In this document: positions 1 to 64,000 of the stretch, one piece after another | Layout: the number at the start of each line of letters is the position of its first letter | Position numbering within the stretch: position 1 is the first letter of the stretch | Sequence record: NC_054909.1 | Length of the DNA: 64,000 nucleotides | Reading direction: 5' to 3' (one strand) | Origin: Escherichia phage EC121 | Made by a program: the position numbers and the translations under genes | Notes under the pieces: model-generated | What the model was told of the DNA's origin: nothing | Seen by the model: the letters and a program-made list of their open reading frames with translations, nothing else | Database searches by the model: none

Positions 1-2178
1 TTAGGCCGCAAGGGCCTTCATAGTTTTAGCGATTTGGGAAACTTCATCATCACTCAAAGAGCTGCGATAACCGATGAAGTCGGAAACAATACGGAATTTC
101 TTGGTAAACTCAGCAACCATTTTATCACTGTTTTTTGAAGCATTATTTGATAATACATCAAAAAGATTAGTTATTGTCCAGATGTCATGACCGATGGTAT
201 CTTTTCCACCGTTGAAATATACACCCTGTAATGAACTAACCATATTAGCGAGTCGTGTATATTCTTCAGAAACTTCATCTATACTGAAGTACTTCATCAT
301 AAAATCTAATTCAGGATACTTAATAATTTTATCAATATATCGTTTAGCTGAACTTGAATAACCTACATACTTATCATAATCTACAGCATCAAAAGCATCT
401 ACATATAAATCACGTAGAGTTTCAAAAATACATTGGCACTGACCAAGTTCTTTTACCTTTTTCTGTAAAAGTGGACGAATAACATAAAATTCATTAATGC
501 CAATAAGATTAGCCATACGAGTCAAAATACTCGTAGATGGATGACAAAGCGATGTAGTACCATCCATAGAGAAAATATCAGAACGATGCATATACGCTAC
601 ATAACCAGTAATTTCATCTGCTTCTGATGTGAGTGTAAACAGTTCCTCTTTTTCCCAGCGTCCGTCTTTAATTTCAAACTTAAATGCAGTAGCAGCTTTA
701 GGACGAGGAGCTTTACTTTTAACTACCTTCGGAATATAACTTTTAACTAAAGCTTCAATTTCTGACAAATAATGAATGTTAACTTCATCACTTTCAAACA
801 TTGCCATAATATCAGGGAGTAAATCAATCTGCGATTCTACTTCCGGATTAATAAACAGAAGACGCTCATTGTGATGAATATTTAAAGTGTTATTAAATTC
901 ACTATCATCTAATGCACGTGCTAATCCACGGATAATATTAACACGATTTTTAATATTATCAATGACGATATTAATTTTTGTTGTGTTAATACCAAACAAA
1001 CGATAGCTTGACGCAACGGCTGAAGTTTCATGACTTTGCTTAATGCGTTTCAGTCGAGGGTCAAGATTTACTTCATACACAACCCCTGCATTGCATAACT
1101 TACTGTCAGGTTCAAACATGCTCTGCATCTTCTTATATGACAGATTTTTAGTCGTGAATTTGACCGAATTACTAATCATATAATCTCGAGCAGAATACCC
1201 CATCTTCATCAATTCACGGTATGTATGACGAGGAGATGTAGATTCTTTAAATCGTTTTACATCTTCATTAAATGCCTTCTCACTGAGTTCTTTAACACGC
1301 TCAATAATATTTTTACGAGTACGATCATCTAATGAAAGAGCCTCACGCGATGGAGCAATATCAAGTGAACCCATTGGAAACTTAATGTAATTCACTTCAT
1401 TGCGGATGCTTAACCAGTTACGGTCTCTAATAACACCATCAATAGGATAAACAATACCGCCATAGATAGCGTACAATCCACCACGATCTGGCCAATATCT
1501 TTCTGGATTTACACCGTAATAGTCATCAAAATCCGGAAAATAATCAATTTCACGGTCAAGACCATTAATGATAGCCAAATCTTTGAATGGTCGCATGATA
1601 TAAGAAACTTCATAAGCAAAGTTTCTAAAGTCTTTTTCTTCAACTGGAACTACGATTTCAATACCAGTTTTATCGTTTGGACCCATTTCTTTTACGAATG
1701 TAGGTTTAATCTGCGGACCGTCACCATCCATGTAAGCTACATAACCGCGAATTTCACCTTTATGGTACGAAGTAATACTAAACGTATCAGTATAACTAAA
1801 CGGAGATTTAGAACCTAAACCAAATCCACCAATGAAATCGTTAGATTCAGCCTTAGATGAACTAAAGTATGAATTATACAACCCGGGAGAATTATCATCA
1901 CCTTGAATATCAAAATCGCTCATACCTGGACCAAAATCTCGGCAAACAAATCGTGGATCTAAACGTCCAGGAACTTGAATGATAAATTTTTCAGGATTTC
2001 CATTGAGAGCATGGGCATCAATCATGTTGGTAATCAATTCACGGACTACTGCGCGAATCTTGTTTGTATACAAGTCAGATGACAGAATTTTAAATACTTT
2101 AGGAGATGCTGTGATGCTAAATGCTTTTGATTTAGAACCATTACCAAGAATTGTTTCTTTTTCAGTGGTGATAATCAT
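1..2178 (-). CDS. rIIA: rIIA protein (membrane-associated, rapid-lysis / exclusion-sensitivity locus)
   Basis: 725-aa ORF; stop codon at positions 1-3; sequence and length agree with recalled T4 rIIA. Confidence 0.95.
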
Positions 2179-2188
2179 AATTTCCTCA

Positions 2189-2392
2189 TTAATTCATATT
2201 GCGTTTAATAACTTCAGCAACTTCTAGTAGTTCATCTTTAGTTGCGGTGTCGGATTGAATTTTATCTCTAATATCCTTAAAGCGGTTTTTAAACTCTTCA
2301 GCTTCTCCCATATCGAAAAAGCGTTGAATGATTCTATATTCTCGATGAACTGCTTTATCAAAAAGTTCTAAATTTACTTTATATGATTTCAT
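2189..2392 (-). CDS. rIIA.1-like small protein
   Basis: 67-aa ORF immediately upstream of rIIA, same strand, 10-nt spacing; position matches T4 rIIA.1. Confidence 0.6.
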
Positions 2393-2417
2393 TTCAATAT
2401 CCTCATTTGCCCAATTA

Positions 2418-2447
2418 ATTATACCACATCCTTGTGGTAAAGTAAAC
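2418..2447 (-). promoter_or_regulatory. sigma70-type early promoter (GTTTAC, 17 nt, TATAAT)
   Basis: Minus strand reads GTTTACTTTACCACAAGGATGTGGTATAAT just upstream of rIIA.1; a near-identical copy lies at 48692-48721. Confidence 0.6.
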
Positions 2448-4264
2448 TACTGGCTCATCCATTCTTTACGAAGGTCAGCATTATCCCCCATGAGCATTTC
2501 AAAAAGCTCTTTCCAATTCTCAGGAAGTTTAACAACATCATATACTGGGTTTTGAATCATCTCACGATATTCAGATTTTTCCAAAGAGCCAAGTCCCTTA
2601 ATATAACGGATGCTATGTTTAGGTAGAGCATCTTTGGCACTCTCATATTCAGCGACCGTATAAAACCATTCTTGTTTTTTACCGACCTGAGCGATGATTA
2701 CGGGAGTTTTGACGAAGCGAATTCTTCCTTGTTCAAACAGTTCTGGCCAATTACTAAAAAATCCGAGCAGAGAAGGATAAATGCTTCCTAGACCATCGTG
2801 GTCAGCATCAGTCATAATAGCAATATTATGATAATTCAAGTTTTCAGCCTTTTCACCAAGAACTAATCCAGTGATTGCGCAAATATCAAACAGTTCTTTG
2901 TTTTTAAGCATATCAGCATATGACATACCCCAACTGTTGAGAACTTTACCACGTAATGGATAACCGCCATGAAGTTCTTTATCACGAACATCAATAAGAT
3001 ATCCGATAGCAGAATCACCCTCAGTCAAGAAAAGAGTAGTGTCAGCGTCTTTACCGCAAAGATTCGCTTTAATATGTTTATGAACCTTAGCTTTAGAAGC
3101 CTTTTTAGCTGCTTTAGTTTCTGCTGCCTTTTCTGCCGCCAATTTACGAGCCAAAGCAGCTTCAATAATTGGCATTAAAATTGCTTCATTATTTAAAATA
3201 GCACGTGAAATCTTTTTAGCATCAAGCTGAATATGACTACGAATTTCACCAAATGGAGAAGTCAAACGCTCTTTAGTCTGAGAATCAAATCGCATGTTTT
3301 TCATATCACGAACAAACATAACGATAGTCAAACATTCTTTAACCCGTGCTTTAGTTACATCAATTTTGAACTTACGTTTGATTTGTGGAATAAGGTCTTC
3401 ACAAATATCATCCATAACGCAGTCAATGTGATGGCCGCCATTCTTAGTATGAATGTTATTAACGTATGTTAATTGACGAAAACCATCCAGTGAACGACCA
3501 ATCGCAATAGAACAATTTTCTTGTTCTTGAACGATAGCATGCTCATCATATTGGCGTGCGTATTTCTTAAAATTGCCCTGAACCTTTTTACCATTAAAGG
3601 TAAATTGAATATCAGGATAAACTACTGCAAGTGTCTGGAGACGATCTAGTGTAATGTCAAGATAAACCTGAGATAGCTCATTAGTTTCAAATGACATAAA
3701 ATCAGGAATGAAAGTAACACGAGTTCCTTTCCATTTTCCAGGAATAGTTTCCCATGATTTATTTTCCATGCCATTTGAACAACGAACTACAATATTATTT
3801 TGACCATCGCCAGTTTCACCGACAAACATCACAGAAAAAATGTTAGTTAAACTAGAACCAACACCGTTCATACCGCCAGTGACGCGTTCTTTATCATCAC
3901 CGAAGTTACCACCTGCTTTTGGAATAGTCCAGGCGGCAACAGGACCAGGAATTTCTTCGCCAGTAGGTGTTTTAACCATCGCTTGTGGAATACCACGACC
4001 GTTATCTTCAACAGTTACTTGATTGTTTTTAATAGTAACATTAATTTTATTCGCGAATTTAAACTTAGTACGAATACCTTCATCTACCGAGTTATCGATA
4101 ATTTCATCAATAAGCTTAACAAGACCAGGTACATACTGAACACTTTCCCATTTACCAAACAGAAAGCGCTCATGCATTTCATTAGCGGAAGAGCCAATGT
4201 ACATGCCGCTACGCTTTTTGATATGTTCAATATCGCTCAGAATTTTAATTTCATTCTTAATCAT
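2447..4264 (-). CDS. 39: DNA topoisomerase II large subunit, uninterrupted gp39 (T4 gene 39 plus gene 60 as one ORF)
   Basis: 605 aa from ATG at 4264 (track start 4267 is GTG); GyrB-like ATPase N-terminus; C-terminal 160 aa matches recalled T4 gp60 with no bypass gap or mobA insertion. Confidence 0.92.
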   Translation of the reverse strand: MIKNEIKILSDIEHIKKRSGMYIGSSANEMHERFLFGKWESVQYVPGLVKLIDEIIDNSVDEGIRTKFKFANKINVTIKNNQVTVEDNGRGIPQAMVKTPTGEEIPGPVAAWTIPKAGGNFGDDKERVTGGMNGVGSSLTNIFSVMFVGETGDGQNNIVVRCSNGMENKSWETIPGKWKGTRVTFIPDFMSFETNELSQVYLDITLDRLQTLAVVYPDIQFTFNGKKVQGNFKKYARQYDEHAIVQEQENCSIAIGRSLDGFRQLTYVNNIHTKNGGHHIDCVMDDICEDLIPQIKRKFKIDVTKARVKECLTIVMFVRDMKNMRFDSQTKERLTSPFGEIRSHIQLDAKKISRAILNNEAILMPIIEAALARKLAAEKAAETKAAKKASKAKVHKHIKANLCGKDADTTLFLTEGDSAIGYLIDVRDKELHGGYPLRGKVLNSWGMSYADMLKNKELFDICAITGLVLGEKAENLNYHNIAIMTDADHDGLGSIYPSLLGFFSNWPELFEQGRIRFVKTPVIIAQVGKKQEWFYTVAEYESAKDALPKHSIRYIKGLGSLEKSEYREMIQNPVYDVVKLPENWKELFEMLMGDNADLRKEWMSQ

Positions 4265-4317
4265 CACTTATCCTCGTTTGGTTTCGGGAATATTATACTC
4301 CGGTAATCATAAAGCTA

Positions 4318-4333
4318 AAGGCCCGAAGGCCTT
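4318..4333. terminator. GC stem-loop AAGGCC-CGAA-GGCCTT (UUCG loop on minus-strand RNA)
   Basis: Perfect 6-bp stem with tetraloop directly after the stop of the lipoprotein ORF; T-rich flank on plus side. Confidence 0.4.
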
Positions 4334-4603
4334 TTATTTAAAACGGATAGTCGAATCCTTGAAGAATAGACCAGAACATACGGTTCCTTCTACTTTCTGC
4401 CCGGTAGGTCCAATAGCACGAAATCCAGTATGTTGGAAATCATTTTCAGAGCAACCGAACCAATTGTATCCAGTGATTTCAATATTAGTAAAACCACTTG
4501 AAGATAAAACTTTGGTTGCATTATCAGCATCAGTACATCCTGCTAAAGACACTGCTAATACTAATGCTGCGATAGAACGATTAATATATTTCATAGTTTT
4601 CAC
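4334..4603 (-). CDS. predicted lipoprotein
   Basis: 89 aa; signal peptide ending in lipobox LAGC. Confidence 0.5.
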   Translation of the reverse strand: MKTMKYINRSIAALVLAVSLAGCTDADNATKVLSSSGFTNIEITGYNWFGCSENDFQHTGFRAIGPTGQKVEGTVCSGLFFKDSTIRFK

Positions 4604-4974
4604 TCAAATTTAATGGCTTGAAGGAGACTAATAATTCTCAAGCGACTTCTTTCATCTTTAACTGTAAAAGAAAGAGGGTCGCCAGATTTCATAGTGATAG
4701 TGCATTCAAAATCAAAATCTTCAGGAACTTCTTCGAAGAAGTCAAATTCTTCATCATAAATTAGAACTTCACTCCGCAGACTGTGAAGAATTTTTCCAGC
4801 ATTTCTGCTAGTTGCTGTACTAATCATTGTAACATTATGACCTTTCATATCTTCAACGATAAATTCGCTTGTAGATATTACGGCATTAATAGAACCATTC
4901 CTATTACTAGCAGAAAGTAGATATTTCTTTTCTTCACCTTCGCGAATGCGATATTTCTTACCAATTTTAAACAT
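4600..4974 (-). CDS. hypothetical protein
   Basis: 124-aa ORF, 4-nt overlap with downstream gene; no recognised domain. Confidence 0.45.
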   Translation of the reverse strand: MFKIGKKYRIREGEEKKYLLSASNRNGSINAVISTSEFIVEDMKGHNVTMISTATSRNAGKILHSLRSEVLIYDEEFDFFEEVPEDFDFECTITMKSGDPLSFTVKDERSRLRIISLLQAIKFE

Positions 4975-4976
4975 AA

Positions 4977-5153
4977 TTACCCTTTAAGTAAGTCGTAAAA
5001 ACCACCATTCACATGCTTAGGAGCGGAAACTAACCGAATAGCAACCCGATGACAATCAGGACATACATCAGTATCCCTTTCAGAAATTTTCTTGATTTTT
5101 TCGTATTCTTTTGCACAGTCTTTGGATTGACATTTATAATCATAAAGCGGCAT
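4977..5153 (-). CDS. small zinc-ribbon protein (FmdB-like CxxxxC...CxxC)
   Basis: 57-aa ORF not in the track (below 60 aa): MPLYDYKCQSKDCAKEYEKIKKISERDTDVCPDCHR...; fills the gap between neighbours with 2-nt spacers on both sides. Confidence 0.5.
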   Translation of the reverse strand: MPLYDYKCQSKDCAKEYEKIKKISERDTDVCPDCHRVAIRLVSAPKHVNGGFYDLLKG

Positions 5154-5155
5154 AA

Positions 5156-5569
5156 TTATTCCTTAAAGTGAGCTTTCAACATCTGATACAAAGACCATGC
5201 CTGTACATTATTTTCAATAGTAACGTTCATAACCGGGAATTCAGATGGATCAGTTATTGTTGCAGATTCTTCCTGCTCTTCAGCTGCCTGGTATGGATTT
5301 TCAACTTCATTAAAGAATTCAGCTTCATTCGATGAAAGCCAAATAAAATCTTCATCCAAAATATCTTTACCAGAAGATAGTACTAAATTTCCAGCAAATG
5401 ACATAATTTTAATAGGACGCCCAAGAGCATCCACATCTAAAATTTTAAAAGGATGCATACCTAAACGGCGTGCATAGATTCCGTTATCAGTATGGTCTTT
5501 AATAAAATTTTCTTGAGCTTGTTTATTTTTAAATTGATACCATTTATTAACTTCAAATTTAATAGCCAT
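5156..5569 (-). CDS. hypothetical protein
   Basis: 137-aa ORF, tightly packed; acidic C-terminal half. Confidence 0.5.
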
Positions 5570-5784
5570 TAATAAATTTCCTTCCAGTAAGTTGTACCAT
5601 CTTCAGTGATTTCACGAAATACACCGTAAATTGGTTGTTTATCCCCAACCTTTTCATACACATAAACCGAAGTCAAGTGAGTAAACTTAGCAGTGTGTTC
5701 CTTTTGAACTACTACCAAATCTGGATCGAATAACACATCTTCAAATTCGTCATTAGTGCAGCTCTGAACAATTTTACGTTTCAT
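5569..5784 (-). CDS. hypothetical small protein
   Basis: 71-aa ORF with GAGGAA RBS 5 nt upstream of ATG; overlaps downstream start by 1 nt. Confidence 0.5.
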
Positions 5785-5823
5785 TACAATTTCCTCATTA
5801 ATTGAACATTGGAGCGATGCGTT

Positions 5824-5945
5824 TCAGAAGAGTAGCAGCACCTTTGGCAAATTTTCCATTTTATTCTCCAAGTTATTTTCTGTATCAGTAGTTGATATTG
5901 ATATAGTACCATAATCAACTACTGATGTATACAGTTTTATGAAAA
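5824..5945 (-). repeat. promoter-leader cassette copy A (palindromic variant) with 11-codon upstream ORF
   Basis: Shares about 60 nt with copies at 25.1 and 53.1 kb (GGTACTATA..ATCAACTACTGATACAG..TTGGAGAATAAAATG); here a 17-bp inverted repeat flanks the -10 region; leader ATG at 5859 opens MENLPKVLLLF-stop. Confidence 0.5.
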
Positions 5946-5956
5946 AATTTTAAACT

Positions 5957-6445
5957 TTATGCATAGAGAGCTTTGCTATAGTGTTTAATCCAGCTTTCAG
6001 GAATGACTTTGTATGTTCCTAAAAATACCACATTATACAGCTTAACACCGTCTTCTACCCACTGATCGGTAATGTATGCGCACATAGCACGAGTATAAAC
6101 AGCCAAACCATCATCTTTGATAAATTTAAATTCACAAGGAGCAATGAACTTAATAGCCTGACCGAGTTTCCACTTAAAGTCTACACCTACATGCGAAGTA
6201 TCAATCGTTTCAATTCCTTTAGCAGGAACAGCTTTCAAAAACGCAGATTCAAGAAATTTCGCACGAACATAGCCAAACTGAGGTTTAGACTTTCCATCTT
6301 TAGGAATGATACGCACTTTTACTTCAGAATCTTCATCTTTAACGCCGTGTTTAAGCTGAATGCTTACAATTTCGACCAATTTTCCTGCTGCTTTAGAACG
6401 GGATTTATCAGATACACGAGCAATTTCACCAATATTAATAATCAT
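5957..6445 (-). CDS. hypothetical protein, paralog A of a tandem pair (motB-region)
   Basis: 162 aa; C-terminal CAYITDQWVEDGVKLYNVV matches CGWVTDQWIEDGVELLNVV in the next ORF. Confidence 0.55.
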   Translation of the reverse strand: MIINIGEIARVSDKSRSKAAGKLVEIVSIQLKHGVKDEDSEVKVRIIPKDGKSKPQFGYVRAKFLESAFLKAVPAKGIETIDTSHVGVDFKWKLGQAIKFIAPCEFKFIKDDGLAVYTRAMCAYITDQWVEDGVKLYNVVFLGTYKVIPESWIKHYSKALYA

Positions 6446-6489
6446 AGTTATCTCTCACTTGTTAAAAAGATTTTATACTCCACAGGACC

Positions 6490-6519
6490 ATTATACTCTG
6501 GTCCCAAGAGTTTGTAAAC
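6490..6519 (-). promoter_or_regulatory. early promoter (GTTTAC, 18 nt, TATAAT)
   Basis: Minus strand GTTTACAAACTCTTGGGACCAGAGTATAAT between the two paralogs; -10 lies in the loop of a short hairpin. Confidence 0.5.
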
Positions 6520-6521
6520 TA

Positions 6522-7007
6522 TTAATTCAAAATAGCTACCACTGCACTACGAGGTACTACGCTAAAATCACCTGCATGAACAACGTTCAGAAGTTCAACA
6601 CCATCTTCAATCCATTGGTCTGTTACCCAACCACAGACCGAAATAAATGGAGTCTTGATAGCTACTGCACGAGTCAAAAGGTCAGTAGGATCAACTTCTT
6701 TGAAGAGGATAAGCTCTGCTTCAAAGACTATAGTTTTAATTACTTCATCATTATCTAAGCGATGTGCTCGAATCACGTAAGCTTTATTCTTATCATACCA
6801 ATTACTTTTTGAAAAACTTTTAACCACAAACTCGCCTTCACCAAAAACACTAGTCAATGCTTTATAACCCAAATCTAGTTCAGTAGTTTTAATTTCAGTT
6901 TCAACCAGTTTGTAGGTTTTGCCAATTTCGATGGTCCGAGCAGTCATAAAGGTTTCCTTAATTTCTAATGGTTTAACAAGAGTGCCGTACATGCTTGCTA
7001 TATCCAT
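6522..7007 (-). CDS. hypothetical protein, paralog B of a tandem pair
   Basis: 161 aa; shares C-terminal motif with 5957-6445. Confidence 0.55.
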   Translation of the reverse strand: MDIASMYGTLVKPLEIKETFMTARTIEIGKTYKLVETEIKTTELDLGYKALTSVFGEGEFVVKSFSKSNWYDKNKAYVIRAHRLDNDEVIKTIVFEAELILFKEVDPTDLLTRAVAIKTPFISVCGWVTDQWIEDGVELLNVVHAGDFSVVPRSAVVAILN

Positions 7008-7067
7008 ATCAAATATTTTATCTATAGGATTTGGGGGTGTATTCAGGATTATAATTAAATTTCATAA

Positions 7068-7580
7068 TTATCTCATTTCAATAAAATCTACAAGTTCAGC
7101 ATGGGATTTGCGGAACATTACTTGGTGTCCGCCAATGATAACTTCATCTTCAGGAACTTCATAAATCGCAATGTACATTCCACGATCTTTTAAGTCTTCA
7201 CGCTCTTCTCGGGTGAACCATCTCATCATATCATATTCACTAGCGAAAGCAAAATGGTATAATGCAATAAACCGCGATGGAATATACTTTTCAGACGGTG
7301 AATAATTTTTATCCCATTTAGTTTTAATAGCATTATTAGCATTTTCAACTAATAACTTATCATCGTGTGGAATAGGAATACTTTCATGGCTTTCATAATT
7401 ATCGCTATGATGATGAAATGACGATGAATTAATACCACAAAATTTTAGCCAAGTTCGAGTTTTCATAGAATCAAATCCACGATAAGGAGTTGATTGCACG
7501 CATAACTCTTGCCTAATTTTCACTATACCACTATCATCATTTAATGCGCTAAACGATGATTCAACACGATAAATTTTCAT
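7068..7580 (-). CDS. hypothetical protein
   Basis: Track ORF trimmed to ATG at 7580 (MKIYRVESS...) with GAGGATAATAAA RBS; the longer track start falls inside the promoter. Confidence 0.5.
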   Translation of the reverse strand: MKIYRVESSFSALNDDSGIVKIRQELCVQSTPYRGFDSMKTRTWLKFCGINSSSFHHHSDNYESHESIPIPHDDKLLVENANNAIKTKWDKNYSPSEKYIPSRFIALYHFAFASEYDMMRWFTREEREDLKDRGMYIAIYEVPEDEVIIGGHQVMFRKSHAELVDFIEMR

Positions 7581-7605
7581 TTTATTATCCTCAGTAGCTA
7601 TGGTG

Positions 7606-7637
7606 TTATAATACCACAACTAACCGAGGAAGTAAAC
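7606..7637 (-). promoter_or_regulatory. early promoter (GTTTAC ... TATTAT)
   Basis: Minus strand GTTGTTTACTTCCTCGGTTAGTTGTGGTATTATAAC. Confidence 0.45.
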
Positions 7638-7643
7638 AACTTT

Positions 7644-8327
7644 TTATCGTTTTGTTGGAAGAGATAGAGGATCGCACTCTTCCTCTGACGGAGCATCTTC
7701 AAGACCCATAGCATACCGCAAAGCATACTTCATCATCAGGATGTCTTTCGCACAGTCATGAATAGAATCATGCGCAACGAACCCGTCTAAAGTTCCCTTT
7801 GGAAGAGGACATGTGGTCATATCACGAACAAGCAGAAGTGCTTCAATTCTGGTGCGAATATCGCGTTGATTCCAGAATTTACAAGGTTCTAACTTAAACG
7901 TATCAAGCTCATTCTCGGAAACGCCGTTAAGACGTTGAATATCGCGAATGAGATCAACTAAAATTGGAAAATCAAACGACATTCCACGGCACCAGCCCTG
8001 AGATTTCCAAGGATCGATATTATGCGCATTGATGTAATCATTAAATTTTGCAATACCATCGATAGTGCTTACATCTTCATCTGATGGCGCAATATTTTTT
8101 CGAGCTTCAGGAGATTGATTTTTCCACCATTCGATAGTGCTTTTAGTAAAAAGACGATGTCCTTTTTGGCTTTTTAAATCAAATTTGATTTTAATGCCGC
8201 GTGAAACTAATTCATCAAATGTTTCAACTACTTCTGGATTAGGGTCAAAGGCAATAACAGCCAAATCAATAACAGCTGCCTTTTCACCGCTTCCCATTGT
8301 TTCAAAATCTATAATAAAATCAAACAT
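7644..8327 (-). CDS. dexA: exonuclease A (DEDD-type 3-prime to 5-prime exonuclease)
   Basis: 227 aa; N-terminal IIDFETMG (DxE exonuclease motif I); size and position match T4 dexA. Confidence 0.8.
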   Translation of the reverse strand: MFDFIIDFETMGSGEKAAVIDLAVIAFDPNPEVVETFDELVSRGIKIKFDLKSQKGHRLFTKSTIEWWKNQSPEARKNIAPSDEDVSTIDGIAKFNDYINAHNIDPWKSQGWCRGMSFDFPILVDLIRDIQRLNGVSENELDTFKLEPCKFWNQRDIRTRIEALLLVRDMTTCPLPKGTLDGFVAHDSIHDCAKDILMMKYALRYAMGLEDAPSEEECDPLSLPTKR

Positions 8328-8602
8328 TAAATTTTCCTCGCTAAATCGCGAATTTGACCTACAGTATAATCTTGGATATAAACTTTATTAATAGGCTCAT
8401 CAATAAATTTTGCCATAGATTCAATATCTTTTTGTATCTCTTCAAGACTGTATACTATCTTTAAAGCTTTTTCGCGAATAGTAACATTATCAGGTCCTGA
8501 ATTTTCTTGGATGACAGCTTTAACATTTGTCATAAGAGATTTAAACTGCTGCAAACTTAATTCAATCATTAATAACCGCCTTATAAAGATGGCTAATTTC
8601 AC
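8327..8602 (-). CDS. small acidic helical protein (dexA-dda intergenic family)
   Basis: 91-aa ORF (probable start at internal ATG near 8569); same architecture as its two neighbours. Confidence 0.45.
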   Translation of the reverse strand: MKLAIFIRRLLMIELSLQQFKSLMTNVKAVIQENSGPDNVTIREKALKIVYSLEEIQKDIESMAKFIDEPINKVYIQDYTVGQIRDLARKI

Positions 8603-8822
8603 CTAAAACATAATCACTGATTGTAACAGTTTTCACTTCGCCGCAAAAGAATTCTAACGCAATCAAATCTCGTTCAATTTCTTCCAATTGAAGCATTAAC
8701 TTGCCTGATTCAATTTTCACGTTTTTGCGATTTTTACTATAAGCTATTTCATAAATTTCGCTCACTTTATCTTGAAGCAGATAAAACTGGTCTTTAGTTA
8801 TTTCCACGAATAGCTTCCTCAA
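8562..8822 (-). CDS. small acidic helical protein
   Basis: 86-aa ORF in tandem array; overlaps neighbours. Confidence 0.45.
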   Translation of the reverse strand: MRKLFVEITKDQFYLLQDKVSEIYEIAYSKNRKNVKIESGKLMLQLEEIERDLIALEFFCGEVKTVTISDYVLGEISHLYKAVIND

Positions 8823-9054
8823 ATTTAATCAGCAGCTTACAGACACTTTCATCTAATGTAATTACCGTGTCTGTATTACTATGATATGATTGTTTTTCAA
8901 TTCGTTTAATTGCTAGTATAGTATCACTTATAAGATTAAGCTTATAAAGGAGCTCAGCTCCTGTTATCATAACACTGAGGTTATCTTGCTTATCAGTATG
9001 CTTCTTTATACCATCTATTAGACGATTTAAATATTTTGAATTGATGTTAATCAT
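8794..9054 (-). CDS. small hypothetical protein
   Basis: 86-aa ORF directly downstream of dda. Confidence 0.45.
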   Translation of the reverse strand: MININSKYLNRLIDGIKKHTDKQDNLSVMITGAELLYKLNLISDTILAIKRIEKQSYHSNTDTVITLDESVCKLLIKFEEAIRGNN

Positions 9055-9060
9055 ATATCC

Positions 9061-10380
9061 TCACACATAAAACACATCATAACGACCACGAGTGACACCA
9101 ACATAAAGAAGCTGCTGAGCTAGTTCAGCATCTGCATAATGAATACAAGGCGTATAGATGAAAGCACGGTCTACAGACATGCCCTGAGCTTTATGGAATG
9201 TTGATGCAGGAAGTGCTTTCACTTTACTAAACTGTGATTTAGCATCCCAAAAATCACTCCACGGAGCTTTTCCACCTTTATTCCAATTTTTATACGTTTC
9301 TGCCGTTTTACCTAAAAATAAGTTAAACTTATACAGCTCTTCATCAGATGAAATTATTTTAATCTTTTCACGATAATATTCATCATCGCCGTAAGTTTCT
9401 ACTGTTAAATCCCAATAACGAATTAGATATTCTCCAGAAACACCACGAGCTTTAACAAATGTTGATGTATACTCTGCTTCTATAATACGAACTAATTGTC
9501 CGTTATTAAAAATAATTTCTGACACAGGCTTTCCATCAATTTTATATGTTTTAATTAATGGTTCCTGCATTACAATAATTTCACCAACGATAAAATCTTT
9601 ATCAGTTTCAAAAATCTTTTTGCGAATAATGCTATTTAACTTGTCGACAGATTTATTCGTAAATGCCATTACGCGATTTTCAAACAAATCATCTAGCGAT
9701 TTTACGATTGAAAAATAATTTACCATAAAATCGCGTAAAGCGGTATCACCAGTAAATCCACGTACTCCATGCCCGTCAACAACTTTATCATAAATCCACT
9801 TACCGTTGCGAACATCAGTAGCTACATCAATAATAGGAGCATTACTGCGTTTAACTTCAGTGAGTTCACACTGATAAAAATCTTTATGCGTAAAGAATGG
9901 ACTGATATAAGCAGTGTTTTCTCCTGGGTCAACAGGTCTAATTTGCTTATTATCGCCTATTCCAATTATAGTACACCACGGCGGGATAGTTGAAAGCAGA
10001 ATTTTAAATAGCTTTCTATCATACATTGACACTTCGTCGCAGATTAATACTCTGCATTTAGCTAAATCCGGTACTTCTTTTTGTTCAAAAAGAACGTTTT
10101 CTTCATATGTTACCGGGTTAATTTTGAGAATACTGTGAATAGTACTCGCTTCTTTCCCTGACAGTTTAGAAAGAATCTTTTTAGCTGCATGAGTAGGAGC
10201 TGCTAAAATAATGCCAGTTTCGCCCGTAGATATTAAGGCTTCAATGATGAACTTAGTAAGAGTAGTCTTACCAGTACCAGCAGGTCCATTAATAGTTACA
10301 TGATGTTTCTTTTCTTTAATAGCCCTCATAACGATGTTAAAGGCATTTTTCTGGCCTTCGGTCAAATCATCAAATGTCAT
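9061..10380 (-). CDS. dda: Dda DNA helicase (SF1B)
   Basis: 439 aa; Walker A GPAGTGKT; near-identical to recalled T4 Dda over its full length. Confidence 0.97.
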   Translation of the reverse strand: MTFDDLTEGQKNAFNIVMRAIKEKKHHVTINGPAGTGKTTLTKFIIEALISTGETGIILAAPTHAAKKILSKLSGKEASTIHSILKINPVTYEENVLFEQKEVPDLAKCRVLICDEVSMYDRKLFKILLSTIPPWCTIIGIGDNKQIRPVDPGENTAYISPFFTHKDFYQCELTEVKRSNAPIIDVATDVRNGKWIYDKVVDGHGVRGFTGDTALRDFMVNYFSIVKSLDDLFENRVMAFTNKSVDKLNSIIRKKIFETDKDFIVGEIIVMQEPLIKTYKIDGKPVSEIIFNNGQLVRIIEAEYTSTFVKARGVSGEYLIRYWDLTVETYGDDEYYREKIKIISSDEELYKFNLFLGKTAETYKNWNKGGKAPWSDFWDAKSQFSKVKALPASTFHKAQGMSVDRAFIYTPCIHYADAELAQQLLYVGVTRGRYDVFYV

Positions 10381-10688
10381 CGTAAATTCCCTGCAATTGG
10401 TATACTAACAATACGCCCAGTATCTAAAATTCGCCGATATAATCTTTGTGTGTCTACATCAGGCTTAACATGTTTAACTTCTATTTTATTAAACCAAAAC
10501 TTGCGTGGAGTCTCAACTAATCTCGGAATTCCCATACCTAAAGCTAGTCGATACTGATCTTTAAGAGTGGTAAATACTTTATCAGCAATCTCCCTTTCAA
10601 AAAATACAGCAGGGCGGTGTTCATCAAGAGGAACAGGCACTGCAAATCCATCTTTGTCTCTATACACTATCGCATATACATAAAACAT
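10377..10688 (-). CDS. hypothetical protein (dda.1 position)
   Basis: 103-aa ORF overlapping dda start by 4 nt. Confidence 0.55.
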   Translation of the reverse strand: MFYVYAIVYRDKDGFAVPVPLDEHRPAVFFEREIADKVFTTLKDQYRLALGMGIPRLVETPRKFWFNKIEVKHVKPDVDTQRLYRRILDTGRIVSIPIAGNLR

Positions 10689-10689
10689 A

Positions 10690-11436
10690 TTATCCTCGGA
10701 TAAGTTTAAAAATTGAACAATTTAGCGGGTATCCTCTTTTCAGTTTAAGTTTATCAATAAAAGACAAGTTTTGATACCGCTCTACACCTTGAATAATTTT
10801 ATCACACATATCATATTGCATTTCTGCTTCTGACAACTTTTTCACAGTTTTCCAATCAGAGCCTTTAAGAAGAACGTTCAATTTAACAACTTCAGCGCCT
10901 TCTGCTATACGAGAACCATCAATACGAGCTTTGAGTGCTACAATCGTTAGCTTAATGTCAGAGGTTTGTTTTGATTTAGAAAGCTGAGAAATGTGTTCAA
11001 TTCGGTTTTCACGTTTTTTCTGTATAGCTTTAATTTGATTATAAGTCTTTTTGATTTTAGCCCATTTCTTTTCATCTAAATTTAGTTTATGAACTTTTTT
11101 CGCAGATGAACGACCAATTCGCAAAGCAAATAAATCACGCTTTTCAATCAACTCTTCTAAAGTATAATCAGAACGAAATGTATTATACTTTTTCTTTACT
11201 GCAATAACATTCCCTTTAATGTATCCAACGTTATTATCAAAACGTTCTAATGATAATTTCTCTCCTTCAATACGATTATCAAAAGGTTCTCCTGAGTAAG
11301 CGCAAACTTTCTGGTCTAAAATGTTCTTAATGTAATTGAAGTCTAAGTTAAAATCTTTAGAACGTCTTTTTGCAGATGCCTGAGTATGCTCTAAACGACG
11401 TTTAATTTTACGAATTTGATTATTAGACAGTTTCAT
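10690..11436 (-). CDS. srd: Srd-like protein (basic, about 29 kDa)
   Basis: 248-aa basic ORF at the position of T4 srd between dda and modA; assignment by position and size only. Confidence 0.45.
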   Translation of the reverse strand: MKLSNNQIRKIKRRLEHTQASAKRRSKDFNLDFNYIKNILDQKVCAYSGEPFDNRIEGEKLSLERFDNNVGYIKGNVIAVKKKYNTFRSDYTLEELIEKRDLFALRIGRSSAKKVHKLNLDEKKWAKIKKTYNQIKAIQKKRENRIEHISQLSKSKQTSDIKLTIVALKARIDGSRIAEGAEVVKLNVLLKGSDWKTVKKLSEAEMQYDMCDKIIQGVERYQNLSFIDKLKLKRGYPLNCSIFKLIRG

Positions 11437-11479
11437 ATTTTTCTCACATCTTACGGACGATTGACTACTATACTATAAC

Positions 11480-11510
11480 ATTTTTACCTTGGCTTGTAAA
11501 CAACTTTATG
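11480..11510 (-). promoter_or_regulatory. early promoter (GTTTAC, 17 nt, TATAGT)
   Basis: Minus strand GTTGTTTACAAGCCAAGGTAAAAATGTTATAGT upstream of the srd-like gene. Confidence 0.45.
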
Positions 11511-11558
11511 CAAAAATGCTTTAAAACTTTCGTGGTATAATGAATCTAAGTCCTTCCA

Positions 11559-12161
11559 TTATAGATTAAATCCTTCAAAATCAAGAGTATAGATAGTGTA
11601 TGTTGAATACTTTTTATACTCATATCTATCTGCAATTCTAAATACACTTCCAGCTGGTATCATTACTTCCTGTTCATCTGAAACTAATTCCATATTACGA
11701 TAACGATGGCTATCTGGAAACTTAAAACTCGGACTATATTCTTTACAACGTAGAGCTTTTATAGCATACTCCTGGAAATTAAACACCATAGGAGCTTTGA
11801 ATTCAAAAATAACTTGTGTGTTGTATTCTAATCCAGAAGCAAAGTGTAGAGCTATATTTTTATCATATGAAGCTGATACTACTTTATCAAATGTAATAAT
11901 ATCAATTCCTTGATTTAACACCTGTTTAGTCTCAACTGGAACACCTCTCCAAAGAGGTTTATCGTTTGGAACCAAACGAGATTTGATTATTTCATTTAAC
12001 CAAGAATGATCGTCTGGCTTATTAGTAATACAATGAATTAAAAGTTCAATTTCGGATAAATTAAATCCTTCAGAAAGTAATTCTTCACGAATAGAAGCAC
12101 GCACCGATGCATCCATTGATTTGATTTTAAAATCTTTTAATTGCATTGCTGAATATTTCAT
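11559..12161 (-). CDS. modA: ADP-ribosyltransferase ModA
   Basis: 200 aa; R-S-E triad context (WRGV..., SAS, EQEVMIP); size matches T4 ModA. Confidence 0.75.
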   Translation of the reverse strand: MKYSAMQLKDFKIKSMDASVRASIREELLSEGFNLSEIELLIHCITNKPDDHSWLNEIIKSRLVPNDKPLWRGVPVETKQVLNQGIDIITFDKVVSASYDKNIALHFASGLEYNTQVIFEFKAPMVFNFQEYAIKALRCKEYSPSFKFPDSHRYRNMELVSDEQEVMIPAGSVFRIADRYEYKKYSTYTIYTLDFEGFNL

Positions 12162-12781
12162 TCAACTACCTCAACATCATACACTTTAAATGTTCCAAAT
12201 GAATCGTGTAATTTTTCTTTTGAAATAGAAGTTATTTTATACTTTCCAATTGGAATCATCCATTCTTGTTCACGTACAATCATCATTAAGTTATCAGTAC
12301 GTTCTGAATCTAATCCATCAGTATCTTCATATGTATACTTAAACTCAGTATTAGGAGAAGAAAGTATAATATCGCTGATATGGTCAGAATAATTAAAAGC
12401 TTTATCAGTTTTTAAGCGAAATATTATTTCAGTGGAATATTCAACATAAGAAAAAGAACACGCTGTGTGCAAACTAGTAGTAAATGAATCTACTCTGCTC
12501 GTTGAAAACACTTCTCCGACTTGTAAATCTTTAATGAGTTCTTTTGTCGATTTTGATATACCACGATATAGCTGATAAGGCGATTTAGTTAAATGCTTTT
12601 TAACGATTTTATTCAACTGCTGATGAAGAGCTTCATTCTTTTTGGCTTCCATACATTGCCAAAGAATTGACTGTTCAAAGTCAGTAAATTTTTCACAGAC
12701 CTTTTTATACATATCATATTGAAAATCGACACTTTCAGCTTTTATAGATAACTGTTCAACATCTGCAAGATTAATAATCAT
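12158..12781 (-). CDS. modB: ADP-ribosyltransferase ModB
   Basis: 207 aa; paralog of ModA with YRGIS, STS, EQEWMIP motifs; 4-nt overlap with modA. Confidence 0.75.
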   Translation of the reverse strand: MIINLADVEQLSIKAESVDFQYDMYKKVCEKFTDFEQSILWQCMEAKKNEALHQQLNKIVKKHLTKSPYQLYRGISKSTKELIKDLQVGEVFSTSRVDSFTTSLHTACSFSYVEYSTEIIFRLKTDKAFNYSDHISDIILSSPNTEFKYTYEDTDGLDSERTDNLMMIVREQEWMIPIGKYKITSISKEKLHDSFGTFKVYDVEVVE

Positions 12782-12805
12782 GATAGCCTCCGTATACTTC
12801 AGAAG

Positions 12806-12838
12806 CTATCATATCATTGTTAGGAAGGAAAGTAAACA
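12806..12838 (-). promoter_or_regulatory. early promoter (GTTTAC ... ATATGAT)
   Basis: Minus strand GTTGTTTACTTTCCTTCCTAACAATGATATGAT upstream of modB. Confidence 0.45.
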
Positions 12839-12849
12839 ACTTTTTTGAA

Positions 12850-13032
12850 TTATTTTGCCCAGGGAGCCCAGGGCGGAGGGTCAAGATGGTATGAAGCTAG
12901 TTCTTCTAGAAGAGCATCTGGGGCTTCAATTCCATAATTCTGTAATACTATACGGTACTCTTTCTTATAATCACTAGAATCATTCTGGATATTCGTAGAA
13001 TGATTATCTTCTAACATCTCAAATAAATCCAT
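12850..13032 (-). CDS. small hypothetical protein with Pro/Trp-rich C-terminus
   Basis: 60-aa ORF; C-terminus LDPPPWAPWAK is encoded by an unusually GC-rich stretch. Confidence 0.4.
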   Translation of the reverse strand: MDLFEMLEDNHSTNIQNDSSDYKKEYRIVLQNYGIEAPDALLEELASYHLDPPPWAPWAK

Positions 13033-13040
13033 ATTAATTC

Positions 13041-13511
13041 CTAGCGATAAAAACCAAAATGACGATTAGCTTCAATAATCTTTCTTTCTTCTTCGGACAT
13101 TCTCCAGCGTAGTCCAACATCAAAATGAGCCCAGACCATCTTAACAAATGCATTTATATCTTTAATATCTTCAATAATGAATGTTTTACTTTTATAAGGT
13201 TGACTAGCTAATTTAACTTTATCGTCTTCAAACAGGTCAAAAAGACCATATTCATGAGCTCTTTTATAGCCTTTAATAGTTAAAGCTTCAGAAGAAGAAA
13301 ACGGTGAATCAGTATTCCGTAAAATATCTTCAGTATGCTTTATAATTAGAATAACATTTTCTGGATATTTTCTTTCTTTTATATCTTTAATTAAAAGATC
13401 CGGATTTTCTGCTAAAGGAATAATTAATGAACACTTTTTATCAAGTGTATTTACTGATTTACCTTCTTTAGACATAAATTCTATTGAATAACGTTTTGCT
13501 ACTTCAATCAT
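13041..13511 (-). CDS. hypothetical protein
   Basis: 156-aa ORF, no recognised domain. Confidence 0.5.
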
Positions 13512-13668
13512 GTGATTTCCTTTTGCCTACTAATGGACCGTCAGGAATTTTGTTTTCCTGAATGTATTTCTCATTTTCTTCCATCATTTTACTGCCAATT
13601 TTAAGAAGCAAATCCATTGCTTCATTTGCTTTAGCTTTAGCCTCTTCTAACGTCATATCTTTGTTCAT
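13504..13668 (-). CDS. small hypothetical protein
   Basis: 54-aa ORF not in the track; GGGGA RBS; ATGA overlaps with both neighbours. Confidence 0.4.
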
Positions 13669-13868
13669 GATTTATCCCCATAGATGTCTCTCATCAATTT
13701 AAGCGCTGAGCGTTCTAATTTCTTTTCTTTCTCAGCACTAATCATTGATTTCATCCATTCTTCTGATTCGTTCTGCATTTCTTTATTTACTTGTTCAACC
13801 CAACCATCATCAATATACATTGAGTTTGGTCTATTGAACCATTCAAGCATCTTCTTCAGAACTTTCAT
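13665..13868 (-). CDS. small hypothetical protein
   Basis: 67-aa ORF, ATGA-coupled to the downstream ORF. Confidence 0.45.
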
Positions 13869-14340
13869 TTGTTTTACCTAAAACAATAGTAGGAGCATCG
13901 TCAAATTTATGAATTTTTAGTAAATTTGGATTTAAATTATTCCATAAAGAGGTAATAAAATATGATAGCGCATTTTCTTCTGTAATTATAAATTTATTTC
14001 CCTTATCTATTTTCCAGTCATATATTGAATCATATGAATATAATGGCAATGGTTTATTGTTATAATATGATTCAGCAACATCAATATAGTTAGATTTAGT
14101 AAATGCTTGAATTGACATAAATGGAGAATTTCGTACAGTTTCAATAATTCCGATCTTTTTAAGTTTTATTTCAACATCTTCTGGAACTGGCATTGAAATA
14201 AAATCTTCTACTAGATACATGTTATTATCATATCTTTTATCAATCATTACTGCTACGGTAATTGGAACGTCTTTAGCAAACGACAAACTATTACTGCTAA
14301 TATACATTTCAAACAAAATCGCTTCCATAATTTTCCTCAA
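13843..14340 (-). CDS. hypothetical protein (mrh-region)
   Basis: 165-aa ORF; no recognised domain. Confidence 0.5.
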
Positions 14341-14675
14341 TCACAAGATGTAGATGAACAACTAGAATCACAAGAACTTCCACATGAATCGCCCGTCCAT
14401 ACATGAACAGGAACATTAGTGTCATATGAATCAGAACTAGACTGTGTATTCTGCGTATTAGATGATGTAGGTGTTGACCAACGCCAAGGATTTTTATAAT
14501 ATTCCTGGGCTTCTTCATAAGTCATAGTAACTGCTTCTACTGTTCCATCTCCCATATAAACATATTCAACTACAGTTAAAGGAAGGTAGTCATTTGAAAT
14601 AGGAACTACACCTTCTCCCGGAGTCGTAGAGAAAAAATCCGTAAAGAAACTTTTAAACCAATTAAAGATAAACAT
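14337..14675 (-). CDS. hypothetical protein with Cys/Ser-rich C-terminal tail
   Basis: 112 aa; hydrophobic N-terminus; tail [18 protein letters not shown]. Confidence 0.45.
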
Positions 14676-14887
14676 TACAAAAAGCCTCTTTGAAATTCGA
14701 CTCTTTGAAATCCACCCCAGTCAGTATATCGCATTTCAGCATTGAACTCGACTGAACCATCTGCATGCATCATGAATGAATGCGTGACGATATCACAATC
14801 CCAGCTTTTCATACCCCATTTATCAGAGATAGCTTTATCAAGAACCTTCTGGAGGTCTTCATTTGGTTTAATCCAACGATTTAACAT
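14675..14887 (-). CDS. small hypothetical protein (srh position)
   Basis: 70-aa ORF; GAGGAG RBS; first gene after the promoter at 14914-14943. Confidence 0.5.
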   Translation of the reverse strand: MLNRWIKPNEDLQKVLDKAISDKWGMKSWDCDIVTHSFMMHADGSVEFNAEMRYTDWGGFQRVEFQRGFL

Positions 14888-14913
14888 AGTGCTCTCCTCT
14901 ATAAGATAATTCT

Positions 14914-14943
14914 ATTATACCATACTCATTGTGGAAAGTAAAC
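14914..14943 (-). promoter_or_regulatory. early promoter (GTTTAC, 17 nt, TATAAT)
   Basis: Minus strand GTTTACTTTCCACAATGAGTATGGTATAAT immediately after the soc terminator hairpin. Confidence 0.6.
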
Positions 14944-14952
14944 CGGTAAAAT

Positions 14953-14980
14953 GAAAAAAGGACTCCCGAAGGAGTCCCTG
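14953..14980 (-). terminator. intrinsic terminator after soc
   Basis: Minus-strand RNA GGGACUCC-UUCG-GGAGUCC followed by UUUUUU, starting 6 nt after the soc stop. Confidence 0.7.
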
Positions 14981-14985
14981 AATTA

Positions 14986-15231
14986 TTAACCACCAGTTAC
15001 TTTCCACAAATCTTCGTTTGCAGTAATCCATGCATCACGTTGATTTTCTTCGTATACAGTAGTATATGCTGCTTTTTCTGAAGGGAATGTCTGGTAATGA
15101 GCGCCAGAAATTTTGTGAACGTCAGAATAAAGAGGGAAAGCTACAGAAATTTCCTTTCCTTCAATTTTCTTATTTCCGTCTAATTTCTGCTCAAATGTTT
15201 TAATATTAACATAACCGCGAGTACTAGCCAT
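14986..15231 (-). CDS. soc: small outer capsid protein Soc
   Basis: 81-codon ORF, sequence matches recalled T4 Soc (MASTRGYVNIKTFEQKLDGNKKIEGKE...); late promoter upstream. Confidence 0.95.
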   Translation of the reverse strand: MASTRGYVNIKTFEQKLDGNKKIEGKEISVAFPLYSDVHKISGAHYQTFPSEKAAYTTVYEENQRDAWITANEDLWKVTGG

Positions 15232-15262
15232 GTAATTCTCCTTTTATTTAAATTACATGACT

Positions 15263-15270
15263 ATTTATAA
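15263..15270 (-). promoter_or_regulatory. late promoter TATAAATA
   Basis: Plus strand tatttata is the reverse complement of TATAAATA, about 30 nt upstream of the soc ATG with GGAGAA RBS. Confidence 0.6.
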
Positions 15271-15303
15271 TAAATTCTCACAGCTTTTAAGCCGTCGTTT
15301 ATA

Positions 15304-15822
15304 TTAATAACCTCGGTCTTGACGAGCGAAGTTTTCAGCATTTTTCAGATAATAAAGTTTAAAGATTTCTTCAGCCGTAAGACCGAGACCTTGGAACATG
15401 TTCAGAACGAAATGAAGAATATCAATCATTTCGAATTTAATTTCCAACTGGTCTTGTGGAGATAAATCAGTAATCAGAGTTTCACGACGTTCACCGTGTT
15501 GCGACTTCCAAGGCTTCCATACAGCAGACGCATCTTTTTCGCCATTGCTCATACCACCAAGAGAAGTCAGAAGTTCGCGGAATTCATCATCAATATAATC
15601 TTTCTGATTACGCAGCCAATCAACAACTTCACCTGCAGTAGCCAAATCATCAGGATGACGGTTATATTCAGGTTTATCTTTAGCTAAACGAACTTGCAGA
15701 GATTTCTGCATATCAAGCATAACCTGCAGCGGGTCTTTTTCATCACCGAGAATATCCCAGTATTCATTTTGAGCTTTATCAGCGCCTTCAATCAGTTGAC
15801 TACATTCGTTAAAGTATGCCAT
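15304..15822 (-). CDS. 56: dCTPase/dUTPase gp56
   Basis: 172 aa from ATG at 15822 (track over-extends with a hydrophobic N-terminus); matches recalled T4 gp56; GAAAGGA RBS. Confidence 0.9.
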   Translation of the reverse strand: MAYFNECSQLIEGADKAQNEYWDILGDEKDPLQVMLDMQKSLQVRLAKDKPEYNRHPDDLATAGEVVDWLRNQKDYIDDEFRELLTSLGGMSNGEKDASAVWKPWKSQHGERRETLITDLSPQDQLEIKFEMIDILHFVLNMFQGLGLTAEEIFKLYYLKNAENFARQDRGY

Positions 15823-15855
15823 TATTTTTCCTTTCAATTCATGGGTTAGTAGATT

Positions 15856-15880
15856 AATTATACAATAAATATATAAAGCA
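15856..15880 (-). promoter_or_regulatory. candidate MotA-dependent middle promoter for gene 56
   Basis: Minus strand TTGCTTTA (MotA box), 11 nt, TATAAT. Confidence 0.5.
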
Positions 15881-15893
15881 ATAAGGAGGATAT

Positions 15894-16094
15894 ATGGTAC
15901 AAAAATTAATGGCACTTGTTAATGCCATAAAAGGTAATAAAAAACGTATAGCTTTTACTATTTCTGCTATGGTAGGAATTTTACTCTGGAATTTTGTTTT
16001 ATCACCAATTGCTATTGCTCATGGTGTTAATATTCCAGTAATTACTCTTGATACATTCGTAGATTTAGCATTTGCTTTAGTTGGGTTAATTTAA
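15894..16094 (+). CDS. small hydrophobic protein encoded on the plus strand
   Basis: 66-aa ORF with strong SD AAGGAGGA 4 nt before the ATG; two predicted TM segments; sits in a 270-nt gap with no minus-strand ORF. Confidence 0.45.
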   Translation: MVQKLMALVNAIKGNKKRIAFTISAMVGILLWNFVLSPIAIAHGVNIPVITLDTFVDLAFALVGLI

Positions 16095-17119
16095 ATCTTA
16101 GCATATTTAGATAGCCGCATTTTAGCCATCAACCCTTGAGCAATATTATTTTTCATATATTCCATAATTTGTTCAGGGGTTGCACCTTCCTTTCTAATCA
16201 TATCATTAACATCTTTTGATTTCCAGGGAGATTTGTCCCAAAACATAACCCTTTCTCCTGCATCAACTAATTTAGTCATTCGTTTAATAGTGTCAGGGTG
16301 ACGAGGTTCATTATCTAAAACCCATACACGTCTATCTTTAAATGGAACAATTTCTAGGTCTAATTGACCACCCGTAATAGCTATACCATTTTCAATAAAA
16401 AGTGAATCTATAGGTCCTTCTAGAACATATACATCACCATCTTTGACTCGTTCAACTCCATAGATTTTTGTTGCCTCAGGATAAGCTTTGATGGTGATAT
16501 ATTTTTGAGGAGCATCTTTCTTTAATGCACGTCCTTGAAAAGACTCGGCTTTTCCGTTAGCATTATAAATTGGAATAACAAGACGAGGCTCGGGCATTTC
16601 CTTTTTATATGTTCCTGGCGCTATACTATTAACTAATTTAGGCCATTCGGTTGTAAACCAAAGATATTTCCATTTATCCTTTGGAATACAACGAGCTTTT
16701 ACATATTTTATAATTGGATGGTCTTCCGCCAGTTTATCTAGTCTAATGCATGACGGAAGAGATTTAATTATTTTCTTCTCAGGTTGTTTAGAAAGTTCTT
16801 TAGGTTTTTCTACTGGACGACTTTTACCTTTTTCTTTTCTTATTTCAAAGATATACTCACGATATAAATCAGGTTCAAACTCCTTTAAATATATTCCGAT
16901 TGGTGCATGATAGTTACAGTTATAACAATGAATATTTCCTTCATTATTATCGCCATAATACCATCCACGGGCTTTATTTTGATCGGTTTTTGAATCTCCA
17001 CAAACAGGACATCTAAACCGTAATTTAAAAGTTGAACTATTATTTACTTGTGCGAATTTAGGTAAATGAGCTAATGCACGGTATGCAAACTCATTATCAA
17101 TCCAAGGTATTGATGACAT
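16091..17119 (-). CDS. 61: DNA primase gp61
   Basis: 342 aa; zinc ribbon CPVCGDS...CYNC and TOPRIM region; matches recalled T4 gp61. Confidence 0.96.
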   Translation of the reverse strand: MSSIPWIDNEFAYRALAHLPKFAQVNNSSTFKLRFRCPVCGDSKTDQNKARGWYYGDNNEGNIHCYNCNYHAPIGIYLKEFEPDLYREYIFEIRKEKGKSRPVEKPKELSKQPEKKIIKSLPSCIRLDKLAEDHPIIKYVKARCIPKDKWKYLWFTTEWPKLVNSIAPGTYKKEMPEPRLVIPIYNANGKAESFQGRALKKDAPQKYITIKAYPEATKIYGVERVKDGDVYVLEGPIDSLFIENGIAITGGQLDLEIVPFKDRRVWVLDNEPRHPDTIKRMTKLVDAGERVMFWDKSPWKSKDVNDMIRKEGATPEQIMEYMKNNIAQGLMAKMRLSKYAKI

Positions 17120-17121
17120 TT

Positions 17122-17286
17122 TTACTCTTCTTTTTCTTTAGATTCCTCTTTTTTCTTTTTAGGAATCTGTTCAGGACCTTTATTTACTACAGCGCCTGAC
17201 GTTGTTCCAGTGGAGATATTTTCAGGATTACCACCTGAATCTCCAGCTACCATATCTTCTTTGATAAATTCTTTATATGTTTTCAT
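17122..17286 (-). CDS. small Lys/Glu-rich protein
   Basis: 54-aa ORF not in the track; 2-nt spacers to both neighbours. Confidence 0.4.
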   Translation of the reverse strand: MKTYKEFIKEDMVAGDSGGNPENISTGTTSGAVVNKGPEQIPKKKKEESKEKEE

Positions 17287-17287
17287 A

Positions 17288-17914
17288 TTAACCTCTATTC
17301 ATAAAAGCATTAAAAATTTGGTCATCAATAGAAACATTTACTTTAGACTGTTTTTCTGATGGTAATTCATATCCACATATTACAATTTTGTGATCAATAT
17401 CAAAATACACAGAAGCAATATGATTAATGATGTTTTCAGTAAAGTCTAAATCAACATCAATATCTTTTTGACCACAGCCCAAAGGATAAATAATGCGAGT
17501 AATTCGATTATCTTTAACAAAGATTCCACCGATATACTCTGTGCTGCGTTTAAAGTCTACACGCCGACGAAATGAAAAATATTCAGGCTCTTTATGAGCT
17601 CTGCTCATAGGACACAACGAGTAACTAGAATAAGAGATGTCAAATCCTACGCCTTCGATATGAGCCAAAGTGTCATGATTAAACCAATTATAATCGTACG
17701 CCAAATCCATTAGATTATAATATGTAAAGGGCACCGGATTAACATCATTAGTCACAAGCATGTAATTAGCAACTGCTATAATTTCATTGTTTTTAACGAA
17801 TACAAACCGTGATTGATGTGAATGACCTGGACCCGCGTTTTCACGATTAATGATATAACACTGGGCACCTTTATATTTGTATGTATCTTTGCACTTGTGC
17901 ATTTGATAGAGCAT
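17288..17914 (-). CDS. hypothetical protein (61.x region)
   Basis: 208-aa ORF between spackle and primase. Confidence 0.55.
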   Translation of the reverse strand: MLYQMHKCKDTYKYKGAQCYIINRENAGPGHSHQSRFVFVKNNEIIAVANYMLVTNDVNPVPFTYYNLMDLAYDYNWFNHDTLAHIEGVGFDISYSSYSLCPMSRAHKEPEYFSFRRRVDFKRSTEYIGGIFVKDNRITRIIYPLGCGQKDIDVDLDFTENIINHIASVYFDIDHKIVICGYELPSEKQSKVNVSIDDQIFNAFMNRG

Positions 17915-18207
17915 TATTCACCTACCACTTCAGCGATGATATTTTTATTATTAAAGTTTTTATCGCAATACAGAACATAATTATACTGCATTACACCACC
18001 AGACTTAAGCTGTTTTTGCACTTCAGCTTTCATTTCAGGACGGTCACGCTCAACGATATTCATAATATCTGCTTCAATTTGAGTTTCAACTTCAGTCTGA
18101 TCTGCAGTCATAGACCACTCGCACAAATCTTTGTCATAACCCGCCATAGCAGGCTGAGCAGCGCAAGAAGATAAAGCAAAAATTGCAGCAAAGATAAATT
18201 TTTTCAT
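17914..18207 (-). CDS. sp: spackle periplasmic protein Sp (superinfection exclusion, lysozyme inhibitor)
   Basis: 97 aa with signal peptide; near-identical to recalled T4 Sp. Confidence 0.9.
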   Translation of the reverse strand: MKKFIFAAIFALSSCAAQPAMAGYDKDLCEWSMTADQTEVETQIEADIMNIVERDRPEMKAEVQKQLKSGGVMQYNYVLYCDKNFNNKNIIAEVVGE

Positions 18208-18234
18208 GATAATCTCCTCAGTAGTTTATGTTTA

Positions 18235-18265
18235 TATAGTATCTCAATTTCCAATAAAAGTAAAC
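18235..18265 (-). promoter_or_regulatory. early promoter upstream of sp
   Basis: Minus strand GTTTACTTTTATTGGAAATTGAGATACTAT; GAGGAGATTATC RBS follows. Confidence 0.45.
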
Positions 18266-18267
18266 AG

Positions 18268-18525
18268 TTATTTTAAAACTTCTGCATAATCACATGTTAC
18301 AAACTGTTTCTCTAACTTGGCGATTTTACGAAAGTATCTTTTGCATTGACGAATCTGTCGCTTCGTAGGGCGCACAGCAAACTTAATAAATTCCACTCGA
18401 CCAAATGGAGGACTTTCTTCTGCTGGAATATCTAATACTAATTCCCACGTATCTGCAATAAGTGCTTTGAATTGAGTATTTTTCCTAACATTATACGGAG
18501 TAGGTTTAAATAAAACGATATGCAT
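18268..18525 (-). CDS. hypothetical basic protein
   Basis: Track ORF trimmed to ATG at 18525 with GAGGA RBS (85 aa), which removes the overlap with the upstream ORF. Confidence 0.5.
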   Translation of the reverse strand: MHIVLFKPTPYNVRKNTQFKALIADTWELVLDIPAEESPPFGRVEFIKFAVRPTKRQIRQCKRYFRKIAKLEKQFVTCDYAEVLK

Positions 18526-18526
18526 A

Positions 18527-18709
18527 TTATCCTCGGCAATCCACTTCGCATACTTTCTTGTCATCAATGAAAGCTTTAACTAGTGCTTTATTAACTTCAG
18601 CATATTGATTAGTAGCCCAGTGAACGTCATCTTTCATCATTGTGATTTCTTTAGTAAACATGCTTTCATTCTTAAACCACCCCATAAAAACTACCTTTAC
18701 CAATTCCAT
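18527..18709 (-). CDS. small hypothetical protein
   Basis: 60-aa ORF directly downstream of gene 41. Confidence 0.45.
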   Translation of the reverse strand: MELVKVVFMGWFKNESMFTKEITMMKDDVHWATNQYAEVNKALVKAFIDDKKVCEVDCRG

Positions 18710-18767
18710 AACAATCTCCTCATTTAACCAACAAGACTACTATACCATAGTCTTGTCAGCTTGTAAA

Positions 18768-20195
18768 CTAAAATTTTAATTCATTTGCCAAAGCATCTAA
18801 CTGAGCTCGAGCGGATTCGTTTCTTTGATAGCGATTCTGTTCAGCTTGAATCTGCTGTGAACCTGCTACTTCGTTCACTTCAGTTGGAGTAGAATCTTGT
18901 TCAATTTCTACCCATTTCTGATTTCCTTTTTGAACACCCATCAAAAACTTATTCCATTTATTCTTATCACCGTATCGTGATTTGATTTGCTTAATGAGTT
19001 GTTGTTCAGCAGCTGCTAGCTCCTCGGTTTCAATGACCGCAAGCATAAAATCGGCTGTTGCTGGAAGACCGGCAGATTCCGCAATATCGCTCATGTTAAC
19101 ATCAGAAGAATCCCAAGCTTGCTTACCAACCTGTGCTGCAGTCCAAAGAACGGTTTCGGTTTCAACAGCCAGAGCACGCAATTCCTCTGCGATAGCTTTA
19201 ACAGTTGTGTAACTATTTTCTGAATAAACTCTGATGCGGCAAGATTTACAAATACCTAGATAGTCAACAATAATGATTGTTGGAACAAAATTCTTCTTGA
19301 GCTTTAATTCATTTAAAAGCGACCGAAATGTATTAGCGTCTGCTCCACCAGTAGGATACTGTTTAACGATTAAACGACCGAGAGTAGATTTCTCACGCCA
19401 TTTTTCCATCTTTCCTTTATACTCAGCGTAAGAAATATGCCCATCATCAATGTCATCAAGAGAAACATCAAGCATATTAGCGTCAATACGCTTAGCACAA
19501 ACTTCTTCTGCCATTTCCATGGAAATGTAAAGAACATTATGTCCGAGCTGCAAATAATCTGCTGCCAATGAACACAGACCTAATGACTTACCGACGTTAA
19601 CACCAGCCATTAAAACGTTCAGTGTTCCAGTTTCAGCTCCACCTTTAGTAATTTTGTTTAGAATTCTGAGTTTAAATGGAACTTTACGAGCTTTATTCAT
19701 ATAAGATAGCCAGCGTGCTTCGTAGTCATCCATCCAATCATGACCAACGTAGCTATCAAATGAAATTGATAATGCTTGGCGCATGATGTCAGGAATAGCA
19801 CCAACGTCCGGCATTTTCTTATTTCGTTTTTCCGGAGGAAGCTCAGCATTAGTTTGAATTTCGATTATTTTAGACGTAGCATTAAACATCGCCCTTTGCT
19901 GAACATATTTTTCTGTTTCTTTTATTAACCAACTGTGGTCTTCTGGAGAATCGGCTAGTTTCGAAATAAGTGTTTTTACACCAGAATATTCTGTTTCAGT
20001 AAATGAACTATTTTCTAATGCAACATTTAACGCATTAATAGATGGAACGCTATGGTACTCATTAACATGAGATTTAATTAATTTGAATGTATTTTTAGCT
20101 GGACCACTTTCAAAATATTCTGAATCCATATATGGCCAAACTTTTGAAAAATAAGCTTGATCAAATATGAGATGAGAAAGAATAATTTCTACCAC
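18768..20195 (-). CDS. 41: replicative DNA helicase gp41 (DnaB-like)
   Basis: 475 aa; Walker A AGVNVGKS; matches recalled T4 gp41. Confidence 0.97.
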   Translation of the reverse strand: MVEIILSHLIFDQAYFSKVWPYMDSEYFESGPAKNTFKLIKSHVNEYHSVPSINALNVALENSSFTETEYSGVKTLISKLADSPEDHSWLIKETEKYVQQRAMFNATSKIIEIQTNAELPPEKRNKKMPDVGAIPDIMRQALSISFDSYVGHDWMDDYEARWLSYMNKARKVPFKLRILNKITKGGAETGTLNVLMAGVNVGKSLGLCSLAADYLQLGHNVLYISMEMAEEVCAKRIDANMLDVSLDDIDDGHISYAEYKGKMEKWREKSTLGRLIVKQYPTGGADANTFRSLLNELKLKKNFVPTIIIVDYLGICKSCRIRVYSENSYTTVKAIAEELRALAVETETVLWTAAQVGKQAWDSSDVNMSDIAESAGLPATADFMLAVIETEELAAAEQQLIKQIKSRYGDKNKWNKFLMGVQKGNQKWVEIEQDSTPTEVNEVAGSQQIQAEQNRYQRNESARAQLDALANELKF

Positions 20196-20204
20196 ACTTA
20201 CTCC

Positions 20205-20549
20205 TTAAAAGAATTTAAATTTTTTCTTTGACCTTTTATTAAATGCATCTTGTAGTTGCATTGTAATACATTTTTCTACATGAGGAGCTAACTCAGCTTT
20301 TCTTTCTTGGTCAAGAACAGCAAAGTCCATTACGACTTTTCCATCAACCCAATCTAATTTTGTCACATACACAATGTGTGTAGAACCGTCTTCTAGTTTA
20401 ATGACAATCTCCTGGATAACATTTTCCATGGCAGATTTAATTATCTTAAGAGATTCATTAAAAAGACGTTCTTTTCTTTCTTCTTCCCCCTCCGAAGAGG
20501 GGGATTCATCGATAATTTCTAGATCTAAATCTAAATCATCTTTATTCAT
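20205..20549 (-). CDS. 40: gp40 head vertex assembly chaperone
   Basis: 114 aa from ATG at 20549; position between uvsX and 41. Confidence 0.7.
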   Translation of the reverse strand: MNKDDLDLDLEIIDESPSSEGEEERKERLFNESLKIIKSAMENVIQEIVIKLEDGSTHIVYVTKLDWVDGKVVMDFAVLDQERKAELAPHVEKCITMQLQDAFNKRSKKKFKFF

Positions 20550-21723
20550 TAAATTCTTCCATATCACTTAACTGATCTAGGTCAGTTTCTAAATCAGCTG
20601 CTGATTTACTTTTACTTTCTGGAGATTTAAATTTTTCAACCTTTGAGTTAATCAATTCATCAACTTCAGCTTCAACAATTTCATTACTATCAATAGCACC
20701 TAACTGATAAGCACGTTTAATAGCATCTCGGAATGGTTGATGCTTAAATAAAGGACCCCAGAATGTAGTGCAATTGGTATCTTTTGCACGCCAAGATTTT
20801 TCTTCGCGAATCATCTCGCCGGTTTCTTCGTCAAGAAATTCACGAGCATACCAGCCATTTTTAGGTTTTACCACAAATCCTAATTCAAGAGCCATATCTA
20901 ACAATCCAGAATAAGGATCGATACCACCGTCAAATTTAACATCAATAAAGAATTTACTTTTTTCTTTAACGGTACGAGATTTTTCTACATTTAGAACAAA
21001 TTGATACCCCTGAAGATCAGAACCATCTTTAATCTGGCGCTTACCGATAATGAATACAGTATCAGCCGAATACATTACGCCTGTACCACCTGTCATCACG
21101 GTTTTACTAAACATTTCAATTGTTTCAATTGTATGGTTAACCGCAACACATGGAATGTTTTTAATACTAAAATAAGGAGTAACAATACGGAATAATGACT
21201 TCAGTGATTTAGCACGAGTCATATCTGCCACAGATTTTTCATTCAAGGCATCTTCCGTTTCTTTCTTAGAAGCCATATTACCAATTGAGTCGATGAATAC
21301 AATAACTTTTTCACCACGCTCAATAGCTTCAAGCTGATTCACCATATCAATTTTCAGCTGTTCAACTGACTGGATTGGTGTATGAATTACTCGTTCCGGG
21401 TCAACTCCCATGGATCGCAAATAAGCTGGAGTAATACCAAATTCGCTATCATAGAATAGACATACCGCGTCAGGATATTTGTTCAAATACGCCGCAACCA
21501 TAGTCAAAGACATATTTGATTTAAAGTGTTTAGAAGGACCTGCAAAAATGGTTAAACCAGACTGCATACCACCGTCAATCGCACCAGAAATAGCGATATT
21601 AAGCATTGGGATTTTTGTACGGATTACATCCTTTTCATTAAAGAATTTAGATGTAGTCAGTTCAGCAGTCATTTTAGAAGTGGAAGCTTTAATCAAACGG
21701 GATTTTAAATCTGCAATAGACAT
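20542..21723 (-). CDS. uvsX: UvsX recombinase (RecA-like)
   Basis: 393 aa; matches recalled T4 UvsX along its length. Confidence 0.97.
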   Translation of the reverse strand: MSIADLKSRLIKASTSKMTAELTTSKFFNEKDVIRTKIPMLNIAISGAIDGGMQSGLTIFAGPSKHFKSNMSLTMVAAYLNKYPDAVCLFYDSEFGITPAYLRSMGVDPERVIHTPIQSVEQLKIDMVNQLEAIERGEKVIVFIDSIGNMASKKETEDALNEKSVADMTRAKSLKSLFRIVTPYFSIKNIPCVAVNHTIETIEMFSKTVMTGGTGVMYSADTVFIIGKRQIKDGSDLQGYQFVLNVEKSRTVKEKSKFFIDVKFDGGIDPYSGLLDMALELGFVVKPKNGWYAREFLDEETGEMIREEKSWRAKDTNCTTFWGPLFKHQPFRDAIKRAYQLGAIDSNEIVEAEVDELINSKVEKFKSPESKSKSAADLETDLDQLSDMEEFNE

Positions 21724-21800
21724 TCATTTTTTCCATAGGCAACATTATATTTTCCTCACTGGTTAAAGATAGAATAATTATAACACAATAAATTTAGGCA

Positions 21801-22643
21801 TTAATCAACTGCTATTGGATGAATAGCATTAAACTTATGAAACGCTTCTGATTTTTCTTTGCGCGAAACACACATGCGAAGAACTTTTAATGGCTCGTCT
21901 TCTTCACCCAACGATTTTCTCTTTTCGATATTCGATGTTTTCCAACGAGCTTGCTCTGGAAACTCTCTATTGATTTGCTCAAGAGCTCTATTATGTTTTG
22001 AATTACTACGAATTGAACTACATCCGCCTGGAGCTTGTGCTTTTCCAGATACAACCAGATATTTGAACAAGGCCAAATGCGGATAACCTTGATTAATTAA
22101 ATTGAGAAATGCATACATATCTTCGCATAAATCAATTTTTCCATACCCAATTTGTTCTGTCGTAAGTTTTCCAAGGTCATACCATGTATTCGTGAATCCA
22201 TATGAATTTTCACGATAATTACCCCAAGATGAAGTAATTTTAAAAATTGGTAGACGAGCATGGCCATGATAATATCCGCAATCCATGGCATCCTCAACAT
22301 ATTGAATCAATTCATAGAACTGTTCACGAGTTAATTGATTAATTTTATCTACACAGCGACGATCATCTTTCTTTCGCATTGAACTCATACGAATAGTAGT
22401 ATCATCGTCAATCATCCAAATTCGTTGACCTGCATACATATCAGTAATTGCTTTACGAGTACCAGCAATTCCATTGACATCATCAGGAATAGTTATAATT
22501 TTAGCTCTAGACCCATAAGCGTCATAATAAGCTTTTTCTTCGTGTTTACGTACTACAATATGAGGTTCATAATCAGATGGAAACATATCAAGGGCAGAAA
22601 CTGCCCCGACACGCTGATAACTTGGAATTACGAATTGAATCAT
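21801..22643 (-). CDS. GT-A fold glycosyltransferase at the beta-glucosyltransferase locus
   Basis: 280 aa; VIPSYQR start and IDDDT (DxD) motif; unlike recalled T4 beta-gt; sits between uvsX and gene 42. Confidence 0.6.
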   Translation of the reverse strand: MIQFVIPSYQRVGAVSALDMFPSDYEPHIVVRKHEEKAYYDAYGSRAKIITIPDDVNGIAGTRKAITDMYAGQRIWMIDDDTTIRMSSMRKKDDRRCVDKINQLTREQFYELIQYVEDAMDCGYYHGHARLPIFKITSSWGNYRENSYGFTNTWYDLGKLTTEQIGYGKIDLCEDMYAFLNLINQGYPHLALFKYLVVSGKAQAPGGCSSIRSNSKHNRALEQINREFPEQARWKTSNIEKRKSLGEEDEPLKVLRMCVSRKEKSEAFHKFNAIHPIAVD

Positions 22644-23281
22644 TTAAGTGCCTTACATTTGTCAAAATGGTATCTTGTCATATTTGGCCCACGTCCTTTT
22701 AGTCCGCAATGCGGACATATTTTTTCTATCAAATTATGAGGTTTTCCTTTACGATTTTTAGACATCGTTTCTTTAATTATTTTAGCTTTTTCTACGCCAA
22801 AAATTTCTTCATAAGTTTTACCAGAATTTTCCTTGGCTCGATTTATAATTCCATATGCCTGCTCATTTTTACCATACATTGGATTACCTTCGCCTTTCAT
22901 TCTTTTAGAATGATCAGGACGCTTGATTCCACGAAAGGCATTTCCGCACTTATATCTTTCTTCTGGAGATAGTTTTTTACCGTACATTCCATTTAATTTG
23001 CCTGGAAAACTTCCTCCCCATGCTTCATTCTTTAAATTATATGAATCCGGACAATTAGCAGCATCTAAACAAGTTAAAATAATTTCTTCAACCTGTCTAA
23101 ACATTGGTCCTTCATATAATATTTCTTTATTAAAGGATTTTATTCCATATTTCTTTTTAGCATGTTGCCAAACTACACCCGAACCATCATAATTCGGGTT
23201 GTGACCATCATGACTTCCTATATACCACTTTTTAGTTTTAGGATGTTTATACTTATAAACATGTGGCACATTTACTTCCAT
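22640..23281 (-). CDS. free-standing GIY-YIG homing endonuclease (Seg-like)
   Basis: 213 aa; VYKYKH...KWYIGS motif, repeated NUMOD-like segments (NPMYGK), C-terminal CPHCG...C zinc finger; paralog of 42362-43192. Confidence 0.7.
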   Translation of the reverse strand: MEVNVPHVYKYKHPKTKKWYIGSHDGHNPNYDGSGVVWQHAKKKYGIKSFNKEILYEGPMFRQVEEIILTCLDAANCPDSYNLKNEAWGGSFPGKLNGMYGKKLSPEERYKCGNAFRGIKRPDHSKRMKGEGNPMYGKNEQAYGIINRAKENSGKTYEEIFGVEKAKIIKETMSKNRKGKPHNLIEKICPHCGLKGRGPNMTRYHFDKCKALK

Positions 23282-24012
23282 TTTCCAGTATAATCCTTTT
23301 TAGCAATATGAGTCTCACCGGTGTTCCACCAATGGTCAACTAAATAAAACTGATTTTCGTACACATGAAGACTTCCAACGTTCCATATAATAGAACCTGC
23401 TTTATATTGCCGCGATGGGTCGCCTGCATTCAAATCAGATACTAATTTATCTAGTACGTATTTTTGCCAAGCATAATCATTACGATAGCCTGCCCAGCAA
23501 TCATTGCTTCTCATGCTAACAACCGCATTGACTTTCTTATCACGAATCAGGTACTGTACTGTATTAGTACACATGAAATCTGACATACCATCTTTATTGT
23601 AGTCAAATTGCATGGATGGACGAGTATAAATCATGATACCACGTCGAGAATCAGGATTTTGACCAAGTTCAGCTAAACACATATCATACTGGGCATAGTT
23701 ATTTTCTGACCAAATAGCCCAACCATAATTCGAGTTAATTTCGCCTTTAGAAGATGCTACCTGCTGCCAAATCTTTGGTGTTTCACCTGGAATATCTTTA
23801 ACAAACAAGCTCTTAGATTTATACCATTCAAGTTCGCGCTGAATGTATTCATCATTAAGAGCGCCAAAAATAAACGGTTCATCTGCTATAAATGATGCGC
23901 CAATAATTTCAATAGTTTTAACGCCAGTTTTATCAACTACGAAATCTTTTTCTTTTAATGCAAGCCCCAAATGAAGACGGATTTCTTCAACTGTCATAGA
24001 GTCACTAATCAT
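23272..24012 (-). CDS. 42: dCMP hydroxymethylase gp42
   Basis: 246 aa; near-identical to recalled T4 gp42. Confidence 0.96.
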   Translation of the reverse strand: MISDSMTVEEIRLHLGLALKEKDFVVDKTGVKTIEIIGASFIADEPFIFGALNDEYIQRELEWYKSKSLFVKDIPGETPKIWQQVASSKGEINSNYGWAIWSENNYAQYDMCLAELGQNPDSRRGIMIYTRPSMQFDYNKDGMSDFMCTNTVQYLIRDKKVNAVVSMRSNDCWAGYRNDYAWQKYVLDKLVSDLNAGDPSRQYKAGSIIWNVGSLHVYENQFYLVDHWWNTGETHIAKKDYTGKWK

Positions 24013-24019
24013 TTAAACC

Positions 24020-24169
24020 TCAATTGATACATTCATATTTAACTTGTAACAGTAATAAACCCCACCCTATGATAAGAGTTGGAATCATAGCAGGAACTGT
24101 TACGCTATAGTATATACTTATTATAACCATCAAGATTAAAAGCAACACTGCTATAATTTTGCTTTTCAT
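24020..24169 (-). CDS. small membrane protein
   Basis: 49-aa hydrophobic ORF not in the track; its ATG overlaps the imm stop in an ATGA arrangement. Confidence 0.45.
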   Translation of the reverse strand: MKSKIIAVLLLILMVIISIYYSVTVPAMIPTLIIGWGLLLLQVKYECIN

Positions 24170-24417
24170 TCCTTCTCTCTGATGATAATTACCTGATTTG
24201 GTTGTGCAGACTTTTTAGTTTCACCCACAATTGACCAAATAAATGTAATAAACCAACCAATAATTGACCAGTTAAACAGTAAAGATGTGAAAAAGATTCC
24301 TACTGTCGATTTTGACCCACGCATCAAGGCGATAAACCATGGAAGCATGTATATAATAATAGCCAACACACCTGAAACTAAAACCATAAAAATTGAACCT
24401 GCTACTAAAGTTTCCAT
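24166..24417 (-). CDS. imm: immunity protein Imm (superinfection exclusion)
   Basis: 83-aa polytopic membrane protein; size, position and sequence as recalled for T4 Imm. Confidence 0.85.
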   Translation of the reverse strand: METLVAGSIFMVLVSGVLAIIIYMLPWFIALMRGSKSTVGIFFTSLLFNWSIIGWFITFIWSIVGETKKSAQPNQVIIIREKE

Positions 24418-24424
24418 GTTTTCC

Positions 24425-24805
24425 TCACTTAGTCAAATTTTTTACACATGAATTATAAGAATTCACTACATACTCCATCGGAGCATTTTTACCAGTACGC
24501 CATTGGTAATTATTAGCCCAATTAGCCCAAATTTCGGCGCAGTAATTTTCAATTTTTTCTTCGCGTGTAATTACATCCGAATTACGATATGCTTGAGCAG
24601 ATTCATCTGGACGAATAGCTTCGTCAAAATTCGCCTGCATTTGTTCGACTGTTTGCTTTGGAGCTTCTTTATAACACTTGACATTAGGATTATAAAATTT
24701 GCTTGAACAGTTTACAATTTTTCCTACATCAGACTGATTTACTACCGGTCCTTGAGCTACACAACCAGTAAGACCTAATGCAATAACCAAAATAGCGATT
24801 TTCAT
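24425..24805 (-). CDS. predicted lipoprotein
   Basis: 126 aa; signal peptide with lipobox LTGC. Confidence 0.5.
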   Translation of the reverse strand: MKIAILVIALGLTGCVAQGPVVNQSDVGKIVNCSSKFYNPNVKCYKEAPKQTVEQMQANFDEAIRPDESAQAYRNSDVITREEKIENYCAEIWANWANNYQWRTGKNAPMEYVVNSYNSCVKNLTK

Positions 24806-24815
24806 AATAATTTCC

Positions 24816-25052
24816 TCAAATGCAAGTAGTAATTACTCCAGTAGTGCTTATGCAGGTATTACCCATTTGCACACCTAAAGATCCATTTGTATTCACATGA
24901 AGATTATCATCAATTTTAACTGATATTTTACCATTAGTGTGAATAACGGTGCTAGATTTAATCACAGGTTGAGTATCATTTTCAACACTAACAAATGGAA
25001 CTGCTACTAATGCAACTAAACAAACTGCTAAACATCCCATAACAATTTTCAT
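24816..25052 (-). CDS. small secreted/membrane protein
   Basis: 78 aa from ATG at 25052 (track start is TTG); hydrophobic N-terminus; driven by cassette copy B. Confidence 0.5.
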   Translation of the reverse strand: MKIVMGCLAVCLVALVAVPFVSVENDTQPVIKSSTVIHTNGKISVKIDDNLHVNTNGSLGVQMGNTCISTTGVITTCI

Positions 25053-25150
25053 TTTATTCTCCAAATCTGTATCAGTAGTTGATAGTTGTATAGTACCACA
25101 GAAGAACAGTCTTGTAAACAGTTTTGTGAAAATTTTTTAGGGAATTCTAA
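25053..25150 (-). repeat. promoter-leader cassette copy B
   Basis: CCCTAAAAAATTTTCACAAAACTGTTTAC, 17 nt, GGTACTATACAACTATCAACTACTGATACAGATTTGGAGAATAAAAATG; homologous to copies at 5.9 and 53.1 kb. Confidence 0.6.
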
Positions 25151-25202
25151 AGGTCCAGAATCATCTGTTTTTCATAAGTATAGATTTATATTACTTGTAT
25201 GA

Positions 25203-25228
25203 AAAAGGGACCCGGAGGTCCCTAGATT
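25203..25228 (-). terminator. intrinsic terminator after gene 43
   Basis: GGGACC-UCCG-GGUCCC followed by U-run on the minus-strand RNA. Confidence 0.6.
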
Positions 25229-25235
25229 TATTCTA

Positions 25236-27932
25236 TCAGCCAAACAGGAAGTCTAACGAAGCTTTTTCTTCATAGTCCATACCAGCCGATTCACACATGC
25301 CTGCAAGCGGTTTAACAAACGATTTTTGGAACAAAGTTGAGTAGTCAATCCAAGACAGTACATCAGAACGAATTTCTTTTGGAAGTTCTGTACCCGACGG
25401 CCAAGCAATGCACTTGTCACCAAATGGATTTCCCTCACGTAATGGAAGAACCATTACTTTATTTCCATCCAAAATTGGAGCTACACCCAGACCACTAACA
25501 GCTCGACGATAAGTTAGCACCCCACGAATATGGAACGGGCATTTAAATCCTGGCCAACCTTTATCATCATATTTCGCTATATCGTTCGCAGTTTTTACTT
25601 CAGCAATAACTTTATAGTCAAGTTGACGATATTCTTTCTCAAAGTTCTTATAATATTCTTGAACAGACTCTTCGCCTTCTTGAAGAATACGACGGATACT
25701 TTCTTCAAGAGCTTCTTGGACCGCTTTAGGCGTTGAACTCTGCTGAGTTTCCATACCCATGATTTTTAGATGCGGTTCAGCAAATCGCTTATCTTCCATA
25801 TCATAAACGTTCAGAGCATAACGCTTTTTCGCTTTCCAAAATCCACCAACGCCCTTTGAACCAAGTGGAGGGCAAGAAATAGCTTCACGGTCCATATGCA
25901 TCAGATGCTCGCGGTTATTCATATAATCACATAACTCACGATATGCAACATCAATCATAGGTTCCATCTTTTTCTTACCGAACTGATTCATGAATTCAAC
26001 TAAATCGTTCTGCTCTTTGAATCGGTCAAGACCAACTTTTTCAATAACTTTATCTACACAAACATATACCGAATCAGTATCACCTGCTGCGATGAAATCT
26101 TCGCCATTAGTTCCACATACTTTATTCAGATACTCATTAATTTTACGAGCAATCCACTGAATACCGACTTGGCCGAAAATTGTGATAGCAGTAGCATTTC
26201 GCAAATCATAGTAGCGGAAATGAATATTACCAAGAGCACCGTAAAGGCTGTTAATAAGAATTTTACGGTTCAGCTGATTTGTATTAGCAAGTGTAGCCGC
26301 TTTTTCACATTCTTCAATCAAACTATTGAGAACAGATTCAGTATAATTCGATAGTTCATTTAAGAAATCATCACTGAACTTAACATATCGTTTAACTTCA
26401 GGTTTAGTTGAACAAGACCCTGCGCCTTTCATAATAATCTTTTTAATAGCTTCGGCATTCATTTCTTCGGCGAACATTTTCTTTTTCCAGTCTTTACGCT
26501 GGAAAAATACTTTAGCGATTTCCTTTGGAATGATACCTTCTTGATGCTTATCATACATCCATCCATTCGGAGAACAAGAATATTCATCACTCGGTTTAGG
26601 AGCTGTTCCTGCGATATATTCATGAATTGGATGAACTTTAAACTGACCACGAATAGTCTCAGGACTAATGTTAACCTGACGAATAATGCTAGGATACAGA
26701 GACGTCAAGTCAAAACTCATAATATATCGACGAGCAATTGGTTTAGGTTCAAACACAAATGCACCCGGAAAACTTTGTTTAACGTGCGAACCTTGTTGAG
26801 GAATAACCTTATGTTCACCTTTCAATGAGTTAAAAATAATAGCATCCCAAGTTTTAATAGGACTCATTACACCAGAAAAAGGCATTTTAGCGTAATAAGA
26901 CATACTTAAAACTAGATCGATAAACCCGCGAATTTTATCAATTGCTTGAACTGATTCTACGTCAATGATGTTATAACTGATATATCGTTGATGATTAGTC
27001 TCACGAAGTTTATTAATAGGACCATCGTACGGTAATTTACCTTTTTTGGTTTCATGCTGAGCAACTGATTCCAAAGAGAATGACGGCAAATTAGTAAATG
27101 CGAATTTCTTATACAAATCTAAATAATCAAGAATAGATACGCCATCAATAGAATAAATTTCTTTGCTACCGTACATATTTTGAATTAGTTTAGATTTTAC
27201 TCGACCGATTGGAGAGAAACGTTTCATACTGCGTTCACCGAGAACCATTTTAACGCGATTCATGATATACGGAACGTCAAATCCCTCAATATTCCAACCA
27301 GTAAAAATAGCAGGTCGTTTCTGTTCCCAAAGATTGATATATTCCATGAGCATATCGCGCTCATTATCGAATGGCATATAAATTACTCGGTCAAGAATTT
27401 CTTGAGGAACTTCATCACCACCTTCACAGTCAAGCTTAGCAGCTAACTTTGCGTCCCATTTTGATACTGAACCATACATTGAATTCAAAAGGTCGAAAAC
27501 ATAAAAACGATCATCAATTGAATCGTAATGAGTGATAGCATCAATTTCATATTCAGCTTTCATTGGGTCAGGAAATTTATCACCAGTAACCTCAATGTCA
27601 CAGTTAGCTACACGAACAAATTTTCGGTCATAAACAATTTCTGAACCGTATGTATCACTGATATAAGCGAGTTTAAAATCGTTCATACCGAGAGCTTCGA
27701 GACCGATGTCTTCCATTCGTTTCATCCAATCTCGAGCATCTTTCATTGATGGAAATTTTTGAGGAGCGCAGTTTTTACCATAGATGTCTTTGTACTTTGA
27801 CTCTTCCTTACAATGTCTAAACATAGTTGGAAGATATTCTACTTCACGAGTACGTTCCTTTCCGTTTTCATCAATATAACGTTCAACAATGTTATTTCCG
27901 ACTGTTTCGATAGAGATATAAAATTCTTTCAT
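25236..27932 (-). CDS. 43: DNA polymerase gp43 (family B)
   Basis: 898 aa; matches recalled T4 gp43. Confidence 0.98.
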   Translation of the reverse strand: MKEFYISIETVGNNIVERYIDENGKERTREVEYLPTMFRHCKEESKYKDIYGKNCAPQKFPSMKDARDWMKRMEDIGLEALGMNDFKLAYISDTYGSEIVYDRKFVRVANCDIEVTGDKFPDPMKAEYEIDAITHYDSIDDRFYVFDLLNSMYGSVSKWDAKLAAKLDCEGGDEVPQEILDRVIYMPFDNERDMLMEYINLWEQKRPAIFTGWNIEGFDVPYIMNRVKMVLGERSMKRFSPIGRVKSKLIQNMYGSKEIYSIDGVSILDYLDLYKKFAFTNLPSFSLESVAQHETKKGKLPYDGPINKLRETNHQRYISYNIIDVESVQAIDKIRGFIDLVLSMSYYAKMPFSGVMSPIKTWDAIIFNSLKGEHKVIPQQGSHVKQSFPGAFVFEPKPIARRYIMSFDLTSLYPSIIRQVNISPETIRGQFKVHPIHEYIAGTAPKPSDEYSCSPNGWMYDKHQEGIIPKEIAKVFFQRKDWKKKMFAEEMNAEAIKKIIMKGAGSCSTKPEVKRYVKFSDDFLNELSNYTESVLNSLIEECEKAATLANTNQLNRKILINSLYGALGNIHFRYYDLRNATAITIFGQVGIQWIARKINEYLNKVCGTNGEDFIAAGDTDSVYVCVDKVIEKVGLDRFKEQNDLVEFMNQFGKKKMEPMIDVAYRELCDYMNNREHLMHMDREAISCPPLGSKGVGGFWKAKKRYALNVYDMEDKRFAEPHLKIMGMETQQSSTPKAVQEALEESIRRILQEGEESVQEYYKNFEKEYRQLDYKVIAEVKTANDIAKYDDKGWPGFKCPFHIRGVLTYRRAVSGLGVAPILDGNKVMVLPLREGNPFGDKCIAWPSGTELPKEIRSDVLSWIDYSTLFQKSFVKPLAGMCESAGMDYEEKASLDFLFG

Positions 27933-27985
27933 AGATATTCCTTAGTTTATAGCCCGAGTTATTAGGCTCTTGATATATTATACTC

Positions 27986-28005
27986 CAATTAAGGGGGCCG
28001 AAGCC
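27986..28005 (-). terminator. stem-loop GGGGC-UUCG-GCCCC between regA and gene 43
   Basis: Stable UUCG-loop hairpin; weak U tract, so it may be an RNA-stabilising element rather than a terminator. Confidence 0.4.
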
Positions 28006-28011
28006 CCTTGC

Positions 28012-28380
28012 TTAATTACCAATCGTATATTTAGGAACGAGTTTCCATTCATGTTTTTGTTTAAAAGAAATAACTCGGAAGTTATTAGTTAAATCTTTCA
28101 TAAAAGTTCTTTGACCAGGAACGATTTCAATCAGTCCCCAATCTTCTAACAGCCATGCAATCGAATCACGACGAACTTCATCTTCTTCTGTCATTTCAAC
28201 TTGACGACCATCCATACGAAGCATTTCTTTAAAATGAACGATATAGTATAGTCCTTTTTTCTGAAGAATATGACAGGACTGATACAGAACTTTATCTTTA
28301 TTATTAGCAATTCCCATACGAGTCAAAGTTTCTTTTACTTTCAGAAAATCTTCAGGTTTTTTAAGAGTAATTTCAATCAT
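28012..28380 (-). CDS. regA: translational repressor RegA
   Basis: 122 aa; size and position as in T4. Confidence 0.9.
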   Translation of the reverse strand: MIEITLKKPEDFLKVKETLTRMGIANNKDKVLYQSCHILQKKGLYYIVHFKEMLRMDGRQVEMTEEDEVRRDSIAWLLEDWGLIEIVPGQRTFMKDLTNNFRVISFKQKHEWKLVPKYTIGN

Positions 28381-28381
28381 T

Positions 28382-28945
28382 TTACCATTCCAATGCTAGT
28401 TTTTTGAGTTGTTTCTGTTCTTTTACGTTCTTAGTCACTTCTTTCAAAAAATCATCCGTGACTAAACCTTTTAGTTCTTTTAATACTAAAGGAAGTTTTC
28501 CATTTTTAGTAAGAATTGATTTATAGTTAATTGCATCATTTGTATTAACTTGATACCGCTTAGCAAGTAACTTAATAATCAATACTTCGGTAGAATCTTC
28601 GACCAGTTTTGCCCATTTACCATATCTTTTACCCCGAGGAACAGCAGCCATCAGATAATTAAAATGGGCTTCATCGCTTAAACCTGATCCAATTAAATTC
28701 ATCGCATATACAGCTGGCATGCATTCAGGAAATTGTGATAATGCATTCTCAACCATGTATTTTGAATAATCTTTTTGAGCAATAGAGCATTTAGTTTTAT
28801 TATTAATAGCTCCAATTATTTCAAAAAATTCATTTTCAGCTTTTTCCTTAAAAGAATCAGCAGCAGATTGGACAGCTGTCCAATCTTTTGAATACCAAGC
28901 AACTTGATGCTCGTTTAATTGAATATCATCTTCAAATAAGCTCAT
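28382..28945 (-). CDS. 62: clamp loader small subunit gp62
   Basis: 187 aa; position between regA and 44. Confidence 0.9.
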
Positions 28946-28946
28946 A

Positions 28947-29906
28947 TCACTTCCACTGCATTTCGCATGCTAATTGAATGAAAAGATATGCTAAATGTAA
29001 TTCCGTATTAGCCGCAATTCCGTGATACTGGTTATTTTCACCAACAATTTCATACATACGAATAATACTTTGTGGAGTTACGCGTGTATAGATTTCTTCG
29101 GCAAGTTTACCTACGAACCACGAATAATCAGCTGCATATTTTGGTGCTAAAGCTCTGAGCTGTTTAACATCTTTATTTTTGAGAGACTCAAGAACATCAT
29201 CAATAGCACCACGATCGTTAGTAACCAGTGATAAAATACCAGCATCCAAAACACCTTTAGATGAATAACTATCGAGCTCACCAATAGTTTTACGAAAATC
29301 AGGAAAATTCTTTTTAACTAAAGCTGCTACAACTTTCATATCAGCTATAGCAATTCCTTCATGCTTACAGATTTCAGTCAATCGACGAATCATCTGCTTC
29401 ATCATTTCAATTTTATCTTCATCGGTCGGTTGACCGAACGTAATAACTCGGCAGCGTGACTGAAGCGGTTTAATAATACCATCAATATTGTTAGCAGTAA
29501 TAATAATACTACAGTTTGAACTATAAGCTTCCATAAAGGAACGAAGATGTCGCTGAGACTCTGCTAATCCTGAACGGTCAAATTCATCAATAACGATTAC
29601 TTTTTGACGACCATCAAATGAAGCTGCGCTGGCAAAATTAGTCAAAGGACCGCGAACGAAATCAATTTTACAATCTGACCCATTCACAAACATCATATCA
29701 GCATTTACATCATGACACAATGCTTTTGCTACAGTTGTTTTACCTGTTCCTGGAGAAGGAGAATGAAGAATAATATGTGGAATCTTACCTTTACTTGTAA
29801 TAGATTTAAAGGTTTCTTTATCAAAGGCGGGAAGAATACATTCATCGATAGTAGATGGACGATATTTCTGTTCAAGAATGTGTTCTTTTTCATTTACGGT
29901 AATCAT
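28947..29906 (-). CDS. 44: clamp loader ATPase gp44
   Basis: 319 aa from ATG at 29906 (track start is TTG); Walker A SPGTGKTT; GAGGAAA RBS. Confidence 0.93.
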
Positions 29907-29937
29907 AATTTCCTCATTCAAGTTTTAGTGTAAATTA

Positions 29938-29956
29938 TAAAGGGCCGAAGCCCTCT
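29938..29956 (-). terminator. stem-loop GGGCUUCGGCCC
   Basis: UUCG hairpin between genes 44 and 45. Confidence 0.4.
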
Positions 29957-29957
29957 A

Positions 29958-30644
29958 TTAAAAATCGTGGGTAGAATCAGCTTCAAGAGCTACTACATAA
30001 TTCGCGTGTTCACCTTCAAATTTAGCAGCACCTTGTTTACCTTTTGCCCAGAGCAGAAGTTTATAATTTCCTGGTTGCATTTTCATATTTGCCATATTGA
30101 TAATGAAATTAAATGTATTTTCACCATCATAATCACCAAGAGTCAAAGAATATTTAACACGGGTCAAAGCAGAATCTTCTACTTTATTAAAACCGTTAAT
30201 TACGATTTTACCTTCTTTTACTGTGATAGCAATTGTATCAATCTGCAGACCACGAGATACACGCAACAGTTGTTGAAGGTCTTCAGCTTTAATTTCAGTA
30301 ACAACAGATGCTACCGGGAATGGAATTGGTTTATTAGGAGCAACTACTGTACTCGGATCGGCTGCTGGCCAAAAAATTGTTGAACGGGCATCAGCAATTT
30401 TAATATTTCCATCTTCTGACTGGGAAATTTCTGCATCATCATTAACTAGAGACAGAATACCGAGAAAACCGTTCAAATCGTAAATTGCTACATCAAAATC
30501 AATAACGTCAGAAATATTTGCTTCCGCATAAGTTGTACCATTAACTGCGCGAGTCATAATAAATTGACCTGATTTAAGCATAATGCCAGAGTTAATAGTA
30601 GCGAAATTTTTCAAAATATTCAGTGTGTCTTTAGATAATTTCAT
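29958..30644 (-). CDS. 45: sliding clamp gp45
   Basis: 228 aa; size and position as in T4. Confidence 0.92.
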   Translation of the reverse strand: MKLSKDTLNILKNFATINSGIMLKSGQFIMTRAVNGTTYAEANISDVIDFDVAIYDLNGFLGILSLVNDDAEISQSEDGNIKIADARSTIFWPAADPSTVVAPNKPIPFPVASVVTEIKAEDLQQLLRVSRGLQIDTIAITVKEGKIVINGFNKVEDSALTRVKYSLTLGDYDGENTFNFIINMANMKMQPGNYKLLLWAKGKQGAAKFEGEHANYVVALEADSTHDF

Positions 30645-31387
30645 TTCAATTTCCTATTTACATAATAGTTAGACCAGGACCGTACAGCACCCTGATAAGA
30701 TTCGTCGTTAAACCCATTAGCTACTGCAATTTTACGAAATTTATTATAACTTGGTTTTCCGTAAGCATGCCATAAAGATTTTAATTCATCTTCATGTTCA
30801 ATCCAAGTTCCTCTAGCTTTAGATTTTCTAAATTTTGATTTGAATTCCGGTAAATTATTTCTAACAGTTGCTTGAATTGAAGCTCTCTGTCTTCTTTCAG
30901 CATTATTCCATAATTCTTTTTGAGATTTAGAAATTTTTGATCTTACACTTTCTGAATTCATTATATCACTAAACTTTTTAGCATAACTACAATCAAGATA
31001 TTTCAATTTCATCTTATTTGAGAGTTTAAGCTTTTTCTCATCGGTCCAGTGATTCTTCATTGAATTAGATATTTTGTATTTTACTTCAGAACTATGTTTG
31101 TAACCTTTACGAATACCGACATACTCAGGCGTAATTTCAGATTGCGAAAGCTTTACAATTTTTCCAGTTAAAACATTTTTATATGTTCCATATCCTTTAG
31201 CACCAATTAAAGTATTTTCATCTGCGTATGCTTTATTAAAATATTTTATATTACTTTTTGCTTTAACTTTTAATTGAAAAAATCTCTCCAATTTTCTTGG
31301 ATCTAATATAGTTTCAGCTAAAATTTTGACGGTATATTTAGTGGTTTTAATAAGTTCAAAATATTCATCGCTATAACTCGATGACAC
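30641..31387 (-). CDS. homing-endonuclease-like protein, N-terminus unresolved
   Basis: 248 aa starting at GTG; NUMOD-like repeats; C-terminal domain shared with the HNH protein at 33867-34721; 44 in-frame codons upstream carry no start codon. Confidence 0.5.
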   Translation of the reverse strand: MSSSYSDEYFELIKTTKYTVKILAETILDPRKLERFFQLKVKAKSNIKYFNKAYADENTLIGAKGYGTYKNVLTGKIVKLSQSEITPEYVGIRKGYKHSSEVKYKISNSMKNHWTDEKKLKLSNKMKLKYLDCSYAKKFSDIMNSESVRSKISKSQKELWNNAERRQRASIQATVRNNLPEFKSKFRKSKARGTWIEHEDELKSLWHAYGKPSYNKFRKIAVANGFNDESYQGAVRSWSNYYVNRKLK

Positions 31388-31525
31388 GCTTCCAGTATAA
31401 ATCTTTCCAGCTGAATCAATTATATTTGTTCCATCGAAAATTGCGTTAATTTTTGAACCTATATAATAACACGGGAAAAATATTTTTAGCTTCCCGCTCT
31501 GGAAAGCTAATAAGATATACTAAAT

Positions 31526-31915
31526 TCATTTATTAAACTCGGCCACAATTGTTTCCGCAACAATTTGTGCAGCAACAATCAGACGTTCATCTGCATTACC
31601 GCAATAATCATCTTCAAGGCGTTCACCACATGAAGTCATAATAAATTTAGCACCGGCGTTTAGGGATTCTGCAGTATGTTTGCGCATTAGTTCAATCCAT
31701 TTATTACTTACTTCACGATCGATAGCTTCATAATACGCATGACGAGCAGGTGCAGATTTAATTTTGTTCTGAATAACTTCCATTGCGTTATCAGAAAGAG
31801 ACAAAACCCATGCGCGACGAATTTTATTTTGGTTTTGCGGATTTGAGTCAGAACGCACGTGTTTTGGCTGAATATCTTTTACATCAACAGTATAATTCAC
31901 AGTAATTTTAGTCAT
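31526..31915 (-). CDS. rpbA: RNA polymerase-binding protein RpbA
   Basis: 129 aa; matches recalled T4 RpbA. Confidence 0.85.
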
Positions 31916-31924
31916 AATACACCT

Positions 31925-32113
31925 TTAGTCATAATAATCAGTAACAGTCCAAGCTTCATTTCTATTGGACATTATTTTTGTATATTCTGCTTTAAATGCA
32001 TTCCTAAGCATAGATTCAGTAACTATATGCTCTTCATTAGAAAAATTATTTCTCAGAATATATCGTTTTATTTCAGGAAAAGTTAATAGATGCTGTCCAG
32101 TTGAATATTCCAT
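31925..32113 (-). CDS. small hypothetical protein
   Basis: 62-aa ORF between gene 46 and rpbA. Confidence 0.45.
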   Translation of the reverse strand: MEYSTGQHLLTFPEIKRYILRNNFSNEEHIVTESMLRNAFKAEYTKIMSNRNEAWTVTDYYD

Positions 32114-32168
32114 GTTTTTCCTCCATAGAGATTATACTCTAATAAATTAAAGCATAATCTCTTATAAA

Positions 32169-33851
32169 TTAAACCATTACAGTAAATCGACCAACTTTCT
32201 TCATTTGAAGATGCTGACCGTATTCTTGCGGGTCATGGTCTTTATGCGAAATTATAAAAACATTAGTGTTTTTCATTGAATTTATAATATTAGCTACACC
32301 TTTAATACCTTCGGCATCAAATGACCCATCAAACACTTCATCGAGTATTAATGTACTAATACTAACACCAGATACAATAGAAGCAATATCACGCCAAGTA
32401 AATAAAAGAGCAATATCAATTCTTGCTTTTTCACCTTCACTAAATGAAGCATAACTAAAATCTTCGCGACCACGGGATTTAATTGTCTCATTAAATTCTT
32501 CATCTAATGTAAACACATAATCCGCTTCCATTATTTTAAGATAATGGTTAATCTGCTTATTAAATAATGGAATGTACTTTTTAATAATAGCACCTTTAAT
32601 ACCAGAATCTTTGAGCATATCAGTCAAAATTCCTCGGTGGTATTTTTCCATTACTAAATTAGTTTTTGTCTTAACAATTTTATCAAGTTCTTCTTGAAGC
32701 AGTGCTATTTCATCAGCATGGTCAATAAACTCAGAAGATGCTTTTTCTATAGCCGCTTTAACCTTTTTAGCTTTATCTACTGTCGTGATTAGAGATTGCT
32801 TTTTATTGCGAATATCATTTGCCAACGACTGTTGGGTTTTAATATTATCTCGGTATTCATCAACAAGAACTTTTAAATTATCACGATGCGTTGAAAGCTG
32901 CTCAAACGAATGCGTGCATTCAGAAACTTTATCTTTAATTTTAGAAACAACTTTATCACCGGAACTCAATTGTGACAAACAGGTTGGACATAATCCACCT
33001 TCGTGATACATATTAATGACTTTATTATACGAGTCAATTTTCGATTTAATTAAAAATGCTTCTTGGCCGATTTTATTAAATGCATCAGTCGGGTCTTCAT
33101 CCAAAACAATATTAACTAATCTTTCATTAGCTTCTTCTATTTCCGATTTTAGCGTTCTAGCTTCTTTTGCTAAATCATCATACATATTTTGCAGACGAGT
33201 AAGGTTGTCACCCGTTAATTTTTTCTGGCGTTCAACGTTATCATTATATATTTTAATTTGTTGGATAATATTATCTTTTTTAACATCAAGCACCTGGTTC
33301 TGCGAATTTAATTCACGTATTAGTGCTTTATTAAGCTTATCCATTTCAGCTAATGTTCCTACCTCAAGCAGGTCTTCCACAAGCTTTCTTCGCGCAGGGG
33401 TCGACAAACCCATGAAAGGGGTATACCCTGCTGTACCAAGGACAACAATCTGCTTGAAACTGGCATATGACATTCCGATAAGCTGTTCAAATTCTGCTTG
33501 GAAATCTTTACTGCTGGCAGATTCATTAAGACGTGTACCGTTAACGGTGATTTCGAAAACGTTTGGTTTTTGTCCTCTTTTGATATAGTACTTTTTCTCA
33601 TCATATTCCATCCACAGTTCAACTAAAAGTTCTTTCTTATTTGTGCTGTTTATTAATTGACCTTTCTTTACATCACGAAATGGCTTGCCAAAAAGCCCAA
33701 ATGTGATGGCTTCTAGCATAGTAGACTTACCACCGCCATTTCGTCCAGTAATAAGAGTTTTTTGAACCTTATCTAATTGAATGTCAACTCCATTTTGACC
33801 AACTGACATTATATTTTTATATTTTACTCTATTAAGTTTAAATGATTTCAT
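32169..33851 (-). CDS. 46: recombination endonuclease subunit gp46 (SbcC/Rad50-like)
   Basis: 560 aa; Walker A GRNGGGKST, coiled-coil middle, CPTC zinc hook, ABC signature. Confidence 0.96.
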   Translation of the reverse strand: MKSFKLNRVKYKNIMSVGQNGVDIQLDKVQKTLITGRNGGGKSTMLEAITFGLFGKPFRDVKKGQLINSTNKKELLVELWMEYDEKKYYIKRGQKPNVFEITVNGTRLNESASSKDFQAEFEQLIGMSYASFKQIVVLGTAGYTPFMGLSTPARRKLVEDLLEVGTLAEMDKLNKALIRELNSQNQVLDVKKDNIIQQIKIYNDNVERQKKLTGDNLTRLQNMYDDLAKEARTLKSEIEEANERLVNIVLDEDPTDAFNKIGQEAFLIKSKIDSYNKVINMYHEGGLCPTCLSQLSSGDKVVSKIKDKVSECTHSFEQLSTHRDNLKVLVDEYRDNIKTQQSLANDIRNKKQSLITTVDKAKKVKAAIEKASSEFIDHADEIALLQEELDKIVKTKTNLVMEKYHRGILTDMLKDSGIKGAIIKKYIPLFNKQINHYLKIMEADYVFTLDEEFNETIKSRGREDFSYASFSEGEKARIDIALLFTWRDIASIVSGVSISTLILDEVFDGSFDAEGIKGVANIINSMKNTNVFIISHKDHDPQEYGQHLQMKKVGRFTVMV

Positions 33852-33866
33852 TTTGTATCCAATTGT

Positions 33867-34721
33867 TCACAATGAAGAAAATTCTTTAACTAAAGCCTGT
33901 AATGAAGCCTCTATTGGATATCCATTCTTAACTAACATTTTCCTAAACATTACATGTTTAGGACGATTATATGATATCCACAATTCATACAATTTATCTT
34001 TATTATCCCAATGATAGCCTTTTCGTCGAGATGCTATATGAGCTTTTCTAATCTCCGGATTTTTCCAACTAGCAGCTACTGAATTTGATATAGCTATTTT
34101 ATATTCAGGTTTTGATAAAGCAGCACGAACAGCCTTTTGGTGTTTAATTTTATTTTCTTCGTTATTAAACCATTCCCTTGAAGCCATTGAAATTTTTTGT
34201 TTTGTTTTAAAATTATTTAATCTTTCTTTATTATCTTTCCTATTTTTTGCTACTGAAAAATATTTTAATGCCCTTTCTCTAGCAGCATTTCTATTTTGCG
34301 GATTTGAATAATACTGTTGAAGCCTTTTTGATATTGTGTCACTTACATCTTGTTTTATAAAACTATATTCAGCAGCTATTAAATCAACTTCGGCTAAAGA
34401 TAAATTTTTATATGTTTTTCCTGACATCATTCTATTTAAAGCATTTAACATTTTTCCATTTTTACCTTTTGCTAATAAGAAGTGTGCTTTAAAATGATTA
34501 AAATGACTTAAATTAACTAAATTCCATGTAGATTTTAAATATTCAGGAAATATTGATTTAGGAAGCACGTGGTGTGCTTCCGTTTTACCTGGAGTTTTAA
34601 CAGTTGAATTCACAGAAATAAAATTAATGTAAGACTTGGCGTCTTCTTCACTCAACGCTAATTTTTCAACTAATTCCTTTATTAAAAATTCATCATTAAT
34701 GTCAAGTTTAAAATTCTTCAC
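33867..34721 (-). CDS. free-standing HNH homing endonuclease (Mob-like)
   Basis: 284 aa from GTG with AAGGA RBS; HNH motif TEAHHVLPKS; NUMOD-like repeats. Confidence 0.7.
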   Translation of the reverse strand: MKNFKLDINDEFLIKELVEKLALSEEDAKSYINFISVNSTVKTPGKTEAHHVLPKSIFPEYLKSTWNLVNLSHFNHFKAHFLLAKGKNGKMLNALNRMMSGKTYKNLSLAEVDLIAAEYSFIKQDVSDTISKRLQQYYSNPQNRNAARERALKYFSVAKNRKDNKERLNNFKTKQKISMASREWFNNEENKIKHQKAVRAALSKPEYKIAISNSVAASWKNPEIRKAHIASRRKGYHWDNKDKLYELWISYNRPKHVMFRKMLVKNGYPIEASLQALVKEFSSL

Positions 34722-34981
34722 AAAAGATTCCTTTTAATGTATCTTTTAGACCATTCTATCATATCATCATAATCTAAAAAGTATTCATCAAATTCAGCCA
34801 TGCAAACAACACCTTGTGCTGCTTTTGATGTGATATAAATTATTCCAACATATCTAGAATCTTCTTCGGTATAATCAATATTTGCTATGAATTCATCGTT
34901 AATGTCAAATGTCGAAAACTTCACAATATGCATCCTTAATACAAGATACAGCCATATCTTGTAATGATTTAGGTGTGTCAT
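34718..34981 (-). CDS. small hypothetical protein whose 5-prime region is duplicated in the HNH gene start
   Basis: 87-aa ORF; segment FDINDEFIANI mirrors LDINDEFLIKEL of the HNH gene; overlaps the upstream ORF, start uncertain. Confidence 0.35.
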   Translation of the reverse strand: MTHLNHYKIWLYLVLRMHIVKFSTFDINDEFIANIDYTEEDSRYVGIIYITSKAAQGVVCMAEFDEYFLDYDDMIEWSKRYIKRNLL

Positions 34982-35168
34982 TATCTAAAATGTTGAAGTT
35001 AAAAGATACAGCCCAGTCAGTGCAGACCGTAACCTTTTTAATACAATTATCTTCAACCTCTAGCGGTTCAAACCAATATTCAATAATTTCTTTATGCCCA
35101 ATATCATCTTTTACTTCGCATTCAAAATGCTGACTCATCATAACATTTTTAAATTCATCAAAAGTCAT
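34905..35168 (-). CDS. small hypothetical protein
   Basis: 87-aa ORF overlapping the gene 47 stop by 4 nt. Confidence 0.45.
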   Translation of the reverse strand: MTFDEFKNVMMSQHFECEVKDDIGHKEIIEYWFEPLEVEDNCIKKVTVCTDWAVSFNFNILDNDTPKSLQDMAVSCIKDAYCEVFDI

Positions 35169-36184
35169 TGTGTTGCCTCTACATATAGCTGATTCGCATA
35201 TTGAATAAGTGCTTCACGGTCAGAATCAGTGATGTCTGGAATTGCATTAATGTATTCTTCCATCAACGTCTGAAGAGATTGAACTTCAACTTCTTCACTG
35301 TCATCTGACTCGACAGAGTTATCAATCTTTGACACAACTCGTAACGAATGCACAACTTTTTCTAGTTCAGATTCGAACTTCGTCAGATTTTTGTCTACTT
35401 CAGTTACTATAACACGTACTGATAGATTTGTAAAATCTTTATAGTCAATTTTTCCCTTAAATGGATATTGAATTCGACGATGCCAGGTAGTGTTGTTTGG
35501 AATAAATTCCATTCGTTCTGTTTCTGTGTCAAACATCCAGAACCCACGAGGGTCATTCTCGTCACCTGCAGTTAGTGTCCATGGTGTCCCAATATATCTG
35601 ACGTTTGCAGCCTCAGAAATAGTATGGAAGTGACCAGACCACACTTCTTTATAAGTCTTAAGGAAATCAGGTTCAAGACCGTGAGATTTCATTCCTTTAT
35701 AAAAATAAAATCCATTCAGTTCCCAGTGACCAACACAAAAAGAAGCAGATGAAGTTTTGATGTGTTCAAGAATTTCACCAGTATTTTCTTCGCACATCCA
35801 AGGAATTAAATCAATCAAACACCCGTCAAAATCTACTGTTGTAGGCTTATCATATACTTTAACATTAGGATATTTAGCCAAAAGCTCAGTAGAGGCATTT
35901 GGATGCATTACATTTTTGTAGTGGAGATCGTGATTTCCTACAATAGTATGTAGGGTAATACCAGCACCATCAAGCATTTGAACTATTTCACGGGCAAACT
36001 CCATAGTTTTATGCGTGATCGCTTTTCGCACATCAAAAATATCACCGTATTGAATCCATACCGTAATTCCATTTTTCTTAGAATATTCTATCGCTTGCTT
36101 AATTCCATCAATTTGAATACCGCGAATCCACTCATCATCAGCTTTAACGCCTAAATGCCAATCACCTAAATTTAAAATTTTCAT
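35165..36184 (-). CDS. 47: recombination nuclease subunit gp47 (SbcD/Mre11-like)
   Basis: 339 aa; calcineurin-like phosphoesterase motifs (DWHLG, GNHD). Confidence 0.96.
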   Translation of the reverse strand: MKILNLGDWHLGVKADDEWIRGIQIDGIKQAIEYSKKNGITVWIQYGDIFDVRKAITHKTMEFAREIVQMLDGAGITLHTIVGNHDLHYKNVMHPNASTELLAKYPNVKVYDKPTTVDFDGCLIDLIPWMCEENTGEILEHIKTSSASFCVGHWELNGFYFYKGMKSHGLEPDFLKTYKEVWSGHFHTISEAANVRYIGTPWTLTAGDENDPRGFWMFDTETERMEFIPNNTTWHRRIQYPFKGKIDYKDFTNLSVRVIVTEVDKNLTKFESELEKVVHSLRVVSKIDNSVESDDSEEVEVQSLQTLMEEYINAIPDITDSDREALIQYANQLYVEATQ

Positions 36185-36321
36185 ATATCAAGAACCGTCA
36201 TTGAAATGCAAAATAAAATTATTGAAATAAATCCATCTGGAGTGCTAAAGAACCCAATCCAACATGCTCTAGTGAATAGATAAAATGCAAGAAAAAGTAT
36301 CACATATCCAAGAAATATCAT
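36181..36321 (-). CDS. small membrane protein
   Basis: 46-aa hydrophobic ORF not in the track; its stop overlaps the gp47 ATG (ATGA). Confidence 0.4.
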   Translation of the reverse strand: MIFLGYVILFLAFYLFTRACWIGFFSTPDGFISIILFCISMTVLDI

Positions 36322-36344
36322 TATATCAAACTCCGTATAAAGCT

Positions 36345-36362
36345 AAAGGGCCGAAGCCCTTT
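36345..36362 (-). terminator. stem-loop GGGCUUCGGCCC at the alpha-gt stop
   Basis: UUCG hairpin overlapping the TAA stop of alpha-gt; T-rich flanks. Confidence 0.45.
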
Positions 36363-37563
36363 ATTTTGTAATAATGTCAAACTGTTCTTTAAAGCAGAAG
36401 CTTGAATCTTGATGCTGATACAAAAATTCATAAGCTTTTTCACGTTCGCGGTCATAAAGAGTTCGGTCAGATGACAGTTCTTTAATACGTTCAAATGTTG
36501 ATTCCATGTCATTTTCATCAAACCAAACGATACCGCTATCATGAGAAATTAATGGAGTATTATCAACACGGAATTTTAAATTTTCGCCTGTAGATTTCCA
36601 AAATACCGGAATTGTTCCACATGCACCAAGCTCGAGATGAGTATATTCTAAAGAACGTTGTAGATATTTTTTATCCAACTTACTCAACTGATAACCAAAT
36701 CCGGATTTACTCATGCGTTCAAGCATTTCGCTATTTACATAACGGTCAAGAATTTGCGTTGGCAAATTAGGAGCAATTTTAATTTGGTCTACTTGATGAA
36801 GACGATAATACTCGTATGGAATTCCTTTTTCTTTAATAGGAATGAACGCTGGAGAACGTTCCAGACCTTCCATAATAGTACTTAGTCCTGCAGGTTTAAG
36901 ATGTTTTTCATGAAAATCAAACATCTGATAAAAACCTTTCCATGTAGTCGTACGACCAATCCAACGGTTAACATTCATGTTAACTTCAGAAACATCTTTC
37001 CAGTAGGTTGACCGAACCTTCGCAATATCCATAGGAGGCTGAAAGTTATATACGGTCGGTGCTTCTTCAATATCATCAAACAGAGAAACTGTTTCTGGAT
37101 ACCATTCTTTCATCAAAACTTTATTAAAATCGCCATTATCAGAATGACTAAAAATAACATCAGCTCGACGAACAGTTTCTTCTAATCCCAAATTTCGGCG
37201 CAAAGAAAGAGAAGAATGGTCATGTTGATAAACTACAACACGAACCGAAGGCTTAATGTTATCAATAATTTTTTTATAGTTATTAATAGTGTCTTCTTCG
37301 ACCGAAGTAGCAGGAACTGAATTGATAATTAGAATATCACAATCATTTACCAGCTTAAGTGTTTTATCGTATTCTTTTGCCAATAAAACCGGAATTGAAA
37401 ATGATTTATAATCATGCGCACAATTACGAGTAAATGATTTATCTTTAGCATAAACCAAAGTTACTTCATGACCATTTTTAATAAACCAATCACGTTGCTC
37501 AAGAGAAAATTTAGTTACACCACAACCTTCAAGACCTCGAGCCATAAAAATACATACTTTCAT
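36361..37563 (-). CDS. agt: DNA alpha-glucosyltransferase
   Basis: 400 aa; near-identical to recalled T4 alpha-gt. Confidence 0.96.
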   Translation of the reverse strand: MKVCIFMARGLEGCGVTKFSLEQRDWFIKNGHEVTLVYAKDKSFTRNCAHDYKSFSIPVLLAKEYDKTLKLVNDCDILIINSVPATSVEEDTINNYKKIIDNIKPSVRVVVYQHDHSSLSLRRNLGLEETVRRADVIFSHSDNGDFNKVLMKEWYPETVSLFDDIEEAPTVYNFQPPMDIAKVRSTYWKDVSEVNMNVNRWIGRTTTWKGFYQMFDFHEKHLKPAGLSTIMEGLERSPAFIPIKEKGIPYEYYRLHQVDQIKIAPNLPTQILDRYVNSEMLERMSKSGFGYQLSKLDKKYLQRSLEYTHLELGACGTIPVFWKSTGENLKFRVDNTPLISHDSGIVWFDENDMESTFERIKELSSDRTLYDREREKAYEFLYQHQDSSFCFKEQFDIITK

Positions 37564-37806
37564 TTAATATCCTCATTGTTTTGGTTTATTTTACCAAAAA
37601 TTTATAAAGCAATATAGGAGCCGAAGCTCCTATCCGCATAATACACCATACAGAGGCTCATTAGAGCTTCTAAATTTTATACGCTTATATGTTATAGTTC
37701 CTTCTGCTTTAGCTTTATCATGAGACTCTTTAAAGCGTCTCATCATTTCTGCTTTAGAGGAACGAATTTTATTATAATCTATTTCAGAAGTCTGGGTGTT
37801 CATCTT

Positions 37807-38013
37807 TCACAGTTGCCACCATTTTTTGACTTGATAGGAATCAACCCACACTTTCATATTAGGGTCTGCTCTTACAATAGGAGGATTAACTTCTTTAATT
37901 GAACTATCATGGTATTCTTTTTCAGAAATTTTCACACAAAGATGACCGTTCAAAGATTCAGTAAATCCTGCATTAATTTTAAGACGCTTGAATTTTACGT
38001 TTGTAAGCATCAA
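37807..38013 (-). CDS. small hypothetical protein
   Basis: 68-aa ORF. Confidence 0.4.
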   Translation of the reverse strand: MMLTNVKFKRLKINAGFTESLNGHLCVKISEKEYHDSSIKEVNPPIVRADPNMKVWVDSYQVKKWWQL

Positions 38014-38296
38014 TCATATCCTCAATCTGCGATCTAGTAGTCTTCCAAAGAATACTAATGAGTTCATCGTTATATGGCTGTTTTAGAATATCCCGACTTT
38101 TCTTGATAGCATATTCGTATTGAGCAAAATTATTGTTTTCAGCTGCAATCTGAGCGTGCTTATAAAGACGGTTCAGTTCGCGTTTGTTTTTAGACAATAA
38201 CTTATTTGCTTTTCTTTCTGCTTCAAGACGGTTCTTTTCTTCAATAGAAGAAATAAGCTTTTCCACTTCAGCATTAATTTCGGGTTTATCAGTCAT
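37979..38296 (-). CDS. hypothetical helical protein
   Basis: 105-aa ORF, charged and helical. Confidence 0.45.
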   Translation of the reverse strand: MTDKPEINAEVEKLISSIEEKNRLEAERKANKLLSKNKRELNRLYKHAQIAAENNNFAQYEYAIKKSRDILKQPYNDELISILWKTTRSQIEDMIDAYKRKIQAS

Positions 38297-38297
38297 A

Positions 38298-38516
38298 TTA
38301 TTTCTCTAATATAAAATAAAAATCATCATCTGTTAAATGATACCGATAGTTTAATTCTACACCATTAGATTTAAAAGCGGTATCATACGGATTTTCTGGA
38401 TCAATATCAATGTCAAGAGCTAAAACTTCCCTGAGATACATTTTAAGTAAATAGGGAATAGCTTCAACTTCAGGTATTTCTTCCAGGAATCCGGAGAGGT
38501 TAATCGTTAGCCTCAT
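38298..38516 (-). CDS. small hypothetical protein
   Basis: 72-aa ORF overlapping the gp55 3-prime end. Confidence 0.4.
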
Positions 38517-39057
38517 ATAAAAAATCCAAACTAGGAGAATCGTCTACAACACTTTTCTTTTCAGCCCCCGGTGTTCTATAGGTTGATTCTTCGTAATGCG
38601 TCATTTTATCGTAGATGTCTTGAATAAAAGTTTCATCTACTAACGCAACCATATCGTCGTCACGACTGTCATAGACATTGTGAACGAAGTAACTGTATTT
38701 CTTTGCAACTTCCTTACGTTCTTTTTTAATACGTTGGACGAATGCATTAAAACAAGCTTGAGTTATATATGCATGTGGGTTTTTATATTTCGTTTCATCA
38801 AAATTATGAAGCCCCTTAATAGAAGCTTCTATACCATCTGCAATCATTTCTTGTTTCCAGGATTGGGTGTATCCTGAAAAGTTGAAACGTTTAGATAAGC
38901 CTTCTGCAATAAGCATAATGGCTAATCCGATAGTATCATTCTGACGAACTACTTTATTTGGATCTTTATTATTTGCTAATTCTGTTTTCCAATCAATAAT
39001 AGCTTGTAAAAGCTCTTTATTGTTTACGTAATTATATTTAGGCTTAGTTTCTGACAT
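38500..39057 (-). CDS. 55: late-transcription sigma factor gp55
   Basis: 185 aa from ATG at 39057; matches recalled T4 gp55 ([23 protein letters not shown]...). Confidence 0.92.
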
Positions 39058-39135
39058 TTTCACCTCTTAGCTCAATTCATAGATCTATTATATCATAATA
39101 TTTGAAGATCTATCTTAAAGCATAGAGGATATCAG

Positions 39136-39405
39136 TTATCTAAGTAAGCAGTATGCTTGGAACACTTTCTCCATCATCTTTTTAAATTCATGAATATCTA
39201 TGTAATGACTAGTTAAATCAGCGTGATATAAAAAGTCTAAAAACTTTTCATGCGTGCTAACATATTCACTTTCATTTAATTCAGAAACATGGCTTTCCCA
39301 ATATCCAACACCAGTCTTATTTGGGAAAAATGAAATTTTCATGTATTGATCAACATAGAAAATGCCATAATTTTCAATAGTAATAGAAATATTAATAAAT
39401 TTCAT
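39136..39405 (-). CDS. small hypothetical protein
   Basis: 89-aa ORF. Confidence 0.45.
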   Translation of the reverse strand: MKFINISITIENYGIFYVDQYMKISFFPNKTGVGYWESHVSELNESEYVSTHEKFLDFLYHADLTSHYIDIHEFKKMMEKVFQAYCLLR

Positions 39406-39617
39406 ACATTCATCAACTTAGCCGCTTCAAGAGCTGCATCTAGTGAATCAAATTGGTCAACATATTCAATCAATTCGCCGTAATTAGCATATAACCACCA
39501 TTGGCTAAATTCATACTCAAGGATGAATCCGTTTCCTTCAATTTGAGTTAAACCAATGCCATTTGTATTTACTTCATATCCAGCAAGACGCAAATCGTTA
39601 ATAAGAGCTTCGTTCAT
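39402..39617 (-). CDS. small hypothetical protein
   Basis: 71-aa ORF, ATGA-coupled. Confidence 0.45.
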   Translation of the reverse strand: MNEALINDLRLAGYEVNTNGIGLTQIEGNGFILEYEFSQWWLYANYGELIEYVDQFDSLDAALEAAKLMNV

Positions 39618-39619
39618 AA

Positions 39620-39946
39620 TTATACCTTAGTAATTTTCAGGTCTGCAAATTTTTTCTTGCGTTGATTTTTCATGCGACGAATAGTTTTATCGGAAATTTC
39701 ATGCTTTTGATAAGCTTTAGATTCTACACCAAAAGCTTTAACATCAAATTCTGACAAGATATATTGAACCAACAATTCACGGACAGTGTTGCGTCCAATC
39801 TTCTGATCATTCTGTTTCATCGTCTGATGAAGTTCTTTTTCCCATTTATCCAAAATTTGAGGAGTTACAATATCGCCTTTTTCTAGCAAAGAAACTACTT
39901 TATCATATGCGTAAGAATTGATGGCGTTTTTAATTTGAATAGTCAT
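39620..39946 (-). CDS. hypothetical protein
   Basis: 108-aa ORF with GAGGA RBS downstream of a terminator hairpin. Confidence 0.5.
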   Translation of the reverse strand: MTIQIKNAINSYAYDKVVSLLEKGDIVTPQILDKWEKELHQTMKQNDQKIGRNTVRELLVQYILSEFDVKAFGVESKAYQKHEISDKTIRRMKNQRKKKFADLKITKV

Positions 39947-39985
39947 ACATTATCCTCAATTGCGTTAAAATTTTATTATCCAAAA

Positions 39986-40000
39986 AAGGGCCGAAGCCCT
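39986..40000 (-). terminator. intrinsic terminator GGGCUUCGGCCC plus U-run
   Basis: Hairpin followed by UUUUUU on the minus-strand RNA. Confidence 0.55.
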
Positions 40001-40200
40001 TAGCTAAACTGTTTGGCACCCTTCCAGCCTTCGTACATCATTGCGGCTGATATTAATATTGCTCCTGAGCAACTTGAATATTTGTGATTCCAAAACCAGT
40101 TTAGAAAAACTTCGTCATCAATACCTTGAGCTATCATATTTTCAAAGAACTGACGACGAGCTTCAGCAATTCGTTGCGATAATTTAGATTCAGGATTCAT
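40000..40200 (-). CDS. small hypothetical protein
   Basis: 66-aa ORF. Confidence 0.45.
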   Translation of the reverse strand: MNPESKLSQRIAEARRQFFENMIAQGIDDEVFLNWFWNHKYSSCSGAILISAAMMYEGWKGAKQFS

Positions 40201-40416
40201 TTAAATTTTCCAGTTACCATTTTCATCAATAAATTTAATCCAGTCATTTACTGACCACTTGGTCGTATCGCCCTTTGGAGCAACATTTAAAGTGTATAAT
40301 CCTTGTTTAAAAAGCATTCGTTTGATATTCATATTTTCCTCAGCTGTAACGATAGCACTCGTTTGATTTACGCTTAGCAACTCGTTGAGAAGTATTATAA
40401 TCAAAATCATCATCAA
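40201..40416 (-). CDS. small hypothetical protein
   Basis: 71-aa ORF; likely starts at an internal ATG, since it overlaps the upstream ORF. Confidence 0.35.
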   Translation of the reverse strand: MMMILIIILLNELLSVNQTSAIVTAEENMNIKRMLFKQGLYTLNVAPKGDTTKWSVNDWIKFIDENGNWKI

Positions 40417-40678
40417 TGTAAACTGATTTTTTCAACTTTCTTACTTCACCACGTAATTGGCGATTTAGCTCATCTTTAACTTCTGAATCAATGCCTTTCA
40501 TTCTACGCCATTTATCAGAGCGAAAAATGTTTTCGACAATATCTTTATGACTTACACCATCAGGAGCTTTACGCTTTCCGAAATAGTCATAATCACGAAC
40601 TTTCAAGTCTTTACGACGATACGTTTTACCCATGGAGTTTAATTTCCTTAGCAACTGAACTAAATACAGCACGGTCAC
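40340..40678 (-). CDS. basic hypothetical protein
   Basis: 112-aa ORF; probable start at internal ATG near 40633. Confidence 0.45.
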   Translation of the reverse strand: MTVLYLVQLLRKLNSMGKTYRRKDLKVRDYDYFGKRKAPDGVSHKDIVENIFRSDKWRRMKGIDSEVKDELNRQLRGEVRKLKKSVYIDDDFDYNTSQRVAKRKSNECYRYS

Positions 40679-40814
40679 AAATCATCTGTTTATGTAACTT
40701 GAGTATAAGATAATAAACTTCAAAACCGTTTACATAAGTAACACGAACAACATTACCATTAATAAAATAATATTGTCCCTTTTTTAATTTCTTTATCAAC
40801 CACAACCATATCAA
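40626..40814 (-). CDS. small hypothetical protein
   Basis: 62-aa ORF, first gene after the promoter at 40866-40897. Confidence 0.45.
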   Translation of the reverse strand: MIWLWLIKKLKKGQYYFINGNVVRVTYVNGFEVYYLILKLHKQMICDRAVFSSVAKEIKLHG

Positions 40815-40865
40815 ATCCTCAAAGGCAATTCATGTGTTAATAATACCACAGTTTGAACTTCTTGT

Positions 40866-40897
40866 AAACAACTTTGTGAAAATTATTTTAGGGAATG
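40866..40897 (-). promoter_or_regulatory. early promoter with conserved upstream element
   Basis: CCCTAAAATAATTTTCACAAAGTTGTTTAC, 17 nt, GTATTAT; the upstream element is shared with cassette copies B and C. Confidence 0.55.
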
Positions 40898-40925
40898 ATA
40901 AGAAGGGAACGATAATATACAGAAT

Positions 40926-40948
40926 GTGAGAAAGAAAGGCCCAGAGGG
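40926..40948 (-). terminator. intrinsic terminator after nrdH
   Basis: GGGCC-CUCU-GGGCC followed by UUUCUUUCUC on the minus-strand RNA. Confidence 0.55.
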
Positions 40949-40954
40949 CCCGTC

Positions 40955-41278
40955 TTAGTCTTCTATGATATCTCTATCATATCCAAGTGAAATGAGAGTT
41001 TCTTTGAAGTGTTTAATGTTCTTTTGTCTAGAATCATTAATGAAAATGACTGGATAACGAATGTTAAGAGATGTAAATCCAGCGCGTTTAGCAAGAGATA
41101 CAATCAGTGGACGATCATACTCGATCTTACCATTATTTGTAAGAACTTTATAGAAAGTAAAAGGAGCATTGAGCTCCTTTAGAAGTTTTGTAACTGATTG
41201 ACATCCAGGACAACGACCAACTTCATCTGGAATTCCATAGACTTCAATCTTATTCTTTAAGTTCGAGTTTTGTTCCAC
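40955..41278 (-). CDS. nrdH: glutaredoxin-like protein NrdH
   Basis: CPGC active site in KIEVYGIPDEVGRCPGCQ; no in-frame ATG near the fold start, so a GTG start with AAGGA RBS is proposed (track over-extends to 41407). Confidence 0.6.
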   Translation of the reverse strand: MEQNSNLKNKIEVYGIPDEVGRCPGCQSVTKLLKELNAPFTFYKVLTNNGKIEYDRPLIVSLAKRAGFTSLNIRYPVIFINDSRQKNIKHFKETLISLGYDRDIIED

Positions 41279-41561
41279 GAGAAATAATTCCTTGATAAGC
41301 CCAATATGGCGGGTTAACAGAATCATCGCCAGAATTTTCTTCAGGAAAATAAACCTGGATAACAAATCCAGATTCATCAAAGGTAAAATAAACCGTAGGT
41401 AATTCACCTAACAATTCAGCACGATTATTAATTTCTTCGAGTTCTCGTTCACGTCCGGCCCAAAAACTAGGATTTAGACTACATTCATAGAAATAATAGT
41501 CATTACCGAACATATCAAAACCATTCCAACTCTCTACCACATACCGCTCAAAACTAATCAT
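41250..41561 (-). CDS. hypothetical protein
   Basis: 103-aa ORF. Confidence 0.45.
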   Translation of the reverse strand: MISFERYVVESWNGFDMFGNDYYFYECSLNPSFWAGRERELEEINNRAELLGELPTVYFTFDESGFVIQVYFPEENSGDDSVNPPYWAYQGIISRGTKLELKE

Positions 41562-41563
41562 AA

Positions 41564-41779
41564 TTAAGCCTTTTTATCAAGAACAGCATTCAGTTTGCTA
41601 GTAATTTTATCCAGACGCTCATTGAACTCGCTAGAAGACAGTCCTTTTTCTGGAGAAATCAAACTAATCACGAAAAATATAGCAATAAAAGGAATAAGGA
41701 AAATAGCTCCAACTGCCATAAACAGAAAGAATGTTACAGTTGTAAGAAAATCAGCTAAACCTTTACGAAATTTATACAT
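41564..41779 (-). CDS. small membrane protein
   Basis: 71 aa; long hydrophobic N-terminal segment. Confidence 0.45.
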   Translation of the reverse strand: MYKFRKGLADFLTTVTFFLFMAVGAIFLIPFIAIFFVISLISPEKGLSSSEFNERLDKITSKLNAVLDKKA

Positions 41780-41894
41780 ATTTTACCCTTAATTGATTAA
41801 CCAAGCATTGATAAGCACTAAACTATACTGTGAATAAAATTCTGGACCAAAATGAAAAATCATATCATTTATAGTATCCATAATATAATTCAAT

Positions 41895-42365
41895 TTAATC
41901 ATGTTTCCACACCCCATCGGTATTTGACCAAAGTCGCTGATTATCTGATCCTCGCCACAGCTTTTTAGTCGGAAGATTTTTCTCATACTTCCCATCAATA
42001 ATAACATCAACATATTTAAGCATTTCTAGTTGTTTAATATCTTCAAACTTATATCCTGTCCACAACCAAATGCTTTTATTTGGATAAAGATTTTTTACTG
42101 TTTGAACAATGCAATGAACAGCATCTCGGTTATCAGGATAGAGAGGGTCTCCTCCAGTTATAGTTAATCCTTCTATATAATCGTTATTCAAACATTCAAT
42201 TAATTGTTCCAGCGTTTCACCAGTGAATGGAACACCATTTCTAGCATTCCATGTTGATTTATTATAACACCCTTCGCATTTATGCAAACAACCTGTAACG
42301 AAAAGAACGACCCTGCAACCAGGGCCATTCACAAAGCAGCACGGGTATATTCTGTCATAATTCAT
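41895..42365 (-). CDS. nrdG: anaerobic ribonucleotide reductase activase NrdG (radical SAM)
   Basis: 156 aa from ATG at 42365; cysteine cluster CLHKCEGC; ATGA overlap with the upstream endonuclease gene. Confidence 0.9.
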   Translation of the reverse strand: MNYDRIYPCCFVNGPGCRVVLFVTGCLHKCEGCYNKSTWNARNGVPFTGETLEQLIECLNNDYIEGLTITGGDPLYPDNRDAVHCIVQTVKNLYPNKSIWLWTGYKFEDIKQLEMLKYVDVIIDGKYEKNLPTKKLWRGSDNQRLWSNTDGVWKHD

Positions 42366-43192
42366 AATAATATCCAATTTTTCCAAGCTTCATCAGTAGA
42401 ATTACAGCGTTTTAGTATAAGATGTCTAGAAACTTTTATGGCATTTGAGCACTTTTTAATTGAATCATATTTAATACCGTCAACTGAAACGGTTTTGCTA
42501 GTTGGAGAAATTTTTCCATACATTGGATTTTTTGAACCAACTTGAAGTCCTTTTAAAGCTTTTGAAAGCTTTTGTCTAGATTCCAATGACATGGGAGAAT
42601 TCTTTTTACCTTCAATAATTCGCTTGCGATGAAGTTCGCGTTCTTCTTCACTCAAAGAATTGTAATATTTTTTAACACCGTTTGATATAGATAATTTATC
42701 TTTCTCAGACCGCTCTCCAGCTAATTTACTTCTAACATCTTTTCGCTTCATAGCTATGCTTACGGCTTTATTTAAATTTGCTTGATGCTCTGGCGTACGT
42801 TTATATTTCTTTAAAGCACGTGAAATAGCTATTTTAGTTTCTTCTGTTCTCTTTTTACCTTTATTTGCTAAACTATTTTTGCGGCGATGTTCAAGTGTCT
42901 GTTCATAGGCAGTTCCACCTTTTCCACCAGGTTTAATATTATATGTATTTTCTTTTAGACAATACTCTTCGGTTACAAGTTCAGCTTCTTTATCATACAT
43001 TTGTTTTTCATTATCAAAAACATGTAAAATTTCTTTATTAAAATTTTTTCTACCATATTTTAATAAAGCGGCACGAATCAATGTTCCTGACCCCATATAA
43101 CCGTCATTTATGTTATCGGTGCTATGCGCACCGATATATTCCTTTGAATTAATTATATTTGTTATTTTATAAATTATATAATACCTATGCAT
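42362..43192 (-). CDS. free-standing GIY-YIG homing endonuclease
   Basis: 276 aa; canonical YYIIYKITN...KEYIGAH motif, NUMOD-like repeats, C-terminal HTH-like tail; wedged between nrdD and nrdG with overlaps on both sides. Confidence 0.8.
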   Translation of the reverse strand: MHRYYIIYKITNIINSKEYIGAHSTDNINDGYMGSGTLIRAALLKYGRKNFNKEILHVFDNEKQMYDKEAELVTEEYCLKENTYNIKPGGKGGTAYEQTLEHRRKNSLANKGKKRTEETKIAISRALKKYKRTPEHQANLNKAVSIAMKRKDVRSKLAGERSEKDKLSISNGVKKYYNSLSEEERELHRKRIIEGKKNSPMSLESRQKLSKALKGLQVGSKNPMYGKISPTSKTVSVDGIKYDSIKKCSNAIKVSRHLILKRCNSTDEAWKNWILL

Positions 43193-45002
43193 GTTTTACT
43201 CGTTTTACCATTTCTTTCATTTTACCTAAATTCCATGGAACAACGCTAGGAGTTCCAAGATATCCGCATGTTCTTCTTATTGTGTTCATCTTTTTAGGAT
43301 CAGTTTCTCCACAAATAGAACAAACAAACCCGTTTTCAGTAGGAGTCATTTCATGGGTACTTCCGCATGTAAAACACTTATCTACTGGCATGTTAACACC
43401 AAAATAATCTAAATGTTGTGCAGCATAATCCCACACGGCCTCAAGACCTTTTAAGTTATTTTTCATATCAGGAAGTTCAACATAAGAAATGTGACCACCT
43501 GTCGCAATGAAATGATATGGCGCTTCACGAGAAATCTTTTCAAACGGAGTAACATTTTCTTCTACTGAAACGTGGAAACTGTTAGTGTACCAGCCTTTAT
43601 CAGTAACATCCTTTACACTTCCATATTTTTCTGTATCAAGTTTACAGAAGCGATAGCAAAGGTTTTCAGCAGGAGTAGAATACAAGCTAAAAGCAAAACC
43701 AGTTCTTTCAGTCCACTGTTTAAGATGAGCATTCATTTTAGTTAAAATTTCTTGTCCAATATCACGACCGACAAGAATATTCAATTCGTGAATACCAATG
43801 TATCCCAAAGACACTGAACTTCTACCGTTTTTAAATAACTCAATTATGTCGTCATCAGGTTTAAGACGAACCCCAAATGCACCTTCTTGGTAAAGAATAG
43901 GAGCAACAGTAGCTTTAACTCCTTTTAAGGAACTAATTCTACACATCAAAGCTTCAAAACACAAATCCATTCGCTCATTGAATAATTCAGTAAATTTCTG
44001 TTCATTGAATTGTGTTCCAATATAAGAATCTAACGCAATACGAGGAAGATTCAGTGTTACAACACCAAGATTATTACGTCCATCAAGAATTTCATTACCA
44101 GTCGAATCTTTCCATACGCTCAAGAAACTACGGCAACCCATTGGAGAAACAGGAACAGATGAACCAGTGATAGCTTTATTGTTCTTAGCTGAAATAATAT
44201 CAGGATACATCCTTTTGCTTGCACACTCTAAAGCAAGCTGCTTAATATCATAGTTCGGATCGTCTTTATAAAGATTAACACCTTCTTCAACGAACATAAC
44301 AAGTTTAGGGAAAATAGGAGTTATCCCATCACGACCAAGACCTTTAATACGATTTTTCAGAATTGCTTTCTGAATCATTCGTTCAGTCCAGTCAGTTCCC
44401 GTACCAAATGTAATTGTTACAAAGGGTGTTTGTCCGTTTGAACTAAAGAGAGTATTTACTTCATATTCATAAGCTTGGAATGCATCGTATACATCTTTTT
44501 CTGTTTTAGATTGAGCATAATTCAATGCATCAGCGATTTGCCATTTTTCTGCATCCTCAATATGTTTTGCATAGGTGCGTTTAACATAAGGAGAAAGTAC
44601 TTTATCTACATTAGCAAAAGTCGTTCCGCCGTATTGGTGGGAAGCAACCTGTGCAGTAATTTGTGCCATAATTGCAGTAGCAACGCCAATTGATTTAGGA
44701 GTTTCAATCTGCGCATTACCTAGCTTAAATCCGTTCTCAAGCATTCCTTTTAAATCTACTAAACAACAATTAGTAAATGGAAGAGCAGGGGAATAATCAA
44801 TATCATGGAAATGAATAATTCCGCTTTCATGCGCTTTCATAATAAAAGACGGGACCATATTTTTGGCAATGTGTTTAGACACAATACCAGCCATAAGGTC
44901 CCGTTGAGTTGGAAAAACACGAGAATCTTTATTAGCATTCTCGTTCAAAAGGTCTTTATTAGTTTTATGAATCAATCCTTCAATTTCTTTTTCAATTGTC
45001 AT
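43185..45002 (-). CDS. nrdD: anaerobic ribonucleoside-triphosphate reductase NrdD, intronless
   Basis: Contiguous 605-aa ORF; C-terminal glycyl-radical region and zinc ribbon CFTCGS...CSICG. Confidence 0.97.
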   Translation of the reverse strand: MTIEKEIEGLIHKTNKDLLNENANKDSRVFPTQRDLMAGIVSKHIAKNMVPSFIMKAHESGIIHFHDIDYSPALPFTNCCLVDLKGMLENGFKLGNAQIETPKSIGVATAIMAQITAQVASHQYGGTTFANVDKVLSPYVKRTYAKHIEDAEKWQIADALNYAQSKTEKDVYDAFQAYEYEVNTLFSSNGQTPFVTITFGTGTDWTERMIQKAILKNRIKGLGRDGITPIFPKLVMFVEEGVNLYKDDPNYDIKQLALECASKRMYPDIISAKNNKAITGSSVPVSPMGCRSFLSVWKDSTGNEILDGRNNLGVVTLNLPRIALDSYIGTQFNEQKFTELFNERMDLCFEALMCRISSLKGVKATVAPILYQEGAFGVRLKPDDDIIELFKNGRSSVSLGYIGIHELNILVGRDIGQEILTKMNAHLKQWTERTGFAFSLYSTPAENLCYRFCKLDTEKYGSVKDVTDKGWYTNSFHVSVEENVTPFEKISREAPYHFIATGGHISYVELPDMKNNLKGLEAVWDYAAQHLDYFGVNMPVDKCFTCGSTHEMTPTENGFVCSICGETDPKKMNTIRRTCGYLGTPSVVPWNLGKMKEMVKRVKHA

Positions 45003-45472
45003 TTTAAACTCTTTCTAAGCTGCTTCTTGAATGAAGCTATTAATTGTGTTTTGGTGTCAGATTCATTATATTCAAATCCTCTTTGAAGCATCTCGGCCAT
45101 CATTTCCTCTTTTCCTAAACGAGAAAATTCCTTTGATTTATCTCCAACGAAGTTAGGGTGAATATTATTTTGGGTGTAATCGGATTTTAAATAAGTAAGT
45201 AAATTTTCTAACCATTCAAGATAATCAACACCTTGTCCCTTTAAGCCAGAACGATTAAATTTATGCTTCATTTGACCTTCTGCGGCATTGCAGAGATTAC
45301 AAAGCAATCCACGTACCTTTCCTGCTTTTGGTCCATTTAATTCATGGTCATGGTCGAGGTGATTAGCTTGAACGTCAGGATTTAGTTCTCGTTGGCAAAT
45401 TAAGCATTTACCATTTTGTGCATCATAAAATTTCTGTTTTTCTTCTTTGTATAATTTGCCAGTCAATAACAT
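44999..45472 (-). CDS. 49: endonuclease VII (Holliday junction resolvase) gp49
   Basis: 157 aa; zinc-binding CLICQ...CNLCN and H-N-H-like core. Confidence 0.9.
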   Translation of the reverse strand: MLLTGKLYKEEKQKFYDAQNGKCLICQRELNPDVQANHLDHDHELNGPKAGKVRGLLCNLCNAAEGQMKHKFNRSGLKGQGVDYLEWLENLLTYLKSDYTQNNIHPNFVGDKSKEFSRLGKEEMMAEMLQRGFEYNESDTKTQLIASFKKQLRKSLK

Positions 45473-45515
45473 AATAAAACCCTTACCTTAAATAGATAAG
45501 GGTATTTATTATTTT

Positions 45516-46019
45516 TCAAGTATTGTAAAACATTTGATGCAATCGCTTATATTGCTGAATCATTCGGTCAGAAAAAGAAATTTGAGTTTCAAGCCATTCA
45601 ATGTATTCTGCGGCAGCTTGCATCAGGTTACCTTCATAGCCATCGTTATTTTCTTGCGCAGCTAATTTAGCTAATGCGTATGAAATACGTTCACCTTGAA
45701 AATCGGCTTTAGGCTTCTGAACAACTTGATTAGTTCGCTCTACAACTTCTTCAATTTCGCCATTTTCGACTGATTCAGTATTCCATAAGCACCAATACGT
45801 AATTGACTTATCATAGATATTAATAATCTTTCCGTCGGAAAGTTCAATTTCAATAATTCCAGTATCAGGCTCTATATCATCTTCACATTCTTTTGCAAGT
45901 TCACGAACTTTAAAGACAGTACCTGCACTAAGTTCCGGCCAGTAATTACACAGCCCTGTATCAGCACGATTAATTCTAAACCACTTATCTACTGTAATCA
46001 TGTCCCATCTCCATATCAA
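45516..46019 (-). CDS. hypothetical protein at the pin locus
   Basis: 167-aa ORF between gene 49 and nrdC; assignment to Pin would be by position only. Confidence 0.45.
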   Translation of the reverse strand: MIWRWDMITVDKWFRINRADTGLCNYWPELSAGTVFKVRELAKECEDDIEPDTGIIEIELSDGKIINIYDKSITYWCLWNTESVENGEIEEVVERTNQVVQKPKADFQGERISYALAKLAAQENNDGYEGNLMQAAAEYIEWLETQISFSDRMIQQYKRLHQMFYNT

Positions 46020-46124
46020 TTAAGTCATTTATCGTTGGTTCATTATATATTGTTTCTTCATCAGTGTAAACCGGTTCTTCCGGCTCTGGCTCTACAGTTT
46101 CCCATCTAGCCGCCCACCAAGGTT

Positions 46125-46445
46125 TTATAGCGTAATCCATTCTCGTACTGTCTGAGTTACTACACGTTCATGGGGCTCGACTAGTTCAACAGTCGGAACT
46201 GCATAATACCAGTCAGAATGATAAGAACCTGACCGAGATTCATTTACCGCTACATGTACGTTATGTTTTGGACTAAAATAAACACACTGACGATATTGAC
46301 ATTTGCCGTCTTGTACCCAGTCTTCTATTTCGACAGGTTTAAGATAATCGGAAAAATCGAAATCATAGTTTTCCGAAAATGCATCATGGTCTTCAATGAT
46401 TTCGCTCAGAACTGCATCAACATCTAATTTATTTTCAATAGTCAT
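46125..46445 (-). CDS. hypothetical acidic protein
   Basis: 106-aa ORF. Confidence 0.45.
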   Translation of the reverse strand: MTIENKLDVDAVLSEIIEDHDAFSENYDFDFSDYLKPVEIEDWVQDGKCQYRQCVYFSPKHNVHVAVNESRSGSYHSDWYYAVPTVELVEPHERVVTQTVREWITL

Positions 46446-46455
46446 TTTTCACCAA

Positions 46456-46626
46456 TTAATTTCGCAATTTATTAAGTTCTTCATCATCAATCCAGGATTC
46501 TAGTCCTGATGGCAGGGCACATTCAATTTCCCAAAGAAGTTCTTCAATTTTCTGAAGACGTTCTAGTTCTTCGGCTGGAATAGCAACCATTGACGGAGCT
46601 CGTGATACATTAATATCGTAAATCAT
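46456..46626 (-). CDS. small hypothetical protein
   Basis: 56-aa ORF not in the track; 2-nt spacer to the upstream gene. Confidence 0.4.
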   Translation of the reverse strand: MIYDINVSRAPSMVAIPAEELERLQKIEELLWEIECALPSGLESWIDDEELNKLRN

Positions 46627-46628
46627 AT

Positions 46629-46844
46629 TTACCCCAATTTAACCACACAATCGCCGTATTTCCACTTAGAAATAGACTTTTCACCATTAGAATAATAAAC
46701 TTCGAGTTTAGCACGATTATTTTTAATTTGAATAACCTTTGCTGTCATCAAAGTTCCATACCCATAATAAACTGCAACTTCATCACCTACATATACCGCG
46801 CTTCCGCGGTAATCATGGATATAATCAGTTCCTTCGAGAATCAT
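46629..46844 (-). CDS. small hypothetical protein
   Basis: 71-aa ORF overlapping the nrdC stop by 4 nt. Confidence 0.45.
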   Translation of the reverse strand: MILEGTDYIHDYRGSAVYVGDEVAVYYGYGTLMTAKVIQIKNNRAKLEVYYSNGEKSISKWKYGDCVVKLG

Positions 46845-47104
46845 TTAAAGTATTCCCGCAATTGGTCAAATCCACCAATATGACTTCCATCAGGAGCAAA
46901 TACCTGAGGCATCGTCAAACCAATTTGAGTATCACGACCTAGTTTCGTTAGAAGCTCAGCGATTTTCTCATCATCAAAAACACCTTTTTCCGGCATAATG
47001 TTGATAAATTCAAACGGCTGTTTCTTCACAGTCAAGAGACGTTTTGCATTATCGCAATACACACATTTATGGATGTTGCTATCATAACCATATACTTTAA
47101 ACAT
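46841..47104 (-). CDS. nrdC: thioredoxin/glutaredoxin NrdC
   Basis: 87 aa; CVYC active site; matches recalled T4 thioredoxin. Confidence 0.9.
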   Translation of the reverse strand: MFKVYGYDSNIHKCVYCDNAKRLLTVKKQPFEFINIMPEKGVFDDEKIAELLTKLGRDTQIGLTMPQVFAPDGSHIGGFDQLREYFK

Positions 47105-47105
47105 A

Positions 47106-47348
47106 TTATTCCTTAATTCCTAGTACTTGTTTAAAAGTCTCGTCGTAATCAAGACTTTGACCTGTTTGTTCTTTATGTTTGTATATAATATCACTTACTT
47201 CTGATAGCATATTTTTATATGAACGAGTTAAAGCAGATTTAAGCACGCTGTATCTATCAGGAAATTTACCATGTTCATTATAATAAGCTATTGCTAATTC
47301 ACGGACTGCCTTTTCAGCAATCTCCATATATTCTTTACGCTTTGTCAT
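47106..47348 (-). CDS. hypothetical protein
   Basis: 80 aa from internal ATG (MTKRKEY...), which avoids overlap with the upstream ORF. Confidence 0.4.
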
Positions 47349-47349
47349 T

Positions 47350-47739
47350 TTAATCCAAAATATTATTAGGCATTGGTTGAACACTCGCAAGTTCTTTAAA
47401 GAACTCAGTAGAGTCAGGTAATTTAACCATTTCCGGAGCATGCTTACTAAATTTATGTTTGCAATGACGGCATTTATATTCAAGTTCCGGTTTACGCCAG
47501 TTAATCAATTGAACTTGTTCAGTACCGCATTCAGGACAATTAGGAACGTTTTTAGAAGCCCTTTCGCGACGTTCAACCATAACCATAATAGCATCCCAGG
47601 CTGGAGGTTTAAAATCTAAATCATCACAACCATGAATCTTTCCGCGCATTTCCAGATCGTCTTCTTCACCAGCCATAATAATTTTAATTAGACTGGAATT
47701 ACTTGAAGCTGCAATATCTTCTAATAGACGCTTTTTCAT
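47350..47739 (-). CDS. zinc-ribbon protein
   Basis: 129 aa; CPECG...CRHC motif pair. Confidence 0.5.
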
Positions 47740-48692
47740 TTCAATACCTCAATAGCATTACGTAAACCATTTGCTTTTGCATTAAGAGCTTTTAACAATT
47801 TAGTGTGTTCGGCAATCTGAGCTTCAACTTCAACCAGTCGAGATTTGAGATATTCACGTTCTTCACTCATGTTATCAATCTTTTCTACTTTAGGCTCTTT
47901 TACAACTGTCTTATATGTATTAGGATTCTTCAGTTTAATTAGAATACGTGAACTGTATAACATTGAACCATTATCTTCGATTTCGTCATACATTTCTACT
48001 ACGTCCATAATTTTTAACATCATGCGAAGTTTATAAGACAACGAACGAATAGTTTTGTTGTGCTTATTAATTTCTCTAGCTGTCATGGTGCCGAGATTAC
48101 GTGAGTAATAATAAGGAACCTGGATATTAATTAATACTGATGAACCACCTGGCTTGTGTGTTACTTCATCAGCAATAACCCAGTCCTTAACATGAACTGT
48201 ATTTGTACGGTCATCGCCTGCGGTAAATAGTTTGCGAGCATGCTTAAAAAGCATATTCACTTGGGTATTGAATTGACAAGCAAATTTATCAGCAAATTTA
48301 GTTTCAGGAATGGTAGATAACCAATCAGCTAAATGGGTCTTTTTAACATCGTTAACAATAGTAAATTCAACCAAATCGATTATAGATGTCGCAGATTTAA
48401 TGAAGCTTGGCTTCATAAAGTTTTTAATGTTATCGCGAGCTACAGTAGAAGATAACATACGAGAACGTTTAAACCATTCAAGCAAATTGCCTAACGAATG
48501 AGAATAAGCGTTTTGAGTATCTTTACAGATATGATTTTCCTGGCCAACATATTGAAGGAAATCACGAAGAATATTATTAATTACTGATCTGTGTCCGATC
48601 TGATAATTGCGGTGTTTAGTAATAAGACTGTCAAAATAATCAATATAATGTTTACGAGTCATATTAATCTCCTCAGTAGAAAGTAAGAACAT
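47736..48692 (-). CDS. hypothetical protein with C-terminal coiled coil
   Basis: 318-aa ORF; the promoter at 48692-48721 suggests the true start is the internal ATG (MTRKHY...). Confidence 0.55.
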   Translation of the reverse strand: MFLLSTEEINMTRKHYIDYFDSLITKHRNYQIGHRSVINNILRDFLQYVGQENHICKDTQNAYSHSLGNLLEWFKRSRMLSSTVARDNIKNFMKPSFIKSATSIIDLVEFTIVNDVKKTHLADWLSTIPETKFADKFACQFNTQVNMLFKHARKLFTAGDDRTNTVHVKDWVIADEVTHKPGGSSVLINIQVPYYYSRNLGTMTAREINKHNKTIRSLSYKLRMMLKIMDVVEMYDEIEDNGSMLYSSRILIKLKNPNTYKTVVKEPKVEKIDNMSEEREYLKSRLVEVEAQIAEHTKLLKALNAKANGLRNAIEVLK

Positions 48693-48721
48693 TATACCAC
48701 ATCCTTGTGGCGAAGTAAACT
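48692..48721 (-). promoter_or_regulatory. early promoter (GTTTAC, 17 nt, TATAAT)
   Basis: GTTTACTTCGCCACAAGGATGTGGTATAAT; spacer nearly identical to the rIIA.1 promoter at 2418-2447. Confidence 0.55.
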
Positions 48722-49739
48722 AGTTTAGTGCATTTAGTGCATTGTTCAGTTTAGAACGTTGCTTCGTGAGATTTTTGACTTTTTCTTGAGCTTTTTCTAG
48801 CATCTTTTCAGCTTCTAACACTTCATTAGTTGCTTTAACGAGTTCATCATCTACTGCCTTAAGGGACTTCTCAATCGCATCCGCGTGCCATTTTTCAACA
48901 GGTTTAAGACTCGGATTTTCAACAGGAAGAAAATTCGCTTTATTGAATTTCCATGCATCCTTATTACCTGAACTATACATCCAAAATTTAGGATCGTTTG
49001 ATGAGTAATTGGATAAATTTAAGATATCTTGCACTTCCTGCTTTTTCTCTTGCGGGATTTCGTCCTTTCTCAAAAAATCGTATTTAAATGAAACGATCAT
49101 ATCAAGTTCATATATTGTTGTGTCTAATTTAAATCGCTCAAAACGAGGTAAAATCTTAGACTGAACAGCGGCAACAACATCCATATACTTAAATGCTTCT
49201 GCCAACTGCGATTTAAGGCATTCGCAAATTGAAAGAGAATTTTTTGTATTAGGTTTAAAGCTAATTCGTGCAGTTCTGTTATTTTCTTTTAATGGTCTTA
49301 CTTCCATCTGAAGAGTATAACCATCAAATTTCAGGTTCTTTAAGTTAATGTCAGAACCTTTTAATCGACTAGCCGTCGACAAAATTTGCTTTAATTGTTT
49401 ACGGAATAGAGCAATAAATCTCCATTCAATACGATAATGATTTGGATTAAAAAATCCAGATGATAAATCGACCTTACTCTGACCAACGCCTTGAACAAAT
49501 AGAGGATTTTTATAATCAATAGTTTTACAGAAATCGGTGAGCTGCTCACGAGCCGTCATTTGTGTAATATACCCCGCTTTACTAAAATGACGTAACCATT
49601 CACTGCTATTCATATATTTAAAGTGAATATCACGATTAACTTTATCAGGGTCTAAATTATTTTGGCACAAAAATGTCATAACATCACGAGTATAGCTGGC
49701 ATTACGAACCATATCTTCAATTTGAGAACGAGTTTTCAT
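48720..49739 (-). CDS. hypothetical protein with C-terminal coiled coil
   Basis: 339-aa ORF. Confidence 0.55.
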   Translation of the reverse strand: MKTRSQIEDMVRNASYTRDVMTFLCQNNLDPDKVNRDIHFKYMNSSEWLRHFSKAGYITQMTAREQLTDFCKTIDYKNPLFVQGVGQSKVDLSSGFFNPNHYRIEWRFIALFRKQLKQILSTASRLKGSDINLKNLKFDGYTLQMEVRPLKENNRTARISFKPNTKNSLSICECLKSQLAEAFKYMDVVAAVQSKILPRFERFKLDTTIYELDMIVSFKYDFLRKDEIPQEKKQEVQDILNLSNYSSNDPKFWMYSSGNKDAWKFNKANFLPVENPSLKPVEKWHADAIEKSLKAVDDELVKATNEVLEAEKMLEKAQEKVKNLTKQRSKLNNALNALN

Positions 49740-49747
49740 GGTGTTCC

Positions 49748-50671
49748 TTAAGATTTAAGTAAATCGACAATTTTAATTAACTTTTCACGCTCAGATTTAG
49801 CTTTACTACTCAGTCCAGATAGTCTGAAAATTTCATCATCATATTGTTGAATAGAAATATTCAGCTCTTCAATCTGTTTATTAAAATAATCAATTTGTTC
49901 AGAATGTTTTTCGTTACTACGAACTGGTACAGGTTTCGTAGGCAATTTAGTTAAACTGGATTCATCCGGGCGATAAATTAAAATACAACTTGAACCAATC
50001 GGGCATTTTGCACCAGATGAATATTCTAATGTTCCAGCTTCTTTTAAAACTTCAAAAGCTAAACAGAGATGATGCCCCATATTAACATAATCTGTAGAGC
50101 GAGCTCTGATGTAATAATCATCTCCGCGAATACTAAATTTAAAGCATTTAAGGTCTTCTGTATTATTGGTCTTAAAAATCATTTGTTTATCTAGACCTTT
50201 AGCTAATCGAGCGCCTAATGCTAATAATCGTCGTTGATTTTTCCACAAATCCGCAATCATTTGATCGAATGATAATTTTGGCATTAGTCGACCATAAAGG
50301 TCATATCCTTTATTATAATTACGAAGGATTTCACTCGCATTAATGCGAGACAACGCTCCAATTTTATTAAGGGCTTTCATGATACGATTAGATAAACTCA
50401 TTCCAGACCCGTTTGTTCGCTGTAGATGTTTTTCTAATCCAAATCCAATATCAACTTTAAACTTATCTAAAATTTCTGCATGAACATCTTTGTCGATAAC
50501 ATTCAAATCCAAAGTTGGGTTAAATCTATGAAAAAATTTATCTGGCTCTCCACGGCGAAGTACAGTCCATTCATTCAATTTTTTATTAACTAAAGATTTA
50601 ATTACTGCATTGACATTATTAATTACTACTGACATATTTTCCTCACTCATTTTCAATTTTACTAAATACAC
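49748..50671 (-). CDS. hypothetical protein with C-terminal coiled coil
   Basis: 307-aa ORF. Confidence 0.55.
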   Translation of the reverse strand: MYLVKLKMSEENMSVVINNVNAVIKSLVNKKLNEWTVLRRGEPDKFFHRFNPTLDLNVIDKDVHAEILDKFKVDIGFGLEKHLQRTNGSGMSLSNRIMKALNKIGALSRINASEILRNYNKGYDLYGRLMPKLSFDQMIADLWKNQRRLLALGARLAKGLDKQMIFKTNNTEDLKCFKFSIRGDDYYIRARSTDYVNMGHHLCLAFEVLKEAGTLEYSSGAKCPIGSSCILIYRPDESSLTKLPTKPVPVRSNEKHSEQIDYFNKQIEELNISIQQYDDEIFRLSGLSSKAKSEREKLIKIVDLLKS

Positions 50672-51050
50672 AGAATATGATTGAACAGACTACATAAGCA
50701 CCACACACAGATTGAACTAATACCATTCCAAAGAACCAGACAATATTATCAAACCATGTCTGTTTTACGTCGAAAGGACGTAAACTTACAGTAATATTAT
50801 CACCTTTTTCTATTGAAGAATACATCTCTGGGGAAATATATTCACTAAATCTATAACCGTCTTTGAGTTCATATACAGCAATAAACGATAAACTAGACCC
50901 CTTTCCTTGAGTTCCTGTAAGGGTATTAACTACAGTAACATCATAATCTTTATAATGCATATAATCATTAATAGCATAATAACCATATGCAATTGCTATA
51001 CATAAACAACATATCAATAAATTCAATCTTTTAATTATCAACTGTTTCAT
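50643..51050 (-). CDS. membrane protein
   Basis: 135 aa; hydrophobic segments at both termini. Confidence 0.5.
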   Translation of the reverse strand: MKQLIIKRLNLLICCLCIAIAYGYYAINDYMHYKDYDVTVVNTLTGTQGKGSSLSFIAVYELKDGYRFSEYISPEMYSSIEKGDNITVSLRPFDVKQTWFDNIVWFFGMVLVQSVCGAYVVCSIIFCVFSKIENE

Positions 51051-51105
51051 AATAATCTCAATTAAAAGGGCTTAGAACCATTATACCATCCTTGGTATAA
51101 AGCGG

Positions 51106-51633
51106 TTATGCGAGTACCGTCTTTAACCGTTCTTCAAACTTCCGAAGAGTATTTTGGCGTTCAGCTCTTTGCTTTTTGTAAGTTTCAATACGCTCTGAAA
51201 TGAGAGTGTATCGTTCATTTACTGATTCTTTCATAAAATCAGGAATTTCACGAGAAGCTTTAATCTCGTCAAATTTATCAATAACAGCTTGCTCTTCAGC
51301 AATTAAGTTATCATACATTAAAATATCTTTCTTGATGAACTCAATATCTTCTTGAGTTACACGAGATAATTTAGATGCTTTATCCTTTTTGTACTGTTCG
51401 TTAGTATCACGAGACCAGTGTAATGTACGATTTTTATTCGTATTTTTGTAAATTTCTACAATACCGATCTCATCAATAATAACGATCCAATTCCAACGCG
51501 ATTTGTAAATTTGTCCTCCATCAACAGTGATTTCACCTCCGATTGAGATGTCATTAAAGAACTTGCTTTGTGCTTCTGATTTAAATTTACCATCGTTGTA
51601 ATTTACCAGGTTGAAAATATCTTTAGCGTTCAT
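51106..51633 (-). CDS. hypothetical protein
   Basis: 175-aa ORF, charged C-terminal helix. Confidence 0.5.
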   Translation of the reverse strand: MNAKDIFNLVNYNDGKFKSEAQSKFFNDISIGGEITVDGGQIYKSRWNWIVIIDEIGIVEIYKNTNKNRTLHWSRDTNEQYKKDKASKLSRVTQEDIEFIKKDILMYDNLIAEEQAVIDKFDEIKASREIPDFMKESVNERYTLISERIETYKKQRAERQNTLRKFEERLKTVLA

Positions 51634-51693
51634 TTTGTGTTCCTCCGTAGTTGATAGGGTAATAATACCACAGAGGAACAGTCTTGTAAACCA

Positions 51694-52008
51694 CTAAAAG
51701 AAACTTCTTTCACAATTTTTTCCACTGAACCATGCGCTCACTGCTTTCTTAGTCTCAGGAGCAGTGTTATCCATAAACCATTCAAAGGCAGCCTTTTTAT
51801 GATTCTGGAGGGCTTCTCGGGCTTTAATCTGCTCACGGTCTATTAACACTAACATATGAGCCTTTCTTGTCACCATGGGCTTCTTATGATTTTTTGAATA
51901 CTCCCAATCATTTGTCCATCGCATTGTTGTTGCGAACTGAAATACTGCTTCTTTAATTTTAGTTTCGTAAATTTCACGAGCCTTTGAGTATAACATCACT
52001 ACCTCCAT
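51694..52008 (-). CDS. hypothetical protein
   Basis: 104-aa ORF. Confidence 0.45.
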   Translation of the reverse strand: MEVVMLYSKAREIYETKIKEAVFQFATTMRWTNDWEYSKNHKKPMVTRKAHMLVLIDREQIKAREALQNHKKAAFEWFMDNTAPETKKAVSAWFSGKNCERSFF

Positions 52009-52097
52009 TCACCAGTTTAATTCTAGTCATCTTTTTAATGGCAGTCCATATAATCTATTTCTGAACTGCCTTTTTGTCATAGAAGTCCTCTTATGAA

Positions 52098-52841
52098 TTA
52101 TTTCAGAAGAGTAACCTCAGCGATTTCTTCCCAACCGTTTTTGTCGGTCATAATAAAGTCAGCAAGATAAAGAGCAGTACGCAGTGAAACATTGCGTAAA
52201 CGATTAACATTGACTTTCATCCATGATAATGCTTTATAAGTTTCTTCATCAGAAAGACCGCGCTTTTGCATCATGTCAGTTGAAAGAATAACATCTTCAA
52301 CCCTGACCATAATTTCTTCATTAGTGTGAACACCCAAATCCAAATAAACTGAGCGGGACACTAATGCTTGTAAATGTGGAGCAAGTTTAGTACCACGGTC
52401 TAATTCGCGGTCAATATCAACGTTTGTGATAAAAACAATAGTTCCTTTAAATTCAAACTCGCGCTCAATGCCTTTTTCTTCTAAGTAAGAAGATGCAGTG
52501 CTCCAGCAGACTTTACGGGTCTCTCCAGTGTCCAGAGCAGCTTTTAGAAGATTAAGAATGTCCATATCAGAGAAAACATCCACATCATCAATCAAAAGGA
52601 CAGAATTCTCTTCACGATTATTCCAAAGCTGTTCATAAAGACCAATACCAGAGATTTTACCATTAATGCTTTTATACTCAATGTATCCAATATCATTTGC
52701 TTTATTTAAAGCTTTATCTAAAGAATACGTTTTACCAATACCTGCTGCTCCCGAGATAATTAATGAACGAATGTTTCCGTTAATAATACCATTCGTCATC
52801 ATTCCCATAACATTAAATCTTTTATTAATGCGGGTTTTCAT
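52098..52841 (-). CDS. P-loop NTPase (AAA-like ATPase), 5-prime end unresolved
   Basis: 247 aa; Walker A SGAAGIGKT and Walker B VLLIDDVD; the frame stays open for about 68 codons upstream with no start codon. Confidence 0.6.
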   Translation of the reverse strand: MKTRINKRFNVMGMMTNGIINGNIRSLIISGAAGIGKTYSLDKALNKANDIGYIEYKSINGKISGIGLYEQLWNNREENSVLLIDDVDVFSDMDILNLLKAALDTGETRKVCWSTASSYLEEKGIEREFEFKGTIVFITNVDIDRELDRGTKLAPHLQALVSRSVYLDLGVHTNEEIMVRVEDVILSTDMMQKRGLSDEETYKALSWMKVNVNRLRNVSLRTALYLADFIMTDKNGWEEIAEVTLLK

Positions 52842-52996
52842 ATCTTCATACGATTCTTTAACTTCTTCAACTTTTACACCATCATATGAAATGTCTGATT
52901 TGTAAACCCAAACACCGCGACGCTTACCGTCAATTTCAACAAAAACTTTACCATCTCCTTGTGCATCTACCGGAGCATTATCTGGGAACCATTCGC

Positions 52997-53068
52997 CTAA
53001 GAGTTCAAAAGTTCCAGAGATTTCTTTACCGAAGTAGATACCCTCTTATTGATAGTTACAGTTTTCAT
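52997..53068 (-). other. 23-codon leader ORF behind cassette copy C
   Basis: ATG with GGAGAA RBS encodes MKTVTINKRVSTSVKKSLELLNS; it overlaps, in another frame, the open upstream extension of the ATPase ORF. Confidence 0.35.
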
Positions 53069-53150
53069 TTTATTCTCCAAATCTATATCAGTTGATAGTT
53101 GTATAGTACCATAAAGCTTTATGCTTGTAAACAGTTTTGTGAAAAATTTT
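53069..53150 (-). repeat. promoter-leader cassette copy C
   Basis: TTTTTCACAAAACTGTTTAC, 17 nt, GGTACTATACAACTATCAACTGATATAGATTTGGAGAATAAAATG. Confidence 0.6.
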
Positions 53151-53162
53151 TGAAATAAAAAA

Positions 53163-53180
53163 GGGAGCCCGAAGGCTCCC
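53163..53180 (-). terminator. intrinsic terminator after the NTase-fold gene
   Basis: GGGAGCC-UUCG-GGCUCCC followed by UUUUUU on the minus-strand RNA. Confidence 0.6.
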
Positions 53181-53182
53181 TA

Positions 53183-54196
53183 TCATTTATAATAACTTCT
53201 GTGGTTTTCAAGATAGACCTTCTCAAGGAAGTCATCCCAGAAACTCATGTCTACTGTTTTAGGCATACCGTTCTTAGAAGCTTCAGTAGATGCTGCTTCT
53301 ACTTGATCGACCACATCTTCTAAAAACTCTTGAACCGTTTTAAATGGATGCTTACCCAACTTCACGTCGAGAATAAATGGAGCGTCTTGAAGTGGATAAA
53401 TCAAGTCGCCAGTTTTGTAAATTTCCAATAGTTGGAGTCCACCACGACAAGCATGACTTAGTGCTTTCCAATCAATACCTTCATTAGCTTCGGCTTTACG
53501 AGCACGTTCACCATATTCAGCATCTAATTTGTTCAGTGACTGCTTAAGCTCAATAAGAGAAAGCGTTGTCTGATATTTACGACCCAGCACTGTATAGAAC
53601 GTTTGTGGACCTGTTTTCTCATGATTATGGAACACCCATTCACAGAATTCGTTCTCTGGAAGACGATGCTTAATATCTTCAATTTTAGTGCGACGTTGTC
53701 CTTGTGTTCCATCTTCTCGGTAAACATTCCGTTGATCAGGAATTTGATTAACTACTTTCAATACATCACGTAATGCAGCCAAACGAGAACCTTTAACACC
53801 ATATTTAGAGGCTTGTTTACGAACATATCCTAAATAGGATTTCATGTTAGTCGTATAAAAACGAGAACGGTTGTCTTGAATAAACTTCCACACATCAGGC
53901 AAATCAGATTTAACCACTAGTTCAGGTGGAGTGTGAAGCATATCCAATGCTACAGTTTCACCATCTGCTGCTAATTTAAAGAAATATTTAAGACTGTATA
54001 GTTCATGGTCAATATCATCTTTAGTGTTTTTAGATGATGTGTTGTTAGTGTTTTTACTCATGTGCTCTTTGACATTTCCGATAAGAATATCGCGAGCAGG
54101 AGGAACAAAGATTTCTTTAAAATCTACATCAGATTCTGGGGTAGAAGTTCCATAAAGATGACTACCGAAATAGCTTTTCATTACTGTTTTCATCAT
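53183..54196 (-). CDS. nucleotidyltransferase-fold protein (pol beta / minimal NTase superfamily)
   Basis: 337 aa; N-terminal FGSHLYGTSTPESDVDF matches the GS-x(9-13)-DxD NTase signature; rest of protein unassigned. Confidence 0.55.
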   Translation of the reverse strand: MMKTVMKSYFGSHLYGTSTPESDVDFKEIFVPPARDILIGNVKEHMSKNTNNTSSKNTKDDIDHELYSLKYFFKLAADGETVALDMLHTPPELVVKSDLPDVWKFIQDNRSRFYTTNMKSYLGYVRKQASKYGVKGSRLAALRDVLKVVNQIPDQRNVYREDGTQGQRRTKIEDIKHRLPENEFCEWVFHNHEKTGPQTFYTVLGRKYQTTLSLIELKQSLNKLDAEYGERARKAEANEGIDWKALSHACRGGLQLLEIYKTGDLIYPLQDAPFILDVKLGKHPFKTVQEFLEDVVDQVEAASTEASKNGMPKTVDMSFWDDFLEKVYLENHRSYYK

Positions 54197-54654
54197 TCAG
54201 CCTTATATTCAATAACAGGACATACTTTAGCTTTACGAGCTTTTAAAAATTCAACGATAATCGATTTCTTGGGTTGAATAAGAGGTAAACCTTTATTTTT
54301 CCTATCAATGTTTTCTACGTGTAAAGCATAATCCTTTTTCCATTTATAATCTTTATATTTTTCACGCAAATGTACAGGAATAACAAATGAACCAATAATA
54401 AGTAAAACAACCAAAAGCGCAAGTATAAATGCTGATGGAAGCAAAGTCCATAAACTACCAAAAATAAGCCAGCGCTGTAAACTTTCTGCACAAATAATTG
54501 TCAGCCCTACGAGTATAGCACACCCAAAAATAGAAACGAAAAATGTAGGGATAACAATAGACCAAAAGTATGCACATAGCGTCTTAGGTCGTTGCCATTC
54601 GTCGTTAAACAATTTGAATAATTTATAATGCCAAGAGTTTTCATTAATAATCAT
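54193..54654 (-). CDS. membrane protein
   Basis: 153 aa; two to three predicted TM helices; basic C-terminus. Confidence 0.5.
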   Translation of the reverse strand: MIINENSWHYKLFKLFNDEWQRPKTLCAYFWSIVIPTFFVSIFGCAILVGLTIICAESLQRWLIFGSLWTLLPSAFILALLVVLLIIGSFVIPVHLREKYKDYKWKKDYALHVENIDRKNKGLPLIQPKKSIIVEFLKARKAKVCPVIEYKAE

Positions 54655-54656
54655 AA

Positions 54657-55178
54657 TTATCCTTTCATTGGAGGCGTAACGGTTGTTAAATACTTAATCA
54701 TAGCTTCAGCTTCTGATTTTGATAATGAAATTTCTTCATTGTTTTGACGAATAGAAATAAAATCCGGATGACGGTCACCACCAGCTTTTAAAACACACAT
54801 ATAAGTATCAACTTCGCCTTCAATATTTGAAATGATTGAAGCAGTTCCACATGAATGCGGTTTTTGATAAATCAATACAGCTTTTCTTCCACCGTTTGAC
54901 TGTTCATAGGCTTTTAATACATCAAGCAAATCAGTTCTTTTATCAATAGCTAAAATATTATTTTCATCTTCAATGTTAAATCCTTCGGATACTTCATAAA
55001 GCGTTACCCATAAATCACCGATGTCAATAACAGCATTTACTTTTCCACGGCTTTCAAGAGTATGACAAATTTTCTTGATTTCGTCATAACTCATTTTAAT
55101 AATATCATCTCCTTGACTAAGAAAGATGTCATTTTTAAATTCAACACGAATTAAACCGCTTCCACTTGAAATAAACAT
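54657..55178 (-). CDS. hypothetical protein, tandem paralog 1
   Basis: 173 aa; C-terminus ...EAEAMIKYLTTVTPPMKG resembles that of the next ORF. Confidence 0.5.
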   Translation of the reverse strand: MFISSGSGLIRVEFKNDIFLSQGDDIIKMSYDEIKKICHTLESRGKVNAVIDIGDLWVTLYEVSEGFNIEDENNILAIDKRTDLLDVLKAYEQSNGGRKAVLIYQKPHSCGTASIISNIEGEVDTYMCVLKAGGDRHPDFISIRQNNEEISLSKSEAEAMIKYLTTVTPPMKG

Positions 55179-55184
55179 ATTTCC

Positions 55185-55739
55185 TCACTTTGAAATCATA
55201 GTTGGAATGACAGAATCAAGATAAGTCTTTAGTGCAATAGCTTCATCTTTGGTAAATGTGACAATATGTGCTCGAGAATCATCAATTTGGCGAACAAGTA
55301 CGACATCGCCATCTTCATAAGAAGTCTTGACATCCAAAGTCGTAGTATAATTTGCAGCTACTGGATTAATAATGCTAGCACCGCGATCTTTAGCCCATTG
55401 AAGTTTAGCCTTTTCGGGTGTTTCGATTGTTTCAGATTCCAAGAATTCTTTCACCTTGGTAACGAATGTTGCCCAATTGTTGATAGAAAGACACATAAAT
55501 TCAGTTTCAATATTACCGCCGTAAAGGCCACGATAAAAACGAACTTGGAGGTCGCCTGTAATATTAGTTACACCGGTAACTCCTGAGGGAGCATAAGATA
55601 AAATCGCAGCCAGTTCCATAGGAAGAATAGTAATATTATCGTCTTCCTGCGTCAGAACGTATACATTATCACGTTTTTCGATAACCAGGTCACCGAACAA
55701 ATCAGTTGTTTCAATTACAGCTTTCATATTATTTACCAA
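55185..55739 (-). CDS. hypothetical protein, tandem paralog 2
   Basis: 184 aa; C-terminus ...DEAIALKTYLDSVIPTMISK. Confidence 0.5.
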   Translation of the reverse strand: MVNNMKAVIETTDLFGDLVIEKRDNVYVLTQEDDNITILPMELAAILSYAPSGVTGVTNITGDLQVRFYRGLYGGNIETEFMCLSINNWATFVTKVKEFLESETIETPEKAKLQWAKDRGASIINPVAANYTTTLDVKTSYEDGDVVLVRQIDDSRAHIVTFTKDEAIALKTYLDSVIPTMISK

Positions 55740-55914
55740 TTAAAGTTTCAATATAAGAATCAAGATTTACTTTAGCTTCTTCCATAAGAGTTTTGTATTT
55801 AATCTTGTTAGCATGTCCGGAGAAAGCTGATTCATCAATAATTGTTGATGTATGAACAGCTCTACTATACGTCTCAATTAATTCTCTTAATTTAAAAGCC
55901 TGCTCACTTGTCAT
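55729..55914 (-). CDS. small acidic helical protein (array member)
   Basis: 61 aa; shares N-terminal (S/T)xEQxxKL..LI and C-terminal DxYIE pattern with neighbours. Confidence 0.45.
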   Translation of the reverse strand: MTSEQAFKLRELIETYSRAVHTSTIIDESAFSGHANKIKYKTLMEEAKVNLDSYIETLIGK

Positions 55915-56078
55915 TACATACTCCTTTGAATAATATCAATAATGTTGTTCACCAAATTATACGTAAACATTGGGTAATTATATTGAATCATCACATACAC
56001 AACAAACAAAACTTTCATTCTCTTCTCCTTGGCAGTTGACAAGATTACTATACCATAACCTTGCCAACTTGTAAACCA

Positions 56079-56252
56079 TTAAATGACGTTTTCGATAAAA
56101 TTCTGAAGCTTTGTATGAGCATCAACCATGATTTTCATTTCTTCCTTTGCGAAAGCTGTGCCTCTTTCACGAGAAGAACATTCATAGTCAGAAACTGCAT
56201 TAGCATATTCTTCAATTAGCTTCATTAAAAACATCTGCTTTTCAGTTTTCAT
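56079..56252 (-). CDS. small acidic helical protein (array member)
   Basis: 57-aa ORF not in the track: MKTEKQMFLMKLIEEYANAV... Confidence 0.4.
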   Translation of the reverse strand: MKTEKQMFLMKLIEEYANAVSDYECSSRERGTAFAKEEMKIMVDAHTKLQNFIENVI

Positions 56253-56436
56253 TATTCCACCTAATCATTTCAAGATATTGAACTAACTTAGCTTTGGATT
56301 TATCCAAATCCTTTTTAGCTGTTTCTATACCGTCGTATGAATATCCTTCACAATGCTCAACTGCTAATTGATATGAATCTATTTCAACATCACGTGCTAA
56401 TTTAATGATTTTTTCAAACTGTTCGTGTGTTAGCAT
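56242..56436 (-). CDS. small acidic helical protein (array member)
   Basis: 64-aa ORF. Confidence 0.45.
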   Translation of the reverse strand: MLTHEQFEKIIKLARDVEIDSYQLAVEHCEGYSYDGIETAKKDLDKSKAKLVQYLEMIRWNNEN

Positions 56437-56438
56437 AC

Positions 56439-56642
56439 TTAAACTCTCGTATTATGATCGATAATTTCATCAAGAAACATATCTAACGCTTCTAAAGCAT
56501 TATCAACTTTAGTTTCAAAGTCTTTAATGCCTTTATTCGAAATACCCGATGAATACCAAGCAAAGTCAATCAGCTCTTCATCTGCTTTACGAATTGAAGC
56601 CACTAATTCCTTGATTTTATCTGCTTGCTCTATACTAATCAT
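56439..56642 (-). CDS. small acidic helical protein (array member)
   Basis: 67 aa from internal ATG ([14 protein letters not shown]...). Confidence 0.45.
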   Translation of the reverse strand: MISIEQADKIKELVASIRKADEELIDFAWYSSGISNKGIKDFETKVDNALEALDMFLDEIIDHNTRV

Positions 56643-56830
56643 TATTCCACCACATATGACAGAGAGAATATTGCACACGCCATGTGAGTTGCAACTTCAT
56701 CACACATATTATAACGTTTCTTAAGAAGTTCTACCAGTTCTTCACTAGTAACTTCATCCATGTCGACGAAAAAATCACCATTAATGATGACGTAGATATT
56801 TCCTTCTTGATTGAGTGCTTCAATTTTCAT
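56642..56830 (-). CDS. small hypothetical protein
   Basis: 62 aa from ATG at 56830 with GAGGAG RBS; the longer track start lies inside the promoter. Confidence 0.5.
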
Positions 56831-56851
56831 GATGTTCTCCTCTTTATCCGA

Positions 56852-56888
56852 TAGTTGTATAGTATCACAGCTCAAACGGAAAGTAAAC
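56852..56888 (-). promoter_or_regulatory. early promoter (GTTTAC, 17 nt, TACTAT) with cassette-type leader
   Basis: GTTTACTTTCCGTTTGAGCTGTGATACTATACAACTATC... immediately after a terminator hairpin. Confidence 0.55.
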
Positions 56889-56903
56889 CGGTAAAATGAA
56901 AAA

Positions 56904-56921
56904 AGTCTCCCGAAGGAGACT
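56904..56921 (-). terminator. intrinsic terminator
   Basis: GUCUCC-UUCG-GGAGAC followed by UUUUUU on the minus-strand RNA. Confidence 0.6.
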
Positions 56922-56925
56922 AATG

Positions 56926-57312
56926 TTATTCGAGGGAAAGAAGATACTTACTCTGGTAAAACATCCCAGTAATATCATCTATCGTGCTTTGAATGGCTGG
57001 AGGCATTTCTTTATAAATGCTGTTAGATTGGTCTAGTATGCGATCAATCATTTTAATTGTGTCGGTAGGAAGTTTACTGGCATCTGGAATTGAAGGTGTG
57101 TATTTTCTACCAGAATACCCCAAATATTGCTCACCAAATTTATCAATCAAATCTGGCAATTCGGAGAAAATAAAATCGTATGCTTTGTGTCTAGCATAAC
57201 TTTTAGTTTCAAAATGTGCAGAATGAAAATAAGCTTGTGCAGCCATTAATAAACCTAAGTATTCATCTGCCTTTGAAGGTTTTCCACTTTGTGAAAAGTC
57301 GCTGAATTTCAT
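56926..57312 (-). CDS. hypothetical protein upstream-adjacent to rI (rI.-1 position)
   Basis: 128-aa ORF overlapping the rI stop by 4 nt. Confidence 0.55.
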
Positions 57313-57602
57313 TCAGTCTCCAATTTAATGTTCATAATTCTAGCGTATGATTGTGCCATCTCCGCGCCTCGTTCTATACATTCGAAATCAGAAGAGCACG
57401 GGTCATTTTTATAGGTCGTTCTCATAAAACTATAGAATTGTTCAGATGATTCTACGCTTTTATTTTCAAAAAGCATATAAACATGTCTAATACCAGATTC
57501 CATAAATTTATCAAAATGAGGATCGACATTCGCTTCAATCGATGGAGATAAAACAAATGACAATCCTAGCATGGCAAATAGTGCCGTTGCTTTTAAGGCC
57601 AT
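57309..57602 (-). CDS. rI: lysis inhibition regulator RI (antiholin)
   Basis: 97 aa with N-terminal signal-anchor; sequence as recalled for T4 RI. Confidence 0.8.
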   Translation of the reverse strand: MALKATALFAMLGLSFVLSPSIEANVDPHFDKFMESGIRHVYMLFENKSVESSEQFYSFMRTTYKNDPCSSDFECIERGAEMAQSYARIMNIKLETE

Positions 57603-57614
57603 AAAGGCCTCCTA

Positions 57615-57827
57615 TCATTTTTGTCCTGTATTTACTTTATGCCGATGCACGGCCTTAACTTTATCAAGGTATTTTTCAAAATTTCGCAATCTAGTATAGT
57701 CTGCCGGAGATTGGTTGAGTGATACTTCTCGACGCAAAGCTGAAATGATATTTCCAACTTCCCTACGAATTTCATCTAATTGAAGCACAGTAAGATTGCG
57801 AAGTTGCTTTTCAGTTAATTGTAGCAT
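57615..57827 (-). CDS. small basic protein
   Basis: 70-aa ORF. Confidence 0.5.
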
Positions 57828-57869
57828 ATATACCCCTTTAGTTAGATAAACCTATTTATAACTTTTGCA

Positions 57870-58451
57870 CTAACCGAGCTTTTTAGTTAATTCGTTCCAG
57901 TGTTTTCTACACAAAGAAACATAAATTTCATCACCAATACAGATTTGATTACCTTCTTTAACTGGTGTTCCATCTTCCATTAATCGAGCTGTCATAATCG
58001 CTTTTTTGCCGCAATGACAAACTGCCTTTAGTTCAATAAGTTTATCTGCAATCGCTAAAAGTTCTTTAGAACCTTCAAACAATTTTCCAGCGAAATCAGT
58101 CCTTAATCCATAAGCCATAACAGGAACATTATATGTATCAACAATTCGGCTTAATTGGTGCACCTGTTCAGTTTTTAAAAACTGAGCTTCATCTACAAAT
58201 ACGCAATGAATATCTTTTTGTGCTTCAGCCCATTTATAGAACTCGAAAATATCCATATCATCTGTAATAATATTCGCTTCCTGTTTAATTCCAATGCGAG
58301 AAACGACTTCGCAGACAGAATCGCGAGTATCAATAGCAGGCTTAAGAACTAATACACCCATTCCACGTTCTTTATAATTATGTGCAGCAGTCAAAAGAGA
58401 AGCAGATTTTCCAGCATTCATTGCTGCATAAGTAAAAATTAAACTCGCCAT
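57870..58451 (-). CDS. tk: thymidine kinase
   Basis: 193 aa; P-loop AAMNAGKS and zinc-binding cysteines near the C-terminus. Confidence 0.95.
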   Translation of the reverse strand: MASLIFTYAAMNAGKSASLLTAAHNYKERGMGVLVLKPAIDTRDSVCEVVSRIGIKQEANIITDDMDIFEFYKWAEAQKDIHCVFVDEAQFLKTEQVHQLSRIVDTYNVPVMAYGLRTDFAGKLFEGSKELLAIADKLIELKAVCHCGKKAIMTARLMEDGTPVKEGNQICIGDEIYVSLCRKHWNELTKKLG

Positions 58452-58452
58452 C

Positions 58453-58641
58453 TTAGTCCTTAGTTAAATTTTCTAAATATGTTTCTAAATCATTTTCAGC
58501 TTTATCGATAGATTTTACTAATTCGTAATATGTTTCGGCATCTCCATATTCAGAAGATATTTCAAAAGACAAATCCTTTTCTAAACTAACAATTTCACTA
58601 ACTAAAAATAATATTTCGTTCTTTTGTTCGCGAGTAATCAT
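58453..58641 (-). CDS. small acidic helical protein (tk.1 position)
   Basis: 62-aa ORF; same family pattern as the 55.7-56.7 kb array. Confidence 0.5.
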   Translation of the reverse strand: MITREQKNEILFLVSEIVSLEKDLSFEISSEYGDAETYYELVKSIDKAENDLETYLENLTKD

Positions 58642-58823
58642 AATGAATTTATATAATCAATGAGTTCTTGTTCTTTATTATCGAATTCTTTAGAAAGTTC
58701 TTCGTACTCGTTTGCACTAAAAGGACCGCATTCATTACAAACTTTTTCCAATTCGCTATTTTTATCCATAACTTCGTGGATAAGAGAAAAGAGTTTGTCT
58801 TTTTGTTCTTTACTCAGACTCAT
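58638..58823 (-). CDS. small acidic helical protein (tk.2 position)
   Basis: 61-aa ORF, ATGA-coupled. Confidence 0.5.
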   Translation of the reverse strand: MSLSKEQKDKLFSLIHEVMDKNSELEKVCNECGPFSANEYEELSKEFDNKEQELIDYINSL

Positions 58824-58993
58824 ATATTAAATCCTAGAAGTTTTAAGATAATTCGCTTTTGCTTAAATATTTCCATCGTTAAATGATCAGTATCTTTTTG
58901 ACCAATTCCAATAGCAAAACCCTTATTTACGGCAAGTTCAATTAAATTATCAATATTGCGTAAAACTTCATAGCGTAACTCAAAATTATTCAT
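58820..58993 (-). CDS. small hypothetical protein (tk.3 position)
   Basis: 57-aa ORF not in the track; ATGA overlaps on both sides. Confidence 0.4.
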   Translation of the reverse strand: MNNFELRYEVLRNIDNLIELAVNKGFAIGIGQKDTDHLTMEIFKQKRIILKLLGFNI

Positions 58994-59217
58994 TTTGGTT
59001 CACCTTCTTTAACGAAATCCGGATAAGGATTAAATCCAGAATAAAATCCTTCACCTTTATGATTGCTACAACCCTTGTTCGAGCAATAGCACCAATAATC
59101 GAAATCACAAGCCATTTCATCGTTGCATAAAGCAAAAACAACCGGCCACTTACACTTTTCACAGTGGGCATTTTTAAGAATACTAGTTTGGCTCATAACC
59201 ATGTAACCTTTAAGCAA
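58990..59217 (-). CDS. Cys-rich small protein (tk.4 position)
   Basis: 75-aa ORF with about 9 Cys (HCEKCKWP...CNDEMACDFDYWCYCSNKGCSNH), likely metal-binding. Confidence 0.5.
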   Translation of the reverse strand: MLKGYMVMSQTSILKNAHCEKCKWPVVFALCNDEMACDFDYWCYCSNKGCSNHKGEGFYSGFNPYPDFVKEGEPK

Positions 59218-59405
59218 TATTCTTCTACATGTTGTTTACGACCTTTCTTATCAATAAAGGTATATTCAACGAATGTTCCAATGTAGTCTTTATCTACATC
59301 ATGTGGACTATTAATTGGACATTTAGTACGGCAAATGCGTTCCCATTGACGAATAATTACTGCTTTGTTTTTAGGATCAAACGGATGCGGGTAATGTACT
59401 TTCAT
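59193..59405 (-). CDS. small hypothetical protein
   Basis: 70-aa ORF with one CxxxC pair. Confidence 0.45.
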   Translation of the reverse strand: MKVHYPHPFDPKNKAVIIRQWERICRTKCPINSPHDVDKDYIGTFVEYTFIDKKGRKQHVEEYCLKVTWL

Positions 59406-59856
59406 AATCCACCACTATTAAATCAATATCAGGAGTAAACATGTCGATTAATTTAGAAACCTTATCCCAATCGCCGCCAGCAATACCACAACCTATACGC
59501 GGAATGTAAATTACTGGTTTAAACAAAAGGGTTTCTGCCTGTAGATTTAATTCTATCATGCAGTTTACTAAAGCACCATAATCAAGATTAGGACCTGGTT
59601 CGTATTGCGTATACAGGTTATAGCATATGCCAAAACCATTAGGTTTATGTTTAAAAACAATAGACATATCGCCTAATTTATCACGAGAACCGTACTCAGT
59701 AGTGGTTTTATCTATTTCTAAAATTTTGGGATAGGCTCTTGCTAATTGACCCGCTACGCCTGAACCCATAGTATGAAAACAATTGCACCCGTGCGCAATA
59801 ATATTACCTTGAAGAAATAGGGCGACAATATCGCCCTTGATATATTTTACAATCAT
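59377..59856 (-). CDS. macro-domain-like protein (possible ADP-ribose binding or hydrolysis)
   Basis: 159 aa; GDI...QGNIIAHGCNCFHTMGSGVAGQLA and IPRIGCGIAGGDW resemble the macro-domain nucleotide-binding loops; judged by eye. Confidence 0.5.
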   Translation of the reverse strand: MIVKYIKGDIVALFLQGNIIAHGCNCFHTMGSGVAGQLARAYPKILEIDKTTTEYGSRDKLGDMSIVFKHKPNGFGICYNLYTQYEPGPNLDYGALVNCMIELNLQAETLLFKPVIYIPRIGCGIAGGDWDKVSKLIDMFTPDIDLIVVDYESTLPASV

Positions 59857-60200
59857 CTAGTACTCAATCCTCGATTATAAGAATCTACTAAACGGTCAAC
59901 CATTGAATGACAAGCGGCTTTATCTTTCTCCTCCGCAACTGAACATTCTAAGGTATTCCACTTTTTAGCATATCGTTTTAACAATGTATCATTTTTGTAT
60001 CTGCTTGATTTATCTCTTTCTCCGTCTTTATATGCATATATTAATTTCTGCGCAAATTCAGCTTGGCATGCTTTATTTTTCCCACAATAATCCGCGGCAG
60101 TACGGTTTACATACTCTCTAATTTCAGTATATGATGTATCTGCTGATGCAGAAGCAGAAAATGAAATTAATCCTATACATAAAACCAAAATTTTAGTCAT
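59853..60200 (-). CDS. secreted protein
   Basis: 115 aa; cleavable signal peptide MTKILVLCIGLISFSASASA. Confidence 0.5.
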   Translation of the reverse strand: MTKILVLCIGLISFSASASADTSYTEIREYVNRTAADYCGKNKACQAEFAQKLIYAYKDGERDKSSRYKNDTLLKRYAKKWNTLECSVAEEKDKAACHSMVDRLVDSYNRGLSTR

Positions 60201-60738
60201 TTACTATTTCCAAAAGTTTATTATTTTTAAGGTAATTAGCCTTTTCTAGGACTTCAGAAGCATATTTAGAACCTGCTTTAACATTCCATCCCGAATTATA
60301 AGAGGATATCGCCTTTCTTATATCGCCCTTATGTATATTTAACCAATAAGAAAGTTCAATGTACGCCCAGGAAGCTGAATTGGACCGTTTATTCAACATT
60401 CTTTTTATTTCAGCATCGGTCATATTATAACCAAGTTCCTTAACTCTTGCTCGCATGGTCGGCAAATAATTTTGGAACATTCCATAGGCATGATGCTTTG
60501 GTTTAGATTTTAAATTAACTCCGGCAGAGCTTTCTTGCCATAAAATAGCAGCCATTATATGACCCAATCCGCTCTTGTGGATATTTTTGTGTGTTTTATA
60601 TTTTCCATCCTTAGAAAATTGTTCCCCGAATTGATATGCGTAACGCATGTTATCGAGTTGGACATTACTGAAAGTATGCTCGGAGCTATGTGCCATCATT
60701 GAAATGGCCAATAGACCAGCGAGTAGTGCTTTTCTCAT
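60193..60738 (-). CDS. periplasmic lytic transglycosylase-like protein
   Basis: 181 aa; signal peptide; ILWQESSAG...YGMFQ resembles the SLT catalytic E-S...G-MQ motif. Confidence 0.55.
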   Translation of the reverse strand: MRKALLAGLLAISMMAHSSEHTFSNVQLDNMRYAYQFGEQFSKDGKYKTHKNIHKSGLGHIMAAILWQESSAGVNLKSKPKHHAYGMFQNYLPTMRARVKELGYNMTDAEIKRMLNKRSNSASWAYIELSYWLNIHKGDIRKAISSYNSGWNVKAGSKYASEVLEKANYLKNNKLLEIVND

Positions 60739-60745
60739 GCTTACC

Positions 60746-61207
60746 TCATTGAGTTTTAATTACTGCTTTAGAAGCCTTTCCTGGTAAACGACGACTGTTG
60801 ATAATTGCCATCCTGCACTGAAGCGACGGGTCTTTGAACTTTGCATTAGGTTTACAAACTGTAAATCCAAGCCAAAGATTTCCATCTGTGATTTCTAAAC
60901 GCCCAGGGCGATATTCAACCCCATCAATAAAATCCTCATCAATGTCAGGACGCGGAGGCATACTCAGGAATTCATTAACTTCTAAAACATGGTCTTTTAT
61001 TTTGTGGAATAATTCAAAAACATATGTCTCATCAATCTCCCGTTGAATTGCACGATCAAGAAGATGCTGAGAATATTTTAGATGAAACGATGAGACTCCT
61101 GCTGCTTTTGATGCCTCACGAATCTCATTGTTAATTTGACGAAACTCCGACTCAAAGTGACGACGGAGCTTATTTCGACGGATAAAAACTTCTGTGTTGA
61201 TAGTCAT
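60746..61207 (-). CDS. regB: RegB endoribonuclease
   Basis: 153 aa; size, position and sequence as recalled for T4 RegB. Confidence 0.8.
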   Translation of the reverse strand: MTINTEVFIRRNKLRRHFESEFRQINNEIREASKAAGVSSFHLKYSQHLLDRAIQREIDETYVFELFHKIKDHVLEVNEFLSMPPRPDIDEDFIDGVEYRPGRLEITDGNLWLGFTVCKPNAKFKDPSLQCRMAIINSRRLPGKASKAVIKTQ

Positions 61208-61234
61208 GTTATTCTCCTCTTAACTGATAGAAAA

Positions 61235-61265
61235 ATTATACCACAGTCAAGAGGAAAAGTAAACA
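61235..61265 (-). promoter_or_regulatory. early promoter (GTTTAC, 17 nt, TATAAT)
   Basis: GTTTACTTTTCCTCTTGACTGTGGTATAAT upstream of regB. Confidence 0.55.
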
Positions 61266-61266
61266 G

Positions 61267-61587
61267 TTATTCTTTAAATCTAATCAATTTATTCATAGAC
61301 TTTGAAACTTCTTCACGAACCTCATGTAGATTTTTAAGCTGTTCAAGACGCTGCTCATAGTAAGCAATTTCATCTTCTTCGAGACAGTCCTGTGAATCTT
61401 CTTTAAGATAACGTGCGTAGTCCTGGAAAGCTTTACGGACTACTTCTTGGAAGTCATCAAGACTTTGAATTTTCTTAGGAGCAACAGATACACGACGAGG
61501 GGCAGTATAATACTCGTAACCAAACCCTGCGCTTAATTGAGCCATTAATATTTTTCCTCTGGTTGGAACACTGCGCGACAAGCCCAC
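61267..61587 (-). CDS. hypothetical helical protein
   Basis: 106-aa ORF. Confidence 0.5.
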
Positions 61588-61847
61588 ATACTAGCTTCTT
61601 TGAGTTTCGTTTTAGCAATAGTTAACTGATCGAGGCTTTCAGCATAATTCTTCGCGAGTTCATCATCTTCACAGCTATCGAATGCTTCCCAGAATTCATC
61701 GTATAAAGCATCAAAGATAAGTCCTAAACGAACTTCAGCGTCTTTGATAGCATTCACTTTACCGATTTTCTCTTCAGTATGCGGCTTATAACCTTTAATG
61801 TCTTCAATCATATTTGACTTCCTCACCAGTACATAAATCATATTCAA
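61545..61847 (-). CDS. small acidic protein (vs.4 position)
   Basis: 100-aa track ORF; probable start at internal ATG ([11 protein letters not shown]...), giving about 88 aa. Confidence 0.5.
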
Positions 61848-62025
61848 CTAAACGAATAGGTTCATGAATGCCATATCCTTGAACAGAAATTTCTGTCGTA
61901 GGATAAATTCCATCAATATCACCCATATTCCAGGCTTCATTAAATTGTTGTTCGCCTGAATTACTAAACCACTCGGCGAAAGCATTTAGCACATCTTTAG
62001 AACCTTCAATAATTATCTTTGCCAT
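61804..62025 (-). CDS. small hypothetical protein
   Basis: 73-aa ORF; its stop abuts the downstream start. Confidence 0.45.
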   Translation of the reverse strand: MAKIIIEGSKDVLNAFAEWFSNSGEQQFNEAWNMGDIDGIYPTTEISVQGYGIHEPIRLVEYDLCTGEEVKYD

Positions 62026-62387
62026 TACAAACTCTCAGTAAAGGTACGAGCGATAACGTCGCGCTGCTGTTCCGGAGTCAGAGAGTTAAAGCGAACTGCA
62101 TAACCGGATACACGGATGGTCAGCTGCGGATATTTTTCCGGATGCTTAACTGCATCTTCCAGAGTTTCACGACGCAGAACGTTTACGTTCAGGTGTTGAC
62201 CACCTTCAATTTTAACTGTAGGTTGTGTTTCAATTTCAATTTCACGGGCATGCAAACCGTAGAAAATTTCTGGGTCTACAAAAGAGTCCTCTTTAAAGGT
62301 TTTAGAGACAATAATTCGTGCTTGAATACCATCTTCAAAATAAATAGTACCTTTATGTGTGCCTTCAAGAATTTGATATGCTTTCAT
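62025..62387 (-). CDS. autonomous glycyl-radical cofactor (GrcA/YfiD-like)
   Basis: 120 aa; C-terminal [17 protein letters not shown] is the glycyl-radical signature shared with pyruvate formate-lyase and YfiD. Confidence 0.75.
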
Positions 62388-62394
62388 ATAAACC

Positions 62395-62724
62395 TCAATT
62401 AGAAAATAAATTTATCCAAGATTGTTCTTTAATTAAAAATGGCTCAGAATCATATGCCATTAAACTTTGGGTGATTAGTCCTTTAAAAGGTCCATCAATA
62501 AATTCCATGGTAAAATATGGAATTTTATTCATTAACTGCGCGTTAGGAGCAGTGCACAAAACTCTGCATCCTTTGAATACGCCTTTTTGTAATTTGTATT
62601 GCTTGGGATAAAATTCGCTCAAAATGTTATTATTTGCCAAAATTTCAAAATGATTCACCAATTTATTTTTAATAGTTTTTGGCGAAAAATAAAGATATTC
62701 GAAAAGCTGTGTGTCTGTCATCAT
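62395..62724 (-). CDS. hypothetical protein
   Basis: 109-aa ORF. Confidence 0.5.
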
Positions 62725-63311
62725 TGCATTCCAATCACAAAAAATTGAGGACGAACTGTTTCACCTGTTTCAGCATTATAGCTTCGACAACAGTGTTGTA
62801 CCGTTTTAATATGGATATTGTAAATCTTATCCATATCAGGAGCTTTAATAGGTTCGTCAATTATGTACAAGATACGAGAAAGCGATAACCCACGGAATTT
62901 ATGACCTTCATTACCGATAAAACTACGGACAGAATCAGTAAATAAACGGAATCGAATATCATCATTAGAATAACGCGAAAATTCCTTTTTAATGTTATTT
63001 GCAGAAATTTTAGCGTAAGCTGAAGTATTAGAAAGAACAATAACTGTTCCGCCATCATACAACCAATTAGCAGCAAAGTTAGTCACAGCAATTGATTTAC
63101 CGGATTGACGTCCACCATCTAGTCGAAGTGTACAATACTGTTTAAGTAAGTCTTCAAATGGCGGGATATATTCGTTTTTACAAATTTCTTCTACTCTAGC
63201 ATCAGAATGGTGTGTAAAAGCATTCATCAGGGATAGATAAGGACCGGTTAAAAATGTTCTCATTTTATTCTCTCTAAGTTTGGGCCATTCCGTGGCGCAT
63301 GAATTGTCCAT
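62721..63311 (-). CDS. hypothetical protein with P-loop-like motif
   Basis: 196 aa; GGRQSGKS resembles Walker A. Confidence 0.5.
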   Translation of the reverse strand: MDNSCATEWPKLRENKMRTFLTGPYLSLMNAFTHHSDARVEEICKNEYIPPFEDLLKQYCTLRLDGGRQSGKSIAVTNFAANWLYDGGTVIVLSNTSAYAKISANNIKKEFSRYSNDDIRFRLFTDSVRSFIGNEGHKFRGLSLSRILYIIDEPIKAPDMDKIYNIHIKTVQHCCRSYNAETGETVRPQFFVIGMQ

Positions 63312-63404
63312 TTCTGCATTTACCCATTACCGCACTTGGGCTCGACCTTATCACAGGTTGGCGGGAATCCCTCACAGAATCATGAGGTCCAGGTTGTTCC
63401 CATA

Positions 63405-63878
63405 TTATTTGAACGATTTAACGTACTGAATAGAACCCTTACTATTCACGAAAGCGATTTTACCATTTTTGTTATACATGGTAGCAGTACGTTGATAACC
63501 ATAAGTTTGTTTACCAGATTGATAACCAACTAATGCAAAATTATCTTCACCCATTTTATTCTGCTTAGCGCGAATGCGTTCATGGCCATGTGCCATAAGA
63601 ACCTTAGCATCACCCGTTGCAATGGATCTACGAGTTTTTTCATCTTCAACTGTATTAACAAAGTCGTCAAATGAATCAAATTTAGCATGAGATTTATTAT
63701 ACAGTTTTCCATCTACTGCATAATTATATCCTTGTACATCCATCTCAACTTCTGTACCGTCATCCAATACAGCAGTGATTTTCTGTCCTTTTTTAAATTT
63801 CAAAAGATCAGTAAAAGATTCAGCAATAATTTGAGAATTAATAGCTGCTTCAGTAATAAATTCTTGATATGTTTTCAT
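63405..63878 (-). CDS. hypothetical protein
   Basis: 157-aa ORF; does not match recalled T4 DenV. Confidence 0.5.
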   Translation of the reverse strand: MKTYQEFITEAAINSQIIAESFTDLLKFKKGQKITAVLDDGTEVEMDVQGYNYAVDGKLYNKSHAKFDSFDDFVNTVEDEKTRRSIATGDAKVLMAHGHERIRAKQNKMGEDNFALVGYQSGKQTYGYQRTATMYNKNGKIAFVNSKGSIQYVKSFK

Positions 63879-64000
63879 GTGTATCCTTTAATTTTTATTC
63901 TTTAGGGAAGTTTTTAGAATATGCATCATAAAGCTTATTTCCAATACGGCGGAAAACTCTAGCCGCAAAACGATTTTCTGGGTTTTTAATCATGATTTGC

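Follow-up and report, generated by a model that had tools for sequence, protein, structure and literature searches.

A segH homing endonuclease gene at the nrdD-nrdG junction of Escherichia phage EC121, beside an intronless nrdD

The 276-aa open reading frame between nrdD and nrdG in Escherichia phage EC121 is segH, a gene of T-even phages that has already been named, deposited and characterised. The best explanation of the locus, which we hold with high confidence, is that a T-even (Tequatrovirus) phage harbours, between nrdD and nrdG, a selfish homing endonuclease gene that is free-standing and belongs to the Seg group (GIY-YIG). The original prediction had proposed a free-standing GIY-YIG gene spreading by intronless homing beside an intronless nrdD, and this is supported by the sporadic distribution of segH, by an island of near-zero divergence around it and by the absence of any insert at the T2 site. 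The finding, though right, is unremarkable and matters little beyond correct annotation. The check settles the gene call, corrects which end of nrdD is overlapped, and documents in current genomes the population signature expected of a mobile endonuclease, a near-zero-divergence cassette in about 10% of relatives.

All coordinates are positions in the window, the 64,000-nt stretch of the EC121 record (NC_054909.1) that was analysed, at the left of the T-even genome. The genes of the locus all read along the minus strand and follow one another as gene 49 (endonuclease VII, 44999-45472), nrdD (43185-45002), segH (42362-43192) and nrdG (41895-42365). NrdD, the large subunit of the anaerobic ribonucleotide reductase, has 605 aa, the length of T2 NrdD, and matches the Pfam family NRDD in one stretch over residues 21-604 (2.6e-171), together with Gly_radical (8e-25). 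NrdG, the anaerobic RNR activase, matches Fer4_12 (1.2e-48) and Radical_SAM. The mechanical list of open reading frames starts nrdG farther upstream, at a TTG at 42386 inside segH; starting from the ATG at 42365 gives a protein of 156 aa whose N-terminus, MNYDRIYPC, aligns with NrdG of T2 and T4. The segH frame is real and starts with ATG; its coordinates, its length and its place between nrdD and nrdG are as had been predicted.

Both ends of segH overlap a neighbour, as read directly in the sequence. On the sense strand the segH ATG lies within AAAACATGCATAGG, whose TAG (43185-43187) is the nrdD stop codon, and the two genes share the 8 nt ATGCATAG (43185-43192, minus strand). At the other end the segH TGA lies within TTATTATGAATTATG, whose ATG is the nrdG start, and the shared sequence is ATGA (42362-42365, minus strand), which bears out the predicted 4-nt overlap with the start of nrdG. 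The 8-nt overlap had been assigned to the start of nrdD. Its length was right but its place was not: because nrdD, segH and nrdG follow each other in that order along the minus strand, the overlap falls at the 3' stop codon of nrdD, whose start is at 45002.

nrdD in the window is intronless. In a blastn comparison with T4, homology through nrdD runs from 45600 to 44467 and resumes at 44464, with T4 about 1 kb longer at that point. With the junction taken between GAGT and ATGAAG, the T4 intron is exactly 1033 nt and maps to window position 44465/44466; the additional 1033 nt are solely in T4, and for 30 nt on each side of the insertion site the window is identical to T2. An Rfam search of 41000-46000 at E<=0.1 returned no family and no group I intron, and over the whole 64 kb no Rfam family reached its gathering score. 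The T4 locus, used as a control for the search, gave Intron_gpI at 105 bits. Since the window is identical to T2 at the insertion site, and since no Rfam family was found while the T4 control was detected, a hidden group I intron was rejected, and the single continuous 605-aa frame described in the original prediction, matched in one stretch by Pfam NRDD, holds.

The absence of the intron is incidental, not a necessary partner of segH, because SP21535, GRNsp7 and fPS-2 carry segH together with an intron-containing nrdD and its endonuclease ORF. Mutual exclusion of segH and the nrdD intron was rejected on the strength of these three phages.

The identity of the gene follows from deposited sequences. 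The window protein is identical to RB3 SegH (ABI48949.1) at 276 of 276 residues and to T6 SegH (ABI48947.1) at 270 of 276, with six residues differing. At the DNA level segH is 99.9% identical to the RB3 gene (AY262138.2), 99.8% to that of LZ2 (AY262139.2) and 100% to that of PP01. In the RB3 and LZ2 entries the gene is labelled 'segH, SegH homing endonuclease' and lies between partial nrdD and nrdG, the T6 entry (AY262137.2) carries the same annotation, the PP01 record is annotated segH, and many GenBank records already label this gene segH or homing endonuclease. Both overlaps, and the position between nrdD and nrdG, are the same in the deposited RB3, LZ2 and T6 sequences, and nothing of substance distinguishes those genes from the one described here. 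What differs is the host genome, a different Tequatrovirus mosaic: over the 24 kb from 30000 to 54000 the window is about 96-97% identical to its best matches in the phage collection and identical to no record.

segH was reportedly named in 2005 as a free-standing GIY-YIG homing endonuclease gene, found in three of the 18 phages screened, in place of mobC. SegH is said to have cut DNA near its own locus, including the DNA of segH-containing phages, and segH to have homed in mixed infections. If SegH does cut segH-containing DNA, a simple picture in which only the empty allele is cut would be incomplete. A review of T4 mobile elements (PMC2988022) cites this SegH study (Sandegren, Nord and Sjoberg 2005, Nucleic Acids Res 33:6203) and describes SegH as a homing endonuclease; the title of the study, as cited there, implies both activity and homing.

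The junction that segH occupies is filled in different ways in other phages. At this locus T4 has nrdG, the HNH gene mobC and an nrdD that the I-TevII intron interrupts. The blastn homology between the window and T4 breaks off at 43210 and is picked up again at 42373; T4 has mobC in between, and blastn found no DNA match between the 0.84 kb segH stretch and the 0.64 kb of T4 mobC. In T2 the site is empty, the nrdD stop overlapping the nrdG start directly as ATGA, an overlap that segH reproduces with nrdG. Megablast with the segH ORF found 71 phage records, 53 of them at 99% identity or above, and the gene is intact at 95-100% identity over at least 80% of its length in 69 of the 71. In the same collection mobC was found in 32 records and the adjoining nrdD segment in 702; segH occurs in roughly one relative in ten, and the majority carry neither segH nor mobC. 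segH is free-standing, in that it overlaps the nrdD stop and the nrdG start and is not inside an intron or an intein.

Two relatives have other arrangements. The Yersinia phage fPS-2 (L009 8125-10486) has three endonuclease genes around nrdD: segH, an intron ORF inside nrdD, and an 822-bp 'homing endonuclease' gene between nrdD and gene 49. The window is without the last two. FL18, an Escherichia phage of the Mosigvirus group (L005 2148-4109), carries nrdG and a segH that is 99-100% identical, while of nrdD just the final ~70 bp are present there. Between its segH and gene 49, in the place expected for nrdD, lies a 222-aa endonuclease-like ORF that matches PHROG 7504 at 1.7e-28 and NUMOD3.

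Although the window is only about 96-97% identical to its best database relatives over 24 kb, its segH is 100% identical to that of many of them. We compared the positions of mismatches between the window and six segH-containing phages (SP21535, PP01, GRNsp7, RB3, fPS-2 and FL18). The minimal identity island, a putative mobile cassette, spans 42346-43262 on the minus strand (917 bp), with no mismatch to SP21535. Against PP01 there is no mismatch over 42277-43262 (986 bp), and against GRNsp7 none over 42331-43328 (998 bp); RB3, fPS-2 and FL18 show 2-6 mismatches over the same island stretch. Besides segH, the island takes in the final 70 nt of nrdD and the initial ~20-90 nt of nrdG. Its flanks differ by 2.8-4.4%, about one position in 25-35, and by our own arithmetic the chance of such a mismatch-free run at the flank rates is below 1e-11. 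A mismatch-free block of 0.9-1 kb within flanks that are 3-4% diverged implies a very recent transfer centred exactly on segH. Such an island is the expected product of recent horizontal copying with short co-conversion tracts.

The same observations bear on a different history, which we consider very unlikely, in which segH homed once but is now stranded or domesticated. It would be kept mainly because its removal would disrupt translational coupling as well as the 3' end of nrdD and the beginning of nrdG, and would spread by ordinary recombination. Both ends of segH do overlap essential-looking signals of its neighbours, and the version of the nrdD tail beside it is not the one found in phages that have no segH, so that segH could be deleted cleanly only with exact repair. 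The T2 operon, however, works without any insert, and so nearly complete a preservation of the reading frame (the 69 of 71 records above), the very recent date of a transfer centred on the gene, and the published activity and homing implied by the title of the 2005 study, as cited in PMC2988022, all argue against a gene that has ceased to move. We therefore prefer a selfish homing endonuclease gene.

The nrdD part of the island is strongly diverged from its counterpart in T2 and T4. Sequence comparison places this variant 3' end at 43193-43262 on the minus strand, starting right after the codons for RRTCGYLG, of the glycyl-radical motif. It encodes TPSVVPWNLGKMKEMVKRVKHA in place of the NPNERGFNLGKNKEIMHRVKHQ of T2 and T4, with many synonymous differences too. 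The 70-nt tail was found at 95% identity or above in 79 phage records, which comprise the segH carriers and at least five carriers of mobC. Its appearance is that of a fragment from a more distant donor genome, hitch-hiking with segH. The tail was also considered as a strict diagnostic of segH and rejected as such, with 79 tail records against 71 segH records and mobC carriers among the extras.

The Escherichia phage 215Ecol030PP (L010 1940-2100, to be compared with 43185-43262 of the window) is a mobC carrier with the segH-type nrdD tail. The change from segH-type to T4-type sequence falls precisely on the 9-mer ATGCATAGG. In the window this 9-mer opens segH, and in T2, T4 and segH-less phages it forms the nrdD codons M-H-R; a 15-nt remnant of T4-type nrdD remains after the new stop. 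This junction suggests that one endonuclease gene may have been replaced by another through microhomology-guided break repair, and the hybrid between segH-type and mobC-type sequence provides a small clue to the way in which competing endonuclease genes oust one another from a single site. We tentatively offer the further reading, which we judge rather doubtful, that the unit that moves is a cassette of ~0.92-1.0 kb including the foreign nrdD tail, a possible determinant of the SegH target or of immunity, and that the junction reflects an ongoing turnover of endonucleases.

The mobC gene of T4 occupies exactly the same nrdD/nrdG junction as segH and, according to the T4 review (PMC2988022), is likewise promoter-less and overlaps its neighbours. 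MobC is a putative free-standing endonuclease of an unrelated family, HNH in contrast to the GIY-YIG of SegH, and its activity is listed as not determined in that review. The two genes also differ in how they meet their neighbours: the MobC N-terminus reuses the first nrdG codons (MNYDRIY), whereas segH abuts the variant nrdD tail.

The original prediction had called the segH product a canonical GIY-YIG endonuclease. Its membership of the GIY-YIG superfamily stands, but 'canonical' does not: the relevant Pfam scores are below threshold and the first half of the motif pair is IIY, not GIY (residues 6-8), followed by YIG at residues 19-21. On its own SegH passes a single Pfam threshold, that of NUMOD3 (33.8 bits against a cut-off of 20.4; 3.1e-8). 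It falls below the cut-offs of SegE_GIY-YIG (PF19835; 18.6 bits against 25) and I-TevI_DNA-bd (21.1 against 27), and has no match to GIY-YIG itself (PF01541) at E<=0.01. Membership of the superfamily therefore comes from transitive homology and fold.

SegH falls in PHROG 314, 'homing endonuclease' (2.4e-60), and a large protein database contains 602 relatives at E<=1e-3, many with precomputed matches to PF01541 or PF19835. An alignment was made of 37 of the 602, which are 33-91% identical overall; the N-terminal domains of the wider list are up to 65% identical. At E<=0.001, 34 of the 37 match PF19835 and 21 match PF01541. The residues invariant among the 37 include Y8, Y19, G21, T25, D30, Y32, G34-S35-G36, E69 and N85. 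Searching the PDB with a profile of this alignment gave a sole match, the catalytic domain of I-TevI (1MK0), at a marginal E of 0.047, in which SegH Y8, Y19, G21, E69 and N85 align with I-TevI Y6, Y17, G19, E75 and N90. The family profile was needed to reach I-TevI, as a single-sequence phmmer search of the PDB with SegH gave noise only.

The predicted structure agrees with the profile. In an AF2 model built on the alignment, residues 1-90 have a pLDDT of 95-98, and the three best Foldseek matches in the PDB are the I-TevI catalytic domain (1MK0/1LN0; probability 1.00, TM 0.62-0.67, target-normalised), followed by the I-TevI DNA-binding domain 1I3J. The protein can be divided into an N-terminal catalytic domain of about residues 1-90, a linker of helical NUMOD3-type modules, and a C-terminal I-TevI-like DNA-binding module of about residues 226-273. 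On the combined basis of fold, profile and relatives, SegH is a Seg-type member of the GIY-YIG superfamily with a predicted modular architecture like that of I-TevI. The profile aligns no SegH residue with the catalytic arginine of I-TevI, R27: the stretch of I-TevI that holds R27 is inserted with respect to the SegH profile, and in place of helix 1 of I-TevI the model shows a loop at residues 26-36 (DGYMGSG).

I-TevI doubles as an autorepressor. That SegH might likewise be mainly a DNA-binding regulator, in its case of the nrd operon, with its nuclease activity lost, would fit the missing R27 counterpart, the sub-threshold GIY-YIG scores and the well-predicted DNA-binding modules, but is scarcely credible when none of the 37 diverse relatives varies at the two Tyr, the Glu and the Asn positions, when the Arg-less pattern is common to the whole Seg-type group (34 of 37 match SegE_GIY-YIG), when several members of that group are proven nucleases in the table of PMC2988022, and when the literature describes SegH as a homing endonuclease.

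As a homing endonuclease SegH has several known counterparts in T4. I-TevI, encoded by the td intron, is its best structural match, both in the catalytic domain, with a TM of 0.67, and in the DNA-binding region at the C-terminus. The two share a modular architecture of catalytic domain, linker and DNA-binding region at about 24% identity, but SegH is free-standing and I-TevI intron-encoded, no zinc finger was detected in SegH, and the R27 helix of I-TevI is replaced by the DGYMGSG loop. I-TevII, from the T4 nrdD intron, belongs to the same catalytic superfamily and targets the same operon as SegH, to which it is 30% identical by BLASTP over 128 residues (E 4e-6). It differs in being encoded in an intron, 1.3 kb away inside nrdD, and is absent from the window. 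The genes for T4 SegF, SegG, SegE and SegB, known for intronless homing and marker exclusion, are free-standing GIY-YIG genes between conserved genes, like segH, at different loci and with different targets. By the table of PMC2988022 these four cleave close to where they lie and pass on flanking markers together with themselves. Relatives of SegH match the Pfam family of T4 SegE, SegE_GIY-YIG, but the window SegH itself is below its threshold. For SegB, C, E, F and G of T4, as for SegH, cleavage in a co-infecting genome followed by recombinational repair from the copy that has the gene is the published behaviour, according to PMC2988022.

Searches for a promoter belonging to segH were negative. 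No match to the T4 late-promoter consensus TATAAATA was found within the locus, and there is no MotA-box-like site directly upstream of segH. Such a site lies upstream of nrdD, at 45090-45065. Matches resembling sigma-70 promoters are fewer at the locus than in shuffled sequences. A dedicated segH promoter was rejected on these three grounds, and because the searches were negative we conclude that segH is probably a promoter-less cassette in the nrdD-nrdG transcript. Several of the T4 seg and mob genes are likewise promoter-less, according to PMC2988022. The Shine-Dalgarno sequence of segH is weak, consisting only of GAG 9 nt upstream of the ATG, and the ATGCATAG overlap is likely to be a point of translational coupling.

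Inside segH, at 43114-43136, two perfect inverted 9-bp arms enclose a loop of 5 nt (TATCGGTGC GCATA GCACCGATA). This inverted repeat lies 56 nt downstream of the start codon, over the YIG codons, and is the most stable element of the predicted fold of the 5' RNA (z-score -2.2 for a 151-nt stretch). It may be there by chance.

It seems likely that the gene works as follows. segH would be read from the polycistronic nrdD-nrdG message, and its low-level translation would depend on coupling to the termination of nrdD at the 8-nt overlap. Translation of nrdG would in turn be coupled to the termination of segH at ATGA, and the insertion would then keep the operon working, as T2 couples nrdG directly. 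The modelled tail of NUMOD3 helices and a small C-terminal DNA-binding module should give SegH its site preference. On mixed infection with a phage that has no segH, SegH would cut the nrdD/nrdG region near its own locus, in line with the 2005 report, and the break would be repaired by phage recombination with the segH-containing genome as template. Repair would copy segH and some flanking sequence into the recipient, amounting to intronless homing with localized marker exclusion. The outcome would be the nearly invariant cassette of ~0.9-1.0 kb that is seen in otherwise diverged genomes.

Two further sporadic, free-standing, endonuclease-like genes are present in the window, at 33867-34721 and 22640-23281, both on the minus strand. 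The first, an ORF of 284 aa, has gene 46 (32169-33851) on one side and gene 47 (35165-36184) on the other. Its matches are PHROG 655, 'homing endonuclease' (7.8e-45), an HNH PHROG (4e-15) and, weakly, T4 MobC, with no Pfam match at E<=0.01. The full insert is present in ~70 of the 516 phage records that match that stretch, and the ORF looks like a second sporadic free-standing endonuclease gene. The other is a 213-aa Seg-like ORF that matches the SegH-relative profile (E 7e-13) and PHROG 314 (1.6e-31). It lies between ORFs of 280 aa and 246 aa, downstream of one of 393 aa; size and order suggest that these putative neighbours are uvsX, a glucosyltransferase of the T2/T6 type and gene 42.

The interval 1-4267 has a 725-aa ORF followed by an unsplit 606-aa ORF. 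Size and position suggest that these are rIIA and an unsplit gene 39, both putative, and on the same grounds the T4-specific gene 60/mobA/39 split appears to be absent there.

Closer to the nrd cluster, two minus-strand ORFs have no counterpart in the alignments with T4 and T2: one of 103 aa at 41250-41561 and one of 89 aa at 39136-39405, in gaps in T4/T2 homology at about 41255-41578 and 39131-39390. The 103-aa ORF is a 'hypothetical protein' in PP01, SP21535 and GRNsp7, and the 89-aa ORF is one in PP01, RB3 and fPS-2. These are further presence/absence cassettes near the nrd cluster.

Follow-up and report, generated by a model that had tools for sequence, protein, structure and literature searches.

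The NrdC.11 protein of Escherichia phage EC121 is, judged by its sequence, a member of the RlaP family within the Pol-beta superfamily of nucleotidyltransferases; it is widely conserved, retains the catalytic residues of the family and is encoded by a gene under purifying selection. On balance, we favour the view that NrdC.11 is an RlaP-type RNA 3'-end enzyme, which aids the repair of tRNAs by the phage polynucleotide kinase/3'-phosphatase (Pnk) and RNA ligase 1 (Rnl1), and that the neighbouring genes act independently of it. The window analysed here, a stretch of 64,000 nucleotides (NC_054909.1), belongs to a T4-like phage of the genus Tequatrovirus. The DNA of the region is 97% identical to many Tequatrovirus genomes, and its genes follow the order seen in T4, T6 and G4507. 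The region corresponds to the nrdC.10 – nrdC.11 – (mobD-site cassette) – mobD.1 segment of T4-like phages, part of a variable block made up of early genes that are not essential. Both the nrdC.10–nrdC.11 stretch and the RlaP-family status of NrdC.11 were already known: a match of nrdC.11 to the nucleotidyltransferase domain COG3541 dates from 2006 (PMC1524935), the RefSeq annotation of the T4 protein NP_049709 reads "nucleotidyltransferase", and a 2025 biochemical study explicitly placed T4 NrdC.11 in the RlaP family, in cluster 5 of its SSN (PMC12776372). An earlier, sequence-only reading of this DNA, which had found no function assignable to the genes, can thus be amended for nrdC.11. The five ORFs described in that reading are all present on the minus strand with unchanged coordinates, and the region contains the following features:

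52098..53068, minus strand: nrdC.10, encoding an AAA+ ATPase that begins with a small beta domain; reading frame broken by a 2-bp (AG) insertion at 53043-53044
53103..53131, minus strand: promoter-like site 5' of nrdC.10, sigma-70/T4-early-type, TTTACA-17-TACTAT with TG (consensus match)
53162..53181, minus strand: intrinsic-terminator-like hairpin directly 3' of the nrdC.11 stop codon (8-bp stem with 6 G-C pairs, then TTTTT)
53183..54196, minus strand: nrdC.11, predicted RlaP-family (PF10127) Pol-beta-type nucleotidyltransferase, 337 aa (Pfam, hhalign, T4 ortholog)
54193..54654, minus strand: predicted membrane protein, 153 aa, phrog_944 (hydrophobic segments, phrog match)
54657..55178, minus strand: T4_y05I (MobD.1) family protein, 173 aa, phrog_1502 (Pfam, paralogy with the next gene)
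55185..55739, minus strand: MobD.1 ortholog (T4_y05I family), likely start ATG 55727 (Pfam, T4 MobD.1 match)
55729..56075, minus strand: head of a probable transcription unit, consisting of a promoter-like site, a 42-aa ORF and a 61-aa ORF
55729-55914, minus strand: 61-aa ORF, phrog_4859
55914-56042, minus strand: 42-aa ORF at the T4 mobD.2 position
56075-56047, minus strand: promoter-like site TTTACA-17-TATAGT (consensus scan)

NrdC.11 is 95% identical over 336 aa to its T4 ortholog (NP_049709.1), from which it differs by 17 amino-acid substitutions. The T4 gene occupies the same site between nrdC.10 and the mobD site and is followed by the same terminator and promoter, whereas 5' of nrdC.11 T4 carries the mobD homing endonuclease gene and the window phage carries the gene for the membrane protein together with an additional y05I paralog (173 aa). 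In Swiss-Prot, T4 NrdC.11 goes by the name 'uncharacterized 38.9 kDa protein in nrdC-mobD intergenic region'. The nucleotidyltransferase signature, FGSHLYGTSTPESDVDF, covers residues 10-26 of NrdC.11, and all elements of the Pol-beta signature, namely hG[GS], [DE]x[DE] and a third carboxylate, are present. NrdC.11 matched Pfam PF10127 (RlaP) with 43.9 bits (E=3.1e-11; gathering cut-off 23 bits); 54 of 55 diverse homologs sharing 34-54% identity matched this family too (best E=2.2e-19). Residues G11, S12, D23, D25 and D63 are invariant among these 55 homologs, R231, K244, H248 and R251 likewise, and the residues equivalent to the catalytic signature are also invariant in Bacillus RlaPs. The signature noticed in the sequence-only reading is therefore borne out, and we take it to be real and not a chance motif. 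The approximately 230 aa that follow it, previously left unassigned, can now be assigned to the C-terminal helical domain of RlaP and an insert. In an hhalign comparison, the NrdC.11 profile aligned with the full-length Bacillus RlaP profile (probability 99.9, E=2.7e-32) over 233 columns, which span residues 4-316 of NrdC.11 and 17-250 of Bacillus RlaP; the Bacillus proteins used match PF10127 end to end. The alignment covers the nucleotidyltransferase and the C-terminal domain and is interrupted by a single insert of about 80 aa, giving an architecture of an N-terminal nucleotidyltransferase domain, the lineage-specific insert (roughly residues 146-228) and a C-terminal helical domain. The profile search for the nucleotidyltransferase class returned RlaP and neither the CD-NTase nor the MNT/KNTase classes. 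With CD-NTase/SMODS profiles there was no PADLOC match to NrdC.11 at E<=0.01, SMODS or related Pfam families were found in none of the 55 homologs, and the window protein matched neither NTP_transf_2 (PF01909) nor the KNTase C-terminal domain. Solved structures searched with NrdC.11 by sequence and by profile gave no match, and the AF2 model of the protein is poor (pLDDT 57). The nrdC.11 genes of the window phage and NiC89 differ at 30 nucleotides but encode proteins with a single amino-acid difference, in keeping with purifying selection.

What is known about the activity of the family comes from the RlaPs of P. fluorescens and P. aeruginosa (PMC12776372, where the name RlaP is credited to Burroughs and Aravind). 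These enzymes add 1-2 NMP to the 3'-OH of RNA and use neither DNA nor protein; in vitro, they label RNA species of rRNA and tRNA size as well as single-stranded RNAs, NTP specificity being low, and E. coli proteins are not labelled (PMC12776372). In a mimic of a cleaved tRNA, the 5' half is favoured over free strands, and RlaP improves the aminoacylation of a repaired tRNA that lacks one nucleotide (PMC12776372). The in vivo role is a proposal, as the RlaP preprint itself points out (PMC12776372). Because NrdC.11 is homologous to the characterised Pseudomonas RlaPs, a two-metal addition to RNA 3' ends is the most likely activity. D23, D25 and D63 would hold two metal ions, and NrdC.11 would extend an RNA 3'-OH by one or two NTP-derived nucleotides without a template. 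As the likeliest substrate we infer the 5' half of a tRNA after cleavage and trimming by a host anticodon nuclease. In such a pathway, Pnk would generate the 3'-OH, NrdC.11 would then put back the lost nucleotide or nucleotides, and Rnl1 would finally reseal the tRNA. NrdC.11 differs in several respects from the family members on which this proposal is modelled: the characterised Pseudomonas RlaPs belong to sequence cluster 1a and NrdC.11 to the separate, phage-dominated cluster 5 (PMC12776372), they are without the insert of about 80 aa between the domains, and the nrdC.11 gene lies outside any RtcB/RtcA or RNA-ligase operon.

The distribution of NrdC.11 is compatible with a role alongside Rnl1. 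Among jumbo phages, RlaP is distributed in parallel with RNA ligases (PMC7824862). Records for gp23 / Rnl1 / Pnk / NrdC.11 / NrdC.10 numbered 635 / 635 / 634 / 607 / 556 for Escherichia, 320 / 287 / 286 / 286 / 149 for Klebsiella, 135 / 54 / 124 / 55 / 121 for Vibrio and 86 / 77 / 77 / 75 / 48 for Aeromonas. Taken as records per genus, that is as marginal totals and not per-genome pairings, and confounded by shared descent, these counts indicate that NrdC.11 tracks Rnl1 and that NrdC.10 does not. The whole genome of Vibrio phage D533 encodes NrdC.10, and NrdC.11, Rnl1, Rnl2 and Pnk are absent from it. On one metagenomic contig (L095), the NrdC.11 ortholog is flanked by an Rnl1 and an Rnl2 gene, and on two other contigs a Pnk gene lies 1.3 kb (L101) and an Rnl1 gene 3.2 kb (L088) from the ortholog. 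Overall, only 5 of 86 loci carry a gene for Rnl1, Rnl2 or Pnk at a distance of up to 10 kb from nrdC.11, which is about the level expected by chance for a genome of ~170 kb with three RNA-repair genes, and nrdC.11 has neither pseT nor rnlA as a neighbour in T4-like genomes. The sequence-only reading had named ubiquity as core genes with a known role in replication or nucleotide metabolism as an outcome that would speak against it; nrdC.11 and its neighbours are indeed near-ubiquitous in enterobacterial T4-like phages, but they are accessory and not core genes, and the nrdC.11-mobD.3 segment of T4 can be deleted to leave a viable phage (PMC9825161).

The ATPase gene is longer than had been proposed. 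In T4, T6, G4507, NiC89 and bov9_1, nrdC.10 encodes a protein of 322-325 aa, and the relatives' start codon is an ATG corresponding to window position 53068. In the window, the AG insertion follows codon 8 and splits the first 8 codons from the rest of the gene; it is private when compared with T4 nrdC.10 and was found in 0 of 500 matching phage records. The 247-aa ORF at 52098-52841, in which the Walker A and B motifs had been seen correctly, is therefore the C-terminal part of a frameshifted nrdC.10 whose normal product has 322 aa. As nrdC.10 starts at the 53068 ATG, the 340-bp 'gap' between the ATPase and nucleotidyltransferase genes is mostly coding. The 314 codons 3' of the frameshift encode a sequence identical to that of NrdC.10 from G4507, NiC89 and bov9_1, and with 12-15 synonymous and 0 non-synonymous differences the gene is under strong purifying selection. 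Like its T4 counterpart (NP_049708.1; phrog_1250), NrdC.10 has the features of an AAA+ ATPase, with Walker A (GAAGIGKT) and Walker B (LLIDDVD) motifs, conserved FITN, SRS and SLRTA motifs, which are taken to be sensor 1, arginine finger and sensor 2, respectively, and an alpha/beta core with a helical lid. Its nearest structural neighbours are the MoxR-class AAA+ proteins NorQ and CbbQ.

Upstream of nrdC.11, the membrane protein and the two tandem paralogs were recovered as described earlier. The 153-aa protein contains two long hydrophobic segments (about residues 25-60 and 62-98) and matches phrog_944 (E=3e-50). The 173-aa and 184-aa proteins share 29% identity (E=1e-8), and both match the T4 MobD.1 family, listed in Pfam as 'y05I-like putative transcription factor', above threshold in both of its domains: for T4_y05I_N (PF24449, cut-off 24.9 bits) and T4_y05I_C (PF24448, cut-off 27 bits), the scores are 115.3 bits (E=2e-33) and 78.1 bits (E=7e-22) for the 173-aa protein and 111.5 and 62.8 bits for the 184-aa protein. 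T4 has one such copy, MobD.1, whereas the window has two in tandem. Although the 184-aa ORF reaches back to a TTG at 55739, translation most likely starts from the ATG at 55727, because relatives annotate a 543-nt gene; the resulting 180-aa protein is 48% identical to T4 MobD.1 (E=3e-58). The claim that each unit carries its own hairpin-promoter module applies only once, at the nrdC.11/nrdC.10 junction. The hairpin at 53181-53162 is invariant in T4, T6 and G4507 and is annotated as a terminator (-18.4) at the same site in phage G4507, and the promoter-like site at 53131-53103 is conserved in the same three phages. The paralogs, the membrane gene and nrdC.11 are packed without intergenic signals, and the only hairpin 3' of nrdC.10, at 52037-52073, is weak. 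Due to this tight spacing and the absence of terminators, the two small ORFs, the paralogs, the membrane gene and nrdC.11 look like one transcription unit, predicted to run from the promoter-like site at 56075-56047 to the nrdC.11 terminator. The order of the genes at the head of this unit is shared by G4507 and T6.

The arrangement of these genes had led to the suggestion of a single module for nucleotide signalling or anti-defence, related to CBASS, Thoeris or Pycsar and built from the nucleotidyltransferase, the AAA+ ATPase, the membrane protein and the paralogs; in such a module, for example, the nucleotidyltransferase would make or destroy a signalling nucleotide and the ATPase and the membrane protein would serve as effectors or partners. 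The genes are indeed adjacent on one strand, the stop codon of the membrane gene overlaps the nrdC.11 start (ATGA), which would couple their translation, and a membrane-protein homolog is found within 4 kb of nrdC.11, mostly directly upstream, in 42 of 86 loci, with NrdC.10 downstream in about 40 of 80. However, the PADLOC defence models, including those for CBASS cyclases and other CD-NTases, matched no protein of the region, the nucleotidyltransferase fits RlaP and not SMODS or another cyclase family, and T4 has mobD where the window phage has the membrane protein and one of the paralogs. Only about half of 80 IMG/VR loci have NrdC.10 at most 10 kb away from NrdC.11, and each occurs without the other: NrdC.10 is missing next to nrdC.11 in Aeromonas phage AS-gz, and in the jumbo phage UE-S1 NrdC.10 occurs without NrdC.11 within the 12.7-kb stretch read around it. 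Moreover, nrdC.10 sits behind a terminator with its own promoter, and its D533 homolog is located in the replication module. The distribution data have largely refuted such a module already, and we consider it highly improbable. A narrower proposal, in which only NrdC.10 and NrdC.11 form a functional pair and the ATPase, structurally closest to MoxR-type remodelers, loads, activates or recycles the nucleotidyltransferase or its RNA or ribosome substrate, could draw on the strong purifying selection on both genes and on the position of nrdC.10, which immediately follows nrdC.11 on the same strand in every Tequatrovirus relative and also in Acinetobacter T4-likes (gaps 7-2272 bp). This too seems distinctly unlikely, as the numbers of NrdC.11 and NrdC.10 records diverge in Klebsiella, Vibrio and Aeromonas, D533 has NrdC.10 alone, no NrdC.10 lies within 5 kb of the KVP40 nrdC.11, the terminator and promoter separate the two genes, and in the window nrdC.10 is frameshifted and nrdC.11 is intact. 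The linkage of the neighbours is synteny and not obligate; the genes for NrdC.10, the membrane protein and both y05I/MobD.1 paralogs are accessory and separate from one another, and their products are not subunits of a nucleotidyltransferase-based system. These genes share their location by descent and, in the case of the upstream ones, probably also a transcript.

Two further possibilities concern the acceptor. NrdC.11 might act on RNA 3' ends outside anticodon-loop repair, for example on tRNA 3'-CCA ends that host or toxin exonucleases have nibbled, in the maturation of the phage's own tRNAs, or in the tailing of mRNA or decay intermediates, altering their stability. The same family membership and RlaP biochemistry would apply here, the broad range of RNAs labelled in vitro and the low NTP specificity (PMC12776372) would suit it, and so would the distance of nrdC.11 from pseT and rnlA. 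The preference of RlaP for the 5' half of a cleaved-tRNA mimic and a genus-level distribution that follows Rnl1, and not phage tRNA content or core genes, point the other way, though neither is decisive, and we regard such a role as possible but rather unlikely. Slimmer still, at a level we would call very unlikely, is the chance that NrdC.11 nucleotidylates a protein or small molecule, be it by AMPylation of a host factor, as an MNT-like antitoxin on a HEPN toxin or with an aminoglycoside-nucleotidyltransferase-like activity. The Pol-beta fold has such roles in other families, NTP_transf_2 gave weak matches in 3 of the 55 homologs (best E=0.0017, well weaker than the RlaP matches), and the insert could shift acceptor specificity. 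Against this, no KNTase or MNT family was matched at threshold, no labelling of DNA or of E. coli proteins was seen with the characterised RlaPs (PMC12776372), and the RNA-cleft C-terminal domain is conserved in NrdC.11 together with the invariant R231, K244, H248 and R251.

Returning to NrdC.11 as an RlaP-type enzyme that works with Pnk and Rnl1, the part of the sequence-only reading that concerned anti-defence can be retained in a changed form: CBASS-like signalling is not supported, but a counter-defence role is plausible, in which NrdC.11 would contribute to the repair of RNA cut by host ribotoxins.

The region studied (52098-56075) lies on the minus strand, as do nearly all genes of the window (G+C content about 34%), with thymidine kinase, rI.1, rI and rI.-1 directly upstream. 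A megablast search with the 3.8-kb region matched 741 phage records, the best of which were Tequatrovirus genomes with 96-97% identity, and gene names were taken from the maps of T4, T6, G4507, NiC89 and bov9_1. Along the direction of transcription, two small ORFs, the first in the position of T4 mobD.2, are followed by the MobD.1 ortholog, a second MobD.1-like protein, the membrane protein, nrdC.11 and nrdC.10. The features are:

56075-56047, minus: promoter-like site
55185-55739, minus: MobD.1 ortholog (T4_y05I family), 184-aa ORF
54657-55178, minus: second MobD.1-like protein (T4_y05I family), 173 aa
54193-54654, minus: membrane protein, 153 aa
53183-54196, minus: nrdC.11, nucleotidyltransferase, 337 aa
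53181-53162, minus: terminator hairpin
53131-53103, minus: promoter-like site, TTTACA-17-TACTAT
52098-53068, minus: nrdC.10, AAA+ protein, frameshifted

All ORFs named in the sequence-only reading were found. The relationship between the two paralogs was confirmed (E=1e-8, with each matching one and the same pair of Pfam domains) and the membrane protein has two long hydrophobic stretches, while the 184-aa ORF probably starts at a later ATG, 55727, as annotated in its relatives. T4 differs in that mobD, encoding an HNH homing endonuclease, replaces the membrane protein and one paralog (12430-13209 of the fetched T4 sequence, L002; PMC2988022). The mobD site is polymorphic, and the window (54193-55178), T6, G4507 and NiC89 carry there the gene for the membrane protein together with a further paralog of the y05I/MobD.1 family. 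The T4 segment from nrdC.11 to mobD.3 can be deleted (PMC9825161).

Profile comparisons show NrdC.11 to be a member of the RlaP family with its predicted catalytic residues, in agreement with the nucleotidyltransferase signature noticed earlier. The protein is 95% identical to T4 NrdC.11 and matches PF10127 (RlaP) with 43.9 bits (cut-off 23), although only over residues 7-135; it also matches phrog_388, 'nucleotidyltransferase'. Among 1.84 billion cluster representatives, 3,516 relatives were found at E<=1e-3, of which 835 also passed E<=1e-30. Of 55 relatives that were aligned (34-54% identity), 54 match PF10127; the invariant residues of the alignment, the catalytic ones among them, are G11, S12, G16, S22, D23, D25, N57, D63, Y132, R231, K244, H248, R251 and P268. 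NTP_transf_2 matches in these 55 proteins were stray and weak, and assignments to the CD-NTase, MNT/KNTase or CCA-adding classes were rejected on the profile evidence. None of the five proteins of the region matched the CD-NTase and other defence models of PADLOC, or NCBIfam.

Since the Pfam match is limited to residues 7-135, the remainder of NrdC.11 was tested separately against twelve Bacillales proteins from a genome scan; the one scanned with Pfam, from Bacillus tequilensis, matches PF10127 end to end. The Bacillales profile aligns with the NrdC.11 profile over residues 4-316 (probability 99.9, E=2.7e-32). The sole large gap corresponds to an insert in NrdC.11 at about residues 146-228, where the alignment of the NrdC.11 family also varies most; the Bacillales RlaP proteins lack this stretch of about 80 aa. 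The alignment across residues 4-316 with one large gap therefore assigns the part previously described as about 230 aa of unassigned sequence to the RlaP C-terminal helical domain and a lineage-specific insert. An AF2 model built from 29 close homologs (77-96% identity) reached a pLDDT of 57 (less than 50 in the NTase domain) and was unusable for a fold search. Nothing meaningful was matched in the PDB with the single NrdC.11 sequence or the 55-sequence profile, so that the PfRlaP crystal structure is either too distant to be detected or absent from the PDB set searched.

RlaP-type genes were also seen in sequences assigned to bacteria. In B. tequilensis NZ_VMNZ01000011.1 (5609-11998 of L012), the RlaP gene (7953-8717) has an SNF2-type helicase gene on one side and genes for HTH_36 and IstB-like ATPase proteins on the other, surroundings that resemble the replication block of a prophage or mobile element and not an RNA-ligase operon. 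Proteins of the NrdC.11 type, full-length at 319-361 aa and with 29-34% identity, are encoded on MAG contigs binned as Caldisericales, Saccharibacteria and Sulfurimonas (L009, L010 and L011, respectively); they may derive from prophages, from phage contigs that were binned wrongly, or from the cellular genomes themselves.

The placement of NrdC.11 in this family precedes our analysis. Its orthologs were matched to COG3541, and those of nrdC.10 to an AAA motif, by Nolan et al. 2006 (PMC1524935), and T4 NrdC.11 was put in the RlaP family, SSN cluster 5, by Carruthers, Fatma and Huang (bioRxiv 2025, PMC12776372). These authors studied two Pseudomonas RlaPs, which add one or two NMPs to RNA 3'-OH ends, prefer Mn2+ and are inactive on DNA and protein. 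The preferred substrate was the 5' half of a cleaved-tRNA mimic, and repair of a tRNA short of a nucleotide raised its aminoacylation; RlaP was proposed to counteract 'smart' ribotoxins, RloC being an example (PMC12776372). In jumbo phages, the distribution of RlaP mirrors that of RNA ligases (Iyer et al. 2021, PMC7824862). No study on the function of the phage genes turned up in literature searches on nrdC.10, nrdC.11, mobD.1, PF10127 and COG3541. The finding is ordinary in that nrdC.10 and nrdC.11 are annotated, published T4 genes whose fold assignments date from 2006, and the bacterial RlaPs were characterised biochemically in 2025.

The best-supported reading is that NrdC.11, as an RlaP-family enzyme, adds nucleotides to RNA 3' ends without a template; what we infer of its substrate, partners and biological role comes from the homologs and from its distribution. 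Host anticodon nucleases would cut and trim tRNAs, the 3'-phosphatase of Pnk would act first on the damaged molecule, and NrdC.11 might plausibly act after it and before Rnl1, rebuilding the tRNA. One might speculate further, though we consider this somewhat doubtful, that NrdC.11 is the missing third enzyme of T4 Pnk/Rnl1 tRNA repair, a phage-specific RlaP subtype marked by the insert of about 80 aa, which would restore the nucleotides removed by 'smart' anticodon nucleases such as RloC and so let the phage overcome a class of abortive-infection ribotoxins whose damage is beyond repair by ligation alone. This proposal finds support in the distribution of NrdC.11 in T4-like phages, which tracks Rnl1 rather than the AAA+ gene next door.

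Records per genus (marginal counts, confounded by descent)
Genus: gp23, Rnl1, Pnk, NrdC.11, NrdC.10
Escherichia: 635, 635, 634, 607, 556
Klebsiella: 320, 287, 286, 286, 149
Shigella: 89, 83, 83, 83, 76
Aeromonas: 86, 77, 77, 75, 48
Acinetobacter: 71, 69, 70, 69, 72
Enterobacter: 58, 56, 56, 56, 36
Vibrio: 135, 54, 124, 55, 121

Across the genera, NrdC.11 counts follow those of Rnl1 whereas NrdC.10 counts do not. As marginal counts confounded by descent, they are supportive of a link between NrdC.11 and Rnl1 but not decisive. Physical adjacency was rejected as evidence of linkage: homologs of T4 Rnl1, Rnl2 or Pnk lie within 10 kb of nrdC.11 in five of 86 loci (L095, L101, L088, L086 and L087), roughly as many as chance would give in a genome of 170 kb. 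The closest approach to an RNA-repair neighbourhood found for the NrdC.11 subfamily is the metagenomic viral contig L095 (IMGVR_UViG_3300033142_000627, 2544-13992), in which an Rnl1-type gene (2544-3647), an NrdC.11-type RlaP gene (9989-11002) and an Rnl2-type gene (13108-13992) occur within 11.5 kb.

The sequence-only reading had likened the combination of nucleotidyltransferase, ATPase and membrane protein, clustered with two paralogs, to nucleotide-signalling or anti-defence modules, but these partners are separable across loci and T4 lacks two of them. We searched with profiles the flanks of NrdC.11 relatives (39-96% identity) in 80 IMG/VR loci and several GenBank phages. About half of the 80 loci, essentially those of Tequatrovirus-like and Acinetobacter lineages, encode NrdC.10 downstream of NrdC.11 on the same strand at a distance of 7-2272 bp; the remaining half or so have no NrdC.10 within 10 kb, and none was found in the 5-kb flanks of nrdC.11 in KVP40 and AS-gz. 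In 42 of 86 loci a membrane-protein homolog is encoded no more than 4 kb from nrdC.11, in most cases immediately upstream of it, and y05I proteins are nearby in 18-23 of the 86. Conversely, the T4-like Vibrio phage D533 (OZ195763.1) encodes an NrdC.10 homolog (19742-20755; 5989-7002 of L107) inside a replication gene block in the order clamp, clamp loader, regA-like gene, dUTPase, NrdC.10 and helicase, and a scan of its whole 157-kb genome revealed no NrdC.11, Rnl1, Rnl2 or Pnk. This placement is a hint that NrdC.10 may have to do with DNA metabolism. In jumbo phage UE-S1 only the AAA+ part is present, and the surrounding 12.7 kb have no annotated nucleotidyltransferase. As either protein occurs without the other and the membrane and paralog genes are variable, the cluster is an inherited gene order in a plastic region and not an obligate partnership, and the neighbours of nrdC.11 are best regarded as unrelated accessory genes.

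The ATPase ORF at 52098-52841 is not a whole gene but the tail of nrdC.10, which in relatives encodes 322-325 aa from an ATG equivalent to position 53068. In the window, two extra bases, AG at 53043-53044, shift the frame after codon 8. A true start at 52841 was rejected, as the 75 upstream codons show conservation across 42 homologs and their product is modelled with confidence as a beta domain. This domain is missing from some jumbo-phage homologs. The insertion is present in none of 500 phage records matching the same 91-nt stretch, and the 314 codons 3' of it (52098-53042) differ from three relatives (L001, L004 and L005) by 12-15 nt and 0 aa. The nrdC.10 frame is thus still under purifying selection, and the extra AG reflects either a mutation of very recent date or an error in sequencing or assembly. 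This private frameshift in an otherwise extremely conserved gene is the sole oddity specific to the window. NrdC.10 is unusually conserved in Tequatroviruses, with 481 records at least 99% identical (tblastn, G4507 protein as query); unlike it, NrdC.11 and the membrane protein show 15 and 8 amino-acid changes relative to G4507. The AF2 model is confident (pLDDT 90), with a small N-terminal beta domain followed by a canonical AAA+ core and lid, and Foldseek returned generic AAA+ proteins (dynein, ORC/Cdc6, NSF, RFC and Hda) separated by small margins, for which reason we assign NrdC.10 as a predicted AAA+ ATPase and commit to no finer class.

One clear hairpin-promoter module was found in place of the one per gene claimed earlier: the terminator hairpin followed by the promoter-like site between nrdC.11 and nrdC.10. 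The G4507 annotation has a terminator at the equivalent site. Genes upstream of nrdC.11 abut or overlap (the junction of the membrane-protein gene and nrdC.11 is ATGA), and the nearest promoter-like site upstream of them is that at 56075-56047. The two promoter-like sites have the extended -35 region GTTTACAAG in common, which we take to be typical of T4 early promoters. In a 6.5-kb scan, promoter-like sites were no commoner than in shuffled sequence (31 vs 25.8 ± 5.1) and terminator-like sites modestly so (6 vs 2.6 ± 1.4). An Rfam scan of 51000-57000 gave two sub-threshold matches only, overlapping or adjoining the terminator hairpin and taken as chance; L20_leader, with 28 bits, stayed well below its gathering score of 58.7.

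Taken together, the data show that the ATPase, the membrane protein and the paralogs should not be counted as components of one system with NrdC.11. The sequence comparisons point to strong constraint on NrdC.10, and, more speculatively still than the role proposed for NrdC.11, zero amino-acid against 12-15 synonymous changes might reflect an unrelated function that matters in nature. Should NrdC.11 prove to extend tRNA ends that have been trimmed, the Pnk/Rnl1 repair given in textbooks for T4 would acquire a third step, and a viral means of countering RloC-type nucleases would be known. This hypothesis has been published before, and the present data lend it some support from gene distribution.

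Follow-up and report, generated by a model that had tools for sequence, protein, structure and literature searches.

A 2-bp tandem duplication disrupts nrdC.10, the gene of a predicted AAA+ ATPase, in the genome sequence of the T4-like Escherichia phage EC121

The nrdC.10 gene of bacteriophage T4 (T4p094, NP_049708) is 978 nt long; nrdC.10 was reported to match an AAA-ATPase motif and to be present in 3 of 6 T4-like genomes (PMC1524935). In the accessible part of a paper on the reduction of the T4 genome, the listed deletions flank nrdC.10 and the gene itself is unnamed. Literature searches under other names of nrdC.10 found nothing functional. Two kinds of recoding system invite comparison with a gene whose reading frame changes close to its start. 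In programmed -1 frameshifting sites (dnaX of E. coli, IS elements, the tail-chaperone genes G/GT of phages) two frames with a -1 offset overlap, and a conserved slippery heptamer and a stimulatory structure accompany the overlap. In the translational bypass of gene 60 of T4, the early interruption of the coding sequence is a conserved gap of 50 nt between take-off and landing codons that match each other, and a hairpin and a stop codon right after the take-off codon belong to it. The locus described here shares with the former the overlapping -1 frames and an A_AAG context, but it has neither a conserved heptamer nor a stimulatory structure, and its offset comes from a unique insertion. With gene 60 it shares the phage group and the early interruption, but the interruption measures 2 nt, displays none of the features of the bypass, has no stop codon after codon 8 and is found in one genome only.

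The DNA analyzed in this work, a stretch of 64,000 nt from Escherichia phage EC121 (NC_054909.1; referred to below as the window), belongs to a Tequatrovirus (T4-like) genome. Over 24 kb its identity to phage e11/2 and others is ~96%, and the sequences are collinear from rIIA onward. The split gene, nrdC.10, lies on the minus strand between nrdC.11 (a RlaP-type nucleotidyltransferase, Pfam PF10127) and nrdC.9 (DUF7203), a position conserved in the relatives. The terminator, the promoter-like site, the Shine-Dalgarno sequence, the ATG and the placement between these two neighbors are the same as in nrdC.10 of T4 and its orthologues, and the NrdC.10 protein of phage KMB42 is 99% identical to the window over the aligned 315 residues. 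A single CDS of 969 nt (322 codons), with a start codon corresponding to ATG 53068, is annotated in phages KMB42, G8, AugustSocin, e11/2, KMB23 and ESh18. The annotated relatives examined carry an intact gene of 969-978 nt, whereas the copy in the window has a 2-bp insertion at codon 9 and a broken ORF.

Comparison with e11/2 revealed a few further differences in gene content. At 15880-16095, in the junction of gene 56 (15304..15915) and the primase gene 61 (16091..17119), the window has no gene for the DNA adenine methyltransferase Dam, and the hypothetical ORF found beside the Dam gene in e11/2 (fetched e11/2 locus, 16835-18174) is likewise missing; only a small plus-strand ORF of 66 aa is present between gene 56 and gene 61. 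At 2780-2850 the window has no gene for the MobE homing endonuclease, which in e11/2 is located beside gene 39 (fetched e11/2 locus, 2784-3890). Residues 1-473 of the 516 residues encoded by gene 39 of e11/2 (topoisomerase large subunit) align to the window, and the C-terminal end does not. The nrdC.9 gene of the window (51694-52008) encodes 104 aa, compared to 100-104 aa in most relatives and 125 aa in e11/2 (fetched locus, 20531-20908). Since the e11/2 gene reads into nrdC.8 via a 1-nt indel (corresponding to window position 51721), it is the copy of e11/2 that is odd, and not that of the window.

The original prediction, made from the letters of the window and its ORFs, described an ATPase frame that remains open upstream of its ATG at 52841 and overlaps a well-signalled 23-codon ORF in another frame; our analysis confirmed this layout. 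The upstream extension comprises 68 open sense codons (53045..52842, EGIYFGKE...KESYED, as quoted in the prediction), none of which is ATG, GTG or TTG (0/68), and the frame is closed upstream of it by TAA at 53048-53046. Downstream of this TAA the first start codon is the ATG at 52841, and it opens an ORF of 247 aa (52098..52841). The short ORF from ATG 53068 is in a different frame and runs for 23 codons (MKTVTINKRVSTSVKKSLELLNS) to the TAG at 52999-52997. The ATPase frame, shifted by -1 relative to it, shares 49 nt with this ORF, or 16 codons if the stop is counted (~15 codons had originally been given). The start signals ascribed to ATG 53068, namely GGAG and a promoter-like site, are indeed present upstream of it (Table 1). 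The promoter-like sequence is identical in the relatives and is likely the early promoter of nrdC.10; the terminator of nrdC.11 is annotated in phages G8 and e11/2 as well, at the corresponding position. A stop-free run of 68 codons would arise by chance with P ~0.004, as calculated from the base composition of the window. It is because of its homology, described below, that we regard this stretch as real coding sequence.

Table 1. Features of the nrdC.10 locus and their positions in the window.
Feature	Position	Strand	Remarks
Intrinsic terminator of nrdC.11	53162..53181	-	8-bp G+C-rich stem, 4-nt loop, T-run
Promoter-like TTTACA-17 nt-TACTAT	53103..53131	-	TG upstream of the second hexamer; 9/12 consensus matches
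Shine-Dalgarno GGAG	53075..53078	-	6 nt upstream of ATG 53068; duplex with the 16S 3' tail -6.4 kcal/mol
True nrdC.10 start codon	53066..53068	-	Start of the relatives' 969-nt CDS; PHROG 1250 profile position 1 aligns here
Lesion, AGAG versus AG in relatives	53043..53046	-	2-bp tandem duplication after codon 8 (AAT AAG / AG / GGT)
Frameshifted product	52997..53068	-	8 native codons (MKTVTINK), 15 out-of-frame codons and TAG
Stranded coding sequence, NrdC.10 residues 9-76	52842..53045	-	N-terminal beta-rich domain and linker; open, startless
AAA+ ATPase core, residues 77-322	52098..52841	-	Intact; starts at internal Met77 without Shine-Dalgarno

Base-level alignments and an indel scan identified the position at which the window departs from its relatives: AATAAGGG in the relatives corresponds to AATAAGAGGG in the window, i.e. 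to a tandem duplication of AG at 53043-53046. In the wider context (AATAAGGGTATC in the relatives versus AATAAGAGGGTATC in the window) this is the sole relevant difference at the level of individual bases. Deletion of AG in silico restores an ORF of 322 codons (MKTVTINKGIYFGKE...), and the gene repaired in this way is identical to the KMB42 allele at 968 of 969 positions, with a single base responsible for G versus D at residue 24. Of a 121-nt query, the best matches in a set of 500 matching phage records cover 119 nt each, which means that the two inserted bases are missing in them. A 43-nt probe whose sole 28-nt exact words cross the insertion returned 0 matches in 50,697 phage records, an exact 23-mer with the insertion had no match in IMG/VR contigs, and the Tequatrovirus loci retrieved from IMG/VR and from metagenomes all lack the insertion. 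Two other records in which the gene is apparently split were rejected, as both have an intact nrdC.10 and the extra features correspond to a small spurious ORF in the intergenic region.

NrdC.10 (PHROG 1250) is conserved over its full length. According to the original prediction, the case for an interrupted gene would be lost if orthologues began at the codon corresponding to ATG 52841, with no conservation of the frame upstream of it; we found that they have the earlier start and that the upstream frame is conserved. The PHROG 1250 profile spans residues 1-322, and the near-identical protein of KMB42 aligns to positions 1-327 of the profile (E = 1.6e-166); the N-terminal residues 1-76 alone match the profile with E = 3.1e-18. 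The first 8 codons of the window joined to the stranded frame reproduce the KMB42 protein, with residue 24 (G/D) as the one exception. Thirty-six of the 37 IMG/VR loci are intact in one frame from residue 1 (or 4) to 322, as are all the close and complete metagenome loci. The protein search found 1008 homologues. The query is covered completely (100%) by the homologues with an identity of ~55% or above, which have 321-340 aa and include proteins of Mosigvirus, Winklervirus and phages of Acinetobacter, Aeromonas and Vibrio. One truncated homologue (P0087) is a chimeric call on a contig of 261 kb, and two further short calls lie on contigs of only 1-2 kb; all three were discarded. The representative of the Tequatrovirus NrdC.10 cluster (P0001) has 377 aa, 55 residues more than the annotated 322, presumably as the result of an over-extended start call.

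Between the window and its relatives, codons 1-76 show 0-4 synonymous and at most 1 non-synonymous change, and codons 77-322 show 0-18 synonymous versus 0-4 non-synonymous changes. The predominance of synonymous differences indicates that there has been no decay since the frame was shifted. Both the homology to the whole profile and the position between nrdC.11 and nrdC.9 identify the locus as a member of the NrdC.10 family (PHROG 1250). In place of the single continuous ORF of ~322-340 codons expected of the family, however, the window has a 23-codon ORF and a startless frame of 314 codons. Because the 2-bp insertion splits the gene, what the window contains, as written, is a disrupted copy and not a functional member of the family.

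The product of nrdC.10 is a predicted AAA+ ATPase of 322 residues with a small N-terminal beta-rich domain. The AlphaFold2 model of the stranded frame (mean pLDDT 89.2) begins with the beta-rich domain (strands in residues 2-47), from which a linker leads to a long helix (residues 66-89) and an AAA+ module with its lid, in which the alpha/beta P-loop domain is followed by the helical lid characteristic of AAA+ proteins. The Walker A (GAAGIGKT) and Walker B (LLIDDVDV) motifs are invariant or nearly so in the alignments. Foldseek reported 195 PDB chains at E <= 0.001, with AAA+ proteins ranked at the top. NrdC.10 resembles in fold the initiator/clamp-loader type of AAA+ proteins (ORC/Cdc6, RFC, RuvB, Hda; modules of NSF and dynein; Foldseek probability ~1.0), but its identity to them is only 10-17%, with TM-scores of 0.2-0.45; the resemblance is generic for AAA+ proteins. 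Pfam scores were below the gathering cutoffs (AAA_14: 23.5 bits versus 27; AAA_22: 21.2 versus 27), a weak Pfam match to nSTAND and weak PHROG matches to clamp loaders were obtained, and sequence searches of PDB chains, NCBIfam and PADLOC gave no match to NrdC.10. In distant homologues (27-44% identity) the alignment begins only at about residue 61-80; the N-terminal domain is therefore an addition that, among AAA+ ATPases, is confined to T4-like phages.

Four readings of the two-frame layout had been proposed: a frameshift mutation, a sequencing indel, programmed frameshifting, and a leader peptide accompanied by a truncated ATPase. The AG insertion at codon 9 bears out the first two, while the latter two fail, since the layout is unique and devoid of the appropriate signals. 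In our opinion the window probably records a genuine and very recent loss-of-function (or strongly hypomorphic) mutation of nrdC.10. As written, the locus shows a commonplace disruption of an accessory gene that is already known and is conserved in the relatives, and it represents nothing new in kind. Dinucleotide duplications are a classic product of slippage, and replication slippage after codon 8 may have converted AG to the tandem AGAG. As the sequence reads, ribosomes that start at ATG 53068 stop after 23 codons, and the other 314 codons are left in the -1 frame. Little or no ATPase would then be made, nil or a trace, because ATG 52841 lacks a Shine-Dalgarno sequence (duplex energy of -1.0 kcal/mol, versus -6.4 kcal/mol at ATG 53068) and is located 156 nt past the stop codon of the short ORF. 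The patchy distribution of nrdC.10 and the presence of broken copies in other isolates suggest that the gene may be dispensable for growth. The comparison of the 64 kb with e11/2 at the protein and DNA level detected no second isolated, uncompensated frameshifting indel inside a well-conserved gene body. Other indels whose length is not a multiple of three either compensate each other in pairs within divergent stretches or are located at gene ends, between genes or in variable small ORFs, and one stems from the odd nrdC.9 of e11/2 itself. The occurrence of only one such indel in 64 kb argues against a generally error-prone assembly.

A possible, though in our view less likely, explanation is that the deposited sequence alone contains the extra AG and that the phage itself has AATAAGGG and an intact nrdC.10 of 322 codons. 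An error of sequencing or assembly would account for the absence of the insertion from every other record searched and for the near-perfect agreement of the repaired gene with a known allele, in a gene that is otherwise intact in nearly all sampled relatives; the fact that the stranded frame has not decayed at all is equally compatible with an artefact and with a very recent mutation. However, the change is a duplication of a dinucleotide and not a change in the length of a homopolymer, and such duplications are not a typical error of the common sequencing platforms. The absence of any other isolated frameshifting indel from the well-conserved gene bodies compared with e11/2 also speaks against an artefact, as do the broken 5' ends of nrdC.10 in other phages, one of which has been assembled twice, probably from the same reads.

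These other lesions were found in four phages. An exact-protein look-up of NrdC.11 of the window gave no match, and that of the 247-aa core matched only a different phage, the metagenomic Tequatrovirus YOKO23-1, which has a +1 frameshift of its own, an extra T in codon 11 (ENA scaffold_31, 2774-3012); the same lesion sequence is present in the Logan assembly of SRR22877578 (52-290). Serratia phage 4S (MW082584; fetched locus, 25-160) exhibits a -1 shift in codon 11, and the CHI14-like Logan contig ERR11042067_175 (1127-1260) a -1 shift near codon 28-32. In Klebsiella phage KPV15 (fetched locus, 2270-2310) a deletion of 41 nt between AAA microhomologies removes the ATG through codon 13, and this deletion is unique among 144 Jiaodavirus records. 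All four lesions are independent singletons that differ from each other, and in all four the ORF of the AAA+ core is intact. In two less biased samples, the IMG/VR loci and the metagenome loci, KPV15 is the only broken copy among the full-length loci. As the route by which the lesions were found favors N-terminal truncations, we note their clustering in the first ~30 codons and make no claim of it. Counting the window, five phages from at least three genera carry a lesion upstream of Met77; that the 5' end of nrdC.10 is a recurrent target seems to us doubtful. Such recurrence could reflect selection for loss of the full-length protein or of its N-terminal domain, for instance in escape from host sensing or during laboratory propagation, or it could reflect error-prone recombination at the adjacent terminator-promoter cassette.

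The terminator-promoter cassette between nrdC.11 and nrdC.10 is a variable insertion site for small ORFs in several of these phages. YOKO23-1 has ~490 bp of additional sequence (2270-2759; between the equivalents of window positions 53092 and 53084) with an ORF of 49 aa and a gene for an 87-aa DUF4031 protein. The cassette of KPV15 (1685-2232) contains two ORFs of 71 aa each, and that of the CHI14-like contig (771-1013) an ORF of 80 aa. Promoter-early stem-loop (PeSL) motifs are described as recombination points of T4-type genomes in the accessible parts of two reports (PMC2839356, PMC4122927). As far as these parts go, the cassette looks like an instance of the PeSL-type modular shuffling of T4-type phages.

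It is much less probable that the 23-codon ORF serves as an upstream ORF for a functional core of 247 residues made from ATG 52841, with the loss of the N-terminal domain being selected. The core is intact and an identical protein is encoded in an independently frameshifted phage, the alignment of the 27-44%-identity homologues from about residue 61-80 implies that a core can exist without the N-terminal domain, and the lesions in all five orthologues are upstream of Met77. On the other hand, ATG 52841 has no Shine-Dalgarno sequence, and its distance from the stop codon of the short ORF is too large for termination-reinitiation coupling. Met77 is replaced by L or I in some orthologues and lies within the long helix of the model, not at a domain boundary. 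Each of the 5' lesions is a singleton with no diverged lineage that carries it, and since the lesions were reached through truncated gene calls, the sample is biased towards 5' events.

Programmed or otherwise efficient -1 frameshifting (or +2 hopping) within the 49-nt overlap, with a near-full-length protein as the product, is in our estimate extremely improbable. The required shift is indeed -1, and the zero frame GTA AAG AAA provides an A_AAG lysine-codon context (53027-53024) of the type that is slippery in E. coli (dnaX, IS-element sites). Moreover, the insertion creates a Shine-Dalgarno-like GAGGG ~13 nt upstream of A_AAG (window 53024-53045), and in dnaX Shine-Dalgarno-like elements at such a spacing stimulate -1 shifts. 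However, the two-frame layout occurs in no relative (0/50,697 phage records, and likewise absent from the IMG/VR contigs and from the fetched loci), and a layout that is not conserved cannot be an evolved device. The overlap contains a single A_AAG and no slippery heptamer of the X XXY YYZ form, the 81 nt downstream fold no better than shuffled sequences (MFE of -14.6 versus a shuffle mean of -17.4 kcal/mol, z = +0.94), and Rfam gave no meaningful match. We speculate that A_AAG and GAGGG could support at most a leaky -1 suppression of a few per cent; a -1 slip at A_AAG would join KRVSTSVK-EISGTFELLGEWFPDNAPVDAQGDGK (...RVSTSVKEISG...), where the wild-type junction reads INK-GIYFGK. A regulatory leader peptide was rejected, as the 23-codon ORF is a separate unit in no relative and the same ATG opens the full-length gene there; we consider both a designed leader peptide and programmed frameshifting to be excluded for practical purposes.

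The locus has no bearing on the mechanisms of recoding. We propose that it be annotated as nrdC.10 with a frameshift (a pseudogene or a possible sequencing error), and not as an ATPase of 247 residues accompanied by a small ORF. If the lesion is real, phage EC121 would be a natural nrdC.10 mutant, whose phenotype may be compared with that of its near-isogenic relatives.

What the first reader, a model, noticed from the sequence alone, without database searches (positions are those of the whole stretch)
55729..56678. Tandem array of paralogous small acidic helical proteins, with a second array at tk.1/tk.2
Four consecutive ORFs of 57 to 67 aa (55729-55914, 56079-56252, 56242-56436, 56439-56642) share an N-terminal (S/T)xEQxxKLxxLI pattern and a C-terminal DxYIE/YLE pattern. 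The two ORFs at 58453-58823 and the three between dexA and dda (8327-9054) have the same architecture. This implies repeated local duplication of a small protein of unknown function, and one member is missing from the ORF track.
Basis: seen in the sequence. Interest (0 to 1): 0.35.

Follow-up and report, generated by a model that had tools for sequence, protein, structure and literature searches.

The report
Duplicated hairpin-protein genes in T4-type phage
Six small early genes of a T4-type phage, in two clusters beside the thymidine kinase gene, are true duplicates encoding ~60-residue two-helix hairpins of unknown function; the family is already catalogued (Pfam DUF7438), and the three dexA-dda genes belong to a different family.

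Summary
The window is a Tequatrovirus (T4-like) genome segment. The four ORFs at 55729-56642 and the two at 58453-58823 (all on the minus strand) are real paralogues. All six match Pfam DUF7438 at 56-69 bits (cutoff 25). Each still scores 20-49 bits against a profile built without its own subfamily, against at most 14.7 bits for 2000 shuffles. They correspond to T4 MobD.2a, MobD.3, MobD.4, Tk.1 and Tk.2, plus one gene T4 lacks. AlphaFold gives an antiparallel helical hairpin (pLDDT 86) with no significant solved relative. In T4 the genes have early transcripts. MobD.3, MobD.4, Tk.1 and Tk.2 proteins are detected. Knock-down gave no fitness effect in the guides I saw, and nrdC.11-mobD.3 is deletable. 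Where substitution counts allow (four of six genes) pN/pS is 0.08-0.31. Copy number within 5 kb of tk ranges from 0 to 5 in 40 related contigs, against six here. The three dexA-dda ORFs are paralogous to each other but form a separate family with a beta-alpha-alpha-beta-alpha fold. Function is unknown. My best inference is that these are accessory binders of host proteins. This is a genuine but already catalogued family, of low to moderate interest.

The parts
55729..55914 (-). DUF7438 member A, 61 aa. It has no counterpart in T4 and sits between mobD.2 and mobD.1.
   Evidence: Pfam PF24219 at 56.9 bits. Leave-out profile 31 bits vs 9.7 for shuffles. Modelled as a helical hairpin, pLDDT 86. 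Present at >=80% identity in 190 phage records and absent from T4.
56079..56252 (-). DUF7438 member B, 57 aa. This is the intact form of T4 mobD.2a.
   Evidence: PF24219 at 56.5 bits. Leave-out profile 20 bits vs 12. T4 carries a 1-nt deletion that truncates it to 38 aa. pN/pS 0.08.
56242..56436 (-). DUF7438 member C, 64 aa, equivalent to MobD.3. It overlaps B by 11 nt.
   Evidence: PF24219 at 61.3 bits. Leave-out profile 40 bits. The T4 orthologue has early RNA and early protein. pN/pS 0.26.
56439..56642 (-). DUF7438 member D, 67 aa, equivalent to MobD.4. Its start overlaps the mobD.5 stop (TAATG).
   Evidence: PF24219 at 58.9 bits. Leave-out profile 49 bits. Loop length varies from 60 to 70 aa among orthologues. 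pN/pS 0.18.
58453..58641 (-). DUF7438 member E, 62 aa, equivalent to Tk.1. It lies immediately upstream of tk.
   Evidence: PF24219 at 56.7 bits. Leave-out profile 46.5 bits. The T4 orthologue has early RNA and middle protein.
58638..58823 (-). DUF7438 member F, 61 aa, equivalent to Tk.2. It overlaps E by 4 nt.
   Evidence: PF24219 at 68.6 bits. Leave-out profile 38 bits. There are two allele classes in public phages: 167 records at >=80% identity and 571 below 60%.
56859..56921 (-). PeSL-like element that heads the mobD.5-to-mobD.1 transcription unit. It comprises a terminator stem-loop (56921-56904) followed by an early promoter: TTTACT at 56887-56882, a 17-nt spacer, and TACTAT at 56864-56859.
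   Evidence: Terminator scan and sequence. It matches the PST/T4 PeSL promoter consensus TTTACW-N17-TAYWAT (PMC4122927). A mobD.5 early promoter is used experimentally in T4 (PMC1702504).
56047..56075 (-). Second early-promoter-like site (TTTACA-N17-TATAGT with an upstream TG), in the gap between member B and mobD.2.
   Evidence: Best promoter-like match in the region, 10 of 12; sequence. This is a consensus match only.
56236..56261 (.). Junction repeat copy 1, covering the RBS, ATG and first codons of member B. Copy 2 is at 56626-56651 in front of member D.
   Evidence: the repeat finder family D2: 26 nt, 77% identity, spacing 390 nt. The shared GGTGGAATAATGA is visible.
56642..56830 (-). mobD.5, 62 aa. 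It is the first gene of the transcription unit and is not a family member.
   Evidence: No DUF7438 hit. hhalign probability 0.1%.
55914..56018 (-). mobD.2, 34 aa and hydrophobic. It is interspersed in the array and is not a family member.
   Evidence: Annotated in G4507 and T4. No Pfam hit in the local copy.
8327..8569 (-). DexA.1, 80 aa. It belongs to a separate paralogous family, not DUF7438.
   Evidence: PHROG 1700/5263. Near-identical proteins carry PF26837. jackhmmer links it to the next two ORFs.
8562..8822 (-). DexA.2, 86 aa from the TTG start or 81 aa from the ATG. Same separate family.
   Evidence: PHROG 1700/5263. AlphaFold pLDDT 93 with a beta-alpha-alpha-beta-alpha fold. hhalign against DUF7438 gives 3-9% probability.
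8794..9054 (-). Third, divergent member of the DexA.1/DexA.2 family, 86 aa. It is absent from T4.
   Evidence: jackhmmer from DexA.2 gives 5.4e-18 over the full length. PHROG 4967/5263. T4 has no gene between dexA.2 and dda.

Best explanation
Shown. The window carries six paralogous copies of one small gene family, Pfam DUF7438 (PHROGs 653, 2758 and 4859), in two tightly packed, translationally coupled clusters. These sit in the plastic accessory region around tk and rI of a T4-type phage. The order on the transcript is tk.2-tk.1-tk, then mobD.5-mobD.4-mobD.3-mobD.2a-mobD.2-[extra copy]-mobD.1.

Each product is predicted to be a ~60-residue antiparallel two-helix hairpin. The family-wide conserved residues are almost all structural: an N-terminal T/S-x-E-Q helix cap, heptad a/d hydrophobic positions, two central alanines, a Gly that ends helix 1, a Ser/Thr that caps helix 2, and the C-terminal L-x-x-(Y/F)-(L/I)-x-x-(L/I). 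In T4 the genes are transcribed early, four of the proteins are detected, and the genes are dispensable in laboratory E. coli. The ones with enough substitutions are under purifying selection.

The array grows, shrinks and swaps alleles by duplication and recombination between copies and at promoter/stem-loop (PeSL) junctions.

Inferred, not shown. The hairpins probably pair into four-helix bundles. They probably act stoichiometrically as small binders of host proteins, serving host take-over or counter-defence. The conserved termini-proximal half would be the scaffold and the more variable loop-proximal half and surface would set each paralogue's target. That would make them conditionally useful on some hosts rather than essential.
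For: Paralogy.
Fold: AlphaFold hairpin with helices 3-28 and 34-60, pLDDT 86. Heptad pattern and capping residues are seen across 39 family members.
Expression in T4: MobD.3 and MobD.4 have early RNA and early protein; Tk.1 and Tk.2 have early RNA and middle protein (PMC9697503 supplements). A mobD.5 early promoter is documented (PMC1702504). The window has a terminator plus early-promoter element and Shine-Dalgarno sequences with overlapping starts and stops.
Dispensability: nrdC.11-mobD.3 is deletable (PMC9825161). The CRISPRi-ART guides shown for mobD.2a, mobD.3, mobD.4, tk.1 and tk.2 are all 'Not Fit' (PMC11879866 supplement).
Real genes: pN/pS is 0.08-0.31 for B, C, D and F.
Plasticity: 0-5 copies within 5 kb of tk in 40 T4-like contigs, against six in the window. 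Gene A is in 190 records, whereas 659 match the region. The tk.2 slot is dimorphic. There are tk.2::tk.1 chimeras, a junction repeat and a PeSL match.
Variable tip: orthologue groups D and F show more residue types per column, and higher pN/pS at the tip than at the base (0.33 vs 0.12; 0.53 vs 0.25).
Context: Acb2 (PF24729), a Macro-domain protein and RegB lie within 3 kb upstream. Characterised T4 ORFans from such regions (55.1, 55.2, 39.2) act by binding host proteins (PMC4396842).
Against: There is no direct evidence for any binding partner, oligomeric state or phenotype.
The hairpin fold is generic. Foldseek finds nothing below E 0.4 in PDB or 0.01 in BFVD, and the BFVD matches are all uncharacterised phage proteins.
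Tip pN/pS stays below 1, so the data show relaxed constraint there, not diversifying selection. The allele samples were small (4-7 alleles per gene).
Genes A and E had too few synonymous changes to judge selection.
Knock-down gives no fitness effect, which is also what a functionless gene would show.
No match to any PADLOC defence model or known anti-defence family.
No paper on these genes was found in the searchable library.
Confidence: 0.45

Rival explanations
1. The hairpins serve the phage's own nucleotide metabolism. They would be small accessory or regulatory subunits for P-loop kinases such as thymidine kinase, which would explain why a copy sits directly upstream of tk and is translationally coupled to it.
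For: In many of the 40 T4-like contigs a copy ends within a few bases of the tk start. In the window the tk.1 stop lies 1 nt before the tk start. A distant family member (P0139) lies directly upstream of, and abuts, a 385-aa AAA_33/polynucleotide-kinase-like gene in an unrelated contig.
Against: 15 of 40 contigs have tk but no DUF7438 copy within 5 kb. Four of the six window copies sit 1.2-2.7 kb away, behind a terminator and in another transcription unit. Adjacency in densely packed phage genomes is weak evidence.
Confidence: 0.1
2. They are Rop-like dimeric four-helix bundles that bind RNA or DNA and tune early phage gene expression.
For: Rop and its mutants are among the best structural matches (TM 0.85, rmsd 1.0-1.3 A over 57 residues). 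Length, the hairpin and the central small residues resemble Rop.
Against: Foldseek E is about 1 and identity 16%, so this is no more than a generic hairpin match. All six proteins are net acidic (pI 4.2-6.1) with acid-rich surface columns, which suits nucleic-acid binding poorly. There is no sequence match to any solved protein.
Confidence: 0.07
3. They have no function of their own. They would be leftovers of duplication, or recently born ORFs, that persist by hitch-hiking in a recombination-prone region.
For: Knock-down has no fitness effect, and nrdC.11-mobD.3 (which includes three of the T4 members) is deletable. Copies are frequently lost, truncated or fused; examples are the T4 mobD.2a frameshift, the chimeras, and 15 of 40 contigs with no copy near tk.
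Against: pN/pS is 0.08-0.31 in four genes. Four T4 proteins are detected by proteomics. A coherent structural signature is kept across members only 16-32% identical and across several T4-like genera.
Confidence: 0.1
4. One reading: all nine ORFs, including the dexA-dda trio, are one family with one architecture.
For: There is a shared N-terminal (I/L)T-x-(E/D)Q-x-x-x-L motif of about 15 residues (hhalign P 0.004). One pairwise hit links the third dexA-dda ORF to MobD.3 (blastp 2e-4, z about 5-6). Both folds contain a helical hairpin.
Against: The trio gives no DUF7438 HMM hit even at E 10. hhalign probability is 3-9%, against 0.1-1.8% for unrelated control families. The Pfam families differ, PF26837 vs PF24219. 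The trio's fold has two extra strands and a third helix and is 20-25 residues longer. The single pairwise hit weakens once the 66 pairs compared are taken into account.
Confidence: 0.05

Closest known systems
Pfam DUF7438 (PF24219); PHROGs 653, 2758 and 4859. In T4 these are MobD.2a, MobD.3, MobD.4, Tk.1 and Tk.2.
   Same: All six window ORFs are full-length members at 56-69 bits. They match named T4-type phage proteins at up to 100% identity, and published T4 annotation tables already place MobD.3, MobD.4, Tk.1 and Tk.2 in one PHROG.
   Different: Nothing differs in kind. This phage has six intact copies where T4 has four intact and one frameshifted copy. No function is attached to the family.
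DexA.1/DexA.2 family (Pfam PF26837; PHROGs 1700 and 5263)
   Same: It is a second tandem set of small early paralogues of unknown function in the same genome. In T4 they are expressed (early RNA, middle protein) and the dexA.1 guides shown were 'Not Fit'.
   Different: It is 80-86 aa with a beta-alpha-alpha-beta-alpha fold. No significant sequence or profile similarity to DUF7438 was found.
Rop (ColE1 repressor of primer)
   Same: A hairpin of about 60 residues with heptad packing and small central residues. It is among the best structural superpositions (TM 0.85).
   Different: No detectable homology (E about 1, 16% identity). Rop binds RNA through helix-1 residues, whereas these proteins are acidic. 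Dimerisation is not tested here.
Small phage hairpin or helical inhibitors of host proteins, for example Aqs1 of Pseudomonas phage DMS3, AcrIIC4, and the T4 ORFan products 55.1, 55.2 and 39.2
   Same: Small, early, non-essential phage proteins encoded in plastic regions. Aqs1 and AcrIIC4 appear among weak structural matches. T4 ORFans from such regions act by binding host proteins (PMC4396842).
   Different: The structural matches are insignificant (E 1.7-2.4). There is no sequence relationship, and no target or phenotype is known for DUF7438.
Acb2/Tad1 hairpin domain (PF24729; T4 Vs.4), encoded 2.7 kb upstream in the window
   Same: A small helical early protein in the same accessory region, and a known counter-defence family by its Pfam name.
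   Different: Profile-profile probability is 0.5%, so it is not related.

Membership tests
Pfam DUF7438 (PF24219) | Full-length match to the family HMM above the gathering score (25 bits) | tested here: met
   Six ORFs score 56.5-68.6 bits and cover profile positions 1-57.
Pfam DUF7438 (PF24219) | Similarity is independent of self-inclusion and of composition | tested here: met
   A profile lacking every sequence >=35% identical to the query still gives 20-49 bits. The best of 2000 shuffles gives 9.7-14.7 bits.
Pfam DUF7438 (PF24219) | Single-domain protein of about 57-67 aa forming a two-helix hairpin | tested here: met
   Lengths are 57-67 aa. AlphaFold gives helices 3-28 and 34-60 at pLDDT 86. 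Most of the 42 library representatives I read are 57-67 aa.
Pfam DUF7438 (PF24219), applied to the dexA-dda trio 8327-9054 | Match to the family HMM or profile | tested here: not met
   No hit at E<=1 in Pfam and none at E<=10 with my family HMM. hhalign probability 3-9%.
DexA.1/DexA.2 family (PF26837) | Sequence membership of the three dexA-dda ORFs | tested here: inconclusive
   Near-identical proteins of DexA.1 and DexA.2 carry PF26837 in precomputed annotation, but the local Pfam copy gave no hit. The third ORF's relatives carry no Pfam (P0234), yet jackhmmer from DexA.2 reaches it at 5.4e-18.
Rop family | Detectable sequence homology to Rop | tested here: not met
   No PDB sequence hit below E 0.07, and Rop is not listed. 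Foldseek E is about 1 at 16% identity.
Rop family | Homodimeric antiparallel four-helix bundle | not testable with these tools
   Only monomer prediction was available. The heptad pattern is compatible with it.
Rop family | Nucleic-acid-binding surface | tested here: not met
   pI is 4.2-6.1 and many surface columns are acidic.
Acb2/Tad1 hairpin (PF24729) | Profile similarity to the Acb2 family | tested here: not met
   hhalign probability 0.5% against a 28-sequence Acb2 alignment.
Known anti-phage defence proteins (PADLOC) | Match to any defence-system model | tested here: not met
   Only noise hits, E 0.005-0.01 and 12-14 bits.
PeSL (early promoter plus stem-loop shuffling element of T4-like phages) | Stem-loop adjacent to an early promoter matching TTTACW-N17-TAYWAT, located in a hyperplastic region | tested here: met
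   Stem-loop at 56921-56904, then TTTACT-N17-TACTAT at 56887-56859. The consensus comes from PMC4122927. A role in recombination was not tested.

The most novel reading that the evidence does not exclude
DUF7438 could be a phage-encoded set of interchangeable 'mini-binders'. It would have one conserved coiled-coil hairpin scaffold, with a loop-proximal half that diversifies by duplication, allele replacement and recombination between copies. Each paralogue, or each hetero-dimer of co-expressed paralogues, would then neutralise a different host or defence protein. Copy number and allele set would help determine which strains a T4-type phage can infect.
Probability: 0.15. Interest if true: 0.6.

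Novelty: already known. Interest (0 to 1): 0.25.

Why it matters
T4 is the best-studied large lytic phage, yet more than 100 of its small early genes have no known function. A family with up to six copies in one genome, expressed early, under purifying selection where measurable, and highly variable in copy number between close relatives, is a reasonable place to look for host-range or counter-defence factors. As it stands, this finding adds no new family.

Tried and rejected
1. Composition or chance as the cause of the similarity. Rejected by the shuffle and leave-out tests.
2. One family of nine ORFs. Rejected. Unrelated neighbouring families served as negative controls.
3. The C-terminal blastp hit between ORF 8794-9054 and MobD.3 (E 2e-4). 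The family HMM does not back it, so I treat it as chance or at most a very distant trace.
4. Kinship with rI.1, which has a look-alike LTEKQ...YLDKV pattern, and with MobD.5, the Tk.3-like ORF, Vs.3 or Acb2. hhalign probabilities are 0.1-1.8%. In one search I first took the wrong ORF (61267-61545) for Acb2; I corrected this after the Pfam scan.
5. Solved-structure relatives by sequence: none below E 0.07. By fold: only generic hairpins. The DexA.2 model also has no PDB match.
6. Defence-system models: none.
7. The search for related loci with the family alignment failed because no stretch was conserved enough. I used tk and dexA as anchors instead.
8. Literature. Searches for the gene names, DUF7438/PF24219, T4 locus tags and UniProt accessions found no functional study. 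The Miller 2003 T4 genome review is not held.
9. Diversifying selection at the hairpin tip. pN/pS is higher there than at the base but still below 1, so the data show relaxed constraint only.
10. Nucleotide-level repeats between paralogues. None were found beyond the 26-nt junction repeat, so the duplications are old.
Full report
**Identity of the window**

The 55.0-59.5 kb stretch is 96-98% identical to many Tequatrovirus genomes such as ECP52, vB_EcoM_G4507 and RB18. Gene order matches T4. On the minus strand it runs tk.4 (Macro), tk.3, tk.2, tk.1, tk, rI.1, rI, rI.-1, then mobD.5, mobD.4, mobD.3, mobD.2a, mobD.2 and mobD.1.

**The observation**

The four ORFs exist as described, all on the minus strand:
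- 55729-55914, 61 aa
- 56079-56252, 57 aa
- 56242-56436, 64 aa
- 56439-56642, 67 aa

The 56678 end of the finding is an upstream in-frame GTG. The ATG at 56642 is the start annotated in RefSeq. The ORFs at 58453-58641 (Tk.1) and 58638-58823 (Tk.2) share them.

**Is it more than chance?**

Yes, by several independent tests.
- All six match one Pfam model, DUF7438 (PF24219), over its full 57 positions at 56-69 bits, against a cutoff of 25. They fall into three cross-hitting PHROGs: 653, 2758 and 4859.
- Pairwise Smith-Waterman z-scores against shuffles link all six transitively: A-B 6, A-D 7.5, C-F 7, C-E 5, E-F 9-10.
- In the strictest test I rebuilt the family profile after removing every sequence at least 35% identical to the query. 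Each member still scored 20-49 bits, while the best of 2000 composition-preserving shuffles scored 9.7-14.7 bits.
- Across all ORFs of the 64-kb window the six score 53-76 bits and the next ORF 8.6 bits. The window therefore has exactly six members.

**The dexA-dda trio is a different family**

The ORFs at 8327-8569 (DexA.1), 8562-8822 (DexA.2) and 8794-9054 (absent from T4) do not hit DUF7438. They are paralogous to one another:
- SW z of 10 for DexA.1 against DexA.2.
- jackhmmer from DexA.2 reaches the third ORF at 5.4e-18.
- All three hit PHROG 5263.
- Close relatives of DexA.1 and DexA.2 carry Pfam PF26837.

Profile-profile comparison with DUF7438 gives 3-9% probability, aligned mostly over a 15-residue N-terminal ITxEQ-like motif. 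Four unrelated neighbouring families gave 0.1-1.8% and Acb2 gave 0.5%. AlphaFold models DexA.2 at pLDDT 93 as beta-alpha-alpha-beta-alpha, not a bare hairpin, and it has no PDB relative. One pairwise hit, the third ORF against MobD.3 at E 2e-4, is not backed by the profile.

**What the proteins look like**

AlphaFold on an 18-sequence alignment gives a helical hairpin with helices 3-28 and 34-60, pLDDT 86 and pTM 0.69. Column statistics over 39 diverse members show that the conserved positions are structural:
- a T/S-x-E-Q cap at the N-terminus;
- hydrophobic residues at 3-4 spacing on both helices (positions 9, 12, 13, 16 and 23 on helix 1; 40, 44, 51, 54, 55 and 58 on helix 2);
- alanine-rich central positions 19 and 47;
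- a Gly at the end of helix 1 and a Ser/Thr/Asp at the start of helix 2.

Surface positions are variable and often acidic. pI ranges from 4.2 to 6.1. Foldseek finds only generic hairpins such as Rop, DUF683 and HR1b, with E at least 0.47 in PDB. In BFVD the best matches (E at least 0.012) are uncharacterised 54-61-aa proteins of T4-like phages of Escherichia, Yersinia, Enterobacter, Erwinia, Citrobacter, Klebsiella and Pectobacterium. A profile search of PDB sequences finds nothing below E 0.07.

**Size and range of the family**

An exhaustive profile search of 1.84 billion cluster representatives found only 42 with E at or below 0.001, most of them about 57-67 aa. Word-indexed searches returned T-even-type phage proteins and contigs of about 165-171 kb. 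One distant member lies in a 4-kb contig next to a tail-fibre fragment and directly upstream of a PNK/AAA_33-like gene. Another contig shows the T4-like layout with four copies.

**Expression and dispensability**

This evidence comes from T4 orthologues in published data. T4 multi-omics supplements classify mobD.3 and mobD.4 as early RNA and early protein. They classify tk.1 and tk.2 (and dexA.1/dexA.2) as early RNA and middle protein, and mobD.2a as early RNA with no protein call (PMC9697503). [quoted passage not shown]

In the window, a terminator stem-loop at 56921-56904 is followed by TTTACT-N17-TACTAT at 56887-56859 and then the mobD.5 RBS. This matches the PeSL consensus reported for the PST/T4 pair (PMC4122927). 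A second promoter-like site (10 of 12) lies between member B and mobD.2. Gene junctions are overlapping or nearly so (TAATG, ATGA, an 11-nt overlap), which suggests translational coupling.

A genome-reduction study recovered T4 deletions spanning nrdC.11 to mobD.3 (PMC9825161). In the CRISPRi-ART T4 screen, the guides shown for mobD.2a, mobD.3, mobD.4, tk.1, tk.2 and dexA.1 are labelled 'Not Fit' (PMC11879866 supplement).

**Selection**

Nei-Gojobori comparisons with alleles from related loci give pooled pN/pS of 0.08 (B), 0.26 (C), 0.18 (D) and 0.31 (F). A and E have too few synonymous changes to judge. I split codons into the termini-proximal 'base' and the loop-proximal 'tip'. The tip is less constrained in D (0.33 vs 0.12), F (0.53 vs 0.25) and B (0.14 vs 0), but never exceeds 1. 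Residue diversity per column within orthologue groups peaks in the same central segment, and MobD.4 also shows loop-length variants of 60-70 aa. This is relaxed constraint, not demonstrated diversifying selection. The allele samples were small (4-7 per gene).

**Copy-number and allele variation**

I used tk as an anchor in 40 IMG/VR T4-like contigs with tk identity of 47-100%. The number of DUF7438 copies within 5 kb of tk is shown below. A few loci are truncated, so some counts are lower bounds.

| Copies near tk | Contigs |
|---|---|
| 0 | 15 |
| 1 | 6 |
| 2 | 9 |
| 3 | 5 |
| 4 | 3 |
| 5 | 2 |

The window has six. T4 has four intact copies plus mobD.2a, which carries a 1-nt deletion relative to the window's intact 57-aa gene. 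T4 lacks member A. Member A occurs at 80% identity or more in 190 phage records, whereas 659 records match the region.

The tk.2 slot has two allele classes: 167 records at 80% identity or more and 571 below 60%. Contigs with 99-100% identical tk carry either tk.2 plus tk.1 or a single divergent tk.2. Two database proteins (P0007 from phage UFV-AREG1, and P0090) are in-frame tk.2::tk.1 chimeras, the expected product of recombination between tandem paralogues. A 26-nt repeat (77% identity, 390 nt apart) covers the RBS and start of members B and D. No other nucleotide similarity between copies remains, so the duplications are old.

**Mechanism**

Shown:
- a six-copy paralogous family of small hairpin proteins;
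- early transcription in T4, with four of the proteins detected;
- non-essentiality in the laboratory;
- purifying selection where measurable;
- location in a recombination-prone accessory region.

Inferred:
- A 60-residue hairpin with a single a/d hydrophobic stripe is unlikely to be stable alone, so pairing into a four-helix bundle is plausible.
- The acidic surface argues against nucleic-acid binding.
- The neighbourhood contains Acb2 (61545-61811, PF24729), a Macro-domain protein and RegB.
- The characterised T4 ORFans of such regions work by binding host proteins (PMC4396842).

I therefore favour stoichiometric binding of host proteins, for take-over or counter-defence. I hold that functional part at roughly one in three. 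Rivals are listed separately: a tk/kinase-linked role, a Rop-like nucleic-acid binder, and no function.

**Novelty and verdict**

The family is already defined in Pfam and PHROGs, and published T4 annotation tables already place MobD.3, MobD.4, Tk.1 and Tk.2 in one PHROG. The window's copies match annotated phage genes at up to 100% identity. I found no paper on their function. The finding is real and tidy but ordinary. Its main corrections are that there are two families, not one, and that the family is catalogued. Interest is 0.25.

Noticed in passing
window 55729-55914, 56439-56642 and 8562-8822; L001, L002, L003: Public records carry name-driven misannotations. The 61-aa member A (PHROG 4859) is called 'helicase loader'. 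MobD.4 is called 'molybdopterin-guanine dinucleotide biosynthesis protein MobD'. DexA.2 is called 'dextranase' and DexA.1 'exonuclease'. None of these is supported by the sequences.
   Followed up: partly
window 56079-56252 vs L002 3488-3674 (T4 58049-58165): The T4 reference mobD.2a (38 aa) is a 1-nt-deletion frameshift of the intact 57-aa gene in this window. Both halves still match the family HMM in different frames, and the T4 proteome study gives no protein call for it.
   Followed up: yes
window 54657-55178 and 55185-55727 (minus strand): Directly downstream of the array lie two tandem paralogues of MobD.1 (Pfam T4_y05I_N and T4_y05I_C; blastp 1e-8, 29% identity). The second copy sits where T4 has the mobD HNH homing endonuclease.
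   Followed up: partly
P0007 (Escherichia phage UFV-AREG1) and P0090: These are in-frame chimeras with the N-terminal half of Tk.2 and the C-terminal half of Tk.1. That is the product expected from recombination between the adjacent paralogues.
   Followed up: partly
window 56859-56921 (minus strand): A terminator stem-loop is immediately followed by an early promoter matching the published PeSL consensus for T4/PST (TTTACW-N17-TAYWAT). It sits at the boundary between rI.-1 and mobD.5.
   Followed up: partly
window 56236-56261 and 56626-56651: A 26-nt repeat (77% identity) covers the Shine-Dalgarno sequence, ATG and first codons of members B and D. In MobD.3 the same sequence is read through as its C-terminal RWNNEN tail.
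   Followed up: partly
window 8794-9054 (minus strand): An 86-aa ORF between dexA.2 and dda is absent from T4. It is a divergent third member of the DexA.1/DexA.2 family, and its close relatives carry no Pfam annotation.
   Followed up: yes
PHROG 1700 (160 positions): The profile spans DexA.2 (positions 1-80) followed by DexA.1 (positions 80-159). In some phages the two adjacent paralogues therefore seem to be annotated or fused as one protein.
   Followed up: no
window 58820-58993 and 58990-59196 (minus strand): Two small genes lie between tk.2 and tk.3 that T4 lacks: a 57-aa ORF (PHROG 3452) and a 68-aa zinc-binding protein (Pfam Phage_zn_bind).
   Followed up: no
window 61545-61811 (minus strand): An 88-aa protein matches the Acb2/Tad1 hairpin domain (PF24729, 71 bits), so it is the Vs.4/Acb2 homologue. 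It lies 2.7 kb upstream of tk.2 and is unrelated to DUF7438.
   Followed up: yes
L109 2277-3622: A distant DUF7438 member (P0139, 62 aa) abuts the start of a 385-aa AAA_33/polynucleotide-kinase-like gene in a metagenomic contig that also carries a tail-fibre fragment. This echoes the position of tk.1 in front of tk.
   Followed up: partly
window 54657-55178: The C-terminal part of this MobD.1-like protein gives a sub-threshold hit to DUF7189, the family reported for the mobD.5-position gene in locus L111 (24 bits against a cutoff of 27). This hints at a distant link between MobD.5 and the y05I C-terminal domain.
   Followed up: no
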